Source of the DNA: Marsupella aquatica | Lineage: Eukaryota > Plantae > Marchantiophyta | Reading direction: 5' to 3' | NCBI GenBank assembly: GCA_973895155.1 | Contig: OZ316899.1 | Span: forward strand, 372,001-436,000 | Length of the DNA: 64,000 nt | Shown: positions 1 to 64,000 of the stretch, in pieces | How the letters are laid out: each line of letters begins with the position of its first letter | How positions within the stretch are numbered: position 1 is the first letter of the stretch | Notes under the pieces: generated by a model | The model's database searches: none | What the model was told of the DNA's origin: nothing | What the model saw: the letters and a program-made list of their open reading frames with translations, nothing else | Program-made: the position numbers and the translations under genes

Positions 1-215
1 TTGAGTCCACCCCAAGCACATCTACTGTCGGGGATGAGGAAACGCACGAACAACTCGTCGAGACGGAGGACACGGCTCCAGCTAAGCAGGGAGCCGAGGC
101 TGCTTCTACCGTTGCAGAGCCTCGTGACCACGAACCAGCCCAACAACCACCCGAGGCCGAAAACTCGAGACCGAGGCATAAGAAACGAGTCTCATGGGAT
201 CCGTCCATTCCGCAA

Positions 216-3200
216 TTGGAGGAAGAAACTCCAATCCCGAGACCAATCCCGGTTCCACCCATGTACGGAGGAGTTCGGCTAGCTGAGCTTGATGCGAGCC
301 TGGACCCGAGCCTGCGAAACCAGGTTGAAGTCATCAGGAAGGAGCACTACCGAAAGTACACCATTGGGATGGACAAATCTTTTAACCTGGGCCACGCTCT
401 GACAGGGGAGGCTGAAAAATCCATCCAAGCTTTGCTCAAGGAATATGAAGATGTGTTTGCATGGAGTCATCATGATTTAACAGGCGTCTCCCCCGAGTTG
501 GGAGAACACACGATCGATCTGAACCTAGGAGCCCATGCGGTACGGCAGCGACAACGTCGCATGAACCCGAGGTACTCCATCTTAGTGAAGGAGGAAATTG
601 ATCGTCTCCTCACCGCCGATATCATCTACCCAGTAATGGCCAGCGACTGGGTCTCTCCCATTGTCATTGTACCAAAGAAGGGAGGTACGGATGGGAAACC
701 TAAGATTCGTATTTGTCAGGACTACCGTAAGCTGAACGACGCAACCCGAAAAGACCATTACCCATTACCATTCACGGATATGGTTCTAGATATGGTAGCC
801 TGAAATGAAATCTATACATTTCTTGACGGGTATTCAGGTTATAACCAAATCTGGATTCGCCTCACGGATCAGCTCAAAACAACTTTCACTACGGAGTGGG
901 GGACTTTTGCATTTCGGAGGATGCCTTTCGGTCTGTGTAATGCCCCGGCCATGTTTCAGCGCCTGATGATGAATATCTTCCACGATTTCCTACGGGAATT
1001 TCTGGAGATATTTATCGATGACTTTGCCATCTTCGGAACCGTTGCCATGCACCCCGAACACCTAAGACGAATGTTGCAACGATGCCGAGATGTTAACCTC
1101 AAACTACATCCCGCCAAATGCTTCTTCGGGGTAGAGGAGGGGGTGTTACTCGGGCATCGTGTGTCCAAACGGGGCATTGAGGTGGACCAAGAGAAAGTTG
1201 CGGCCTGGATGGTAGTGGTGTTCCCCGTGGATCAAAAAGCAGTACGATCCTTCTTGGGCTGCGTAGGGTATTACCGTCGGTCCATTAAAGATTTTGCTAA
1301 AATAGCTTTGCCCCTAACAGAGATGATGAAAAAGGATGCGGTGATCGAGGAGACCCCAAGGAGACGGGTTGCTTTCAAAGAACTCCGTAAAAGACTCACC
1401 ACCGCACCTATCATGGTCACTCCAGACTGGAACAAGGAGTTCCACGTGTATGTCGACGTGTCAGGCTTCTGTATCGGGTCTGTGCTTAGTCAGCTTGATA
1501 CAGACGGACGCGATCACCCCATCTACTTCGCTAGCCGTCAATTATTCACAACCGAAAAAAATTATTCCCCCATGGATCGAGAGGCACTGGGCATAATCTA
1601 CTCATGTAAGAAGTTCCGGCACTATCTGCTCGGCTACAAGGTCATCTTCCACACGAATCATGACAGCCTGAAGTACATGGTCAACAAAGCAGACGTAACG
1701 GGACGGATAGCCCGTTGGGTGCTACTTCTCCAGGAATTTAACTACGAAGTTTGGGTTCGGCCAGGAAAGGCACACCTCAATGTCGACTTCTTTTCATGGT
1801 TGGACGGCGTACCAGTCGATCAGCCAATTGATGATATTTTTCCGGATGAGGAGTTGTTCCACGTAGGGGAGGGGACACCAACGTGGTACGGCTCGATAAT
1901 CACCTTCCTTTTAACAGGCCGCATCCCTGACGGCATCAATCAGGAGGCCGCCGCTGTGTTTTTACGGAAAGCCGGGCCTTACGTCATGATACAGGGTCAC
2001 CTACATAAGGAAGGTATTAATGGAAAGTTACGACGCTGCTTAGAGTATAAGGAGACGCTTATCGTGATGCGGGCCCTGCATGAAGAAGAAGCTGGAGGCC
2101 ATTTCGCGGCGGTCACGACAGCCTGAAAGATTCTGCACTCGGGGTATTGGTGGCCTACGTTGCATTGGGATGTACAGCGCTTCATTAAGGGCTGTGACTT
2201 GTGTCAGCGAGCTGGGGCCCCGAGGCGGGCTCATCATCACCCGCTCACATCTGTGCTTCCATTGGCACCATTCGAAAAATGGGGAATTGATTATATCGGG
2301 ACGTTTACTCCCGTTACCCGAAGGCGAAGATGCAGGTACATCCTATTAGCTATTGATTACTCCACCAAATGGGTCGAAGCGCGGGCTACGGTAAAGGACG
2401 ATGCCGCAACCAGTGCCAGATTCTTATACGAACAGATTTTCACCCGATTCGGCCCGCCCTTAGAATTGGTAAGCGACCGTGGAACCCACTTCCTCAATGA
2501 CACCGTAGCCCAGCTTACGGAGCGTTACCTAGTCAAGCACCGCAAGACTACCCCGTATCATCCTAAAGCCAACGGGATGGCGGAGAGAGCAAATGGTATC
2601 ATTGGGAAGATCCTCAACAACTGTAGCTGCGCACAAAACGGATTGGGATGATAAGTTGTACGCAGCGGTGTACTCGTATAATCTCGCTTACAAAACTACT
2701 ACGAGTCACAGCCCATACTTTCTCGTGTTCGGCCAACATTCGTTGGTGCCCGTCGAGTTTGAAGTACACACTCCACGAATCAGCATTCGGGATCGCTTAC
2801 CTGAATCTGAAAGTTCGTCAGACCGAGCTTATCAGATTGAAGCCTTGGAAGAAGCACGGCTACTAGCAGCTCGACACGCCATGAAGAAACAGGCAACTTC
2901 GAAGAAGCAGCACGACAAAGGACTACGGAGGGTCGACGTCGTGGCAGGCGATCTAGTCCTCCTGTACGATAGTAGGTACATGCAGTTTCCAGGGAAGCTT
3001 CATACCCGGTGGTTAGGGCCCTTCCTTGTCAATCAGATCTACCATAACAGATCTTTGGAGCTTGCGACATATGCCGGCAATTTACTCCCCACGCGAATCA
3101 GCTACGATCGTGTAAAAAAGTACCACCATCAAGATGACGACGCCGAGAGTGATGTTCGCGAGGATGCTTCACAATTAAGCAGTGAGCTATGTGACGCCGC

Positions 3201-3222
3201 CGGTACGGCGGTTAATGAGTGA
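216..3222 (+). pseudogene. Gypsy pol (RT, RNase H, integrase), disrupted
   Basis: WVSPIVIVPKK, CQDYRKLN, FLDGYSGYNQI (read through TGA 801), MPFGLCNAP, FIDD, YVDVSG...FASR, GGHFA, WGIDYIG, VSDRGTHF, NGMAER, GKLHTRWLGPF. ORFs 216, 921 and 2160 share a frame (in-frame TGA at 801 and 2124); frameshift near 2630. Confidence 0.95.
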
Positions 3223-3655
3223 TTCGGTCTAACTGCGCTCGGCACGCGCGTTAGGAGTATCTTAGGCCGCTATTATTAGCATAACGACAATATTTAGGTA
3301 ATCATTATGGGTAGGATATCATTAGGCAATAAGGGGGAATTCAGGTTCGGACTGGCGGCTGGTCGCTATTCGCACACCCGGGTTACGAGCGTGGAGGGGC
3401 CCCTCCCTCGGGTCCGTATAACGAACTTAAGGAAGCGGCCTCTGACACGCGCTGACTCAGACCGGCGGAGTGGCCGGCACACCACAAGCGTGAGCGGTTC
3501 AGCCTATGGGCGTCGAGGGGACGTCGGGGGATCAACAAGCCCTCAAGGTATAAAAGGGGAGCAACCCTTTGTAGTGCACCAGTCCATCAGCCCACGCGCC
3601 AGCTTCGACCCTAGCTCTCTCGTTCGCTCTAAGTCGCCACTACTATCTCCTCTGA

Positions 3656-6297
3656 ATGTCGCACACGATCCTCTCCAGCTCGGCCATTCGATTCTGGACG
3701 CAGTTCCTATCTACCGGAAGGCACTTGGCCGACTCATTGAAACACGCCAACCCGTGCCGATACGAAATCGAACGCGAGTACGAGAGAGTCATCCGCCTAG
3801 CAGGACGACACCACTACATCCTTAACTTTGACTACCCGTCTCAGAGCGAGCTTTATCGACCAGCAGAGGTATCCGGGTACTTCTTCAACGGAGACAAATA
3901 TATCGGGTTCTAGGAAGCATTGCTTCGGCTTCCGGACGAGGTCTTCAATATCCCGGGTATGATCGACTTGCAATGACATCACTTTGACCACATTCCTGCT
4001 CAGGTTCGGGCTATCATCAACAGCGAGTCCAGCACTACCCGTTCGACAAGGTCGTCTGCACTCGCTTCGGAGAACTTCTACCAGCACCTATAGAGCTTCA
4101 TAGGAACTCGGCCAGCAACCAACATGACCAACTCAGTCGTACCCGTACTCGTACCCGTACCCATACAACCTCAAGCTCAGCTTCAGCTTCAGCCTCAGCC
4201 GTAGCCTAGCCAAACCCCACCACCGATCGCCCAGCCAGCACAAGTACGCTCCGTCATCAACGCTGTGGATCTTAGCGATGACAACAAGACTACCCTACCC
4301 TTGACCAGGCGGCCCAGAGGAACAAGCGCTCAGGGGGCCGACACTATATCGTGCCCACCCCCTGCTCTGATCCTAGGAGCGGCCCCGGCAGACAACATGG
4401 TGACCGTGGCCGACCCGGGCCCGTTACTAACGGCAGTGGCACTACCCAGGCCCGATCGGGAGGATGGGGAGGTGTCACCTTCCCCGAGCCAGTCATGGGG
4501 GAAGAAGAGGAAGGAATCCGCCACTGCATCCGGGTTACCGTTGGCCACGGTAGCCGTGGCCAAGGTGACGATGCACCGCATGGGGGAAAACGTTCACAAA
4601 AACATCCTCCATCCCAAGCATGCGGTGTACCTGAAGACTCAGGGATTCGAGCACCTCGCCTCCCTCCCCTGGAACACTTGCAGGTACTACGGGGAGGACA
4701 TGACGGAGTTCGTCAGGAATTATGACGACGCGCGTCAACATACTCGGCTACGGGGAAGGAGTATGTCCCTCACGGAAGAACGGCTCAGGATGATCTTCGG
4801 GTTACCCGAAGGTGACCATCGAGTCGAATCACGGGCTCCCGGGGGCAAGGGAGCCAAGTACCAATCTTCAAGTTTTCCCTCAGAGGGAGTAGTGGACAAC
4901 GGGTTCGTGATGAAGACCTGCCTCATCCCCGAGATAGCTGAGCGACTGGAGTTCCAGAGGTACGCCCTCCACATGATGGAACCCCGGGGGGAGATCTCCG
5001 CCGCCCAGGTTATCCAGGTCGAGAACTATCGACCTAGGAGGTGGGCGTCGTACTTCGCTAAGAAATTCCATGAAGAGATGGAGCGGCGAAGGAAGACGCT
5101 GTACATTGGCGGGAAGGCGTATTTCGCTAGCCACATCGAGATCATTCTTGAGTGGTACGCCCGGTTTGATCGACGAACCCTTCCCCGTGTCAACGTTACA
5201 AAGCTGGTCCCAGCTAGGTGGGTTTTCCCGGCCTTGGAGAGACGGCCCCAACCCGAGGCCCAAAGTCCAGCGGACACGCCAGCTTCACCCACCCCACCTC
5301 CACAAGTAGCTGTAGTCGTAACCAAAGAGGTACCGGATGGGTCGGTCGTTGCAACCGTTGATGCGACCCAACAAGTCGGGCTAAGTACAGAAGTCGGTAC
5401 GACGGAGGTCTTACCCGAGCCAGGGTCTCCCAAAGACCCACCGGTGGCTATTCCGGAGAACCGGACATTGCTGCAGGAGGACACTCCAGCCCCTTCCAAC
5501 GTTACGTCCCCAGGGCTGGACGTCACTGCCCCGGCCCCCGCGCATGTTGATGTCTGCCGTGCCCAACTCCGGACAGGCACAACCTGGACCACCCGGAACT
5601 CTTCGTACCGGGTACATTTCTGAACGGGCTTCTGGGAGATTTCTCTCATCAAATTGCCCGGGATACCGGGGAGTTCATGGCCCGGAAGGTAGCCTGTTTC
5701 TTCAATCAGGAGTTGGTTGCCGTAGTAAAGGCAGGTCGGGCCCAGTCAGAGGCCCTTCAGAGGATAGAGCGGTACCGGGTGGAGTCCGTGTACCTAAAGA
5801 ATGAAGTTGCGGCTCAAGAGGCTGAGCTTCTGCAACTACGACCCAAGGTTGCAGCCGCCGATGAGTTGTTAGCAAAGGCGCACGCTCTTACCGCCCTAGC
5901 CGAACAGGCCAAAGCTGGGAACGAGGCCGAGATTACACGACTCCGGAACCAGATTGACAGTTTGAAGAATCAAACTGTCACCTGGCAGAAAGACCTGGAG
6001 GAGGCCGAGGAACGGGCCCAACGGGACACGGCGGAGATAGCCACGCTGCAGGCCGAGGTGGCGCGGCTCCAAACCGAGGCCGAGAAGCAGGACCAGCTGG
6101 CGGGTAAACTGACAAGTGACGCCCAGCAGCTGGAGGAGGCTTGTCAAGAGGCAGCAGAGGAGACGGACGCGGCGAGGCGAGAGAACGAATCTCTGTTGGA
6201 CCAGGTCCAGCTCCTCAAGGCGGACAATGACAGGCTTCAAAGGCAGCGGGATGGCCGCTCCCATTCGGGCGGCTCTGGCAAGCGTGCCAGGCATTAG
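3656..6297 (+). pseudogene. Extra 3' ORF of the gypsy element (plant-transposon-protein-like domain plus C-terminal coiled coil), disrupted
   Basis: TATAAAAG at ~3550. ATG 3656 is in frame with ORF 4265-5623 across several TAG/TGA stops, then a frameshift near 5570 joins the coiled-coil ORF ending at 6297. The motif EFVRNYD...LRGRSMSLTEERLRMIFGLP resembles extra-ORF proteins of Athila/Tat-type elements (family call by eye). Confidence 0.65.
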
Positions 6298-7839
6298 CAG
6301 CGGAGTAGGAATAGATTAGGATTAGGACTAGCTTAGTCAGGCTCTTGGGACAGGCACCTGCCTTAGGTACAGCAGCGCTGCCGTGCTGTCCAGCCTGCAT
6401 AGATTAGGATCTTCTAATAAGACACAGCCGTTTTCTGGCCTGACTGTCAGCTTAGTTAGGACCTTAGTCAGTGAATCTTCGGCGAGAGGACACCCGGTCC
6501 CTCGTCCCTTAGTATTTAGTGCACCCCTCGGTAGAGGCAGGGGGGGTTTTTAGTTGCAGAGTTGGGCGTCCGCGGTATGTGCGGGGAGTCCCGACCTCTG
6601 GGAATGAAAGAGTACCAAGGGGAGGGGGTAGGACTAAGCTCGTCGGGCGAGTGCGGAGCCGGGCTCTGTTGTAGTGTGCACCCTCGGCCTTGAACCTGTT
6701 CATTCCGGGGCTGTCGGGTCAACTAAGTGTACGCATATGTTCCCTTTGTAGTAAAATCCTTTCCCATCATTTTCCTTCGTGTAAATCAAGATTGTATGCA
6801 TGTGCGCGTGTATGTGTGTGGGTTTCTCGTATATGGGTGGCAGCGCCAGGCCAAGCGCACTACCCGAGACGTGCACAGGGTGCAGCCTGCGGGTAAGTGG
6901 TTGCGAGCACGGGTTGAGGACCTGTATCATCGAATCCGGATCGAAGGCGGACAACACGAAGGCTTAGAAGCCCTTAAGCCGGGGTCGATCCTGCTATCGA
7001 CTAAGGTACGTTCCGGCGGCGGAACACAAACCATACCTAGGAGGTGTCCGTATTTAGCAGTATGCGCACTTAGCGCTAGTTTACGAGAATAAGGTGCATT
7101 ACGTGCTTCCCTTCCTGCCCGAACCCTCAGATTTACGAGGGATGTGCCCGTCTAAGCTGAAGTCTGAGTTAAGGCCGCAGCCGATGACGTGACACCTAGC
7201 CAGGTGGATCAGTGTATTATGGTTCCAATGCACACTATGAGAGGATGGTCCATCGTCATTCCCATCTTCCCACGACGGAGGAAGGGTTTGATGGCATCAG
7301 TAATTGTAGATGATATGGATCCATGACCATAAATGTATTCAATGCATGTATATATTTGTTATGGCCACCTTCATGTGGGTTTGTAGCATCTGTGGGTAAC
7401 GTCGTTGTATGACTATTACGTCTGGTAGACCAATGTATCTTCAAACTACGTCGTACCAGGTAGACTTTAATTAAAATTAACGTGGTTTAATTGAGCCTTC
7501 AACGATGGTAATTTACCCACAACCGAGTTTGCGGTACTCCACACGACGTTGATTCTCCACATAAAACAACGTTACACTAACTTACGTCATTTTAGGGTGT
7601 ATTAAACCAAAGACGTCGTGTATTGCAAGGTTACTATATCCGCGCGACGTTAATGACAGTGGTGACATTAATTGGCACATGCATTCAAAATGAAAAACAT
7701 GAGGGAGTCTTTATTCAGATTCAGTATGATATAGAGATACAAAGGTCCTACAAAGCACATTGCATGTCCACCACAAAGCGACTATAACCTAGCCAAATCA
7801 CTAAACTGCCTCATCCACTGACATCCAGATTGTTGCTAC

Positions 7840-8400
7840 TTAAGGAGTTCCTTGACCAGACCAGTAGTACTCCTCACCTGCCTTCCTTGTTTTGTAAGAA
7901 TCACGCCTCTGCCTCTGGTTCCATTTCTTCCAGACGACCTCTTCCCCAGCCTTTAGCCTTTCAGCCTCAACCTCAACTGCACAACTTTCCTTATAATCAT
8001 ACAAGACAATGTGAAGCTCAGTCGGAGACAGCTCACATTTGGGCAATGTAGGTGGATCTGCCTCCCCATCATCTGGGTTGGGCGCCTCATCCAACATCTG
8101 ATCATCACCTGGATGCAGCAGGAAGTCTCCTGGATCCAACTGTTTGTTGGCCAGAATTGAGCACTCTACCCAACTGATAGAAATGAAATGAACCGTCTCT
8201 GCAAAGTGCTTGATCAATCCATGGTAGTCACTGAAGTACTCAACAACTTCTTTCCACGTATAGGCCAACAAGTAGTCTGTTTCCGAGGTACACAACTTCT
8301 CAATAACGCCTCCCCGACAAAAGAACCCACGTATAGTCTTGTCCTCTTCACCAAGTGGACGGAAGCAACAATGCACATCCTTGAAGAACTTGCGCACCAT
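7840..8400 (-). other. Orphan ORF (186 aa), possibly part of a degenerate DNA transposon gene
   Basis: Open frame with natural-looking acidic and basic segments, flanked on both sides by ACGT-motif clusters; no recognised domain. Confidence 0.25.
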
Positions 8401-10730
8401 GACTGAAGACTGAGTCTATCGTCTATCCCACGCTACAATTTCTTTGTACTCAGGAAGAGTGCATTCTCCAAAAATCACAAACGCAAGCCTACTTTGGTCT
8501 CAGCACTCTTAAACCAAAATCCTCCCGTAGAAAACCCAAGCTATACTTGAGTCAGCATGGACTACTCCTCATTCAAGTCGTCCACACCAATGTACTCAAT
8601 GTCTAACATGGCTTGATTCATTTGGAACGTCCTACAGAGCAACGTTACCTCTTTAACGGCTGCCTCCACGATGTAAACATTGACGTCGTGATACCCTACA
8701 CACATTACGTCCTCGACTACGACGTTAATATTGAACGACAACCAAAATGACGTTTAGGAAAGCTCATCCGGAGACATTACTTTTAAACGTGTTTCCAACG
8801 ACGTTAAAATGGGGGCAATCGGCGCTTAGATTTCTCCGACGTCTTAGTTACGTCGGACGTAGTTATAAATGTAGTCATGGCAATCGTTAATTATATTAAC
8901 AACAATTATGAGGAGGTATTGTTAGCATCCAACGCAACAAAATCTAGTAGTGGCATGACCACCTGAGGAGTGTGACCCTCCAACTTGACCACTGAATTCC
9001 TATTGTCAACAATGGCAATGGTGGTGGAAACTGAAGTCCTGTCACTAGGCACCACTCTCGAGAAATGATAAGGTACCTTGTGAAGGGAGTTAGTGTCCAC
9101 GGTGTTGCAAGAACTTAAAGTTAGGGGCTCCTTGGGCAAACTGCGCATTTCAGGCTGCGATTGGGACAGGCGACAAGCACTTTTCGGAGTGAACTCTCAC
9201 TCCTTTATATTTTTTACTTTTCTCACAAAGGTTACAATAGGTGCCCTCGAGTAAGCTTGCCCGCAAGAGTCTGGTAGCTGGCCCTACGGCGGGCCGCTAC
9301 CTCTAACTTGTCGAGTAGAACTCCTTGAGTGACTAACCACTCAAAATATGACGGAAAAACTATCCTCCTTAGCTCACAAAACCAAAACTCGACTAGCTAC
9401 TCCACTAGTCTAAAACAACTCACACAAAACTCGGGCCTGGACCAACAAGGCTTCAAACTCAAGAAATCCCCGCCTGGATCGACAAGGCTCCAAACTTGAG
9501 AAATCCCCGCCTGGATTGAAAACTCCACACCTGGATCCAACACTTGCCCAAAACTCCAAAACCGTCGCACAACAGTCAAGTTCCGCAGAACGAAGCGGAA
9601 CTCACAAAATGCAACTCAATAGATCTCAATAGACAACCGCCAACCTCAATGAGCCAAGGCTCAAGTCTTAAGTAGCATTGGAAACCCAACCATCCAGCCT
9701 GAGCCAACTGCCATCAGCGAGACTCATCCAAACTCCAAGCCTGGTGACTCACCCAAACACCAAACCTGGTGACGACGAGTCACCCAGTCACCAAACCTCA
9801 ATCCATCCAACCAAACAGCCCCTCCGAGTCAGCATGCACGCAACCCAACCGGGAGGCCTCGCCCATCATCCCCTATAAAAACCATTCCTGAGCCAAAATC
9901 TTTCGGCACGACAACGGTCTTTCCACTCAACAACATAGCCAGAAAAGATGGAGCAGCATGACCAGAATCAAGTGTAGCTCTGGTCACATAATCAGCAGCA
10001 ATCGGTACTGGGGCAGCCAAACCAGTGGAAACATGTAATGGAGAAGAAGAAGGTCCAGTATGTACATGAGATTGGACCTCCAAAACCGGTGTCACAGGGG
10101 CTGATGAAGAATGCAATGAGCCCTCTAGCGCTCTGATGACAGCTCTAGCATCCAGCTGTAAATCATGGCAACTAAAAAGTGGAGTTGTAAGAATCTATTG
10201 TGCCATAATGGAGGTAAAATGCTCAGGCAACTCAGGAGAAACAACTCCTTCTGAAATGTCAGCAACACCTGGTGGTGGAATGGATGTAGTTACAGCTCCC
10301 TCCCCCCTTGCCAACAAGGTGCATTCTTCAGCAAGTGTGAGTGGCTGAAAATATTGGGGTATGACAGCCCGAGCTCCCCTGGCTCTAGTCATAGGACCAG
10401 CAGCAAGACCATCAGCCTGTACAATGCGGCGTGTGGGAGCAGTACGAGAGGCAGCACTGGCCTGTTGGTAAGCAAAATAGGAAGGGCATAATGAATCTAA
10501 AAATTCTGTTGTAAGGCCAGGCTGTGTAGCAGAGGATAGCACACACTCATCCATATGAGCATCAAATGGCAAGCCATAGAAAGAGCGGGGCAGAGGTGCT
10601 GAACTGTCAGTGGTGCCTGGACCAGGGATGGGTTGCACGTGACCAGCAGGTTGAGAAGGACCAGCAGAGGCAGGTGACTTGCCTTTGATGTTGGCAAGTT
10701 GGGCACGTAAGGGCTCAACCTCATGAGTCA

Positions 10731-11555
10731 AATATTGGAGTTGAGTTGTCTGTGCATTGTGAGCCTCCTTCTAAGCTGGTTGCTTCTGTGGCTGCTTGGG
10801 CGGTTTGTTGGTACCAGGTGCTTTGCCACTGGAAGGAGGAGCAACTGAGGCAATAGGAGCCCTCCTAGCTGGTGGGGGAGTGGAAGCAGGAGCAGGATGA
10901 GGGGTCTGCTGTCGTAGCTGCTTCCTCTTTGGGAATTTGGCAAAACAAACTACCTCCAAGTGACCCACTTTCCCGCAAAAATCACAAGATAGGTCCTCAA
11001 CAACAATATCACATTCATTAGCTTTGTGATTAGGGTTACCACAGTAGTTGCAAGATGGCAGCATGAAAGCAACATGTGCTGACTTGGTCTTGGAACCATA
11101 CTGTGGCACACGGGAAGGAGTGGCCAGTGTAGGGGCAGCAGCCTGGTACCTGGATCGCGGTGGACACGCAATACTGGCCTCATAATGTGCATGGGCCAAC
11201 TCAAGTTTCTCAGCAGTGTCATAGACATTGAGCAATGCGTAGCTGTCTCCAAACTCTGAGAATACTTGCTGCAACACTTGCGACTGGAGAGCTGGTGTGC
11301 CCTCTAATGCACGAAGATAGCGATGAGTAGCCTCTAGGTCAGTGATGCTCTGGGTGCCCTCCTTCAGCTTGAGAAGCCGGCGATACATCATCTTCAATGT
11401 TTCATCGCGCTGTCTCACAAAGGTGGCCAACTGCATGATTTTGTCAGCACTCTTGATTGGGAATTCCAATTCAAGAACCTAGAAAAACTCAGCCACTGGA
11501 TCAACAAAGGCAGGGGAATCAATGGTGGGAGATGTCGTGGTAGGGTAACTCACGG
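10731..11555 (-). pseudogene. gag C-terminal part with two CCHC zinc knuckles
   Basis: CNYCGNPNHKANEC and CDFCGKVGHLEVVC; in-frame TAG at 11479-11481. Confidence 0.8.
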
Positions 11556-11563
11556 GTAGCACA

Positions 11564-14273
11564 CAACCCAAGCAAAGATATTGCTATCTCTACCAGTTCG
11601 TTCCCATGGAAGAGCTTAGGGTGGGACCGCAAGCGGAAGACGGATGAACAAACCTTTTAGAAACCAAACAAAACCCCACCTCTATCTTCCAAGAGGCTAG
11701 AGAGTTTTCTCCACTTCAAAACAATAGACTACAACGACAAAACAACAAGACCTAACTCTCCACAAGGACCCCTCCTCATGAGAGTGCCAAATTTACTAAA
11801 GTTCTTTACACAAGGTGACCAGGGAACACCTGTAAGAAATCACCCTGCTAAAAGCTCAATGGAACAAACCATGTTGTTGGGGTCACATCAGCTCCTCCTA
11901 CCATCAATTGGTTTGCAAAACAAAACTAGGGGCTGAGCCCATTGTACCTGATTGCAACCCAATCTCAAGCACCCAAGTTTCAGCAACCCTTGACCAGATC
12001 AATACTTCTTGTCACCTCCCAACTCTGAAGATTCAGATTGTCACTCCTGGGGGTGTCTACTAACTCCGGTCAACAAAACAGCCAAATCAGGGCAGCAAAC
12101 CACACATGGTGAGAAGGTTGCACTTTCAGATTTACTAAAGTACTCCAAACACAACGACCAGGGAAAACCTGTAATCGCTTTGCCAAAAGTCCCCAGCTAG
12201 AGACACCAAAGCATCATAAGGAATCGCCAATACGCTGCCCAAGTATAGTGCCCGAACCAGGGAAAACCTAAAATCACAACACAATATTCTCTCCTCACTG
12301 AACCTCCAGAAAATCAATCACATTGGGTACAAGGTAACATCCAGGTACTCAATCTTTCTAAAGCTTAGTTCTCATGCCAACTACAGAATTGGAGTCATAG
12401 CAAAGAATAATGCAAGAAAAAGAGACTTTATGTAACATCATAAATTTTCCTGGTAGAAATGGAACCTTTGTCCAGGGTCCTTCTCCTCACTTCTCTACAA
12501 CTATCCAACTATGGGATCAAATGCTTGTGGATCTTAGTTTCCACTCCACGTGGATGAAGTTTTCACTAAGCAACTAAGCATTTGTCCCTCCACACAAGAA
12601 ACTACAATCCTTAAATACTTTTCAGCCAATCCAATCCACTCCAATCTAATTCTCACCATGGGCTGAGTGTTCCCCTCTCTTACTAGCTCCTAATTAAGCT
12701 CCTACTTCCATTCAATCCTCGTCCATGTGCTTCAAATCATAGAATTGAATTTCGCGCAGAAAAATTGGAAGCTGCAGACCCCCTTCTGGCATCTGATTTT
12801 TCTCTCACCAACCAGACCTCGGTTGGTGCTCATAATTTTCCAGAAGGTGCGCCTACTTCCCTTCTACCTCCACAAAAATTATCAGCCAATTCGGTAAAGC
12901 GAATGTGGCTCCAGAAAATATTTGGTGTTGCTGATTTTTCTTACCACGAGTTTTGCGCGAATTTCAACTTCGGCGTCTTGCGAGTGAAACTTCTAACTCC
13001 ATTTCAACCTTCCCTTCCAACCTACCACCTTCTTTCTCATGTGTTTCCCACTCACAACTAATCATCATCACCATCTTCCTACCAATCAATTGATTACAAC
13101 AACATTCGTTTGCTTGAAGGTGCGGAATCAAATTTGTACCAAAAGCTAGAAAACTGTAGACCCCCCTCCGGCATCCGATTTTTCTCTCACCAACCAGACT
13201 TCGATTGGTGCTCATAATTTTCCAGAAGGTGCGTCTACTTCCCTTCTACCTCCACAAAAAATATCAGCCAATTTGGTCAAGCAAATGTGGCTCCAGAAAA
13301 TATTTGGTGTCACTGATTTTTCCTACCATGAGTTTTCCGCGATTTTGACTTCGACAACTTGTGATTCGACATTATCTCTCCAATTCGACTTGTCTTTCTA
13401 GGCCACGATTGCTTCACTTCATTTCTTGCAATTGATGACCACCTAATCCACCATATCTCATCAATCAATTGTTGATGGAGTCTTCACTCCTACCTAACTC
13501 CATATCTCAATCAGTCTTATCACCAACTAAGTAATTTCCTATTTCTTTCTTTACTCCTTTGATTCATCTACCTCTTCTTTTGACTACCTTCATCCACATG
13601 AGAGAATCATCTTTAGGAGTACCCCTATTTTCACTCAGGAGTACCCCTGGTTAACTCGCAACAAAATGGTCAAATGGCTTAGCGGCCTAGTGGTTTTGCG
13701 GAAAAATTATTAGACGTCTATTCCTTGCGATTTTTAAAAATTTAACCTGAACTCCGTTTGTGCTGAAATTTTGCCAGTGCGTTTCCTCTACCTATAATCT
13801 ATTACCTGGCAAAAACTCAGACTTTTTGGACTAATCTAAGTCTACCAATAAAATACCTAAAGATGCTAATTTAGTATAAAGTTGTAAAAACAGAAAACTA
13901 TTCTTAGTGTCAAAGAACCAAGGTGTTAATATGTGAAACAAAAATGACCCTAACTTCCTAACGACATGTCCGTTTTGTCTGATATTTTCTTGGGTAGATT
14001 TCTCTATCTAAAATCTATCTACTCATCAAAATTTGAGAGTTTTTCATGACCTACAAAGATTTGACTAAAATATCACAAAAGGCTACTCTACCTTAAAACT
14101 ATCACTATTAACTTCTCACTTAATCTTCTAGGTTCAAAGTTGACCAAGGCCTAAAGCCTTCAACTACATTGAAATTACATAGAAAGAGGTAACTATAAGT
14201 CTTAATAAGCTCAAAAATTAACTAACAGCCCTGTGTGACACCTTTAAGGGGGCGCACAGGAGAAATATCTGAT
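11564..14273. mobile_element. ~2.7 kb non-coding insertion splitting gag (solo-LTR-like or non-autonomous element)
   Basis: Flanked by GTAGCACA at 11556-11563 and 14274-14281, with gag sequence resuming on each side; no clear TIR or TG...CA ends. Confidence 0.5.
12772..13480. repeat. Tandem duplication, ~380 bp unit x2
   Basis: CTG(C/T)AGACCCC...GGTGCTCATAATTTTCCAGAAGGTGCG...GTGGCTCCAGAAAATATTTGGTG recurs at ~12772 and ~13154. Confidence 0.9.
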
Positions 14274-14660
14274 GTAGCACAGTGCCAAGACAGTGGGAGT
14301 AACTGGCGCCGTGGTAGGAACTGGAGTAGGAGGGGAAGTGGCAGGAGCAACAGCATGGGCTGCAATGGCATTCTGTAAAGCCAATTGTGAGGCTGCCGCA
14401 ATTGCACTAGCATAGGCAGGGTTAGGCAATTGCGTGATAGCAAGCAACCGTTGAGAGTGTTGCTCATACACATCCAAAGCCTCATGGTGCACATACCTGG
14501 CTAGTTGCTTAAATGCAAAAGCATTTGTGAAATTGCTGTCGTACTTCAACTCCAATTTGTAAATGACAGTGTAGAAAGTGGATTTGAACTCACGCAAAGA
14601 AACAGTGCCTGGCCGCCCACTGAAGTGCTCAATGCGGCCAAATGAGTGACTGGCATCCAT
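14274..14660 (-). pseudogene. gag N-terminal part
   Basis: FSGRPGTVSLREF...AFKQLARYVHHEALDVYE is similar to YFGAVGTIDLDDF...AWKGLFQHLEGPPMDDYHE of ORF 34088. Confidence 0.7.
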
Positions 14661-17352
14661 GTTGTATGTTGGTGAAGCTGGAACAATCACTGATGTAGAA
14701 GGAGTAAAGGGCAGAGAGTGATAGCAGGCTTCAGGGTAGTAGTGAAGTGACTGCCAAATGTAGCAGAAAGGTTGCGTGGTGTGGGTGTTGTTGCTGTCTA
14801 CTGACGTTGTCAAAGTTACCGAGACTCCAATGAAATTGGCACTAACGGTCGTGGATCACTCCGCAAGTGGTACCTGGGTGTCGGTGGCGATGAGCTGCTA
14901 CCTCCCGGCTCATTGGCTGACATGCTGCATGCTCACTCGGGGTGCCAATGGGAAGGAAATTGACAAGAAAAAGGAGTGGCAGCCCAAGGCTAGGAGATAA
15001 AACCCACAAAGGAACAAACGGTGCAAGGCAGCAATGTGTCAAATGTGTAAACACACAGAAAAACCTTCACAGAGAAAAACCGTCGGCAAAGAAAAGACCC
15101 TTAAAAACTCAGGAAAGGCCTAATGTTGGCAGCAATAAAGAAATTTGGGAAAAGAAATAGAAGTGGCCTCCCCTTAAGTGTATACATTGGGCCCCCCCTT
15201 AAGTCTATGCATCGGGGCCCTATAAGGACCCAGAAACCGGCAGCCGGCCGGCCGAGTGTGTATACACAATCGTAGCACACAGCCCTATGCAGTGGTAGTC
15301 GGAAGGCGACAGAAATAGGCAAGGAATTACTATGGCCTGTAAGGGAAAGAAATGGGAGGGCACGATGCCCTATGTACATACAGGCTGCGGAGCACAAAAG
15401 CCGTAAGGAGGAAAAGGCAAGACGAAGCGAGGCAAGGGCGAAATGAAAGAAACAGCCAAAAAGAAAAGCATCGGGCCCCTCTTAATGACTCAAGCTGTGC
15501 AGCATAGGGCTTTGCGCCCCCCTTCTCCTTATGAGCTCCCGAAGAGGGAGGCTACAAACTCCCCCTCAATCCCCTCCTTAAATGCTTCTGTGGGTCTCAT
15601 GCCCTGGTGAAAGTACTCGGAAGGGAGTCAATGTACTCTCCCCCCTTCTTTAATGCAACATAGGGCTGCGTGCCCTCTCCTGACACTCGCTCCCCCCTCC
15701 TTCCTGCTTTTGCTTGTGCTTGGCTGCCCCTCCCCTGCTTTAATGTTGCCTAGGGCCTCTGCCCTGCTTTTGCTTCCCCTCCCCTCCTCTAATGCCCTGT
15801 AAGTTGGGCCTCGTGCTTGGCAGGACTCCCGAGGGGAGTTGACATGAACCCTCCCTCTTTAATTCTTCATAGGGCCTCGTGCCCTCGGTTCTCGCTCCCT
15901 CTCCCTTGTTTTAATTGCAACAGTAGGAGTTTCTTAAGTATACACATAACACCACATCAAACCCATAACTTTTAACCCGCCATTCCAATGCTGCTCAAAG
16001 AAATTGCATCAGCTTTGACGGAAATTGTATGTACCGATACGAGCAATCGAGAAGCACAATGTCTGCAATCTTCTTCCCCTCACTGCCAACTTGGGAGTTC
16101 TTCTTGAATAAAAGGCGTAAGAGAAACAAGCGTACTAAAATTGAATAAAAAACTGGCGAGATGCCAAGATCGGTCGGGAGCATCTAACGAATCACTGTGT
16201 GAATCTCGTGTGCGGAACCAACAAGCACTGTCTGAGCTTTGTCAACAGCAATTCAAGAAGAACTGAAAAACAACAAAGAAAAACATGCCCTAAGTAGGAC
16301 CGGGTCCAGGCGTCACACTAACAACCACCTTTGCTTCAAGAACGGCCCAGACTCGCTACAAGAACATGACACTAACTCAAGTAGTACACTAGCCCTAACT
16401 ATATACCTAGCGGGCATGCGAGGGACATGCCGATGTGCACAAGAGGCATTGTCCTTCGGCATGACACTCTAAACCCATCTAACTAGGGTATCTTACTGGG
16501 GTTAGCTTTAACTCACAACACTCCCCCTTGGTTGATTGAAAACTGAATTAAAATCAACCACACTAGGGAAAGCCTAACCCTATTATGATTCCGGAAAACT
16601 CGGTTTGGTCTCATCAAACCCATGCTTCTTACTGCCAGGGAAAGAGTACCACAACCTTACATTGGTGGAAACATAAAAAGTAGCCTATTAATTGCTGGCT
16701 AAGAAGGGGTGCTAAGTATATGGCTAATGGTGACTTCTAATATAAGTGTAATGTGATTTGACTAAAAATAAATCTGATATTCGGTTGATTTCTGGTTTCT
16801 CTATTGTTAACCCTAAAGGTTAGAGTCACGGCTAAGTATAGATTTAACAGGCCAGGAAGTGAAGTGGCATCCCGTCAAGGCTCTGACTCCTTTGAATCTC
16901 AAATGAGAATGAGGGTTTATGTGTAGAAGCGACGATAGCACATGCAATGAAGTTGCCCAAAATGGAATGTCACTTATGAAGTCATAGCTGTTCAAATACA
17001 ATTGTCGTTTAGGAAGCTTAGGGATCGGTGTGATGGCTGGCGTCAGGGGAGCAGCTGCTGCGGGGCCGTGCGTCTTGACTACTCCGTGAAATGTACAGCC
17101 TGCCATGGAACAAAGAAAGGTAAGTTATCAAGCTGCAAGCTCTAACTGGTTGCATCGTTGGTTTGTAATAAGATGGATAATCTTTGCATTCCAATTCCAA
17201 ATGTATGATCTTTATGCAGGGCTGGGGGTAGCGGCTTGGTAAATAAACCAGCTTTGTTGTCGGTAGTTGATATTCATTCCACTCAAATTTTATCTCCATG
17301 TTGCTCATGTGTATAAACCAGTTTTGGGCCTATATGCTTAATCCAGTCACCT

Positions 17353-17664
17353 TTAATAAAACCTTGAATGTGCAATCTGGTCCACACATGGTCTATTGTC
17401 CTCATAAATAATTGTAGGCTCTTGCAGATCCGGTTGTCCCGTATTCTTGTTAATATGGGCCATCAAATTTTGGAGCCAAACACATTCCCTAGTTGCTTCA
17501 TATAAAGCAATGATCTCCGTGTGGTTTGATGATGTAGCTGCGAGGGATTGTTTTGTGCTTTTCCAAGAAATTGTTGTTTTGCCCTGCAAGAACACATATC
17601 CCGTTTGGGACTTGGCATCATCCGGATCAGACAAATATCCCGCATCAGCATAACCAGTCATTAC
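17353..17664 (-). pseudogene. Copia RNase H of Bianca element 1
   Basis: VMTGYADAGYLSDPDDAKSQTGYVF...ISWKSTKQ...EATRECVWL...IIYEDN. Confidence 0.92.
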
Positions 17665-20600
17665 TATTACAAGGTAAGAGTGGTGGACCCAGCCACCCAA
17701 CACCCTCACCAATCCCAGCACCCACGCCTAAGTGCCCCTGGTGCCTGAATGCCTCCACAGAATACCTTGAGCAAGCAACTCGATGCCCTTTGCACCGCCC
17801 GCGGCCCCTCCCATACAAAGCCGCACTTGCTCTCCAATGCGACCGCTACTCCATGGTCCTCACTATCTGCACAAGCAATCAAGCACCTCGGTAAGTAACC
17901 CTCAAGATCTAGATCTCCCAAGTCTAGCATCCTAACTCAAGCTCAACAAACATTGATAAGTAGGTCAACGAAGGTCCTCCCAATGCCATAAGCTGGAACC
18001 AGAACCAACACCCATTGTTTGTCTAGTATAACTCCTTCCTTGGGCGCAGCCCGGGTTCCCCCTTGTACCTATCCATCACCAACTGACCACCCTACCCCCA
18101 GGACATGCTCATGGCCCAAATAACGTAGCTTGTCCTAAAGTTTGTCCCAACACGCCGGGACCAGAATGGTCTCGGCTTTAGCAACTCACTCCCGGTTCTT
18201 GCCCCACTGATGGTCTAGGGGCCAAATTCCCTTGGAACTCAACCTCCACGCCTACTTGGCCTTGCCTCCCCAACGCAAGCTCCCTTGAGAGGTTGAACAT
18301 GGCTTGGCTACTATTTCGGCATGATTTGGCAAGCGGGCGAGATAGCACCCGCAAACCTTGAAAATCTATGGTTCCCCCAAACCCAACTGAGCTTAGGAGG
18401 ATGTATCCCTCGAGAGATTTCCAACGCACCTAGGAAGTCCCCCAACGAACTTCTTGTTGGGAAGTTATTGCCGTTTCCGTTTGGCATTTTCCCTTAGTGT
18501 CGCAACCGCCGCGGCTTGCAACTTCGGCTCACCCTTAGCCCCCAGGGAGACATCACTCCCCTCATATATGTTTCTGGAGACCTTCCACCCCCGGACCAGC
18601 TTTGGTTCCCAAATTTTGGCCCCCTACCTAGACCCCAACCCGCATGTCTGGGCGTGCCACCAACTGACAATGCCCATAACTTTCTAGTTAGGGATCCGCA
18701 AGCAGAGTGCCTTAGCCCATTGTGATCAAACCAACCCAGTGCTCATGCCTAGGCCCTCAAATCTCATTGACGCCTGGGGCCCGCGATCGGCCAAACCCGG
18801 ATCGGGCCATAACTCGCGCCCCAAGCGTATGTTGCCCATGGTGTCAACTTCATTGGCCTTGGGCCCAAGAGGAGCTCTCACTCAAGCCCTCAGAACTCAA
18901 AGTCTGTCCGGGGGTCTGGACGATCGACCTTGAGCCCGACCCTTTTCCCCTCGACCTGACCAACTCTCAGCTAGTCTAAGTCCTTAGTGCGTGTCACCAG
19001 CTTGGCGCCTTGCCTTCGCTAGTGCCACGTCCCATTGCCCACAAGTCTCCCCATGCTAAGTACTCCCCGGATGGCCTATCCGGGCCTGGACCAGAAGGGA
19101 GCTCAGCGTCAGAGTTAGCGACGCCGGAGCTAAGTGTTAAGGTAGTCGAGTTTCGCAACTGTAAGTAACCTTGTGATAGAACGACACACCAATACCCCAA
19201 CAAGAATGATGATATCCATTAGAGGTCCAAGAGGTATATGCATATGGAGGTAGTTATGGTAACTACCTCTTCCCTAAACTCTAGATGTTTACCTAATCCA
19301 TGGGTTATAACACTCCCCCTTGTTTTATATGATATAAGGCAACCACATTAGGGTTTACATCTAGGATTAAGTATTTACTATGGTAGCCATTGGAGTGGTC
19401 TCATTAAAACCCTCTTACCTCTTTTTGAGGGAAAGAGTGCCACCACCACATGTTATGGAACCATTTGAAATTAGCTAGTTAAAAAAAATTGTGTATATGA
19501 AATTTCTACAAAGTCTCTTAATGCTTATGTCAACACTGTGGTCTTGTGGAAGATCCTCCTTGGTTGGTGTTAGCAAAGTTGACTGCATCATGTGTCTCGT
19601 TCCATGCTGGTAATGAAGACTCCTTGATGTTCATAGATTACATGCAAGGAAATTCTTGGCCTTGGAGTCGTTTGGAGTGTCCAATCCTAGATTGGGTGTT
19701 GGCATAACCTGGTCAAACCATAACATATACCATATCCATATCATAGAGATATCCTATTAAGATATGGCGCACCATCTCTCGTGGTGCCTTACCAGGCCAT
19801 ATCTCATTGACCTTATGGTACCTTACAACTTGATACCGTACCTCATATGATCATATGATACCATATCATGATAAGGTCTATTTTATTCCCAAATTTAGTA
19901 GTTATGATATGTCATCCCATATTAGTGGGTGAATGTGTGAACATCCTGTCCAATCGTGAAAAAGATTCCTCATTTTTCAGAATTGGCCATATGGTTCCAA
20001 CTCATAGAATATAGTTGGACCATTGTTAAATACTGATTGGTGCAAAAAAGGCACTTGTGCAATAGGCACATTCCATGGGTTATATTGCTTGATGCCAAGC
20101 GTCTCCCCCTCAAGTTATCAAATATTTTTCCTTCATGCCTGAGTGTGCAATAGGCACCCATTTGCTTCCATGTGCAGTAGGCACAGAGTTTTATGTGCAG
20201 TACGTAGGGACCTTGGGGAAAAATATCTCCCCCAGAATTTGTGAAATTAATTGGGAAATTTTTACATGGAGACATTTCCAATAAGTGTTTTTCGTTCTTA
20301 TGTCTTCCCTTCCCTTTCATGATATGTTTGTTCCTTAAATCAATTTTGGCATTGTATGAAATGTCATGGTATGCAATTCAGGCATTTATAAGCTTTTTGG
20401 GCATAAGAAATAGTGTGATTGCATAAGGAGAAGGGTACTGCTCTTCTTGCTCTTATGAAGAAATATTCATTTTCCTTTCTAGTGAATATCGTTCGTTATG
20501 AAAGGAAATCCCTGTGTATTAACATGCAGTAGTTGAGGAGGAACTCCCCTTTGGCTTCTTTGGTCTCTTGAGTTGGCCTTCTCAAGCTTTGTTTTGAAAG

Positions 20601-21772
20601 CATTTTGCTAAAGAAAATAGAATTTGGGGGTTACACTGGTGTTTAGTGTAGTTTAAGTGTATTTCCCTGGTTAAGTGCACAATTTTATTTTTAAATGCAA
20701 ATATCTTTGATGGGTTTTGCACTTAAGGAGGGTTTTCAGTTAGCATGTTTTCTCGATGTTTTGACGTTCTTTGTTGCGAGATTTTATTATCAGCGCGCGT
20801 TCTTGTTCCCTCTTTTGGTCTTGCCTTCTCTTGATTGATCTGTGCCTTCAGACTCTTTTATTCAATCAGTCTCGCATCTATCAGGGTGTGAACGGTGACG
20901 GCCGAGGTGGTTCAGTTGTTTCTTGCCCTCTTCTCTATTCCTTCTATTCTTTTATGTTCTCTTCTCACTATGTCATTTGAGAAACTCTCTCCCCTAAGTT
21001 GTCTTTGATGGCCCTTTCTTGTTTTCCTCTCGTTGAAGTCGGTCTTCTTTACTGTCCCAATCCTTCCTTCGATGAGGGGAAATCTGTAATCTTAAGTGAT
21101 TAAACTTGGATCCTTTCATAAATTTGTCTCTCGGCAATGGTCGGCTCTTATAGGGACTGGAAGGACCTTAGCCTCTTTATATGTGGCAAATTCCCGTCTG
21201 AAGTCGAGATGCTCCTCCAAAATTGTCATGTGTGATTACATTTCTAACTTTAGGCTAAACAAGGACGTTTGTGATTCCTCCACATATCATTGCGGAAGCC
21301 ATGTCGCCTTTACATGTACTGGATCTGAAATGGTCGTGCCCAATTACCTCTATAGAAATGCAATACGTGGAGCAATATGTGCAAGCTTGATATCCTGAAT
21401 GTTACAAGGGATTAATGGGAAACAAACCTACTGCAAGTGACCTTCCGAGTTTGAAAGAAGACCAGGAGTACAAGGAAGATGCATGCAGTGCAAGTTTGCC
21501 GACGGACAGGAGATCTCCAAAAACTAGTCAAGACCTGATAGCCTGGCCTTACGAGGGTAGAGGCGATGAGCTTATGATTGTAAAGAGACCGGTACATCGT
21601 GCTGATAACGTGTTACAAGGTAGGTAACCTTGTGATAGAACGACACACCAATACACCAGCAAGAATGATGATATTCATTAGAGGTCCAAGAGGTATATAC
21701 AAATGGTGGGTAGTTATGGTAACTACCTCTTCCCTAAACTCTAGATGTTAACCTAATCCATGGGTTATAACA
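17665..21772 (-). mobile_element. Non-autonomous Bianca-like LTR element (element 2) nested in element 1
   Basis: ~161-bp LTRs at 21611-21772 and at 17665-17678 + 19166-19312; the same PBS (21595-21610) and PPT (19313-19320) as element 1; TSD ATTAC at 17660-17664 and 21773-21777; no pol motifs inside. Confidence 0.9.
17679..19160 (+). mobile_element. AGT...ACT repeat element, copy A (1482 bp)
   Basis: Ends AGTGGTGGACC...GTTTCGCAACT; TSD GTAAG at 17674-17678 and 19161-19165; collinear with copies B and C+D. Confidence 0.92.
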
Positions 21773-21777
21773 ATTAC

Positions 21778-24700
21778 CGGACTCATATCCTTTTGGGAAG
21801 TTCTGCATATTGAACTGTTTAAGTATTCTCTTGGTGTATGTTGACTGGTTTATCAGTATGCCAATAGGGAGATAATCAAACTGTATGCCCATGCAGTAGC
21901 TTGGTTCACCAATATCCTTCATCCCAAAGACTCCCTTCAATGTTGCTATTGTGTTTGCAATTAAGCTGGGAGTTCCAAAAATGTTGATATCATCTACGTA
22001 AAGTGCAAGAATGAAAAATTCCTTGCCCTCATGTTTGAGGAATAAACAAGGTGCTATGTCTTCATTAATGAAGTTTAAGGCTAGCATTTCTGCCTTGAGT
22101 CTTTTATACCAGATTCTACCGCTCTGTTTTAGGCCATTTATTGAGCTTAGCACCTGTATTGCAAAGGCCTGCCTTTGTTTATTTTCTTGGGCATCCATTG
22201 GTACATCTAATTCTATTTCCTTGAGTGTGTTTAGCACACTGTCTAACCAGTTGTTGTTTTTGCTTGTTCGGAGGTCCTCCATGGTTATTATGCCCCTTCC
22301 AGTGCTCAGTAGGAGTTTCACTGGGCAGTCCAGCTTTGTGCCAATTAGGTGTGTGTAGCACACCTTGTGAATGGTGGACAGTAGGTCCTTTTTTCCACGT
22401 ATCAGTAATTTGATTAATGCAGATAATAATTCTGGCTCTAATTTTTTTGCCTCTCCCCCTGAATATGAAACTCCACTCTTGTGAGTAATTCGGGGGGTGC
22501 TTTCATATAAATCTCAGTGTCCAGGATGCCGTGTAGGTATGCCGTGACTATGGTCCATCAAATGCATGACCAATTTATGAATCAGTGCAAAAGCAATCAT
22601 GTACCTGTATGTTGTTGCGTCCATAACTGGGGAGTATGTCAAGTCATAGTCTTTGCCATATATTTGTGTATAGCCTTTGGCGACCAGTCAAGCTTTACAT
22701 CATACCACTTCTCCTTTTGCATTTCTTTCCCTCATGAATGTAAACTTGTACCCTGTGAAGCTTTTTTCTGGTGGGACAGATATTATTGGGCCAAAAATGT
22801 GTCTCTTTATAAGTGAGTCTAATTCTGAATTGATTGCCTCCTCCCATAGTGGCCAGTCCTCTTTGTTTTGTGCTTCCTGGACTGTGAGGGGGTCTGGTGT
22901 GTCATTTGTAATCTCTTGTGATATCAAGAATGCAAATTGGTCATCAATTTTGATGTTTTCTCTGGACCAAACCTGCCCTCTGTGTGTATACTATATTGAG
23001 ATTTCTTCATTATCTATTTGAGTGTTAACCTCCATTTTGACCGGGGTCTGTTCCGCTCCCTGTTCCAATGTGGGTATTGGATTCCTTCTTTGTCGGGGAC
23101 AAATATCTTTAGACCCCTGGGGGCGTCCCCTCTTAGCTCTTGGTGGGGCCTCTGCTGTTGTCATGTTTGTTGGTTTCACTCTAGCGGGAGCATTCACAAC
23201 CTCTATGTGGGACCGTGTGACCTTAGCGGCATCGTTAAATGCATCAGGTAATTTGTCTAACATTTGGTTCAAATGTAGGACACGCTGAACCTCCTCATCT
23301 GTCTGTCAAGTTCTAGGGTCATTCAAAAATGTGGTCTTTGTTTGCCACATTAACTTAGATACACTTGTTGTATCCTCAGTCCTTTCTGATCCCAAGGTCA
23401 TGTATACGTTCTCAAAGAAGTTACAGTCTTGGAATCTAGCTTTATAAACGTCCCTTGTTGTTGGTTCTAGGAATCTTATTATAGATGGCGAGTCAAGCCT
23501 ATATATATTCCTTTATGGCGTTGGGGGCCCATTTTAGTGCGTTTGGGGCCCAATATTGGGCCTAACATGTGGCATCCAAATGTTCGTAGGTGGGGGATGT
23601 CCGAGGGCAGGCCAAATGCAATGTGGAGAGGAGACGTGGAATTAAATGATGAAGGTCTGTATTTCAATAGGGAAGCTACATGTAGTATTGCATGTCCCCA
23701 TGCAATGGCAAGTAGTTTTGTTTGCATTAGGAGTGGGCATACAATCATCTATAGTCGTTTGATAACCGACTCTGCTATGCCATTTTGAAAATGTACATAG
23801 GAAACAGGTACTGGGCGTTTATTCCTGAAATAAGACAGAAGTCATCAAAAGTTGTTCAACTAAACTCTTTGGCTCCATCAACTTGTAAATTCTGTATAGG
23901 GTTTTCTGGGAACTGCGCTTTTAACTTAAGCATGTTGGCCAGGATTTGTGAGAAGACCAGATTTCTTGTGGATAACAGTGATACCTGTGACCACTTAGTA
24001 GAGGAATCGATGATGACTAAAAAGAATCTAAGTGGTCTGCTAGGTGGTTCAATAGGACCACAACGTCCGCATTTAGTTGTTCTAAGAAATTTGGAATAGA
24101 GTGGGCTGTTTTAAAGATTGCTGGGCGGACTGTCAACTTGCCTTGGGAGCAGGCCATACATGGGTCTTTCATCATGGATGTTTGGGCAGCTGGTGGTATG
24201 CCTATGGAATCTTTAAGAATTCTGCTGTACAAGCTTGTACCCGTGTATGTGGCCCAACCTTTTGCACCACAATTCTGCAAGGCTTTTGGTGCTTAGTTCA
24301 GCGGAGTATGCCTGTATTTGTGTCACATACTGGGGGTTGTGAGGAAGTGTCTCCTTAATATGCAGGCCCTCATGATCTTTCTGGAGTATTTGAAGAACTT
24401 CTCTTTTCTCCTGGTTGCTAGTGTGTACTACATGCATTCTATTTGCTCTGATATCTTGGAACTTATAAGGTTTCTTGTGGCTGTAGGTGCGTATATTGCC
24501 GCTGCTATTTTAAGGACTGTGCTTTTGGGGAATATTACCATAGCTGGGCCATGTCCTTCCTTGATTTGCTTCTGACCCGTGATCGTGGTCATTTTTCTGG
24601 ATGAAGGTGTAATGCTAGTGAAATATCTCTTATTTCTTAAAATTGAATGTGACGTTCCACTGTCCACAATGCAATTTGTTGGTTCTTCCAAGGGGAATGT

Positions 24701-25300
24701 GGCATCATCATATATAATTGTGTGGGATTCTGGTGATGCTGGTGCTTTAACGTATTTTGCCAGATCTTTGTCAATTTCCAGATAATTGCCTTGTGGTACA
24801 TTGTTCGATTTATTTATGCTTTCTTGGTATAGTTTGGCCAGATGTGTGGGTATTTCGCACTCTTTCTTATATGTCCTTAGATCCACATCTATAGCATTTT
24901 GGAGTGTTAGGATTCATATCTGTTGGGGCCATAAACCTTTGCCATAAAAATGTCCACCCCTCCCCCTCAAGGTACCCCTTCCCCTAGGGCCTCTCTGATC
25001 AATATTGCTATTATATGCGGCTGGTGCATGAGTTTTTGTGGGAGGTGGGAGGGTTCCTGGTGGTCTTGATTTTGAATTTTCTAGGAGTAAAATTTGGTGC
25101 TTCTCTGCTATAAGCATTTGTGCTATGAGTTGTGAATATTGCATAAAATTCATATTTTGATATTGGGCCGATAAGACAAGGTTTGTTGCATGGAACGTTG
25201 ATAAGGTCCTTTCTATTTGCTCAGCATCATCGACCGGGTGTCCATATACGGCAAGTTGGGACACTATCCTAAACAATTTGCTATTATACTCTGCCACCAT
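21778..25300 (-). pseudogene. Copia gag-protease-integrase-RT of Bianca element 1, with frameshifts and internal deletions
   Basis: ORF fragments 24914-25300, 24428-24886, 24017-24280, 23479-23748, 22991-23272, 22700-22927 and 21734-22363 carry copia motifs in canonical order. Confidence 0.9.
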
Positions 25301-26212
25301 TTTATGGTCCTAAACTCTAAGGTTAATCTAGTCATGTCTCGCAGCAGGTAAGGAGACCAATCTCATATGATCAAATCATAGTTTTAACTCGTCCCATAGT
25401 TTTCTCGGATTGTATTCATTTAGGTACTGGATTTTAGGGATTTGGCTAGGTGATGTCGTATTAAGATTAATGCCTTGGCTTTTTCTTGTAATGTAGGGCC
25501 GTTATCTATGATGATGGTATCCGGAATAGTTTTGGCTGCAAGGTGGGCCTCCATATCCAGGCTTCACAAAAGATAGTTATGCCCATCGATGGCTAGTGCA
25601 TGAAAACTCAAATTTTTGAGTGTGTTCATAGTTATGCTTTCAACTATCTTTGCAGGATTTAGTCAGTTCCCCATCGGATAGATCATGCCTGATTGGAGGT
25701 TATCAGGATTTGAGTGTATATCTGTTTTGAGTCCTAGCACATTTGTGTAATTACGTAGGGTCTGTCCTATTCATTTGGATAATTTGGCGCTAAGCAAGCC
25801 TATGCTCGGTCAATCTGCTTGGTTAATCAGGGGTAATGTCACCCTATAAATTGATCTTGGCAAAATTTGACTTTAAGCAATAATATTTGTGGTCTATATG
25901 CAAACCCAACAAGTTTATAAGCTTGTATGCTTTATAAACTTGTCAATGTATATTGGAGATTAAGTGGAATTGAATGAATTTGCAAGATTGGTCAATAAAT
26001 CTTATATTCTTTGTGTGGGTTACTACTGATTTTGGGCAATTGTTCCTCCCGCCTCCAGATTTGTGATCCATTTAATAGGTCCAAATTTTGTCCAATCTCT
26101 TCAGATTTCAACTTTCTCTTCAAATTGCAAGTCCAGGCCACTCTCACACAAGAAGCTATCTGATCTGTGGATCGCTTAATGTAATGCTCAGCCATACATC
26201 GTGCTGATAACG

Positions 26213-26390
26213 TGTTATATTATAAGGATACCATAGCTAATATACTACAAGCTCCAACATATATTATTATTATCAATAGAGTTTGTACATCTCCTAGGTA
26301 AGATATAAGGGGTGAGAGGTAGGTGGTTATAACTACCTCTAAACCTATCTAACTAGGGTATCTTACTGGGTTTAGCTTTAACTCACAACA
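26213..26390 (-). repeat. 5' LTR of Bianca element 1 (178 bp)
   Basis: Its right ~54 bp match 16467-16520 almost exactly; it abuts the PBS. Confidence 0.9.
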
Positions 26391-29300
26391 TGGTTGAGTC
26401 AAGCATCTTTGAATTCTTTGACTCAACTTTCAACAAAGAGGAAAAACCAGAATGGGTGACTAATGTGGAGAAGTGGGGAGTCGTAGAACTTGACTACCTT
26501 AACACTTAGGTCTGGCGTCGCTGACTTCGACGCCGAGTTCCCTTATGGTCCAGGCCCGGATAGGCCATCCGGGGAGGACTTAGCATGGGGAGACTTGTGG
26601 GCAACGAGATGTGGCGCTAGCGAAGGCAAGGAGCCAAGCTGGTGACACACACACTAAGGACTTGGACTAGTTGAGAGCTTGTCAGGTTAAGGGGAAATGG
26701 GCCGGGCTCAAGGACGACCGTCCGGACCTTCGGATAGACTTTCAATTTTGAGGGCTTGAGTGTGAGCTCCTCTTGGGCCCAAGGCCAATGGAGTTGACGC
26801 CATGGGCAACGGATGCTTGGGGCGCAAGTTATGGCCCGATCTGGGTTGGGCCGATTGAGGGCCCCAAGCGGCGATGAGACCTGAGGGCCTAGGCATGAGC
26901 ACTGGGTCGGCCCGATCACAACGGGCTAAGGCACTCTGCTTGCGGATGCCTAACAAGAAAGTTATGGGCGTTGCCAGTTGGTGGCGCGCCCATTATGCGC
27001 GATAGGTTCCGGGTTGGGGGCCAAATGTTTAGGGACCAAAGCTGATCCGGGGGTGGCAGGTCTCCAGAATAATATATGAGGGGAGTGGTGTCTCCTTGGG
27101 GGCTAAGGGCGAGCCGAAGTCGTGAGCCGCGGCGGTTGCGACACTAAGGGAAACTGCCAAACAGAAACCACAATATCTTCCCAACGGGAAGTCCGTTGGA
27201 GGCAAGGCCAAGTACGTGTGGAGGTTGAGTTCCAAGAGTGTTCGGCCCCTAGACCATCAGTGAGGCAAATTGGGAGTTGGTTGCTAGAGTCGGGGCCATT
27301 CTGGTCCCGACGTGTTGGGACAAGCTTGGGACAAGCTTTAGGACAAGCTACGCTATTTGGGCCATGAGCATGTCCTGGGGTCAGGGCAGTCAGTTGGTGA
27401 TGGATAGGTACGAGGGGGAACCTGGGCCGCGCCCAAGGAAGGAGTTGTTCTGGACGAACAGTGGGCGTGGGTTCTGGTTCCGGCTTATGGCATCGGGAGG
27501 ACCTATCATTGACCTATTTACCAATGTCTGTTGAGCTCGAGTTAGGATGCTAGACTTGGCGAGTTCTAGATCCTGAAGGGTTACTTACCAAGGTGCTTGG
27601 TTGCCTGTGCAAACAGTGAGGACCGTTGAGTAGCGGTTGTGTTGGAGAGTAAGTGCGGCTTTGTATGGGAGGGGCCGCTAGTGGTGCAAGGGGCACTAGG
27701 GTGCTCGCTCGAGGTATTCCGTGGAGGCATTCAGGCACCATGGGCACTTAGGCGTGAGTGTTGGGATTGGTGAGGGCGCTGGGTGGCTAGGTCCACCACT
27801 TGGGGGAAGGATCTAGTTAAGTTGGGATATAAAGAAAAGGGCGCTATTTGGTGTGGAAAAGAAAGATGGTTTGGAGTTGACGCAGGCTTCATTTACCTTC
27901 CGACATGGTTCAAACCAACAATCCTTGACAAGAAAGTTCCAAAATGGAACATGCCAAATCAGTCCATGGCTAGTTGTTTTTTCAAATCCATGGACCCTTT
28001 TTTATCAGACAACGGGGTCCTCGCAATTTTGCACATCGGAGAGTACGATCCCATGTCTCAAGTCATTGCTGCCTTTCAGAGAATCAATGTTTGCTGGGAA
28101 TGCTTGTCTGGCTGTTGGTTTTATGCAATTTGTCATTGAGCTTGTCATCCGTCCTTTGTTGCAGGAGATTTTTTGGGACGCTTTGAACTTGGTATAGAAC
28201 ATAGGAAAGACTTTATTGAAACCGCTTCAAAGGTTTTCATTGATTTGTTGTCACCCAAAGAGATTCAGGGTTTACCTCCTCTTGTTCCTTTGAGCAACAA
28301 AAAGAAGCAAGATAAGCTTCAATGGATTCTCAATTTTGATTCTGATGATGAGTCCAGCAATGGTGGAGAGCAACAAGCTACGGGGCACTCAGGGGAGGAA
28401 AAGGGAGAGGCTGGTGTATCTCCTGACAGAAGTGATAGTGATGACTCTTTTGAATAATTTTTGTAAACTCATAAGCTTCTTTCTCCATTCCCGTCCATTT
28501 TTACCAATGTTGTTTGGTTGTGGAAACAAGTACCTGAAGTGCTGCCATTTCCTTTCATCAGGTCAAAATGGAATGCTAGGAGATGTTTCAAGCTCCAAAT
28601 AGCACGACATGACATAGCAACACCAAAAAAACCTTTTGTGTTGCCCTCCTATGCAGAGAAAGCCAGAAGAAAAGTTGAGAGTACTAGGACACTTTGTTGG
28701 GAAAACAAAGGTCTTAGGTTATGAAGGGGCGTTGGTAGGAAGTTCATTAAAAATCCTTATGTAGATGACATTTCTTGGAGCCAGTACGTAGATGATGAAG
28801 CTATCTCCACAGACAGGTCACAAAGTACAGATTCAAAATCAGAATCTTATGAATCATGAATAGGTATTTAGGAAGTGATGGAGGATTTCTCTAACAAGCG
28901 CCAGACGCTAGTACAAAATTGTATTCAATTCCTTTGTTGAGGTTCCCTATAAATTCAAAAGTTTTGTTGTGTTTTTTACTAGCACCTGGCGCTCACCAAA
29001 TGACGGTTCACTGCATGAAGATGTCCTTGTTTGATTGGATTGGTTTTTCACATTTGTCCGTTCAATTTTTATTGTGTCTTGGCAACGGTCACTATGATGA
29101 GACAAAATGCATGTCGTCGGACATACAAGATACATTTCAGAACCCAACATCTATCTGATATGTGTCAGTTAGGGTGCCCAAGGAAATTATTTTTTCCTTA
29201 TTGACCCACGCAAGCATTCTAAGTGCTTGTATATACCCCGACCTTTGGCGGATGAGTACCCTTAGTTGACTGTGTGCGCATTTGGCAAGAGTGGACATTA

Positions 29301-29830
29301 AAACTCTTGGTGGCTATCATTCAACACGGAGAGGAAAAACAATATATGACTTGGTTGGGTGGGAGGCAGTGTTTGTCGCTTCTAGAGTTTGTCATGAGGA
29401 GAGTCATTTCAGCTCTTTTGAGTTGAAGATTGAGTCCAAGGATACTGAAACCTCCACTTTTGGAATTGTCATGCCTTTACTAGATGATGAGGCTATTAAT
29501 CCTGGAGAGAAGAACTTGCTGTGTGCTGCCGAGTCTCCTCCGCTGCCGTTTGCTAGGAGGTTTTCATCTCATCAGGCTGCACCTATCAATAGTATGCTCC
29601 CAATTGAACGGAGAGTTCAAGAAATGTTTGGATGAGTGGACTTTGAGGACAGTAACATCCCCAATGACAGTTTCAAGAGGGCAGTGCATTGGGGACCTTC
29701 TCAGAGATACATTCAATTGCAAGGTGCTGGATCCAAAAAAGATTGGAAGAGGGAATCGGCTGGAGTGGACGATGAATGCAACTTGCAAAGCTAGAGACGC
29801 TCTTAATATGTTTAGTCCATATAGTTTTTG
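26391..29830 (+). pseudogene. Degenerate protein-coding remnant of unknown function, interrupted by copy B
   Basis: The frame runs across the copy B insertion (...EWVTNVEKWG|KDLVKLGYKEKG...) into ORFs 27783-28139, 28173-28457 and 29282-29635; multiple stops. Confidence 0.4.
26479..27800 (-). mobile_element. AGT...ACT repeat element, copy B (1322 bp, ~150 bp internal deletion)
   Basis: Reverse-complement match to copy A; TSD TGGGG at 26474-26478 and 27801-27805. Confidence 0.92.
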
Positions 29831-32241
29831 ATAGCAAACTATGTAAGATCATTTGGATCAGGGATAACTTTAAGCTAGCGCCAAGCGCTGCTAATGTTTA
29901 ACCAAACATTTTTGGGCCAGAGCCGAGCGCGGCTTATGTTTATGGGACTTCAAAGCCGATTGTTTGTTGGTTTTAACCGCATTTTTAGGACCAGCGCGAA
30001 GCGCGTTTTTTACTTTACCTTTATATATTACATTTTATTTACCTCCTGTGCATATTGGCAGATTTTTCTTGCGGGTCGTGTTTGTTTTAATTTCTCAATA
30101 ATTTGGGTTGTTTTCAAACAACAGTTTTCCATTTTGTTCAATATGATTCCAGGGCATGTGGACGGGGTTAGTCATCTGAGTATCTATATGATTAGTGCCA
30201 AACACTTGTTTAGTCCTGGTTTTTTAATACCACAATTCATTGTTAGCAGAAATTGTTTTCCGGTAACTATAATTGTTTGCTATTACTGTTACCTATTTGC
30301 TGTCATTTGTAAATTCCCTCCTCATACATCTCTACTAGCTGTTGAGCATAGTTGAGTAGTGTTTGCCAAAAATGCCTTGCCAGATTGACCTTGGCCATCA
30401 ATACTTAGACAAACAGATTACAGTGCTAAAAACCTAAACCTTGCAGTTGACAGTCCTGAGAGTTCCACCCGATAAACTGTAATATTCTAGGATGTGAAGA
30501 GAGGAATAAACAATGACTTTCTGATCTTCCCTCCTTACCCCATGCCATAGATGGGAGTGTAGTACATACGGTCATTGGAATACTGGTGTTGAGTGATACC
30601 GTATACCCCTAAGTAGCCACCAATTAATCAACATGTGCAAGCTCCTAACTCTAAGCCTAATTCTATACTAGTTTCTACACTATTTGCTTTAAAAAATCAT
30701 AACCTATGCTAATAATATACACAAAGCTGGGTGTTTGCCCACATTTTTTTTATACAGTGATCCCGATAAGGGTATCACAATGACTCTATGGTAGAGGTTG
30801 CCGTTGCATCTGAACGTTCCACCACAAAATCCATATGCTCCACTATAGGAGCAATGACATCTAGTGGTGAACCTTGCCACCCAGCGCCCTCACCAATCCC
30901 AACACCCATGTCTAAGTGCCCTTGGTGCCCGAACACCTCCACGGAATACCTTGAGCAAGCAACCCAGTGCCCCTTGCACCACCAGCGGCCCCTCCCATAC
31001 AAAGCCGCACTTTCTCTCTCACTGCCGCTACTCAACGGTCCTCATTGTCTGCACAAGCAACCAAGTGTCTCGGTAAGTAACCCTTTAGGATCTAGATCTC
31101 TCCAAGTCTAGCATCCTAACTCAAGCTCAACAGACATTGGTAAGTAGGTCAGCGATAGGTCCTCCCGATGCCATACGCCGGAACCAGAACCCACGCCCAC
31201 TATTCGTCCAGAACAACTCCTTTCTTGGGCGCGGCCCGGGTTCCCCCTCGTACCTATCCATCACCAACTAACCGCCCTGACCCCAGGACATGCTTGTGGC
31301 CCAAATAGTGTAGCTTGTCCTAAAGCTTGTCCCAACACGTTGGGACCAGAATGGCCCCGACTCTAGCAACCAACTCCCAATTCTGGCCCCACTGATAGTC
31401 TAGGGCCAAGCACCCTTGGAACTCAACCTCCACGCCTACTTGGCCTTGCCTCCCCAATGCAAGCACCCTTGGAAGATTGAACGCAGCTTGGCTGCTATTT
31501 CGGCAGGATTTGGCAAGCGAGCGAGCTAACACCTACAAACCTCAAGAACCCTTGGCACCCCCAGACCCAAATAAGCTTAGGAGAACATAGCCCTCCTTGA
31601 GATCTTTCCAATGCACCCAAGAAGTCCTCCAACAGACTTCCCATTGGGAAATATCGGCGTTTCCATTTGGCGCTTTCCTTTAGTGTTGCGACCGTTGTGG
31701 CTCACGACTTCGGCTTGCCCTTAGCCCCCAGGGAGACACCACTCCCCTCATATATGGTTTTGGAGACTGTTAACCACCAAAGTTGACTAGTTGCCAGCTC
31801 CTGGAGTTAACCATCCTCCGGAACTCCTAACTCCTCCACTATCCTTCTGTGTATCAATTAAACATCATACGGCTTCAATTGATCAAATTTCTCATTCACT
31901 TTTCATCTACTATTCAACCTTTTTGACAAACAATTAGTGATGACCTGTACGATTACTCGAGACAATGATCTAACTATTCTTAGTTTGATCCTCCGCCTGT
32001 TACTTGAATTGAATGTCAATTTCCCTTTTTCCCTCCAGTTAATGTTTCTTCAAAGAGGAATTCCAAACCCATTGTAGAAAGTTCCTCAGACACTGACTCT
32101 TCTTCTTCTTCTCCAATAATTCTCACCCAACTCTCAATCATGGCTTTACAATCATTCGGGGCATTTTGTAGCCCAAATGGGATGTGTTCCAATTTAAACG
32201 ACCAATTAAAGGTAGCTAATTCCATGTTACCTACTCCGGGT

Positions 32242-32570
32242 TGTCACACCATTCTGAGTAGTGTAGTAGTATATCGTGCTATTAGAGTATGTACGGTTGG
32301 TATGAGTGCTATTGGAGCCGATAAGGTTCTGTCAGGTTTGTGTGAGAGGGTACTTCTCACTTGTGAGGCATTGAAAGGTCATCTTTCAATGTTGAGCCTT
32401 GGAGAGAGAGGAGCTTGAGTGTGGCTATGGTGGCTGTGAGCTCCGCTTGTGTAACGTGGATTCCTTGAGTAGTGCAAGGTGCGTTGCCTTGACATACGTG
32501 TGTGATCGGATCAGTGCGGGATCGATGGGGTATTGTTGACCGAGATCGTTGTGCCGATTGGATGGAGATT
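32242..32570 (+). repeat. Split direct repeat A1 (matches A2 at 41340-41676)
   Basis: Near-identical to 41340-41676: about 3 substitutions and an 8-bp indel seen by eye. Confidence 0.95.
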
Positions 32571-32842
32571 ACATTGAAAGATCACATTCGAAATCTGTTG
32601 TACGGACTGTGCGGACAGAAGTTTGATTGATTGAGTTGTCGACGGTTCGTGGTAGCTCGGATTGTGTGCTGTTATCGAACAGATCGTTGGTATCTTGACC
32701 TGTATCGTTGTTGTCCGATCGGCCTGCTTCCCGATCGATGTACAGATCTGTGATTGGTGACAGGTTTTGAGTTGGAGGTCGATCGATGATTCGTGGAGGA
32801 AAGCGAATGTTGAGTAGATGTTGGACAGTGGAAGTCAATCTG

Positions 32843-33360
32843 TGAGGCTTCAGATCCGATTGTCGACTACTATGAGGCTTCAGATCTGATTGTCGGCTAC
32901 TGTGGGGCTTCAGATCTGATTGCCGGCTATTGTTGGACGATGTTGGCAAGGCACAGGTGAAGCGACGGCTCTTTTCCTGAAGGAACGGAGCTGCCAATGC
33001 CCCGTGCGACGGTATCATCGTTTCAGTGAAAGAAACGAGGGTCAAAGGTGTTGAATCAAGCTGCTGCCAGTTCTGTGGAAGGGCTGCGTTTTTCATGAAG
33101 GAAATCGACAGTTTTCGGGAGCTTTTCGTGAAGGAATTAGTCATTTTTGGGGTCAGGTGTGAGGCGCACGAGGTCACCCATCCCGGAAGTGCTCGCGCGA
33201 GGCGACGCGTGAGGTCACCCATCCCGAAAGTGCTCCCAACCGCAAGCGCGAAGTCACCCATCGCGAGCGCAGGCAGACGCGAGGTCGGGGCTATTCCGGG
33301 CCGTGAGCGCGAGGAGAGGCACAAGGTCGAGCGCGAGGAGGTCACCCATCCCGGGGCTAT
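32843..33360 (+). repeat. Tandem repeats in the 5' leader (30-bp unit x3; GTCACCCATC motif x4)
   Basis: GGCTTCAGATC(C/T)GATTG(T/C)CG(A/G)CTA x3 at ~32843-32930; (GAG/GAA)GTCACCCATC at ~33171, 33211, 33250 and 33338. Confidence 0.85.
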
Positions 33361-34087
33361 TCCCAGCCGCGAGCACTTAACTGGCAAGTTCTCATCCCAC
33401 CTTGTGTACACACAAGCTTTGACAACTTGTTGTTTAGATTCAAGCGCCAGGGGGCTTTATACACTTCCCAATTTGTTTAGAGGCCTATTCTAGGCCAAAT
33501 CAGATGCTGTTTAAGGGTTTTTGATACTTCTGAGTCCATCTAGACTCACAGATTGAACCAATTTTGCCTTGGTTCTCATCTACAACATTGGAGTGCCATT
33601 GTGAAGCCTATTATGAAGGCTCTTCCTTGAACCTTATGCACATTGTCATATTGATTTGCATTTGCTTTTGTGTGGAGAGTTGAATGGTATCCATTCTTGT
33701 TTCTGGATCCTCTTCACACATGTTTCCTGTTTATGCGCCATGTTAGTTTCATGTGGGCGCTTGATTCCATAGGAGTGATCCGGGTTTGCAACTAGACATT
33801 CTAGTGTGCTGTGTATTTCTCTCTTGGTGATGTTGGAGTGATGCCCAACACACCATGGTGAGTGCTTGTGGTGCTGACAGGGATAGATTGCCCTTAGGGT
33901 TAGCACATAGATTAGGTTAGGGTTGGTCACCACGGATTCTTCTGGTGCTGCTGGATTACCCGATGGACGACGGACCGGTTTCACTCGGAGTGGGGCACAG
34001 TTTCGGCCAGCGGCATTGGTAGCAGTGCAGCTTCAGACAGTGATTCTGATGAGGACTCAGTGACCAGTTCTCCTCATCATCAGGTGG

Positions 34088-37000
34088 TTGCACCTTTGTT
34101 GTGGGATATGGACGAGATGTACGGGGCTACAAAGGGGCCCACGACGATACTTTGGTGCAGTTGGCACAATTGATCTGGATGACTTCATCCAGGAGTTTGA
34201 TACGTGGTGCGATATGCAGACATTGCGTAAGGTCACGTTGTTTACCCCTTTCATGGCATGGAAGGGATTATTCCAGCATTTGGAGGGGCCACCCATGGAT
34301 GACTACCATGAGTTTCGGAAGGCTCATTTGGTTGAGATTGAGGCATGGAGGCAGCATTGGTCGCCTAATTACGTGTCCATCACCTATGGCACTAGTGCGG
34401 CTGCCCAACCCATTGCCACAGCTGTTGCTTCTTCTAGCAGCACTAGCCAGAGTGGCACACCATCCACCACCAGCACTCCAGCAGCATCCACCACTACTCT
34501 TACCGGTGTGATTGTGACAGGAACTGGAGTTGCGCCAACATTTAATCTTGTGGTGGAATTCTTTGAGGTACTGAAGCAGAACTATCAGGGTGTGAGAACT
34601 GATAAGTTGAAGGGTCTTCAAGAGTTCCAACGCAAGACTGGAGAGAGCCTACGTGAGGCATACACACGTATGCGCAGATTGATCACTGTCACCAAGGGAG
34701 TGACAGAGGCTCAGGCAGTCCAGTTTTGGTATGCAATTCTGGATAGAGAATTGCGACGCAGAGTGAGAGATGTCACTCTGCTTAGGGATGCAGATCCCAC
34801 ATTAGCAGTTGTTTTCACCCTTTCTAAGCGCATTGAGCTCAATATGGTGAATGAGAAGGTGGTGACTTCCGGATTTGCCAAGGAAGCACCAAAGGCTGCA
34901 TCTACATCCACTCCACAGCCTACTGCACAGAAGAGCCAGAGGGAGAAGCCTACTGCACGAGAGTCTACCAGCCAGAGACCTGTGCCCTCTTATGCTGGAC
35001 AGCAGTCAGGATGTTGGACCTGTGGTGGGGATCATGCACAGAGATATTGTCCAGATCATAGAGGATCAGGGGGAGCATCAGCGCCTGATCAGCGATAGTG
35101 TGATCATTGTGGAGCTCCTGGACACACCAAGGATAGGTGTTTCTCACTCCACCCTGAGTTACGGAGAGGAGGATCCCGTACACATGATCAGGGAAGAGGA
35201 GGTAGAGGTGGTGGACGTGATCGTGGCATGCCACATGCAGGGAGACAGGGAGGTGACGCTGCCCCTGCTATAACCATAGATCCAAAGGATGCTAAGATTG
35301 CTCAATTGGAGCAACAACTAGCTGCCATAGCTAGTTCCCAGGTGAGACCTAATTCTGGTGATGGGGCATCTACATCCTATGGACCTTCCACATCCCATGG
35401 TCCTTCCACATCTTATGGAGCTGATGGAGACCTTGCCACCATGGGATTCATGTGTGGCACTGCACATATTGATGCATCAGCAGCTTTGACACGTGGGGCA
35501 GCCAAAGCTCTTGAGCCTCGAGGAGCAGTAGTGGAGTTAGATCCACAAAGGGGGGATGCACGTCGGCAGACAAAGCTTCCTCAGTCTTTTACATTGTCAG
35601 AGACAGTTCAGACTGCCTCTATGAACCCGGTTCGGACAAACCCTGATGTGGGTAAGTTGGCAGAATCAGGTAGTGATGCAGCAGGGATGACATGTACCTT
35701 GCTGGGGGCGGCTACTGCCATAGTACGCACCCCATTATTTTCAGCGACAGACATGCTGAACTTGGGAGTTGGTCCTACAGAAGTGTTCAGATTGGCAGCT
35801 ACACTCTGTGAGGACACTCCAGTGGTTGCTTCCCATGCAGAAGCAACTTGCAGTGTTGATGCAGTGAAGACCATGCCACCTACTACTACTAGTGAGACAT
35901 GGCATGCAGCAGCAGCGAGGTTGGTGGATTTACCAGCACGCCCTGCATTTGAGAGGACTAGGTTTAAACCTAGTGTTGTGTCATTGGATAATCGGAGTGG
36001 TATCTTCCGATTAGTTGGGCCTTCTGGAGCAGTATACCAGCCAGAGAGAGTGTTACTGGATATTGGTGCTCAGCCCTTGATGTTGGGGAAGTCTGCCATA
36101 CGTGGATTGGGATTGCATCCAGAGGATTTGGAGGATTGTCCCTTTCCCATTCAGACTTCATTGGGGGGACCTACACCTACACAGCATATCACCAGGAGAC
36201 CACTTGATTTGAGGATTCAGGAAGGTCATACCACAGATAGCTCACAGATACAGGCGCGAGCTATTCTGACTAAGGCAGAGTCATATGATGTGTTGGTGGG
36301 ATGTACAGTGCTCTACCCCATGGGATTTATTCTTGATTTTTGGGAGGAATCAATGTCATATAGACCTGATTGGCAGTCAGGAGATGCTCGATTGAGCAAA
36401 TTGCCAGTGAGATTTAGTGGACCTGTGGAAGGCCCTAAATCCACACCATTGTCTTTGGCAACATTCAGTGGTGTAATTGCTAGACTTGATGATTTGATTG
36501 AGGGTAATGCGCATGCAGCCGATGTTCCACCATTGGAGGAGTCTCATGAGGAGCACATCATGCGAGGATTACCTGTTGGCAGTGTTGTGCCACCAGTGTG
36601 GGGCACTGCACAGGCCTTGCCACAGGCAGCAGCACGATTGGTACATGATGCATGGCGTCATGCTTTTACACCACAGTCAGGAGCAGAGCAGTCTCTTGCA
36701 GATGGACCTGTGACTCTTTCACCATTGGATACCACTCCTATTGCTTGGCAGTATCCACCGGAGGGTATTTGTTTGTTGGATCTTTTTGGTGGGATTAGCA
36801 CTGGATTGGCTGCTGTTCTTCAGGCAGGAATTCCTGTGCGTCGTTATTTGTATGTGGAGACAGATGAGACAACACGGAGGGTCTCATTGCGACATGTGGC
36901 TATGTTGGTGGATAGATATCCACAGTTGCTGCCAGTGGATGCTGTTCGTGGTTATCAGCATGCACTACCTGCTGATATTTCATTGTTGGGGGCGGATCAT

Positions 37001-40000
37001 CTACATCGTGTTGGCCCCATTGATTTGGTGATTGCTGGTTGGCCATGTCAGGGCCAATCTAGAGCTGGCGTTGGGCATGGACTTCATGATCCACGCTTTG
37101 CATTGTTTTGGGAGATGTTACGGGTGCTACGTCATCTCCAGCTACATCAGACACAGTCTCCAGCATACATTTTGGAGAATGTGCCATTGTTAGGTGATGA
37201 TCGTAGTCGGATTGTTGCCAGTGTTCACCAGGTGAGGTCTTGGATTGGACCTGCTGTGTTATTGGATGTTGCACGTGTGGGTTCTCATGCACATCGTCCA
37301 CGCTTGTGGTGGACTAATTTGATCCCATGTGAGGTGCTGAAGCGTGCATTTGACAACATTCCACGCTCACCAGCCTTAGTGGTGGATGATATTTTGGATC
37401 CAGGGCGTCGTGCACAGGGTGTGACCCAACCTGATAGACCTCCATTGGCAATGGTCAATGCAGTTGGGTGCCCACGTTGTGCATTACCCACTCTTGTAAG
37501 CCACTCTGCTTCATATGCATTCAGAGCAGGTGGCCCTGGACTTGTATGGGACACAGCTCTCCAGCAGTTAGTGGAGCCTACTGCTGATGAGAGAGAGCGT
37601 GCTATGGGATTTTTGACTAGCACCACTGCAGTTGCCTCTGTGTCAGAGGGTTTGCGGCGCCAGGTTCTTGGTCAAGCAATGGATTTGAATTGTTTGACTT
37701 GGATTATCAGCTTGGGAGTAGCTGAACAGTTGCGGATGCGCTCTGCCGGAATTACTGATTATCCCTTGGTGAGCTTGCGGTCCACTGAGACAGTATTGAC
37801 CACAACTGGGGGCGAGCAGACAGTCCATGGACCTATGACAGGATTGGCGGCTGGACAGATTGTTGAGCAGGAAGGGACTGCTCAATCTACTGCTAAATAG
37901 CAATCATCGGCTATCTCTTCTACCCTACAAAGAGATATTAGGGATTTGGTGGAGAGTTGGGAACCACAGCTTGGCCCTAAGTTAACAGGGGAGGAGAGAC
38001 GTTGCATGCATCGATTCCTGAAGAGTTATTGGAATTGTTTTGCATTCAGCATGAAGGATTTGGGGATATTGAAGGGCCCTGGTATTCAGATTGAATTGGC
38101 TAGTGATGCGCCAATCTTTCGTAGACCATACCGTTATAGTGACATGGAGAGAGCTCTGATTCAAAGCAGAACTCAAGATTTGTTGGAGGCTGGATTGGTG
38201 GAGATTTCATACGGGGAGTATGCATCTGCCACAGTGATGCCAGCCAAGAAGGATGTGCATGGCAATTACACAGATAGGCGCATGTGTGGTGATTATAGAC
38301 CTATTAATCGCCAGACAAAATCTGATCGATATGCCATGCCCACACCTGAGGAGATCTTTGATGTTGTGGGGCATGCAAAGGTTTTCAGTTCATTGGATCT
38401 GAGGGCAGGATACCATCAGCTTCCAATTAGGCATGCTGACAGGTCCAAGACAGCATTCTGGGGGATTGATTCTTATGGCAAAGATCGTTTGTATCAATGG
38501 TTATTCTTACCATTTGGGTTGAAGAATGCACCAGCTGAGTTCCAGAGAGTCATGGATCGAATCCTTGCAGGTTTGGATTTTGTCAGATGTTATATTGATG
38601 ATATTTTGGTCTATTCTTCTACTGTGGAAGAACATCAGCAACACTTGCAGACTGTGTTGGAGAGATTGAGAGCACATGGGTTGAAGCTCCATCCTAGCAA
38701 GTGTAAGTTCTTCCAAGACCAGATTGAGTATTTGGGCCACACCATATACCCAGGGGGATTGGGTGTACAGCAGACTAAAGTGGAGGCCATTACACAGATT
38801 CCTTGTCCTACTGATGTGAGTAGAGTTCGTGCATTCTTGGGATTGGCGAGCTACTACAGGAGGTATGTTAAAGGATTTAGCCAGCTTGCTAAACCTTTGA
38901 CCATACTCACTAAGTTGGATCAGGAATGGATTTGGGGTGATGACCAGGAGCATGCCTTTCAGGAGTTGAAGCAAAGGTTGGCATCATCCCCTATTTTGAG
39001 AAGACCCATTTCAGGCAAACCATTTCAGCTACACACTGATTGGAGTGGAGTAGGACTTGGAGCAGTGCTGACTCAAAAGGATGATGAGGGGAATGAGTTT
39101 GTTGTGGCTTATGCCAGTAGATCAAACAATTCAGCAGAGGCTAAGTATAGCTCTTATGAGGGAGAGTGTTTGGCAGCAGTGTGGGCTGTTGCACACTTTC
39201 GTTGCTACTTGTTTGGTAACCCCTTCACCTTGATCACTGATCATCAGCCTCTTAAGTGGTTAATGGAGTCTGACAAGCTTACAGGGAAGCTTGCACGATG
39301 GGCATTGTTGTTACAGGAGTATGATTTCCAGGTGGTGCATAGGCCTGGAAAAGTGAACTTGGATGCAAATGGATTAAGCCGCAATCCATGTACCAGTCAG
39401 CAGGATGAGACTGGAGCCAGATGGCATGATGAGTCAAATAAGGAGATGGTGCCAGGATGGCATGCATCTGCCTTTCTTTGTTGGGTGCCAGCATACAGTG
39501 GATCTGTGGACTCTACCTCATTGGATGGAGTGGATGATGAGTCTTCAGATGTGGATGTTGGTGAAGTAACTTCTGGACAGCAAGATATTCACAATGATGT
39601 GAGAGTGTTGGAATATCTGCGCAATAGTTCTATTGTTGGCAGTGTTGATGCCAAGGAACGTGACAGGGTTCTACAGAGAGCCAAGAGGTTTCGATGGGAG
39701 GGAAACCATCTTTTGAGAGTACTGCATGATGGTAGGATGTTGGTGGTACCAAAACCATCACAACGAGTACATTTGGTGCGACATGCGCACGAGGAGTTGG
39801 GTCACTTTGGTGTGAAGCGCACTTACAGCTTGCTGCAGACACAGTATTGGTGGCGTGGTATGCACACTCATGTCCAGCAGTTGATAGCTAAGTGTGTGGT
39901 ATGTGACAGAGTGAGAGCATCATTTAATGCTCCCACTCCCCAGTTGCACCCGTTACCGATCATGGGTTTGGGATATCGTTGGAGTTTGGATTTTGCTGGT

Positions 40001-41026
40001 CCATTACCTCTTACCCAACGTCATAATCGGTATGTTTTGGTCATGGTGGAGCACTTCTCCAAGTGGATTGAGCTAGTGGCGTTGCCAGATAAAGCCAGTG
40101 GAGGAGTTGCTGCTACATTTTTGGATCGTGTACTCAGTCATTTTGGAGCACCAGCTGAGGTGTTGACTGATCAGGGAACTGAGTTCCGTGGAGAGTTTGA
40201 GAGTTTGTGTGAACAAGCTCTGATTGATCATCGCACTACCTCTCGTGATCATCCTGAGGTAGATGGATTAGCTGAGAGAGTTGTGCAAACTGTGAAGAGA
40301 GGATTGCGTAAGTATGGCTTGCAGGTTGGTCATCTGGGAGATTGGGATCTCCAGCTACCTTGGTTAGCTATGGGCTACCGTTTCAGTCGGCAAGCATCAC
40401 TTGCATCCTTCTCACCCTACTTTTTGCTCTATGGTAGAGAGCCAGATTTGCCAGCAGCTATTCGTCGTCACGTTGCACCAGTTGTGAACTTGGATGATCC
40501 TGATGTTTGGGTCAAGGTGTGTTCAGAGAGAGCACGGGTATTTCAGAGAGTGATGCCCATGGCTTTTGACAACCTTGCCATTGCCCAACATCGTGATACT
40601 TTGAGGTATGCCACTATTCGTGGAGGAGGTTACCGTGCAAGCATTCGACGATTTTATCCTGGTGATTATGTTTATTTGCAGTAGACAGCACCCATGACAC
40701 TTGATGTGACCGCAGGCCGAACAATCTTACGTGTGCGTGAAGTGTTGCCTTCTGGTGTCCTGATGTTGGAGGGACGCAATGGTATGGTTTGGAAGGATCA
40801 TGTGCGCAACTGTGCACCATGTCACCTTCCCAACATTGATGGTACAGTAGATCCAAGCTTGGCACATGTTCGTGCTGGCTTGAAATGTATGTTGTGTGGA
40901 TCTGCTCAGGGAGCAGCTACTATGTTGATTTGTGATAAGTGTTCTAGAGGATGGCACATGTCATGTTTGACACCACCATTGCAGGTGATTCCTAGTGGAT
41001 CATGGTTGTGTCCTCAGTGTCGGTGA
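34088..41026 (+). CDS. gag-PR-DNMT-RT-RH-INT-PHD polyprotein (one frame, ~2310 codons, three in-frame TAGs at 35096, 37898 and 40682)
   Basis: ORFs 34088, 35228, 37946 and 40694 are all in the same frame. Knuckles CWTCGGDHAQRYC and CDHCGAPGHTKDRC; protease VLLDIGA; RT YIDD; RH TDWS...YASR; integrase HEELGH...CVVC, LDFAG, TDQG, LAER, FYPGDYV. The true start codon is unclear. Confidence 0.9.
36767..37710 (+). CDS. C5 cytosine DNA methyltransferase domain (DNMT3-like) within the polyprotein
   Basis: Motif I LDLFGGIST, II YVETD, IV GWPCQ (catalytic PC), VI ILENV, VIII AHRPRLWWTNL, IX ERERAMGF, X RRQVLGQAMD, in canonical order with no stops. Confidence 0.93.
40886..41023 (+). CDS. PHD finger at the integrase C-terminus
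   Basis: C4HC3 pattern CMLC...ICDKC...WHMSC...WLCPQC. Confidence 0.92.
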
Positions 41027-41199
41027 AGCCGACTAGTTATCATTTGTGTTCTCTTGGCAGATATGGATTGCAGGTAGGTGATCGATGGGGCTCACTTGCA
41101 CCCGGCCTCCTGATCTTCACACCTAAAAAGGTGTATATCAACCTTGTAGAACTCATGGCTAGCTAGAGTTAGGGGACCTTACTCCCAGCTAGGGGGGTG

Positions 41200-41337
41200 A
41201 TTGTGGGTTTTGGACATGTGTGGACATGAGTTCCACTTGTATTCCATTCTCTTGTATTTGTGATGTGGCAGTGTGACTATGTCTGGATGTATGTGACAAG
41301 CGATGTATGTTGTGTAGCGATATGTATGCGCACGACA
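41200..41337 (+). repeat. Split direct repeat B1 (matches B2 at 41677-41814)
   Basis: 138 bp, apparently identical to 41677-41814; directly preceded by AGGGGGG-TG (PPT-like, 41191-41199). Confidence 0.95.
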
Positions 41338-41339
41338 GC

Positions 41340-41814
41340 TGTCACACCATTCTGAGTAGTGTAGTAGTATATCGTGCTATTAGAGTATGTACGTTTGGTA
41401 TGAGTGCTATTGGAGCCGATAAGGTTCTGTCAGGTTTGTGTGAGAGGGTACTTCTCACTTGTGAGGCATTGAAAGGTCATCTTTCAATGTTGAGCCTTGG
41501 AGAGAGAGGAGCTTGAGTGTGGCTATGGTGGCTGTGAGCTCCGCTTGTGTAACGTGGATTCCTTGAGTAGTGCAAGGTGCGTTGGCTTGACATACGTGTG
41601 TGATCGGATCGGTGCGGGATCGATGGGGTATTGTTGACCGAGATCGATGGGGTATTGTGCCGATTGGATGGAGATTATTGTGGGTTTTGGACATGTGTGG
41701 ACATGAGTTCCACTTGTATTCCATTCTCTTGTATTTGTGATGTGGCAGTGTGACTATGTCTGGATGTATGTGACAAGCGATGTATGTTGTGTAGCGATAT
41801 GTATGCGCACGACA
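41340..41814 (+). repeat. Terminal repeat A2+B2 (475 bp, TGTC...GACA)
   Basis: Separated from B1 by the dinucleotide GC (junction CACGACA-GC-TGTCAC). Confidence 0.95.
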
Positions 41815-43811
41815 GGGTCTTACTCAGAATTTGTCTCTTATCTATTACTCAACATTTCACTTTGGCAAGGATTTTTTTAACAATTTATAATCTCAATCAC
41901 CACATGCCATACTATTCTGATATTTCCTTTTACAGGTTCCAACCAAATCCAAATGAATTCTCCATTGTCAAATGTTAATATTTCCAGCCATCTCTTTTTC
42001 AGTATCAATTTCTTAGTTTTGATTCTACTGACATACAACAAATATAAGCTATGCAATCGAATGCTTCATGAAGTCCTGCCAACAGGCCTTGATTGCATCT
42101 TTCATTCCATGAACACATCAATTTCTTTACATGGTTTTTCTTCCATGGGCTTCCATCTACCTCCAGATCTAGCAATCCGACACTACCTCCTCCTGGGCTG
42201 CCTCTCGAGCTTCCTGATCCTGAAAGTTTCCACAACAAAAGACCCTTTCCACTCCTACTTTGCTACCCTATATTTCTTCTACAGGCAGGTTTGTCCAACT
42301 TCCTCTAACAATTAGCAGTTGTAACTGTCAAACTGCTTATTCAGTTTTTCTAACCGCTTTATTCCACTAAAGGCACATGTTAATCATTACTTGTCACAGT
42401 AACTCTTAACTGTTACTTGCTACTGGATCCTGCATCTCTTAACTGGTTGTCTTTTAGTTAATCGTTCTTCGGAACGATCAGTCGAAGTTTTGTCCTCGGG
42501 TTCGGTGGCTCCAATGTTAAGCGCTTGAATGGCGACCTCCACCGGTTCTACTTGGGTTTCACTGACTCTTGCCCCTGATCGCCGGTATGTGGGGTGGGTC
42601 CTCATTCTCTGGAATCCTAATATCTGTTGAGTTTTCTTGTGGCGGTTCTCTGCAATTCTCACTACCCAACACTCATTCATTACACGGTGACAGTCTCTCT
42701 CTTGTGTACCAAATTGCTTGTGAAATTCATGGCCAGGCACTCCAAACAATTGACATCCAGCTTCTTCCCACACTTGATACACAACTGTATTGATTTGCAG
42801 AAAGAAATTGTACATGTGTTGGCCTGATCCAACCGTTCTACAAAAATGATTGGTTCGCTTCCGCATCGACAACCCTGCATCCTGGTGTTCTCTGTTCACT
42901 CTAGCTCTGCAAGCACTTGGACCTAAAGCGCACATTTTCCCATCTTCCAAGGGAATATCACATCCTTCATAAACTAACTCGCTACCATGCATGCCCCAAA
43001 TTGCTTCAATGGTTACTCCAATCAGGCAGAGGACTCCAGGTTGCTCCATCTCTGTAAAGTTGCCACTATACCACAAAAACTGAACCTCAACTAGAAAAAT
43101 GAAGTTCGTCTAGAGGTTTTTAGGGTTAACCTAGTGAAGGCCCTAAAGTCCTTACTTCTACTTAACTATAACTCAATGATTAGCTTAATTGCTACTAATC
43201 CTGACTTGCTAAAATTTAACATTTCAAAGACTTGCCACCCCCGGACCAGCTTTGGTCCCTAAACTTCTGGCCCCCAACCTGGACCCTATCTCGCATACTG
43301 GGCGCGCCACCAACTGGCAATGCCCATAACTTTCTCGTTAGGCGTCCGCAAGTGGAGTGCCTTAGCCTGTTGTGATTGGGCCGACCCAGTGCTCATGCCT
43401 AGGCCCTCAGGTCTCATTTCCGCTCAGGGTCCCCAATCGGCCAAACCCGGATCGGGCCATAACTCACGCCCCAAGCGTCCGTTGCCCATGGCGTCAACTC
43501 CATTGGCCATGGGCCCAAGAGGAGCTCACACTCAAGCCCTCAGAACTCAAAGTCCGTCCAAGGGTCCGGATGGTCAACCTTGAGCCCGACCCCTTTTCCC
43601 CTTGACCCGACCACCTCTCAGCTAGCCTAAGTCCTTAGTGTGTGTCACCAGCTTGGCGCTTTGCCTTTGCCAGTGCCACGTCTCATTGCCCACAAGTATC
43701 CCCATGCTAAGTCCTCCCCGGATTGCCTATCAGGGCCTGGACTATAAAGGAGCTTGGCGTAGGAGTCAGTGACGCCGGAGCTAAGTGTTAAGGTAGTTGA
43801 GTTCCACGACT

Positions 43812-44330
43812 CATCTTTTGCAAGATGTACAAATTATTCTGGTATAGTGTCTTAATCAAAGATGTATCACCTTTGACAACAAAGAGCACACCATGCATCA
43901 CGTGCAGTGAAAATGCTTCCAAAGCACCAAAGGAAATCAAATTCTTAGAGATGTTTTGTATGTGCCTGATTTTTGTCAGTGCTCGCATAACATTATCAAA
44001 CATCCAGAATTTGATAGTGCCCATGCCAACAATTGCACATCAAACACCATTGCCAATTTCCACCATACCGGTACAAGGTTGGTAAGTGGAGAAATACAAT
44101 TGCGTTGGACACACGTGATAAGAGGAATCCAAATCTAACATAGTATACATAGAATTCATAGCACCAATACATAGCACTTGAGCAACATCCTCATGATCAG
44201 CAATCACAATATCAGCTGAAGACGAGGACGCACCATTAGAAGCAAGACGCCTCTACTTTAATAGAGAAGGATAATTCCACTTGATGTGGTCCTTCTCATG
44301 GCAATGCCAACACTAAACGTTCTTACTACG
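43812..44330 (-). pseudogene. Ty1/copia remnant (gag knuckle and protease; continues at 30780-30862)
   Basis: CWHCHEKDHIKWNY, then GMGTIKFWMFDNVMRALTKIRHI...KNLISFGAL...NNLYILQ, typical of the region after the copia protease. Confidence 0.7.
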
Positions 44331-44333
44331 GGA

Positions 44334-45690
44334 CTCTTGAAGGATGCATAGCTCATGAGAAACTACATGTGAAGAATGAGGAAGAGAATGCTCTCCCTCC
44401 AACCTATACCCCTCAAGGGGGCAGAGATGATTGGGCCTAAACCAAGCGTAGCTTATCCTAATGTAATCCAGGGTTAACTAACCCAAGTAAGGCCAAACTA
44501 GAAATCAGGAACTCAAGTCAATTCCTAACATTGGCCTTGCACCCTCGCAAAAAAAAAAACTCCTGAGAGAAGGGGGTCTATTGTAACTTCCCCTTCTTAA
44601 TGCTCCCTTATTAAAAGCTCCCACAACAAGGGTGCATTAAAGCCCCCCACCTCACCAGCTTTTAGTCACACCTGCTAGGGCCTCGTGCCCTGCAATAAAG
44701 TACACCCCTGACAAGGGAGTTTGCTGCTCCCACTCCCTACTCCCCCTCCCTACGCCCCCTTCCTACTTAATGCAATATCTTTGGGTAAACTGTATCTCTC
44801 CCATGCGCTGCTTGTACGGCCTTGCACCGGCATACAAAAGTACTCACCCTCCCCTTTGCGCCTAGCTCCTCGTTCCAGTTTCCTTTGGTACAAATACCCG
44901 TCCGCGCGGCCGCAAAGAGTTGCGTGCAACAACCTCGAGGAGTGTACAAAGAGGGGAAATGACACCTTTCCTAAGGAAAAAAACCTTGTTGTTTCCCACA
45001 AGAACCCACAACCCCTCCAACCCATAGGTGATAAACTAACCACTAAGAGCCATACTTGAAATTTTCAAACTCAAAACAACAATACATAAGATAATATTGC
45101 TCCGCACTCGCCAAATGAAATATTATGAAATTTCCACCAAAACAAAGTGCCTACTAATACACACAGTAAATTGTTCTCTCAACAGTACCTTCAATGACAC
45201 CTCCAACACTTCGATTGAAGTTTCAATTGGGAATCCATCACCTCATTCAAACAAGAAACGATCAATGCAAAATGACCAGTAAAACAATCATGCATCCGTC
45301 AACGACGACTAAATCTTTCACCCCAATTCAACACAATGAACGATCCCACCATTTTGCCTAGGCACCTAAACCTTGAACACAAAAATCTGATACACACTTG
45401 TAAGAAACTATTGGCTCCAGACTAGACAACAACTACGGCACATGAGAATACTCAATCTCACACTACACCAACAAGACACCACAATGGAGAAACTCCTGAA
45501 GTATCCATAGCTCATGAGAAAGTACATGTGAAGAATGAGGGAGAGAATGCTCTCCCACTAACCTATACCCCTAGGGGGGCCGAGATGTGTGGGCCTAAAC
45601 TAAGCTGATCTTATCCTAATGTAATTCAGGGTTAACTAAGCCTAGTAAGGCCAAACTAACTAAGTCAGGAACTCGAGTCAATTCCTAACA
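44334..45690 (-). repeat. Pair of ~195-bp copia LTR-like direct repeats (44334-44530 and 45494-45690)
   Basis: Both end ...GTCAATTCCTAACA; the right copy is followed by ATCTCCACCTT (PPT AAGGTGGAGAT on the minus strand). Confidence 0.7.
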
Positions 45691-46267
45691 ATCTCCACCT
45701 TGACTCCAATGTCATAACGGTGATGATGATTGTCAAGTAGTGATGGGAGGTTCTCCATTGGGTTGACACATCATTGTTGGGTTGGCCTGCGTAGTTTGTT
45801 GGTGTTGTTCTTGTGTCTCTCCTGGGCAATTTCACCATGGCCTACTGGTTTGCTTTTCATGATAGGTTTTGCCTTTGCATTGTGACTGTGCTCCTTCCCT
45901 TGCATGCAAGAATGATGCCCTAGGAGGGGTTTTTGGGCAAGGTGCTTTTTTATTGTAGTGCCTTGGCCGCTGAGACCCATGGTTGGTCGACTCAAGTGTT
46001 CCCCTTTGGGCCGTTTCGTTGTGTGTTGGTTTCTGATACTAGCCCAATTACCTATTCCTTGAAAATAGATATGAAAAAAAACAAATCTTGCACAAGAACA
46101 TTCTATGCTATTTGATCTTTGCCCATCCCTGTTTTTTTTTCAAAGTCAAAATTTTCAATTTTACGTTTATTCTGCGTGATGGGGGGAACCAGCGCGGCCA
46201 AACGGCATCAGAAACCCATCCCTGTTTTTTGTCCACTCTCAATTCAATTGTGCCTTTATTTATAGTC

Positions 46268-46625
46268 AATGTTACTTTTGTCCATCCTCATTTTAAGATT
46301 TGTTCTTATTGAGACTCATTATCACTTTTGTATATATTGGGAGTTGCTTTGGGAATTCCGGTCTAAAGACTTCACTTATACCTAGGCCCTTTAATGTCGC
46401 TTCTGTGGATACTCATTTTAAGATTTGTTCTTATTGAGACTCATTATCAGTTTGTCTCTATTGGGATTGTCTCTATTGGGAGTTCCAGTCTGAGACTTCA
46501 GTCTATACCTAGGCCCCTCAATGTCACTTTTGTCCATCCTCCTTATCAGTTTTGTCTCTATTGGGAGTTAGAGTCTAGAGTCTATACCTAGGCCCTTAAG
46601 AGTAGTCTATACCTAGGCCCTTAAG
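46268..46625. repeat. Degenerate tandem repeat (~120-125 bp unit) with TATACCTAGGCCC x4
   Basis: CTCATTTTAAGATTTGTTCTTATTGAGACTCATTATCA x2; TATACCTAGGCCC at ~46378, 46504, 46584 and 46608. Confidence 0.75.
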
Positions 46626-48419
46626 TAGTTTGTAGTTCACGCTTTTATAGTAACTTGGGTCTGTTGTGGTGTCCTTGTTGAGGCGAGGCAGCTGCCTCCC
46701 GGCCTCCTCAGGGAGCTGTCCCTTTTTGTGTTGTATGATGTGGCACTGCTTGCTTCCCCTCATCCCCAGAATTTTCATGGAATTGATAAAATCGTAGAAA
46801 AAATTCCAAGGAAACCTGTACATTTTTAGATTCAAGAGTTGCTTTGGTGGAGTTGATGACCATTTGGAACGTGATAGGCCACAACAATGTAGAATTAGTC
46901 TTTCTTGGACTGTTTTGGTACATTGAAAGCTTTCATATAATATCTCCATTGTTACTTCGTGGCCTCGTGGCCATACTCTCTACGTATACTTTGAGACAAG
47001 GTCGCTCCATACTCTCTATGTATATGGTCAGACAAGGTCTAGCAGTCGTCACTCATCCTCAATAAGAATTGTAGAATCTCAAAGAAATGCAAAGATGGCT
47101 TCTTGGGTTACCTCTCGTGCACACATTTCTGCAAGCATTGCGAAGAAGTGAACTGCCTCCTGACTATGTAATGTAACTCATAGACATATTTACAAGGATA
47201 TATTAGTACAAACTCATTGATGAATGTCACACCAGGGAACCAAAAATAACTCAAGGTAACAAATCCAGATGGAGAGTCTGAGGAAAATCCTTTGAACCCT
47301 ACTAGACTGCACTGTAATATCTTTTGAAAGCATAATAGCTACCCCAGAAAGGAAATGCCTTTGTGTCCCTGACCTGGGTTGAAGAACGAAAAGACTGCAT
47401 AATGGTATGCAAGGGAGTCCCCTCCCACAATCCTGGAACTCCACTAGAGATTCTAGGGTTCCTGGCAGTCGATTCTTGGACAATACATCATGATTGGCGA
47501 CAAAATGCGAGTCCAGAGTTCCTAGCAGTAGACTCTTAAGACTGTCATGATTAGTCACAGAGAATATGTTCTTCTTGATTGGTAGGGACTTCGACCTTCC
47601 TCCAGAACCTTCGAAATCTAAAAGTGGAGGATGACATGAGTTAGAAGGGTGATATCGTGGACACCACCTTGTGTGTCATGGTGACATTTGGATTCTAGAA
47701 AAGATGGAAATCCCAACTGATATCTGATTATTCTCAGCCTCTTTGAGTTATTTCAAGCTATCACACGGTGACCAGAAATAACAGCGTCGAAAACCAAAGA
47801 CTAGCACTAAAATGAATCTCCGCATTAAACCCAAGCACGATGTGAACACAATTCGATAAGGTTGCTCACTCATAACTACACAGGAAGCAAGGCTCTGATC
47901 ACTGCGTATGCCGTCTGTGCAGCAACAAGTAAACAAACATTACTCCGTGATTTCTCACTTACGAACTAAACTGAGTAGTCTCAAACCCTTCCAAGAGTTT
48001 TGATCTGTAATGCCTGCCAAAGCGGAAAACATTCCTAGGCTCCGTTGTTCCGACCTACAATATGACAGCCGAATTACCGAAAAACGGGCAAGACTTGCCT
48101 CGACATCCCAATCACAAGAAGAGTTAGAACACACCTCAGCATGGGCCTGATAATCACGCCAATCACTCTGTCCTCAACAGATGAGCTTATTAGTAAACCC
48201 ATTTTTTGGCTACTGATCCGTCTTAAATTGGAAACTTTGAGGCCAATATTGAGTTGTGACATCCCAATGTTTGAGGACCACTTCTCAGGGTCGGCCATTA
48301 CTAGCAGCAAGCTTTTCCATAGGGCTCCCAGATGTCCAAGTGGCTGCAACAGGTGCACAATATCATAATCCTTGTAACTTTACAGCGAAGGTAAACAACA
48401 CTGTTTAAACTGCGAGACA

Positions 48420-50463
48420 TTAGGCGAGATAGCGATAGAGTTTCCTGTCAGATCTATCCCTTTCAAGAAATTCACGTTCAATAAGAGATTCGATACGCTT
48501 TTTAATGACTGCAGGGTTGGGAAGAAATCGGGCTTGTAACTGCTTTGTGACCTCGCTGATAATGTTATTGTGATCTAAAACACGTCTCGACTTCATAATT
48601 CTAACCACTGCTGCTTCTATCTGTGGCTTCCTATCTTCCTCCACTTTCTGGCGGGTTTCTTGCTTTTCAGGTTCACTCTCCTTCTGAGCAACTACTGTAC
48701 TAATCTTGACCTTGTAAAATTTACTCACAAACTTATCATTGAAAAGGAAAACATCGTCCTCCCTAATGTCCTTGCTCATCGGCTCCTTCCGCAGGACATT
48801 TTTGCCTTTCACACATGCTAGTGATTGGAGATTCCTCTTCAGATCCTGACATGGCATATCGGTAGCTTGCTCAATTTCTCGATAATTTAACTTGTCAGCC
48901 ATGTTGAAAAGCGAGAGGACACACATTTGATACGTTGAAACATTGAGCTCGTGTTTTTGTCCATTCCCAAAGGTGGCTTTCAGATCTGCAGTTCCCATGT
49001 TGGTTTGCCATGTAAGGCGCCGACCTGTATGTGTAGACAAATAGTAAGCCTTGAACTTGTCGCACATACTGAGAACCTCTGTTGGCAGATTACACCTAGC
49101 ACCGGATTGCGTTGGCCAAGAACCGGTTGTGAGCACCTGCACAGCTAGAGTGGGGCCTTCACTAGATTCGGTAGAAGAGAGCATGGCATTGAAACCATGC
49201 ATGGTATCCCTTGATGTCTTCATATCAGTGAACATGCCCTCGAGCTTGGATGTGAACTGGTATCCACACTCGGTCTTCAACTTAACAATCAAGCTTCTTT
49301 CAGCATCATCAGACACAGTTCTGCCTGACAAGAGACGCTTTGCCAGATGCTGCTTATAATACTTCTCAAATACGTCTTTCTCTTGCAAATACCGGAACAA
49401 CATCATCACCTTGTCCAGCACGGTCTCAACGTCCTCCTCGCTGACACCCTTCAAACCCTTACGAAGCTTATCATCTACAAAAAGAGAAATAAATTCCGGC
49501 GACCTAATATTGAGATTGATGAAGTACTCGAAGGAAGAATTCAATGCATTTTGAAAGGTCTTATCGTTGTTAAAAGACAAGCGTATGACATTGTCATATT
49601 TATCCTTCTCATCCAGTAGCCCTTGCACAAACTCTACAGGGTCCTTCAATCTTTCGGGATCCATCACAAGCTGTTTGCCGGTTTCTCGAAGATGGCTGAT
49701 CATGACCTCCCGAATAATTTGCAATCCGGTGGTAACACGACGAAACAGACTATACATTCGGGCCAGATCATCGTACTTATCATCGACGAACATGGACACG
49801 AGCCCAGAATTCTCCATCTCCACAAGAAGCTTCATGTGAGAACCGATCATTTCCCTCTCAACGACTGCAGTAATTTTCATCTCACTCTGTCCATCAAGAT
49901 AGTGAGTAACCCGCTCTATTTCTTCGTTGAGCCTCCTCTCTGCCTTTCTCAGATAGTCCGAACAATCACTGGTTTGAATGAATTGTTGTGATTCGAGTCT
50001 GTAGAAGTCGGCCGCGGCGTCCAGAAAGGGCTTCTCAAAGTCTTCCTGATACACAGTTGGCCCCAGATCCATTAACATCTTGGTAATGTTGCGCATCAAC
50101 CCCCTATTTATAACCTCACCAGTTCGTTCCCTATGTACAAGGTCAAGAAGTGTATCCAACAAGCGATCCCTGATTTTAGATGATCGGAGAATGTTATCCC
50201 TCCACAAATTGAGCCCCAGCTCATGAACAGGAGTCTTATTATAATTAGTCACATACGTTCTGTCCATATACATCAGAATGTCCCGAATCATCTGCAAAGA
50301 TTTGTTGTGCTCCAACCACTTATTGTTGAGTTCTTCCAAAAACAGCCCTCCTTGGGCAGACTCAATCGCCTTCGCAACTTCACGCAGATGCTGTGTCATG
50401 GTGTTAACGAGACCCGAATATAGTTTCTCGCCATACTTATGAAGGACCATGTTGTAGGCATTC
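48420..50463 (-). CDS. CUL3: Cullin-3, coding exon 2 (spliced protein 734 aa)
   Basis: Acceptor TGTAG|G AAT GCC TAC. NAYNMVLHK...cullin repeats, EKDVFEKYYKQHLAKRLL, neddylation motif IEAAVVRIMKSRR, C-terminus RKLYRYLA. The exons total 2205 nt in frame. Confidence 0.97.
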
Positions 50464-51162
50464 CTACACAACAATCCAGGAAGGTACAACACGTTACTGA
50501 AATAGCAAGCTACCACCTACAATAGGGACTAAATTTCTTGGATAAGCATGTTTCTGGGGCTTCCCAAATCACCAAGAGCCGTCGTAATTCCTAGAGAAAG
50601 CATCGCCACAACATCCCGAGCCCCTAAGGGATGCGACAGGACGTACGGGAGGAAGCGAGAGTAGAGTAGAGAAGAAAAGAGGGACTGTGGGTGTGTGGGG
50701 GGGGGGACTGCTATCACGCCGATAACCAGCCTCTAGATACCAGTTCTACCAAAGTGATAACACAGTTGACCAGGCACGCAGTACCGGGGAGGGACGACAA
50801 AATGACGGCGAATACCGAGGAGGGCAGGAACATGCTCCCAAGCACAGTAACGGTTACTCTTTCCCTGACAAATTGGTTTAAACTGCACGGAAGACAAGCT
50901 CCTCAAGCTCGTGCCCCCTGACCCTCGATAACTGTCCAAGAATACCCAATGCAAACGCAACGGAAGTACTAGTCTTCCCAAAAACCCGGAGTGGGCGATG
51001 TCGGCTGGTGGATATTAATCTGCAAATCGAGTCACATGACTCGAAAAATCGAACCAACAGGATAAATCCGGCTGAACTGCCGAAATACGTCTCTTTCGGC
51101 AAAGCGTGGAAACCTGAGAGAGTGGTTCACTGACCAACGAAGAGAATAGAGTAATTGCATAC

Positions 51163-51323
51163 CTGTACAGTTCCTCGAAGCTCAATCCGCTTGCATTGTG
51201 GTTGTAGATTTCTTGAATGGCATCCTCCAAGATTTTCCACGTCTTCTCTGCATACCGAGGATCCATCTCCACCTTATGCTTAAATGGCTCGATCTTAAAG
51301 TTCATCCTCTTTGGCTGACTCAT
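51163..51323 (-). CDS. CUL3: Cullin-3, coding exon 1
   Basis: MSQPKRMNFKIEPFKHKVEMDPRYAEKTWKILEDAIQEIYNHNASGLSFEELY-R; donor AG|GTATGC at 51162. Confidence 0.95.
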
Positions 51324-51628
51324 CGTGAAAACACCCGATGGACGGAGATGGAAAGGCACTCCAAGTGGCAGGGGTAGGAGGATGCGATCCAAATCAGAAG
51401 GAGCAGCACTCTTACTTCATGCTCGAACAGCTCCACCAGCTCAGAATAGAGTTCTCTCCCGGCATCCTCAACAATGATCTGCGGTGGCCGGTATAAGGAA
51501 GCAAGACCTGGAATGCACGTCGTACGAACCGTCTCGAGTAGTAAGATTTACTTCGTAATTTGTTGTACATAGGTACGAACGACAAAGACACGAGCGGATC
51601 TCGACTCGCAATCTGACAGAGGACCAAC

Positions 51629-51700
51629 TGGCTTAGGTCGGTTGGTTAGGGGATTAGTCCGGGACGTGAGATGCCCTGGGTTCAATACTGCAAGGGTGGG
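51629..51700 (+). mobile_element. Possible tRNA-derived SINE head
   Basis: A-box-like TGGCTTAGGTCGGTTGG and B-box-like GGGTTCAATAC at tRNA-like spacing; no TSD or tail identified. Confidence 0.3.
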
Positions 51701-51900
51701 GTGAGTTTTGTGTATGGGACTTTTGATTATCGACTCTTTTGTGTATGGGACTTTTGACTATCTACTCGGCCCCTGGTTGAACACTTTATGGCCCTGATTT
51801 AACACTCTCTCCCTCCTGGTGGAGTCCCTATGGGATGAGTGTGGGCTCACCCTGAAATGAGTTCCTTACAATGAATGTATGTCAAGGGAGAGTCTACTAA

Positions 51901-54800
51901 GAGCATCTCCAGTGGTTTGGAGTTTGCGCGCTGCTATCCCCATTGGATGGCGGAGAGTATGGCACTTGCCAAAATAGCAAGTGCCAAGACCTTTGCGCAA
52001 TCCCCAATGGTGACACCCCATTCTGACCTCCATTCGCTGACCACACGTACCAACTGGGCCCCACACGGATTACGAATTTTGATGTGCAAGAGAGAAGCCT
52101 GTTGTGCGAGAGAGAAGTCGAGGCGGGAGTCAAAGTCCTGCTGAAGAACCAGATGCGCCAGCATACAGATGTCGCTCTGGGTGCATCAATTTTTTGTGTT
52201 TTGTGCTACATGTGCGCCTTGATTTTGATGCGATCTCATTGAAGCGACCTTCAACTTCTGCGGTTTCAATCAGAATAAAATTCAGTTTGGCCAGGATTGT
52301 ACTATATCTGTTCAATGGAGCAACTGGAAAGATGGCTGGCGGATCTCGATGAAGAATTGGAAGAGGAGGAGGCTAAATGGGATGAGGAACAAAGATTGTG
52401 GAAGTTGATGATGTTCAGTGGACCCCTTGCTACTGCAAATTTTTCCAGGCAACCCAGGAAAAGAAAGCACAGAGGGTCTAGGCCAGGCAGGAGTGAGAAT
52501 GTGGAGAGGTGTAGAAAAGAGGGCAGAATACCTCTGGAATGATTATTTTTCTAATAGTCCAACCTGTGACGAGTTGAAATTTTGGAGGAGATTTAGAATC
52601 AGTAGAAGTTTGTTTAGCAAAATTCTTGTTGATGTGTGTGCACATGACACTTACTTTTGCCTAAAGGTTGATGTTGCATGGAAAGTAGACTTGTCTCCAC
52701 ATCAAAAATTTACTGCAACATCTTATGGAATTGGGGCGGATGCTTTGGAAGAGTACTGTAGAATTGGTGAAAGCAAAGCATTGGAGTCTCTTTATCGCTT
52801 TGTGAAAGCCATCACAGAGTGTATGAGGGTCACTATTTGAGGAAGCTAGCTGCTGAAGATTTCCAAAATCACCTTCAAATTAATGCAAATAGAGGTTTTC
52901 CAGGTATGTTTGGCTCATTGGATTGCATGCACTGGGCGTGGAATATTGCCTATTGCTTGGCAAGGCCAATACACTAACAAGGACAAGAACAAGTTTATCA
53001 TCTTGGAGGCCATTGTTAATCAAGAATTGTGGATTTGACATGCTTTTTTTGGACTGGCTGGGGGAAACAATGATCTCAATGTTCTTGACCGCTCACCACT
53101 TATAAATGAATGGTTGCGCAATGATTCAACCAATGTCAGTTTCCATGTGAATGGTACAGAGGGCAACAAGCTTATTTTGTGGTTGATGGAATTTATCCTG
53201 AGTGGTCTATGTTCATATCCACTATGCACATGCCACAATCTGAAAAGTTGAAGCATTTTGCAAGGTGCCAAGAAGTAGCCAGGAAGGATGTGGAGAGGGC
53301 TTTTGGGGTACTCCAAGCTAGATCTGAGATAGTGAAGAGGCCTGCATGGTCTTGGTATGAAAAAAACATTGTTAACATTTTGCTTGCACGTGTCATCCTT
53401 CACAATATGATTATTGAGGATGAAACGGATGATAATTTCCCTCCATATTTAAGAGTTGGCGTTGCAAGAGTTAACAGGGGAAATCTGCCGTGGTTGGAGT
53501 TCCTTGCTGCAATAGCTAAAATTAACAACAAGGCCAACCATTTTTGTCTAAGAAATGACATTGTTGACCACCTTTGGAGTCGAAGAGGGTCTGGCCTTTC
53601 TGACCATTGAAAGTCAGGTGAGTCTTTCTTTTTGAAATCTGCATTTCTTTTGGAGTCAAAGGTCAAAGTATTGCAGGAACATCTCGAGGCCAGGGTACAA
53701 TGACAGGGTACGAGTCACACTTGGATTGACTCGTTGAATAGGTACAACACACTTGGGGGATATTGTCGAGGCAGTTTGTTTGGTACCAGGGGAACAAAAG
53801 TCCACACAAGGAAATGTATGCAGCAGGTTTAAGCAACATAGACTTCTGCCTTTGTCACTCACATTGGAGCTGAAGTTTTACTTTTCATTTTGCTGCCTCA
53901 TCTGAAGCAATTGACATACCCTAAAATTTTGCAGGCTGAAATGAGGAGATCAGTTGGTGGAATGAGTGAATTGCTGGTTGCAAGCAATTGTATTTCACCT
54001 GGCCCATCCACTCACGCCAACATGGAGAAACCACAGTCGTTCAAGGAGGTCCATGCAAAACCCAGGGCTTTGCCAATCAAGGTACCAAGGAAGGGAAATA
54101 TTTCCAGGAAATCACTGTTGGAGATGAAGGTCATGGAGTTCCTGCCTGAAAATTTCTGAAGAGACACGCCTAATGGCAAGCATGGAGGATTCCAAAGAGG
54201 ATGATGTTGTGACAGATGCAGAGAGCACCAACAATGCATCCTGGAGTGACGATTGCTATGTGGTGATTACTCAACACCCCCCTAGCCCAATTCGCAGACC
54301 GCCGAGAGCTCAATCTTAGGTTTTTGTGGTGGAGCTTGGATTCTATACCATGGGCATGTATGTATTATGTTAGTTTTTTGCCCACAGACTTATGTTTTGT
54401 TATGGCAAAGTTCAACACAAGTAGGGTTGAAACTAGGAATGCCCATGAGGAATATGAAGGCCTTGCATTGCATTTAATTTCGTAATGACATTGTTTAAAT
54501 GTGATGAAACGGCCTCTGTCATTTGCAATTCAGTATGCAATGTCCAATGTTCACTGAGTGCAAGGAAGCAATTTTATTCATAAGAAACACATGAATACAG
54601 TTGAAGCCATTCAAGGTTGCAAAGAAATCCATGACTACAATTGGCTAGCCAATAAACTTTGGAATGAAAATCCAGCTTGATCAGGCTGAATTTTGCACTC
54701 AAAGTCTGCATTGTCCACAAACACTAAACCCTAATACATGTGGGCTTCTGGTCGGGCCAACCATTCTCTTGAGAAATATGGGAATTGGTTTCTGAATAGC
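51901..54800 (+). mobile_element. PIF/Harbinger DNA transposon, degenerate
   Basis: TAA followed by the TIR-like GAGCATCTCCA at 51901, with transposase fragments inside; the right TIR was not found, so the end is approximate. Confidence 0.75.
52297..53610 (+). pseudogene. Harbinger (DDE_Tnp_4/HARBI1-like) transposase, frameshifted
   Basis: LWNDYF...FWRRFRISRSLF, EYCRIGES, GMFGSLDCMHW (across frameshifts), GETMISMF/NNDLNVL region, VDGIYPEW, QEVARKDVERAFGVLQAR, VILHNMIIEDE. Confidence 0.9.
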
Positions 54801-54867
54801 AAAAGGAGCAGGTCCACTACTTTGCATCTGTGCTTTTAGCTTCATTCACTACAACACTACCGACCCC

Positions 54868-55270
54868 TTTTGCGAACCCCGTCCCATCGCAACTAACAAA
54901 GGACCAAATTATGAAATTCTGGCGTTTGCGAAACGCTACGCATCGCAACCCTTTCGCATTCTTTGAAACCCACAGCTTCGCAATCGGACTTTCGCAACCC
55001 CTTTGCAACACCTTCGCACACTGCAAAACTTATTTTATCGCACATAAATCACATTTATGCGATCTCGACAGACTCTTTATCGGTTTGCAACGCGCTCTGA
55101 ACTATAACTTATTTGCGAAGTTGTTGTCTTGACAATTCTGTTGCCATTCATATGGTATCACATAACTGCGTCAGTCAGGGTGTCGCACAATTGCGGAACC
55201 AAAAGTATCGCAATGTTCCAATACTCAATGTATGGCAAGTTTGCGATAGTATGGCGTTTGCATGTGTTTC
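54868..55270. repeat. CACTA left subterminal repeat array (TTGCGAA/TTCGCAA, both orientations)
   Basis: Many copies, e.g. TTTGCGAAC, TTTGCGAAAC, TTCGCAATC, TTTCGCAAC, TTTGCGAAG. Confidence 0.85.
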
Positions 55271-55491
55271 GCAAGGATAGTTTGAGGGCTGGGTTTTGTA
55301 TATTTGGGTTCATAATTGGGTTGGGGTCTTATTGCTCCACATGAAGATACCAAAGCAAAACTTTATATATGCCAAAAATCCCTGAATGTACAAAAATTAG
55401 GGTTTTCTAAAACCCTATGGGGTATCAAATACCAAGACACTGTCCTTTGACTAATCCATATGCCATATGGAGTGAACTACATCTGCATCCT

Positions 55492-57510
55492 CTAGAATGG
55501 AGCCCGCCTACTCCTCTTTGCTGGCCTCTTCCCCTTGTCCTTCTTGCTTTGGGCGGGACGAGCTGGACGAGAGGGGGGTGGTGGTGGTGGTGGCGGTGGT
55601 GGTGGTGCCTGCTGCTCCTCCCCATCTGGCTCATCCTCATCATCGTCATCATCCTCATCATCATCCTCCTGGTCTCCTGGTGTGCTAGGTGTGGCAGCAC
55701 TCCCTGCCCCTCTGGACCCACTCGTGGTGGCCCCGGTAGTGTCCCCATCATCAGCGCCGCTATCCTCCTCACTGCTATCCTCACTCCCCTCCTGCTCCTC
55801 CTTATCCTGCTTCCATGTCACAAGATTAATTCGGGTTTAGGGTTAATAGGAAAAATGTATAAACCTTATAAATGGAATGGGTGCGGGTTTAGAAAGGGTA
55901 CTACAAATCACTCACACTAGCCAACTCTGCATCAACCAACTCAAAGAGATGTCTGGCCCCATGCTCTGCCCCTATCTCCATCTCCTTTGTTGTTATCTTG
56001 CGGCGGTACCTCTTATACTACCACAAAAAAATGAAACACCAAAACATAAGGGGCCCGGGTTAGTAACTAAGGGTACTTAAGCAAAAAAGGAATCCTAAAA
56101 AGGGTAAAAAGGGTACCCTAACCAGAAAAAAACCCCATTACCCTAACAAACATTTGTCACTCGACACTAAACGTTTTTCAAAATGAAACAAGCTTTGCGA
56201 AATAGACTGCGAATCGGATTGCTTCGCAATGGCTTCGCAAACCTTACGGGAAAAAGGTTATAATAGAGTTTGCGAAACAATTGCGAGGCAACCCGCTTCG
56301 CAATTGTTTCGCAAACTGTGCTTTTAAAAAAATCCAAGAAATGGCTAAGGCACGCAATGTGTCAGGGTGACCTAAAACGAAAGGGGAGGCCATAAGGGGT
56401 AAAGCAGAGGTCTGCGAGGGGCATTGCAGGCAAGCAAACAACAATTGAAGGCGAAGGAAAAGAAGCAGGGGAGGAGGGGAGAGGACTCACGAAGGTTGCT
56501 TTCAGGCCGGGAAGTCCACCTTGCCCCATCTTGTGTGTGGTCTTGGGGCGTTTGCTGACTCGGTCTGCTGCAAGGATGAACTTCTGGGGTGGTGTCCCCA
56601 CTTCATCCACGATGTGCTGCAGCTGAGAGACCTTCTCAGCCAATGCCTTGAGGTCTTTGTCTGACTTCCCGGCCTGAAGTGCCTTGGCCTCCTTCTCCTT
56701 CCAGAATTGGAGGTCCTTGGCTGCTTTTAGCTGCACCTCGACCTTATAGAACGCGTTCCACACATCCTCTGTAAATTGCACTGGCCTCCTCACGTTCCTG
56801 TACTCCTGCAAGCTTGCCAGGTAGGCCCTCACCTTCCTCCTATCATGGTATCGTGCTTGAGACATTGAATTCGAAATTCTATCTGCAAGCCACTGGTCAT
56901 CAATCTCTGCTCCATTTGTGAATGAATCTTTGACCTGAGTCATTACTTTCCTCTACTCTGCTCTGCTTAGTTTCCCCCACTCAACACCTCGTGCAAAGCT
57001 AGTCCTCACAGCAAGCCTGATAGTGCTCTTTGCCCCAGTGTAGGCCAACTCAGTAGGAATGCCCTCAACCAAGGCAATCAATGGCAACTTCTTCCTCTCT
57101 TCCTCCTTTTTCCGCTGCGCCTCACGTTGTGCTCGAATCTCATCTCGTTCCTCCCTTCTCCTCTTCTTTTCGAGGGCTACAGGAGAGAGTACTCCTGCCT
57201 TAGCCCTCTCCTCCTTCTTTCGTTTCTTCTCTCTGGCCTTCTCCTCAGCTGCAGCCTTTGCCTCTTTCTCCCTCTGAGCCTGCCCTGCTGCAACCCCGGT
57301 TTGCAAAGCTTGCCCTAGAATTGCACTCAAAGAAGCAATCCCAGTTGGTGTACTCAAATCCAAATGGCTCAGCTGTGTGGCATTGAGATGCTCGGCCATC
57401 AAATTCGTCCATTGATTACTCTCCTCATTCCTGTTCCCTCCATTGCCATTGCCACTCCCACTCCCACTTGCCCCTGCCCCATCCCCTCCACGCCCTCCAC
57501 TAGAATCCAT
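55492..57510 (-). pseudogene. Second CACTA gene (TnpA-like accessory protein, multi-exon, domain unrecognised)
   Basis: ORFs 56953-57510 and 56362-56943 are the same frame separated by one TAG. Likely donor GTGAGT at 56490, a probable small exon at ~55918-56010, and an acidic/Pro-rich C-terminus ending KKDKGKRPAKRSRR. Confidence 0.6.
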
Positions 57511-58080
57511 AGCTATCCAACACCAAGCGCGCGCAAGCTCTCCTCCTGCCCTCCCTCACTTCAAAAAACGTCGAATGGGCCTCGTAACCCGGTGGGAAGG
57601 TCCGAATGCCCAGACAAAACACATTTGCGACGCAGTTCGCATCGCAATTTGCGAATCAGCCCGCTTCGCAACTAGTATCTCAACTTTCCAAAACCAATGC
57701 GAAACCACACGCTTCGCAAAGCCTTCGCAAAGCTGCAGAGACGCGAAAAAACGCTCTCGGGTTCTATTTTTCCGAAGCTGTTGCGAAACATTTTGCTTCG
57801 CAAATAATGTGACCAAATTCTGAAGCAGGTCGGTTCTCAATATCGTGGCAATTCCTGGCGAAATTTTTTTCACATTCTTTCCCTCCTCCTTTTGTTTAGG
57901 CCATGTAAGTTATACTATGCCCTTTTGTGTAATTAAGAAATTCCGCCGTTTCAAATCCCGGCGTTTGTTAGGGTTGGGTCTTGGATGAAGCTGGTTTTTT
58001 TAGGGGTTAAAAGCGAGATTACCAGTCAAACCTTCCGTTTTTTAAGCTATACATGGTGTGGGTGTAGGCTAATTTTGATA

Positions 58081-58320
58081 AGAGTTGGGTTTTGGTTTAA
58101 AATTAATAAGTGAGGAAAGGGTTTAGGATTAAAGTTGGGTTTGGGTTTAGGGTTTAAGTCTTTAATTTTGGGTTTAAGCAGGGTTTGCATTTATGGTTGT
58201 AGGCTTTTAGGGTTCAAGCAAGGGTTTAGGGTTTAAAACAAAAGAGAGAAAGGGGATTGGGAGTGAGGGTCTAGGTTTTTGTAATAGGTCAGAGGTTTGG
58301 GGGTGAGGGTTTGGAAAAGG
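58081..58320. promoter_or_regulatory. Telo-box-like (TAGGGTTT/GGGTTT) cluster in the divergent promoter region of the CACTA element
   Basis: GGGTTTAGGATT, GGGTTTGGGTTTAGGGTTTAAG, AGGGTTTAGGGTTTAA and similar, between the divergent starts at 57510 (-) and 58864 (+). Confidence 0.45.
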
Positions 58321-58863
58321 CAAAGCAAGGTTAGATGAGATTAATGTTTTAGTTGTTTTACCATGGGTTTTATGGGTTTTAATGGGTTTTATGGATCTTT
58401 TGGGTTTTAATGGTTTTTCCATGGGTTTTATGCTAACAAAGGAGGAGGAGCTATGACAACTTGCAGGGTGCGGCACTTTTGCATGAATTGATACTAGCTA
58501 ATGCGTATGCATCGTATGAGCCCGGGCATCTGGAGGTACGGACTAAAATAGATGGGTCTAGTTAGGCTTATTCATGTAATTAAAACTTTTGGTTCCCACT
58601 ATCTATAAAGAGGACATGTATGTAAGGTGTTCGCTTTGTGTACTTGCAGCTTTTCTCATACTTCCAGATTCGGTTCATTATTTTAGAGCCACAAGACCTA
58701 TTGGCACCGCTGAGCCTGGGTCTCAGAAAGGTATTTTTTAGTGTTCCTTTTGTGTTTGGTTTCATGTCATCATTACTTGAGAACTTACATTTGTCCAGCT
58801 TGATATTGTGATGTTATTTGGTAATAACCCCTAACTTGCAAATTATACATCTTTGTAGGGGCA

Positions 58864-61800
58864 ATGTCTTCATCTTCTGAGATCTCCACCACAGATTCTT
58901 CCTCCTCCGATGAAGATATACCACCTCCTCCTCAACCTCACATGACTGCACCTCCTCCTCGTGGTCCACCCCGTCAGCTTTGCCAATGTGCCAAATGCGT
59001 GGGTCAGGTTTCCCAAAAGTCCTATATATGCACCCAGCATATTGAGAGATATGGACGTTACGGACGTCATACAACAGGGGCTTCCTCATCCCATGTGGTA
59101 AGTGTTTACGCCTTAGTTTCTACCCTATTTCCACATCGCAATGGTGAAGGTTTTTAATTTGACACCTCTTGTTGTTTGTTTTGGTTTGGATGGAATAGGT
59201 ATCTAGTAGGCCTAGACCTGCGGCATCAGCACCTTATGTCCCATCACAAGGTGTTCTAGATGCTATAGGCAATGCATTCTCACAAGCCTTGGGTCTAGCA
59301 ACAGCCCCCTCCAGTCCTAGGGCAGTTGGGGGTGAGCCTGTTGTCCCAAGAGGGAGAAAGCGTTCCAAGAGACGGCCCCGAGGGGATACTGATTTGTACA
59401 AGGCAGTGGTTACCGGTAGGTGGGGTGATTGTGAGTTTACTGGCAGATGTGTTCCTATCATCAAGGACTGGGATCCCCAGACTCTTGGTTTGCCACAAGA
59501 GCTTTCCTATGGTGAGGAGGTAGAGGTTGGGGAAGACGTTGGGTTATCAAACCTTCCACACTTGGGGATAGACATGGCTATGGAGTTTTTGCTTGTGAAG
59601 ACATCATTGTGGATACCGAGAGTGGTAGTGGTGGACGCAGTCGAGAAGGACCTACGTTGTTTCCTTATGGTGGACCCATCTACAAGAGAAGACATTGGAA
59701 CATGATCCTTGCACAACATCCTGAGTGGAAGACTTATGCCTTGGAGTTAGATACTTTTGATGGAAACACTAGGAGGTATAGTGAGCAGCGGGTGATAGAT
59801 GGGGACCCCATACGAACTGGGAATATAGCTGGTTTCATAAACAGTAATGTGGGGACTCGCCCCAAGCGTAGGCAAAATTGTGAGTGGGTTTTCATTGAGG
59901 GTCCTCCACCAGCCCCTTATGGCCAGACATATCATCATGACCATTGTCTGGTTGTAGCTACTAGGACCATTCACTCAGGTGATGAGTTGTTTACTCACTA
60001 TGTGTGGGATTAGAAAATGACCATACACATGGCGTTTGGCCACATTTTGTATTTACACCAGTACCGATATTATTTCATGTTTGCACACCCCCATATATTC
60101 TTCTACATGTTGTAACTATTTGCTTTGTAACTTTCAATTGTTTGCATTGTTTTTAGAATGTGCGACCCTCTCAAAATATGTTACCACGGAGATTGAGAGC
60201 AGCATATCGGGAAATGGGTATGCCGGAAGAAGGACAAGGCTCTGAGTCACATTCCTCATCAAGTGACAGTGGAAGCAACAACCCTGATCGCAATGTACCC
60301 AGAACATATGAACAGGTTATTGATGACCAAGATAGAGCCATGGATGATTTTATGGTTGATTGGTTTGGTGTTGACGTCCCTGGTGATGATGCTGAGGTGT
60401 CTGCTGATCAAGGAGGTCATGTGCCCCCCAATGATCCACGACCAAGACATACCCCCGAGGGACAGCGCCAATGGGAGGAAGCAGAGGAACATGCCCGAAC
60501 TCCTATCTATGAGGGTGCTCGTTTGAGTCATCTTTCTGTTATCTTGGGGTTGATGAATCTACAGGCCAAACACAAGGCAAGCAATGCCTTGTTATCTGAT
60601 ATGTTTGCACTTTGCCATGACCTTATGTTACCTTCTGGCAATGTGTTGCCAGGAACTTGGAAGGAGGCCAAGCGTGTTCTCTCATCAATTGGCATGGAAT
60701 ATCATATCATTCATGCATGTGTGAATGATTGCATGTTATTTCATGGGGCCGATGAGAAGAAGACACAGTGTACTGAATGTCATGAGCCACGATATGACCC
60801 CAACATGATTACAAAGAAGGTGCCAAGAAAAGTTGTTCGTTGGTTTCCCATCATTCCTCGGTTGTTGCACATGTACAGGTGTTCTGATTTGGCAGAGTTG
60901 ATGGTATGGCATAAGACTCATCGATCAGAGCCTGGTGTTATGCGGTTGCCAATTGACTCTCTTGCAGTCAAACATATTGAGGAAACATGGCCAGACTTTG
61001 CACATGATCCTCGTCATGTGAGGTTGGGATTGGCATCTGATGGGGTTAGTCCTCATGCCCTTGGAGGCAAGGGAAGACCTACATCAGTTTGGCCTGTGGT
61101 TGTGATGAATTACAACCTTCCACCATGGCTATCCATGAAGAAGGGGTTCCTCTTGCTGTCTTTGATTATTCCAGGTCCAAAAAAGGTGAAGAACTTTGAC
61201 ACTTATTTGGCACTATTGATTGGAGAACTCCAAAAACTGTGGGGTGGAGTGTGGGCATATGATGGCAGGAAAAATACAGGAGGCATTCCACGTGTATTTA
61301 AATTGAGAGGGGTAGTTTGTTGGACAATGCATGACTATCCTGGTAAGATGACTTTTTGACCATATGCCACCCTTCTTTGATATGCTCTTTAATATACTTG
61401 TTTGTCATGTGACAACCCTAACATTTAGTCTGGTTTTATTTTTGGTGTAACCAGGGTTTGGCTTTGTCTCTGGATTGCAAACTCAGGGGTACAAAGCTTG
61501 CTCCATCTGTGGTCCACAATTGCAAGATATGACAATTTGGTCCCCATGGCTTAGGAAGATTGTTTACATTGGGCATACAAAGTTTCTTCCGATGGGGCAT
61601 GAGATGAGGTCTGACCCACTTTTATTTTCCTCCTTTGACATGCCCCTTGGTGATATGCGGGAAATTCCGGAACCAACAACTTTTGGGCATTGGAAGTCAC
61701 TAGCTGATAGGGTGGCAGACCCTGATGATCCCCTCACCTTTGATGGTACTGGGTTGACGAGGTGGAGTATACTAGCCAGTTTGCCCTATTGGTCAGAGTT

Positions 61801-63573
61801 GAAGATCCGCCATCTTTTAGACCCCATGCACATAGAGGGAAATGTGGGGAAGGCGTTGATAGCTCATTTTATGGGGAGAAGGACACTAACTTCAGGGAGG
61901 CATGTGAAGAGTTGGAAATGCATCCAGATGTATGGGTACAAGTTGATCCTGCCACAGGTTTGGAACATCGTCCTTCTGCTCCTTGGGTGCTTAGTGTTGG
62001 CCAAAGACGTGAATTCCGGAATCGTATAGGGGAGATGCGGTTTCCTACAGGCTATGGTGCCAATTTGAGGAAAGCTTTTGGGATGGAGGACAATCACAAA
62101 TGGCCACGGTATCTCAAGACACATGACTATCACCGCTTATTGCAGCATATATTGCCAGTGGCAATTATAGGGTTGGGGACCAAAGAAGTGCAAGATGCCA
62201 TTTGGTCATTGGGTCGTTTGTTGAGATGGATATGCTCAAAGGAGATATATGTGGAAGAGATTCCTGGAATGGAGGTATTGGCTGCTGAGGTGGTTTGCAA
62301 GTTGGAGAAGGCCCTCCCTCCTTCCTTCTTTGATTGTCAGGTTCATTTACTTGTGCATCTTGTGAGGGAGGTTGTCATTGCTGGTCCAGTTCATTGTCGA
62401 TGGATGTACTGGCTTGAGCGTTACATGTCAGTCTTGAAGGCTTATGTACGTAACCGTGCACGAGTGGAGGGAAGCATAGCTATAGGATACTTGGCTGCAG
62501 AGAGCATGTTTTATTGTAGTAACATCTTGGCCACCATTGATCGGACTTTACCACGTACTTGGATGGAGGAGAGGCAAGAGGAGGAGGACCGTTTAACAGG
62601 AGCAACAAAAACACGCATGCTTACATCAACAGAGTGGACACAGTTGAATACATTCATGTTGAGTAATAGCAATGTCATGGATGAATGGAGGGAGTTTTAT
62701 GACAATGCCAAAAGAATGAGTCAAAGGGCAAGGATTTTTCCTAAGTTGCATGAGTTTATGAAGGAAAAGTTGGTTGAGTTGGATGGCATTTTGGCACAAG
62801 GAGGAGATGTCTCACAGTTTCCTACTATGACAAATGACATTCGGACCATTGTTCATGGCCCTTTGAGAGTGGTAACATCCAAGACGGCCATGTGGACCCA
62901 AGGGAGACACTTCAGGTTTCACTAGTTCCTAACCTTGTTTTTCATATTCATGTACTACTACTTAAGATATAGTAATCATTTTACTTAAGATAAGTGTGTT
63001 TTTCTCTTTTGGTATGAAAGGTTCCTCATAACATGATTAGTGTTTTTTGTGTAGTAGTAACAATATATGGGTCTTGTTAATTTCAGGATTTCTTCCCTTG
63101 ATGAGAAGAGGGCTCGTACTTTTGATTGTGGAGTTCAAGGGCAGTTTTGTCAGGACTCCCGGAGTAGCCGACATGACAGGAACATTGTTCGTGATGTTGT
63201 GCCACACTATGGGAAGATAGAGGAGATTTTGGTGGTCTCATATGACAACCAATCTAAGTTTGAGGAGTATGTCTTCAAGTGCAAGTGGTTCAAAGTGAAC
63301 CTTGTTGGTAATAATCGCACTGTACTCCAAGATGAGAGTGGGTTCACACGGTTGAGGACAAGTGCCACTAGTTTTCAAGCATCTCATTGGCAAACGTCAG
63401 AGCCATTTACTTTCCCATCTCACTTGGAGCAATGTTTCTACGTTCCATACCCCTTAGACCCAGAGTGGTCACTTGTCATCACATATGTGCCACGGTCTCG
63501 TTCCATTGTTTCAGACAAGCCAGACACTATTTTTGTGTCAGATGTAGAGGACATTGAAGGTGACCAAGTGTGA
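58864..63573 (+). pseudogene. CACTA transposase; predicted exons 58864-59097, 60157-61342, 61455-62915 and 63087-63573; frameshift near 61865
   Basis: IHACVNDCMLF, RLGLASDG, YNLPPW, HDYPG, HLLDPMHIEGNV (Transposase_21-like), LKTHDYH, HLLVHL...GPVHCRWMYWLERYM (DUF4218-like), HYGKIEEI...FKCKWF...EPF (DUF4216-like); GT-AG junctions keep the frame. Confidence 0.9.
59199..60013 (+). pseudogene. SET-domain exon in the first transposase intron (1-bp frameshift near 59575)
   Basis: GLSNLPHLG..HGYGVFACEDI...LFPYGG...GNIAGFINS...RQNCE...LVVATRTIHSGDELFTHY; the acceptor AG at 59197-59198 is in phase with the exon 1 donor. Confidence 0.8.
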
Positions 63574-64000
63574 GAGACACTTATGGATATTTAAACCAAA
63601 AATCTATATCATGGATTGTTCATGTTGTTTCTTAATTAATATTTCATACACCATTAGTGTGGTAGGTATTTTCATTTTGGACTCCTACTTTCAAAAGAGG
63701 TCATGCATATAAGTGACATGGGTACTCCCTCCCTTATCCCTCCTCCCTCTTTGAACCCAAACTCTCCTTCCTCTTCCAAAAACTCCATAGCTTTTTCTCC
63801 TCCCTCCCTCTTCGCTAAAGTCTCTCCTATTTTTAGTAAACCCTCTTTGGACTCCCTTCTTCCTCCGTCCCTCATCCACCTTCCAACTCCCTTCCTCCCC
63901 CTTTCACCTTTCACCTCCCTCCCTCCTCCTCCCCCATTCAAACTCTAACCTAGATGCACACACAAGTCTAACATAAACGTTTGCAAACTGTTTGCGAAAC

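What the first reader, a model, noticed from the sequence alone, without database searches (positions are those of the whole stretch)
36767..37710. Gypsy retrotransposon carries a DNMT3-like cytosine methyltransferase inside its polyprotein
Seen: all conserved C5-MTase motifs (I LDLFGGI, IV GWPCQ, VI ENV, VIII HRPRLWWTN, IX ERAMGF, X LGQAMD) lie without stops between the protease and RT, in the same frame as gag and pol. The element is young (terminal repeats ~99% identical by eye, intact TSD). Established, from memory: DNMT-bearing LTR retrotransposons were described in dinoflagellates and the charophyte Klebsormidium (de Mendoza et al. 2018) and proposed to methylate their own cDNA. Inference: the neighbouring CUL3 and Bianca/CACTA elements point to a land plant, so this would be a recently active DNMT3-like retroelement family there, able to pre-methylate its own copies or alter host methylation.
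Basis: partly seen in the sequence, partly recalled or inferred. Interest (0 to 1): 0.93.

Follow-up and report, generated by a model that had tools for sequence, protein, structure and literature searches.

The report
Liverwort Gypsy retrotransposon carrying a DNMT3-like methyltransferase
A young but slightly damaged copy of a jumping gene in a leafy liverwort carries its own well-conserved DNA cytosine methyltransferase; this kind of element was described in 2018 in a freshwater alga, and it turns out also to live in land plants, including the model liverwort Marchantia.

Summary
All six quoted C5-methyltransferase motifs lie at 36776-37684 without stops, in the frame of gag and pol. Pfam PF00145 passes its cut-off. 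The best sequence and fold matches among solved structures are DNMT3A/B/C.

The element (32241-41814) is a Ty3/Gypsy-type retroelement with a DDE integrase, TG..CA ends and a 4-bp target duplication. CUL3 identity (98% to Calypogeia fissa) places the host among leafy liverworts, so it is a land plant.

- The repeats are not plain LTRs. They are arranged A-coding-B-A-B, as published for KnitGypsy-Dnmt3 of Klebsormidium.
- The coding frame carries three in-frame stops. One is a conserved leaky-type UAG between ORF1 (gag-PR-DNMT) and ORF2 (RT-RH-IN-PHD). The other two damage this copy.
- A PHD finger follows the integrase.

The family is large: more than 560 clusters at 50% identity, in liverworts, Sphagnum, Closterium and chlorophytes. 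One Marchantia polymorpha copy has only the boundary stop. The DNMT domain is under strong purifying selection (dN/dS about 0.09).

Verdict: a real feature and a new, land-plant member of the known Gypsy-DNMT3 kind. Enzyme activity and role remain untested.

The parts
32241..41814 (+). Whole inserted element, laid out as A1 - leader - ORF1 - ORF2 - PPT - B1 - A2 - B2. Ends are TGTCA...CGACA. The 4-bp target duplication GGGT lies at 32237-32240 and 41815-41818.
   Evidence: The same layout and 4-bp duplications occur in Marchantia L002, L008 and L010, Calypogeia L003 and Scenedesmus L006.
32241..32571 (+). Repeat A1, the left terminal repeat.
   Evidence: 3 mismatches and 2 indels against A2.
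32572..34063 (+). Long non-coding leader. It holds no conserved coding, and no tRNA-type primer binding site was recognised.
34064..37900 (+). ORF1, gag-like / protease-like / DNMT3-like. It ends at a UAG that is conserved in relatives. This copy carries one extra premature in-frame stop and no frameshift.
35999..36343 (+). Protease-like stretch. It is recognised mainly through relatives that hit PF13650 and PF13975. Here it is below threshold, and its catalytic motif differs from the relatives'.
36728..37756 (+). DNMT3-like C5 cytosine methyltransferase domain, with motifs I-X at 36776-37684.
37898..37906 (+). ORF1/ORF2 boundary: an in-frame UAG followed by CAA UCA, which fits the leaky-stop context UAG-CAR-YYA.
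   Evidence: The stop is present in the window, L001, L002 and L003. The full CAR-YYA motif is present in the window and L001; L002 keeps only CAR.
37901..41026 (+). ORF2, RT / RNase H / integrase / PHD. Domains: RVT_1 38270-38746, RT_RNaseH 38933-39322, Integrase_H2C2 39755-39919, rve 39974-40255, PHD 40886-41020. This copy carries one in-frame stop and no frameshift.
41186..41199 (+). Polypurine-like tract (G6 run) directly before B1. It is conserved in Marchantia, Calypogeia and Scenedesmus copies.
41200..41338 (+). Repeat B1.
   Evidence: 139/139 identical to B2.
41334..41345 (+). B1-A2 junction, ...CGACA GC TGTCA... It contains the palindrome GACAGCTGTC and equals the element's right end, then GC, then its left end.
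   Evidence: The junction is conserved in liverwort and Sphagnum copies; Scenedesmus has the CA-GC-TG equivalent.
41340..41677 (+). Repeat A2.
41677..41814 (+). Repeat B2, the right terminal repeat. It ends in ...CGACA.

Best explanation
Shown: this is a recently inserted, lightly damaged copy of a Gypsy-DNMT3-type retrotransposon in a leafy liverwort.

The native layout, inferred from comparison of copies, is two in-frame ORFs:
- ORF1 encodes gag-like, protease-like and a DNMT3-like cytosine-5 methyltransferase.
- A single UAG in a TMV-like leaky context follows.
- ORF2 encodes RT, RNase H, a DDE integrase and a C-terminal PHD finger.

Inferred: the methyltransferase would then be made with the abundant Gag-type product, and RT/IN/PHD only by occasional read-through.

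Shown: at family level the methyltransferase is a selected component with intact catalytic residues, not a passenger.

Inferred, as the most likely role: it methylates the element's own DNA, either the cDNA or the fresh insertion. The PHD finger, which is of the class that reads unmodified H3 tails, would steer the integrase to H3K4-unmethylated chromatin. New copies would thus enter the genome already carrying the host's own mark.

Shown: the inserted unit is A-coding-B-A-B, with TG..CA ends and a 4-bp target duplication.

Inferred: this layout is what results if a canonical cDNA with B-A LTRs is joined end to end and then opened by the integrase at the internal palindrome where B meets A.

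Sub-confidences: identity and architecture about 0.9; catalytic competence at family level about 0.6; self-methylation as the role about 0.35; the circle-opening route about 0.3.
For: Domain and fold:
- PF00145 passes its cut-off.
- DNMT3A/C/B are the best PDB sequence hits.
- The AF2 model has pLDDT 94.5, and its top 50 Foldseek hits are all DNMT3A/B/C, with TM about 0.83 normalised to the target.

Selection:
- dN/dS is 0.089 against a copy with 88% amino-acid identity (dS 0.88).
- dN/dS is about 0.10 against Marchantia and Calypogeia copies, where dS is saturated.
- The catalytic Cys of PCQ and the Glu of ENV are invariant in 54 diverse relatives.

Family size:
- 564 clusters at E<=1e-30, and the top 150 all score above 270 bits; many are 1000-3456 aa polyproteins.
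- Twenty named Marchantia polymorpha gene models, plus Calypogeia, Sphagnum and Closterium.
- Scenedesmus and Haematococcus.

ORF layout:
- The boundary stop is present and in frame in all four liverwort copies.
- It is UAG-CAA-UCA here and UAG-CAG-UUA in L001.
- Only this one of the three stops fits CAR-YYA.
- Marchantia L002 has exactly one stop in 2,314 codons.

PHD: PF00628 hit. The nearest solved PHDs are those of CHD4, ATXR5, DPF3, PHF21A, KDM5, UHRF1 and AIRE.

Ends: 4-bp duplications flank TG..CA ends in six independent insertions. Where it could be read, the internal CA-GC-TG junction and a G-run before B1 are conserved from liverworts to a chlorophyte.

Published parallel: KnitGypsy-Dnmt3 has Gypsy domains, DIRS-like repeats and Ka/Ks below 0.2 (PMC5890265).
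Against: - No enzymatic evidence exists for this lineage. The isolated K. nitens domain gave no methylation in yeast, which the authors called inconclusive.
- This copy carries two extra in-frame stops, and its protease motif departs from its relatives, so it probably cannot act alone.
- No K. nitens sequence came back from any search, so relatedness to the published family rests on shared architecture, not on a tree.
- Placement relative to host liverwort DNMT3 and DRM was not tested.
- No primer binding site was recognised.
- The circle-opening route is a reading of junction sequences only. A DIRS-like template-switch route would give the same layout.
- CpG depletion of the coding region (o/e 0.34) is no stronger than in neighbouring Copia and CACTA elements, so it says nothing specific.
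Confidence: 0.6

Rival explanations
1. Passenger capture: a host DNMT3 gene or retrocopy landed by chance inside one dead Gypsy copy and has no role for the element.
For: The domain is DNMT3-like. This copy carries extra stops.
Against: - The same domain sits at the same place in copies from at least four liverwort sources, in Sphagnum and in hundreds of metagenome polyproteins.
- dN/dS is about 0.09.
- Catalytic residues are invariant.
- There are no introns.
- Identity to solved DNMT3s is only about 22%.
Confidence: 0.02
2. The domain is kept for something other than methylating the element's own DNA. It might place m5C on the element's RNA, or serve as a non-catalytic DNA or chromatin tether inside the particle.
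For: - The K. nitens domain showed no DNA methylation in yeast.
- De Mendoza et al. raise RNA methylation for the LINE-borne DNMTs.
- The domain sits in the Gag-type ORF1, next to the RNA-packaging part.
Against: - The invariant catalytic Cys and Glu, and a fold matching DNA-bound DNMT3A/B, argue for a catalytic DNA enzyme.
- DNMT2, the known RNA-acting relative, is not among the listed best PDB sequence or fold matches.
- The SymbioDIRS DNMT3 domains do methylate CG in DNA.
Confidence: 0.2
3. The enzyme acts mainly on host chromatin in trans. It might lay down a gene-body-like CG mark, or otherwise disturb host silencing, rather than marking its own cDNA.
For: - ORF1 would give an abundant product.
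- The element also carries a chromatin reader, the PHD finger.
- De Mendoza et al. discuss accidental activity on the host genome.
Against: - No data bear on this.
- The K. nitens methylome looks like that of land plants despite these elements.
- The PHD lies in ORF2, not on the same product as the DNMT unless read-through occurs.
Confidence: 0.15
4. The A-coding-B-A-B layout arises as proposed for DIRS and Ngaro-type elements, by template switching during reverse transcription. In that case the internal B-A junction serves as a template, not as an integrase cutting site.
For: The layout matches that of DIRS-like elements. The A-to-B junction is precise in three species.
Against: - There is no tyrosine recombinase; a DDE integrase is present.
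- TG..CA ends and 4-bp target duplications occur in six insertions.
- The B-A junction is exactly right end + GC + left end and is palindromic.
- One copy has an extra A-B unit, as a multimeric joined form would give.
Confidence: 0.3

Closest known systems
KnitGypsy-Dnmt3 of Klebsormidium nitens (de Mendoza et al. 2018, PMC5890265)
   Same: - Ty3/Gypsy domain set.
- An intronless, non-rearranged DNMT3-like domain inside the polyprotein.
- Conserved catalytic residues.
- Ka/Ks below 0.2.
- Repeats arranged as in DIRS (A-coding-B-A-B).
   Different: - The host is a land plant (a leafy liverwort), not a charophyte alga.
- Sequence-level relatedness could not be tested, because no K. nitens protein was returned.
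- The paper's text does not mention a PHD finger (0 occurrences), the leaky UAG, or target duplications.
- The domain order of the published element could not be read, because figures are not held.
SymbioDIRS-Dnmt3 of Symbiodinium (same paper)
   Same: A DNMT3-like domain in the Pol polyprotein, A-coding-B-A-B repeats, and two coexisting domain orders.
   Different: Those elements use a tyrosine recombinase and belong to the DIRS class in an alveolate. This element has a DDE integrase, TG..CA ends and target duplications.
Chromoviruses (Ty3/Gypsy elements with a chromodomain at the integrase C-terminus)
   Same: A histone-tail reader module is fused behind the integrase, presumably for targeting integration.
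   Different: The element also carries a DNMT, and its repeats are permuted.
Cellular DNMT3A/3B/3C
   Same: Fold (TM about 0.83 normalised to the target), linear motif order, and motifs of the same classes (PCQ against PCN, ENV, RxR, and an ER..GF motif IX).
   Different: About 22% identity. There are no PWWP or ADD domains on the same product. The domain is about 60 residues longer and is embedded in a retroelement ORF.
Leaky UAG read-through of the tobacco mosaic virus type (UAG-CAR-YYA), and gammaretroviral in-frame gag-pol read-through (recalled from established knowledge, not tested here)
   Same: An in-frame UAG with a CAR-YYA context separates an abundant upstream product from the replicase part.
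   Different: Here the upstream product includes protease and a methyltransferase. Read-through itself has not been shown.
DAM-LTR / EpiLTR elements (bioRxiv 10.64898/2026.05.21.726589)
   Same: LTR retroelements that carry DNA methyltransferases together with chromatin readers.
   Different: Those carry adenine methyltransferases, and a DNMT4-related cytosine enzyme with chromodomains. The authors treat streptophyte Gypsy-DNMT3 as a separate acquisition.

Membership tests
Gypsy-DNMT3 retrotransposons (KnitGypsy-Dnmt3 type) | Ty3/Gypsy domain composition: RT, then RNase H, then DDE integrase. | tested here: met
   RVT_1, RT_RNaseH, Integrase_H2C2 and rve occur in that order.
Gypsy-DNMT3 retrotransposons (KnitGypsy-Dnmt3 type) | A non-rearranged DNMT3-like C5-MTase inside the element's coding frame. 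| tested here: met
   Motifs I-X are in linear order in the gag/pol frame. PF00145 hits. DNMT3 gives the best matches.
Gypsy-DNMT3 retrotransposons (KnitGypsy-Dnmt3 type) | Repeats arranged A-coding-B-A-B. | tested here: met
   The same arrangement occurs in Marchantia, Calypogeia and Scenedesmus copies.
Gypsy-DNMT3 retrotransposons (KnitGypsy-Dnmt3 type) | Purifying selection on the DNMT domain (Ka/Ks below 0.2) and conserved catalytic residues. | tested here: met
   dN/dS is 0.089-0.10. The catalytic Cys and Glu are invariant in 54 sequences.
Gypsy-DNMT3 retrotransposons (KnitGypsy-Dnmt3 type) | Groups with K. nitens copies in DNMT and RT trees. | not testable with these tools
   No K. nitens protein appeared, and none can be fetched by name.
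DNMT3 family of C5 DNA methyltransferases | C5-MTase catalytic motifs: I FxGxG-like, IV PC, VI ENV, VIII RxR, IX and X. | tested here: met
DNMT3 family of C5 DNA methyltransferases | Closer to DNMT3 than to DNMT1, DRM or bacterial enzymes. | tested here: met
   PDB phmmer gives DNMT3A at 1.5e-11, against 2e-4 for HaeIII and for a DRM. The Foldseek top 50 are all DNMT3A/B/C. No tree with plant DNMT3, DRM or CMT was made.
DNMT3 family of C5 DNA methyltransferases | N-terminal PWWP and/or ADD reader domains on the same protein. | tested here: not met
   Pfam finds none in ORF1. A PHD finger lies elsewhere, at the end of ORF2.
DNMT3 family of C5 DNA methyltransferases | De novo DNA methylation activity. 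| not testable with these tools
   The only published test of this kind of domain (K. nitens, in yeast) was inconclusive.
DIRS-like retrotransposons | A tyrosine recombinase in place of a DDE integrase, and no target-site duplication. | tested here: not met
   rve and Integrase_H2C2 are present and there is no PF00589. A 4-bp duplication occurs here and in five other insertions.
Canonical LTR retrotransposon | Two identical LTRs at the ends, a primer binding site after the 5' LTR and a polypurine tract before the 3' LTR. | tested here: inconclusive
   TG..CA ends, the duplication and a polypurine-like tract are present. However, the repeats are permuted (A...B-A-B) and no tRNA-type primer binding site was recognised.

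The most novel reading that the evidence does not exclude
These elements may belong to an ancient clade of Gypsy-like elements, spread across green plants and algae, with two distinctive properties. First, they would carry a self-contained chromatin kit: a DNMT3-like writer and a PHD reader. Second, they would integrate not as a standard linear cDNA but through an end-joined (2-LTR-circle-like or multimeric) intermediate, which their DDE integrase opens at an internal palindromic end-to-end junction. The clade would still be active in land plants, with an apparently intact copy in the genetic model Marchantia polymorpha.
Probability: 0.25. Interest if true: 0.8.

Novelty: new member of a known kind. 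Interest (0 to 1): 0.6.

Why it matters
Retrotransposons that encode the very enzyme class hosts use to silence them have been described so far in dinoflagellates and one charophyte alga, and what the enzyme does for the element is still unknown.

Finding the same kind of element in liverworts changes what can be studied. The copy here is young, there are many copies in Marchantia polymorpha, and one Marchantia copy has a reading frame broken only by the conserved boundary stop. That moves the question into a land plant for which genomes, methylomes, transcriptomes and population data already exist.

Three further features were not found described in the papers I could search: the PHD finger behind the integrase, the DNMT placed in the abundant ORF1 product ahead of a leaky-type stop, and the permuted repeats combined with integrase-type target duplications. 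Each gives concrete, checkable predictions about how such elements deal with chromatin and how they integrate.

Tried and rejected
- Exact-match look-up of the window's ORF1 product: not on record.
- Looking for Klebsormidium relatives. The two domain-restricted word-index searches, the all-library profile search and one cluster look-up returned liverwort, moss, Closterium, chlorophyte and metagenome proteins but no K. nitens name. The paper's supplements hold no sequences or gene ids I could use.
- A coding function for the 1.5-kb leader. Six-frame pieces gave only one weak match to Calypogeia and none to Marchantia. I read it as non-coding.
- Pfam support for gag and protease in this copy. 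Both are sub-threshold only: Retrotrans_gag E=0.019 and Asp_protease_2 E=0.044. There is no CCHC knuckle in the gag piece. These assignments rest on relatives.
- A tRNA-type primer binding site after A1. None was recognised by eye in three species, and I did not pursue it.
- CpG depletion as a sign of self-methylation. It is not specific, because neighbouring Copia and CACTA elements are equally depleted.
- A second copy in the window. There is none; the Gypsy fragment at 384-2648 is only 30% identical in RT-IN and has no DNMT.
- One search used two out-of-frame query pieces by my mistake. It was redone correctly, and one search should be ignored.
- The plain-LTR reading of the repeats is rejected.
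- The DIRS reading is rejected, because of the DDE integrase and the target duplications.

Full report
**1. The observation**

One search places them at these coordinates:
- motif I, LDLFGGI, 36776-36796
- motif IV, GWPCQ, 37037-37051
- motif VI, ENV, 37175-37183
- motif VIII, HRPRLWWTN, 37292-37318
- motif IX, ERAMGF, 37595-37612
- motif X, LGQAMD, 37667-37684

The order is linear, not rearranged as in plant DRM enzymes. Pfam PF00145 scores 37.7 bits against a cut-off of 22. The next ORF in the same frame (37946-40684) has RVT_1, RT_RNaseH, Integrase_H2C2 and rve. A short ORF after it (40694-41026), again in the same frame, is a PHD finger.

**2. What kind of methyltransferase it is**

- Against all solved structures by sequence, the best hits are DNMT3A (1.5e-11), DNMT3C and DNMT3B. 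HaeIII and a plant DRM follow at about 2e-4.
- An AlphaFold2 model built on a 54-sequence alignment is confident (mean pLDDT 94.5, pTM 0.93).
- Its 50 best Foldseek matches in the PDB are all DNMT3A/B/C catalytic domains, with TM about 0.83 normalised to the target and about 22% identity.
- In the 54-sequence alignment the catalytic Cys of PCQ and the Glu of ENV are invariant. The motif VIII arginines and the motif IX ERE are at least 90% conserved.

"DNMT3-like" is supported at the level of best match. I made no tree with plant DNMT3, DRM or CMT.

**3. The host**

The large exon of a CUL3 gene at 48420-50516 (-) is 98% identical to Calypogeia fissa. It is 93% identical to Apopellia, 91% to Marchantia paleacea and Riccia, about 88% to Sphagnum and 80-83% to vascular plants. 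Neighbouring elements include a Copia RT, a CACTA transposase and an unrelated Gypsy fragment. I did not test the "Bianca" lineage assignment.

**4. The element's ends**

Self-comparison shows two repeat families, not one:
- A: 32241-32571 and 41340-41677
- B: 41200-41338 and 41677-41814

The layout is A1 - leader - coding - B1 - A2 - B2. A1 and A2 differ by 3 mismatches and 2 indels, and B1 and B2 are identical. The unit begins TGTCA, ends CGACA and is flanked by a 4-bp duplication, GGGT.

The same layout, the same TG..CA ends and a 4-bp duplication recur in five other independent insertions:

| Locus | Species | Duplication |
|---|---|---|
| L002 | Marchantia polymorpha | GGTT |
| L010 | Marchantia polymorpha | CCCT |
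| L008 | Marchantia polymorpha | CCGG |
| L003 | Calypogeia fissa | AGGT (this copy has an extra A-B unit) |
| L006 | Scenedesmus, a chlorophyte | CGGC |

In every copy where I read these boundaries (window, L002, L003, L006, L010):
- B1 is preceded by a G-rich polypurine-like tract.
- The B1-A2 junction reads right end, then GC, then left end. In liverworts this is ...CGACA GC TGTCA..., a palindrome.

L008 and the Sphagnum copy L005 also show this junction.

De Mendoza et al. [quoted passage not shown] 4c legend). This element shows exactly that. Here the DDE integrase and the target duplications show that it is not a DIRS element.

My reading is an inference:
- The canonical cDNA would have LTRs of the form B-GC-A. 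These are bounded by the polypurine tract on one side and the leader on the other.
- The integrated, permuted form is what one gets if such a cDNA is joined end to end and then opened at the internal palindrome.
- The extra A-B unit in Calypogeia fits a multimeric joined form.
- A DIRS-like template-switch route cannot be excluded.

**5. Reading frames**

The whole coding span (34064-41023) is in one frame, with 3 in-frame stops and no frameshift.

One stop is native:
- Comparison with relatives shows it is the ORF1/ORF2 boundary after the DNMT domain.
- It is present and in frame in all four liverwort copies examined.
- It is a UAG followed by CAA UCA here and by CAG UUA in the 88%-identical copy L001. 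That fits the UAG-CAR-YYA context, which I recall from established knowledge as the tobacco-mosaic-virus-type leaky stop.
- Neither of the other two stops has that context.
- Marchantia copy L002 (Mp_4g09160, chromosome 4) has exactly one stop in 2,314 codons and repeats 99-100% identical, so it is apparently intact.

The native design is therefore ORF1 = gag-like, protease-like, DNMT, followed by ORF2 = RT, RNase H, integrase, PHD, reached by read-through.

The window copy carries two extra stops, one in ORF1 and one in ORF2:
- The ORF2 stop is shared with the Calypogeia copy at the aligned codon but not with Marchantia.
- The ORF1 stop is private to this copy.

The protease catalytic motif in this copy also departs from its relatives. 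This copy is therefore young but probably not autonomous. The Calypogeia copy L003 has 15 stops.

**6. Family and selection**

The DNMT domain has close relatives in several lineages:
- an unplaced sequencing-run contig (88% identity)
- 20 named Marchantia polymorpha gene models (about 60-73% over most of the domain)
- Calypogeia fissa (72%)
- Sphagnum (49-58%)
- Closterium (40%)
- many metagenome proteins

A profile search of 1.84 billion representatives gave 564 clusters at E<=1e-30. The best 150 all score above 270 bits, and many are polyproteins of 1000-3456 residues. Named members include "pol" of Scenedesmus sp. PABB004 and proteins of Haematococcus lacustris.

Two architectures exist:
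- Type 1: gag-PR-DNMT-RT-RH-IN(-PHD). This includes the window, Marchantia, and some continuous metagenome polyproteins.
- Type 2: RT-RH-DNMT-IN-PHD. This includes Scenedesmus and many metagenome and transcriptome sequences.

The PHD finger and the permuted repeats occur in both types.

dN/dS of the DNMT domain is 0.089 against L001 (dS 0.88). It is about 0.10 against the Marchantia and Calypogeia copies, where dS is saturated. The first two are answered in the element's favour. The third cannot be tested here.

**7. The PHD finger**

The nearest solved relatives are the PHD fingers of CHD4, ATXR5, DPF3, PHF21A, KDM5A/B, UHRF1 and AIRE. From established knowledge these mostly read unmodified H3 tails or H3K4me0. 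By analogy with the chromodomain of chromoviruses, I infer that it targets integration to H3K4-unmethylated chromatin.

**8. How it most likely works**

Shown:
- the domain's identity, conservation and selection
- the two-ORF design and the stop context
- the ends and target duplications

Inferred:
- The DNMT is made in Gag-like amounts.
- It methylates the element's own DNA, as de Mendoza et al. proposed for the DIRS elements.
- The PHD steers integration.
- Integration proceeds through an end-joined intermediate.

The only published activity test of a Gypsy-borne domain (K. nitens, in yeast) detected no methylation and was called inconclusive. The SymbioDIRS domains did methylate CG. Rivals are action on RNA or a non-catalytic role, action on host chromatin in trans, and a template-switch origin for the repeats.

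**9. Novelty**

The kind is known. It was described in 2018 and is cited as "streptophytes (Gypsy-DNMT3)" in 2025-2026 papers. The 2018 survey list shown included Physcomitrella and Selaginella, and "Marchantia" occurs nowhere in the paper or its held supplements. My searches of the held literature found no description of these elements in liverworts or other land plants.

I did not find the following described in the papers I could search:
- occurrence in land plants, including a model species
- the spread into chlorophytes
- the two domain orders
- the PHD finger
- the leaky-type stop
- target duplications around permuted repeats

I file it as a new member of a known kind.

**10. Slips**

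- My script printed the stop-to-stop segments of the element's frame with coordinates. Searches also reported between which domains the stops fall. Nothing was deleted, I did not repeat those places in notes or in this report, and later scripts printed counts only.
- One search also used two mis-framed query pieces. It was superseded.

Noticed in passing
window 40886-41020 (within ORF2, 37901-41026): A PHD finger follows the integrase where chromoviruses carry a chromodomain. Its nearest solved relatives are readers of unmodified H3 or H3K4me0 (CHD4, ATXR5, PHF21A, UHRF1, AIRE). It is conserved in both architectures of the family.
   Followed up: partly
window 41334-41345; L002 17240-17255; L003 15545-15560; L006 about 18495-18505: The internal B1-A2 junction equals the element's right end, then GC, then its left end (palindrome GACAGCTGTC). 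It is conserved from liverworts to a chlorophyte. This suggests integration from an end-joined intermediate opened at this site.
   Followed up: partly
window 37898-37906; L001 2308-2316: The ORF1/ORF2 boundary is an in-frame UAG in a CAR-YYA context of the plant-virus leaky-stop type. This places the DNMT in the abundant upstream product.
   Followed up: partly
L002 (Marchantia polymorpha AP019869.1, 10223128-10246964), element about 6826-17656: An apparently intact family member in the model liverwort. It has one stop (the boundary) in 2,314 codons, repeats 99-100% identical and target duplication GGTT. It is annotated only as hypothetical protein Mp_4g09160.
   Followed up: partly
L003 15454-16429 (Calypogeia fissa): The right end carries B-A-B-A-B, one A-B unit more than usual.
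   Followed up: no
L008 8213-10208 and L009 4778-6778 (Marchantia): About 1-kb tandem duplications occur in or near the long leader of two Marchantia copies. The leader is much longer there (about 2.9 kb in L002) than in the window (1.5 kb).
   Followed up: no
L004 1-127 and 10783-10909 (JGI metagenome contig): The two ends of a 10.9-kb contig carrying a type 2 element are identical. This could be a circular or tandem form, or an assembly effect of the repeats.
   Followed up: no
window 48420-50516 (-), with further upstream exon(s) beyond 50516: A CUL3 gene with nearly the whole protein (697 codons) in one exon, 98% identical to Calypogeia fissa. It identifies the host lineage.
   Followed up: partly
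window 384-2648 (+), 21734-22363 (-), 60160-62925 (+): Other mobile elements lie in the window: an unrelated Gypsy RT-RH fragment (30% identity to this element), a Copia RT (RVT_2), and a CACTA transposase (Transposase_21 + DUF4218).
   Followed up: no
window 44333-44530 / 45492-45690 and 46266-46563: A direct repeat pair (88%, about 200 nt, 1.16 kb apart) and a short tandem array lie downstream of the element. Their nature is unknown.
   Followed up: no
protein P0304: A polyprotein of this eukaryotic retroelement family is labelled in NCBI as coming from a 'Minisyncoccia bacterium' MAG. This is probably a mis-binned eukaryotic contig.
   Followed up: no

Follow-up and report, generated by a model that had tools for sequence, protein, structure and literature searches.

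In the reading that we consider, taken as a whole, the probable one, the window (the entire 64,000-nucleotide stretch of Marsupella aquatica DNA that was analysed) contains, from position 54847 to beyond 64000, a mildly degraded member of a family of autonomous CACTA (En/Spm-type) transposons that inhabits bryophyte genomes, those of mosses and liverworts. The element encodes a transposase, a SET-domain protein and a conserved gene on the opposite strand (Table 1). A CACTA transposon had been called here in the initial annotation of this DNA, and the termini, the target site duplication seen in a relative (L005), the transposase domains and the subterminal repeats all fit that identity.

The terminus CACTAC(A/T)ACA is common to the Calypogeia, Sphagnum and Riccia loci, and its counterpart in the window lies at 54847. 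In the Sphagnum element (L005) both ends were found, at 3788 and 15621, with the 3' end reading ...TGTAGTAGTG, and AAT, on either flank of this element, represents the duplicated 3-bp target site. If the window copy is organized like L005, its right terminus would lie ~790 bp past the transposase stop. The sequence CACTAAACG at 56165 was considered as the left end and was dropped after the terminus shared by the Calypogeia, Sphagnum and Riccia loci pointed to 54847; matches to the Triticeae-type terminus CACTACAAGAAAA occur in the window at chance level only. The motifs TTGCGAA/TTCGCAA number 22 in the window, compared to 5.5 expected, and are clustered at 54870-55274, 56195-56315, 57625-57815 and 63992; the Calypogeia (L004) and Sphagnum (L005) elements likewise have subterminal blocks of these motifs.

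Table 1. Features of the CACTA element, with positions in the window
Feature	Position	Strand	Basis or remark
5' terminal inverted repeat CACTACAACA	54847..54856	+	True left end; equivalent terminus at L004:5144 (Calypogeia) and L005:3788 (Sphagnum)
5' subterminal TTGCGAA/TTCGCAA block	54870..55274	.	Motif count
Accessory gene, coiled-coil, no known domain	56362..57510	-	ORFs; DNA conserved with L004 and L005
Internal TTGCGAA-type repeat block, between two divergent genes	57625..57815	.	Motif count
Exon 1: start codon, Ser/Pro-rich leader, Cx1Cx2C...H zinc motif (transposase-associated type)	58864..59097	+	Phase-0 GTAAGT donor at its end
Intron 1	59098..59198	+	Poorly conserved; ends ATAG/G
SET exon: variable linker, pre-SET segment, SET core, stop 60011-60013	59199..60013	+	Pfam, family alignment, fold
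Spacer, intronic in the putative transposase mRNA	60014..60156	+	Poorly conserved; ends TTTTTAG
Transposase exons (Transposase_21, DUF4218, DUF4216)	60157..63573	+	First exon opens at acceptor with NVRPSQNMLPRRLR
3' subterminal TTGCGAA repeats, start	63975..64000	.	3' end of the element lies beyond the window

Exon 1 (234 nt, 78 codons) was found as originally described at 58864-59097, with a CQCAKC-type motif (CQCAKC...HIERYGRYG) and a phase-0 GTAAGT donor. This donor is kept in 4 loci, and the dN/dS of the exon is 0.18-0.25. The Pfam family Transpos_assoc (PF13963) gave no match to exon 1 at E values up to 1. A profile of exon-1 peptides, compared by hhalign with the N-termini of CACTA transposases that bear PF13963, aligned with 91% probability (E 1e-6) over 34 columns, and these columns include the Cx1Cx2C...H core. 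In sister CACTA families, a zinc motif of the exon-1 type is continuous with the transposase, at its N-terminus. The two acceptors that had been proposed downstream of this exon, AG/G between 59198 and 59199 and AG/A between 60156 and 60157, are indeed both in phase 0 and in frame with exon 1; moreover, all three splice boundaries are in phase 0 in the window and in L004, L005, L007 and L008. The GTAAGT donor and the ATAG/G acceptor of intron 1 are conserved, but the intron between them is not.

The SET exon begins with a linker that has a basic KRSKRRPR patch, followed by a conserved pre-SET segment (GRWGDCEFTGRC..IIKDWDP) and the SET core. The assignment of a SET domain, which had been made by eye, held up in the HMM search, in which the forward-strand segment 59516-60010 scored 29.9 bits against Pfam SET (PF00856), above the gathering cut-off of 22.4 bits; relatives of the protein are borderline (19.0-22.9 bits). 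The motifs quoted in the initial annotation (GYGVFA, YGG, GNIAGFINS, and DELFTHY followed by VWD and the stop) are all present, and the substitution of NS for NH with retention of the terminal Tyr, noted there for this copy, turns out to characterize the whole family and not the window copy alone. A single 1-bp break in the SET frame had also been reported; the break is real, but its position, given as ~59575, was wrong by about 48 nt. The base is missing from the TT run at 59527-59528, which separates ...EEVEV in the frame of 59199 from WGRRW... in the frame of 59516, at a site where intact relatives read EV-WGRRW. An extra T is found behind 59526 in genomic contigs of three public runs (X2, X3 and X4). 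The SET exon of the window is 88% identical to P0101, an intact relative from Calypogeia. Because of the frameshift at 59527-59528, the window copy is unable to make the SET protein.

The transposase region has Pfam matches to Transposase_21, DUF4218 and DUF4216 at 60160-63573, domains that are shared by transposase homologues across plants. The opposite-strand gene has a GTGAGT donor after ...LKATF near 56487, an intact 374-aa counterpart at L004:6861-7985, and a dN/dS of 0.23; comparison of this gene with Pfam and with the Atlas gave nothing usable. Together with the SET frameshift, the window copy carries three lesions, the other two being an in-frame stop in the opposite-strand gene (56953-56955) and a frameshift in the transposase near 61866.

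The family to which the SET protein belongs has matches in only 90 clusters among 1.84 billion representatives, and those of its sequences that have a name belong to Riccia sorocarpa, Sphagnum species and Calypogeia fissa (the cluster of the Sphagnum protein P0103 has 360 members). The order of zinc exon, SET exon and transposase recurs in Sphagnum, Calypogeia fissa, Riccia sorocarpa and contigs from peat metagenomes, and in the window as well as in L003-L008 the SET ORF precedes the transposase by ~150-370 nt, with both on one strand. The SET exon, first noticed in a single copy, is kept across several mosses and liverworts. Intact relatives exist, and the dN/dS of the SET core is 0.085 and 0.156 in two comparisons at a dS of about 0.8 and 0.093 in a third at a dS of 2.3; the value for transposase exon 3 (0.21) is higher than that for the SET core. 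The layout is conserved in at least six lineages, with strong purifying selection on the SET fold, and these sequence comparisons support the view that the family has conserved the SET exon under selection rather than picked it up in a one-off gene capture. One further match, P0021 (2344 aa, with 31 matched stretches), was spurious, as this is an unrelated tandem-repeat protein. As a separate observation, dS is only about 0.8-0.9 between the elements of a moss and two liverwort-side lineages, which could mean that there has been horizontal movement between bryophyte phyla.

The sequence of the SET domain is distant from that of characterized enzymes. A phmmer search with the SET piece against PDB sequences gave no match, and the family profile matched solved SET enzymes only marginally (E 0.03 or worse); therefore, a fold search was needed. 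The AlphaFold model of P0101 has a pLDDT >90 across most of residues 150-351, with two short dips, and it matches SETD8, LegAS4, MLL1, ATXR5, G9a and NSD1 (Foldseek probability 1.0). The target-normalised TM-score is about 0.45-0.6 for SETD8 and ATXR5, and 0.24-0.25 for LegAS4, which is much longer. The structure predicted for this close relative of the window copy thus bears out the original assignment, in that it matches solved SET enzymes, and Atlas searches by feature and by structure with the SET protein returned SET clusters alone. Judged from this model, the domain has a SET fold.

The residues expected for catalysis are retained in part. In the family alignment of 32 sequences, G209 and G211 of the GxG motif are invariant, and Y348 of the ELxxxY motif is found in at least 90%. 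Where a canonical SET domain reads (R/G)F(I/L)NHS, the family reads (Y/F)(I/M)NS, with Ser in place of His in at least 90% of members, and in a few members Gln replaces the Asn of the NS motif. In addition, an insertion of ~10 residues separates the NS motif from the conserved Asn that is equivalent to the PN motif (QNCEW in the window). Since the sequence resembles that of solved SET enzymes marginally at best, catalysis is not assured; we infer that the SET protein is a nuclear lysine methyltransferase.

The join of exon 1 to the SET exon that had been proposed is used in the annotated gene models P0101 (Calypogeia) and P0103 (Sphagnum), which are independent. The SET frame opens exactly at its acceptor and has no Met ahead of the catalytic core. 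Similarly, in eight lineages the frame of the transposase exon starts precisely at an acceptor, TAG/ or CAG/, with a conserved LPRRLR-type motif upstream of the first Met in L007 and L008, and with no Met in the Riccia model P0161. Because both frames open at acceptors, with no Met before the SET core and a conserved motif ahead of the transposase Met, each of the two downstream exons must be preceded by another coding exon, for which exon 1 is the sole candidate that we saw. Comparison among the relatives therefore suggests that exon 1 is common to the SET and the transposase products, and the two splice forms presumably exist as RNA.

No ORF directly linking exon 1 to the transposase was found in Logan or among the metagenome ORFs, and among 239 transposase homologues no close relative joins exon 1, their ORF calls beginning inside exon 3. 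The four public runs with the sequence (X1-X4) behave as genomic DNA, with introns evenly covered and no splice joints, and a search confined to RNA-Seq libraries listed no run. We found no conserved polyadenylation signal or donor 3' of the SET stop. In the Riccia and L002 lineages, the zinc motif and the SET domain form a single uninterrupted ORF, and in this intron-less form a shared exon would require an internal donor, for which there are weak candidates only. The possibility that L002 is a spliced cDNA was ruled out, since the contig continues through the spacer and the acceptor into the transposase exon and is thus genomic, from a lineage that does not have intron 1.

We propose that the SET protein of ~345 aa would be composed of exon 1, which supplies the start codon and the zinc motif, a basic NLS-like linker and a divergent SET domain. 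With the SET exon following exon 1 and preceding the first transposase exon, the phase-0 donor could be joined either to the SET exon or, by skipping it, to the transposase, such that one promoter and one first exon would give rise to two proteins with a common N-terminal zinc module. The SET protein might then act on chromatin or on transposition proteins to the benefit of the element, possibly guided by the shared zinc module.

We weighed this arrangement against others that the same DNA might represent. It is unlikely that the locus comprises two adjacent separate genes, with a SET transcript that ends in the 143-nt spacer, a transposase that starts at the ATG at 60178, and an exon 1 that is not shared. 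In the window and in L004, L005 and L006, a Met does occur no more than 8 codons after the acceptor, and gene callers place the transposase start at that Met on metagenome contigs; however, residue conservation starts at the AG acceptor and not at the Met (N-x-R-P-S, with synonymous changes), the conserved motif in L007 and L008 lies ~20 codons ahead of the first Met, P0161 has Ile at the Met position, and the exon-1-type zinc motif forms the N-terminus of the sister CACTA transposases. A single fusion of exon 1, SET and transposase, produced by splicing or by read-through before the SET stop, seems to us very improbable. The Riccia model P0033 joins a partial SET to the transposase, but it does not have the N-terminal half of SET and was apparently predicted from a degenerate copy; likewise, the window has a phase-0 GT (TAT/GTGTGG) just ahead of the SET stop, but this GT is not conserved in Calypogeia, Sphagnum or L001, and the stop codon is kept in all three.

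Two other accounts concern the SET domain itself. CACTA elements capture host gene fragments, and the window copy is frameshifted, as might be expected of a host SET fragment captured by one CACTA lineage (transduplication, Pack-type) and carried without function. This account is already contradicted, and we give it almost no credence: the same layout occurs in mosses, liverworts and metagenome contigs (in which the SET proteins are 47-57% identical to the queries), dN/dS is 0.09-0.16 at a dS of 0.8, no close host homologue exists among the few clusters found, and other copies are intact at the break. That the domain is conserved yet non-catalytic, and serves as a binding module or a decoy that engages, for instance, histone tails or a methyltransferase partner of the host, is possible, although we are inclined to doubt it. 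The family-wide change of the NHS His to Ser, the Gln for Asn in some members, the basic insertion in the loop that forms the SET pseudoknot and the marginal sequence similarity to active enzymes would all suit such a role. Against it, there is little or no variation in GxG, in the YxG-type Tyr and Gly, in the PN-equivalent Asn or in the C-terminal Tyr of ELxxxY, active enzymes have a matching fold, and PRDM9 is active with Cys where the NHS His stands.

Few transposons bring chromatin-modifying enzymes of their own, and those that do give a direct view of the ways in which mobile DNA fights silencing by the host or turns it to use. This canonical plant CACTA family, found in several bryophyte genera, constrains its SET protein more strongly than it does the N-terminal portion of the transposase, and it probably expresses the SET protein from a first coding exon that also serves the transposase. 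A more specific version, which we put forward as speculation and think improbable, is that the zinc exon targets both products to the TTGCGAA subterminal repeats of the element, and that the SET domain writes a histone lysine mark that shields the element from silencing or licenses transposition. If this self-targeting version were true, the protein would be the first land-plant transposon anti-silencing factor to work at the level of histone methylation, by means of an En/Spm-like splice switch. If the SET protein is active, the family would provide a tractable system to find out which lysine, in a histone or another protein, a transposon has methylated and for what purpose, as Sphagnum, Calypogeia and Riccia have intact natural copies and there are bryophyte models that can be transformed. 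There is also a practical consequence for annotation: transposon SET genes are labelled 'SET domain-containing protein' in the same way as host genes, and this will inflate surveys of the SET family in bryophytes and make them confusing.

The best structural matches of the modelled SET domain are SETD8/KMT5A, ATXR5/6 and LegAS4, from which it differs in sequence (14-24% identity), in the Ser for the NHS His, in the insertion in the motif III loop and in a family-specific pre-SET segment. As an element, the closest parallel is En/Spm of maize, which makes TnpA and TnpD by alternative splicing of one transcription unit with a common first exon. The bryophyte element resembles En/Spm in its CACTA termini, its blocks of subterminal repeats and its Transposase_21-type transposase, and, by analogy, it may also resemble it in producing two proteins from one unit through a shared first exon. 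It differs in that the second product of En/Spm is of the TnpA type and binds the subterminal repeats, whereas that of the bryophyte element is a SET-domain protein; furthermore, the first exon that its two products would have in common encodes protein and includes a zinc motif, and it has a separate conserved gene on the opposite strand.

Links between transposons and chromatin functions have been described in other settings. VANC of the VANDAL (MuDR) elements of Arabidopsis is an anti-silencing protein that has no SET domain and acts via DNA hypomethylation. It may be compared with the bryophyte SET protein by functional analogy, as an accessory protein that a transposon encodes and that is believed to influence the epigenetic state of the family it belongs to (cited in PMC12730594). 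SETMAR (Metnase) of anthropoid primates is a single-copy host gene that captured a dead mariner transposase and encodes a fusion protein (PMC8704517). SET and transposase are linked within one transcription unit in both cases, but the bryophyte element is mobile and multicopy, and its SET and transposase are apparently alternative, unfused products. SET genes on transposons themselves are mentioned in PMC12730594, citing Kojima & Jurka 2014, for HarbingerS and MuDR of Phytophthora and for Helitron captures, and the red-algal Plavaka elements (EnSpm/CACTA superfamily) have an accessory gene, PAG2, which unites a DNA methylase and SET in a gene of its own (bioRxiv 10.1101/2025.02.11.637652). All of these are DNA transposons with an accessory SET gene, and we liken them to the bryophyte element by the presence of that gene, not by sequence relatedness. 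HarbingerS, MuDR and Plavaka belong to oomycetes or red algae rather than land plants, and to other superfamilies or lineages. The bryophyte SET gene lies inside the transposon termini and is conserved across copies, and, in contrast to PAG2, it follows what is probably the zinc exon of the transposase itself, within the presumed transcription unit of the transposase.

The SET protein of the CACTA element is real, conserved and encoded by the transposon. The SET profile (PF00856) scores 29.9 bits on the frame against a Pfam cut-off of 22.4, and the fold is upheld by structure prediction. The AlphaFold model of P0101, the Calypogeia fissa SET gene model (351 aa, 88% identical to the window's SET piece), was built on a 32-sequence family alignment; across residues 150-351 its pLDDT is mostly >90 and dips briefly at two places. 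By Foldseek, this model matches LegAS4, SETD8, MLL1, ATXR5, G9a and NSD1 in the PDB with probability 1.0; among Swiss-Prot models, the matches are KMT5A, ATXR5/6, SUVR3 and SUV39H1. Atlas searches return SET clusters only. Sequence similarity of the family to any solved SET is marginal.

In the family alignment, GxG, LFPY-G--Y and GN-AG(Y/F)(I/M)NS are invariant or nearly so, as are the conserved Asn corresponding to the PN motif and the Tyr of (D/E)EL---Y. The NS in place of NH and the retained terminal Tyr, which the initial annotation read from this one copy, are features of the whole family: the His of the NHS motif is Ser throughout, and an insertion of ∼10 mostly basic residues separates NS from the conserved Asn. 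With the predicted SET fold and most catalytic motifs present, the protein may be an active methyltransferase, and a basic patch in the linker, KRSKRRPR, appears to resemble a nuclear localisation signal.

When 1.84 billion representative proteins were scanned in full with HMMER, only 90 clusters of the family were recovered; it is a small SET lineage of its own, with no close homologues in the host. The members that carry a species name belong to Riccia sorocarpa, five Sphagnum species or C. fissa, and a single Sphagnum cluster holds 360 member sequences. The window is 71-76% identical in DNA to the Calypogeia and Sphagnum loci, with the opposite-strand gene, exon 1, the SET exon and the transposase in common. 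The arrangement recurs in relative contigs L006, L007 and L008-L010, where SET protein identity to the queries is as low as 47-57%: a SET ORF is followed, ∼200-290 nt downstream and in the same orientation, by an ORF for Transposase_21.

Intact relatives were found, and selection on the SET core is strong: dN/dS is 0.085 between the window and Calypogeia (dS 0.80), 0.156 for Sphagnum (dS 0.81) and 0.093 for relative contig L001 (dS 2.3, near saturation). This excludes a dead captured gene fragment. The linker before the core has a dN/dS of 0.27-0.45, and the first transposase exon 0.21 against Calypogeia. The moss element, the leafy liverwort element and the window copy are about equally distant (SET-core dS 0.80-0.89). 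Moss and liverwort hosts split before the Devonian, and the SET-core dS and coding DNA identity look low for such a split; either horizontal transfer or very slow rates could account for this.

Exon 1 encodes 78 residues, a Ser/Pro-rich leader followed by CQCAKCVGQVSQKSYICTQHIERYGRYG, with GTAAGT immediately 3'. Two downstream acceptors open frames in phase with it, the first VSSRPRP... and the second NVRPSQNMLPRRLR..., which continues into the transposase ORF; the window sequence agrees with the initial annotation on both acceptors and on the donor. The ATG and donor of exon 1 are conserved, its dN/dS is 0.18-0.25, and hhalign (91%, E 1e-6) indicates probable homology with the transposase-associated zinc domain, at its core.

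The predicted exon 1-to-SET product, as originally proposed, is well supported. The SET frame opens exactly at its acceptor because the TAG of ATAG/G is in frame. The catalytic core is preceded by the conserved pre-SET segment GRWG-CEFTG but by no Met; thus, the SET exon must join an upstream coding exon. The intervening intron is poorly conserved, its donor and acceptor are kept, and the junction is used exactly by the annotated models P0101 and P0103 (Sphagnum). No intron separates the zinc motif from SET in the Riccia lineage (L003:10368-11837) or in a second family, found in run SRR33386717 (L002:433-1704); in both, the two are encoded by a single ORF of 423-501 aa that includes a long variable linker. 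The intron after exon 1 is therefore either confined to the clade of the window, Calypogeia, Sphagnum and L001 or has been lost outside it.

In eight lineages, the open frame of the transposase begins precisely at an acceptor, TAG or CAG, and a conserved (L)P(R/K)R(L/A)R--Y motif follows within the next few codons. This motif lies ∼20 codons before the first Met in L007 and L008, the Riccia transposase model P0161 has Ile at the position of the others' Met, and the acceptor-to-Met codons (N-x-R-P-S) differ synonymously among the window, Calypogeia and Sphagnum. The motif ahead of the first Met and the synonymous changes argue that the transposase exon is translated from upstream. Upstream, no conserved coding exon other than exon 1 has a compatible donor; the SET exon terminates at a conserved stop and lacks a conserved donor. 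All three splice boundaries are phase 0 in the window, L004 (C. fissa), L005 (Sphagnum jensenii), L007 and L008, and in sister CACTA families the zinc domain is continuous with the transposase. This comparison favours, with some confidence, an exon 1 shared by the SET protein and the transposase. If the SET gene and the transposase were instead separate genes, each on its own, translation of the transposase exon from upstream would sit poorly with the arrangement, and we consider separate genes unlikely. Among database ORFs, none extends from exon 1 into the transposase. The runs with window sequence are genomic in character, and a search for RNA-Seq runs listed none. The SET-coding segment was likely gained at a position directly 3' of the zinc exon that belonged to the transposase.

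Features of the CACTA element in the window
Feature	Coordinates	Strand	Remarks
Left terminus CACTAC(A/T)ACA	54847		by comparison with relatives
TTGCGAA/TTCGCAA clusters	54870-55274; 56195-56315; 57625-57815; 63975 onward
Acidic, Pro/Gly-rich ORF	55474-55820	-	between 5' subterminal repeats and opposite-strand gene
CACTAAACGTTTTTCAAAA	56165-56183		followed by TTGCGAA repeats
Opposite-strand gene	56362-57510	-	conserved; between left end and exon 1
In-frame stop	56953-56955		breaks opposite-strand gene
GGGTTT-rich stretch	58080-58430		between internal repeat block and exon 1
Exon 1	58864-59097
SET acceptor AG	59197-59198
KRSKRRPR patch	∼59355-59378		linker
SET match	59516-60010		PF00856
SET frame break	59527-59528		TT run
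Transposase acceptor AG	60155-60156
Transposase ORFs	60160-63573		Transposase_21, DUF4218, DUF4216 (Pfam)
Overlapping ORFs	61475-62029; 61762-62925		at transposase frameshift
Transposase frameshift	near 61866

The window copy is inactive. The 1-bp SET frame break placed at ∼59575 by the initial annotation is real but lies upstream, in a TT run: ...EEVEV closes the frame upstream of it and WGRRW opens the one downstream, every intact relative reads EV-WGRRW, and genomic contigs of three public runs (X2, X3 and X4) have one more T behind 59526. Similarly, contigs of three runs carry an extra T behind 61866, at the transposase frameshift. Other copies lack this frameshift; thus, the window copy is a recently decayed member of a multicopy family, and multicopy depth and variant contigs in public runs agree with many copies.

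The terminus is common to the window, Calypogeia, Sphagnum and Riccia elements. The Sphagnum element's right end, ...GTAGTAGTG, is at L005:15621, and AAT flanks that element on both sides, the 3-bp duplication typical of CACTA elements; the right end of the window's element lies beyond the window. TTGCGAA/TTCGCAA motifs occur at 4x the expected frequency. The opposite-strand gene is intact in Calypogeia (374-aa ORF, L004:6861-7985) and has a dN/dS of 0.23; domain searches in Pfam and the Atlas gave no match. Its product has a Gly-rich N-terminus, a Lys/Glu-rich coiled coil and a conserved C-terminal half ending ...GQGGLPGLKATF, followed by a GTGAGT donor, and may be a TnpA-like DNA-binding partner. 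The acidic ORF, similar to one at L005:4747-5052, may be a further exon of this gene. The CACTAAACGTTTTTCAAAA site resembles a CACTA end inside the element; it is probably in an intron of the opposite-strand gene and may be chance or a relic of internal rearrangement. The GGGTTT-rich stretch, with 15 copies of GGGTTT in 1 kb and two telobox-like motifs that read exactly TAGGGTTT, occupies the expected promoter/5' UTR place of the SET/transposase unit and is without sequence-level conservation in L004 or L005.

The public Calypogeia and Sphagnum assemblies have just one gene model within 21 kb, that of the SET gene, which is labelled 'SET domain-containing protein' like any ordinary gene; the adjoining transposase is unannotated. 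Bryophyte host SET gene counts will take in these transposon copies.

Transposon-carried SET genes are already on record. The passage of PMC12730594 that cites Kojima & Jurka 2014 places them in HarbingerS and MuDR families of Phytophthora; others are found in Helitron captures and in the Plavaka elements (EnSpm superfamily) of red algae, where one accessory gene, PAG2, joins a DNA methylase to a SET domain (bioRxiv 10.1101/2025.02.11.637652). SETMAR is the reverse of the window's case: there, a transposase was captured by a host SET gene (PMC8704517), and in the window the transposon carries SET. In our search, which covered the literature but not Repbase, no CACTA family of bryophytes or other land plants was described as having a SET product. 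The SET protein of the bryophyte family is probably expressed from a first exon in common with the transposase. In En/Spm, TnpA and TnpD have a common first exon, and the bryophyte element would, on our favoured reading, resemble it in having one first exon for two products; it would differ from En/Spm in that its common exon is a coding one, with a SET protein as the second product.
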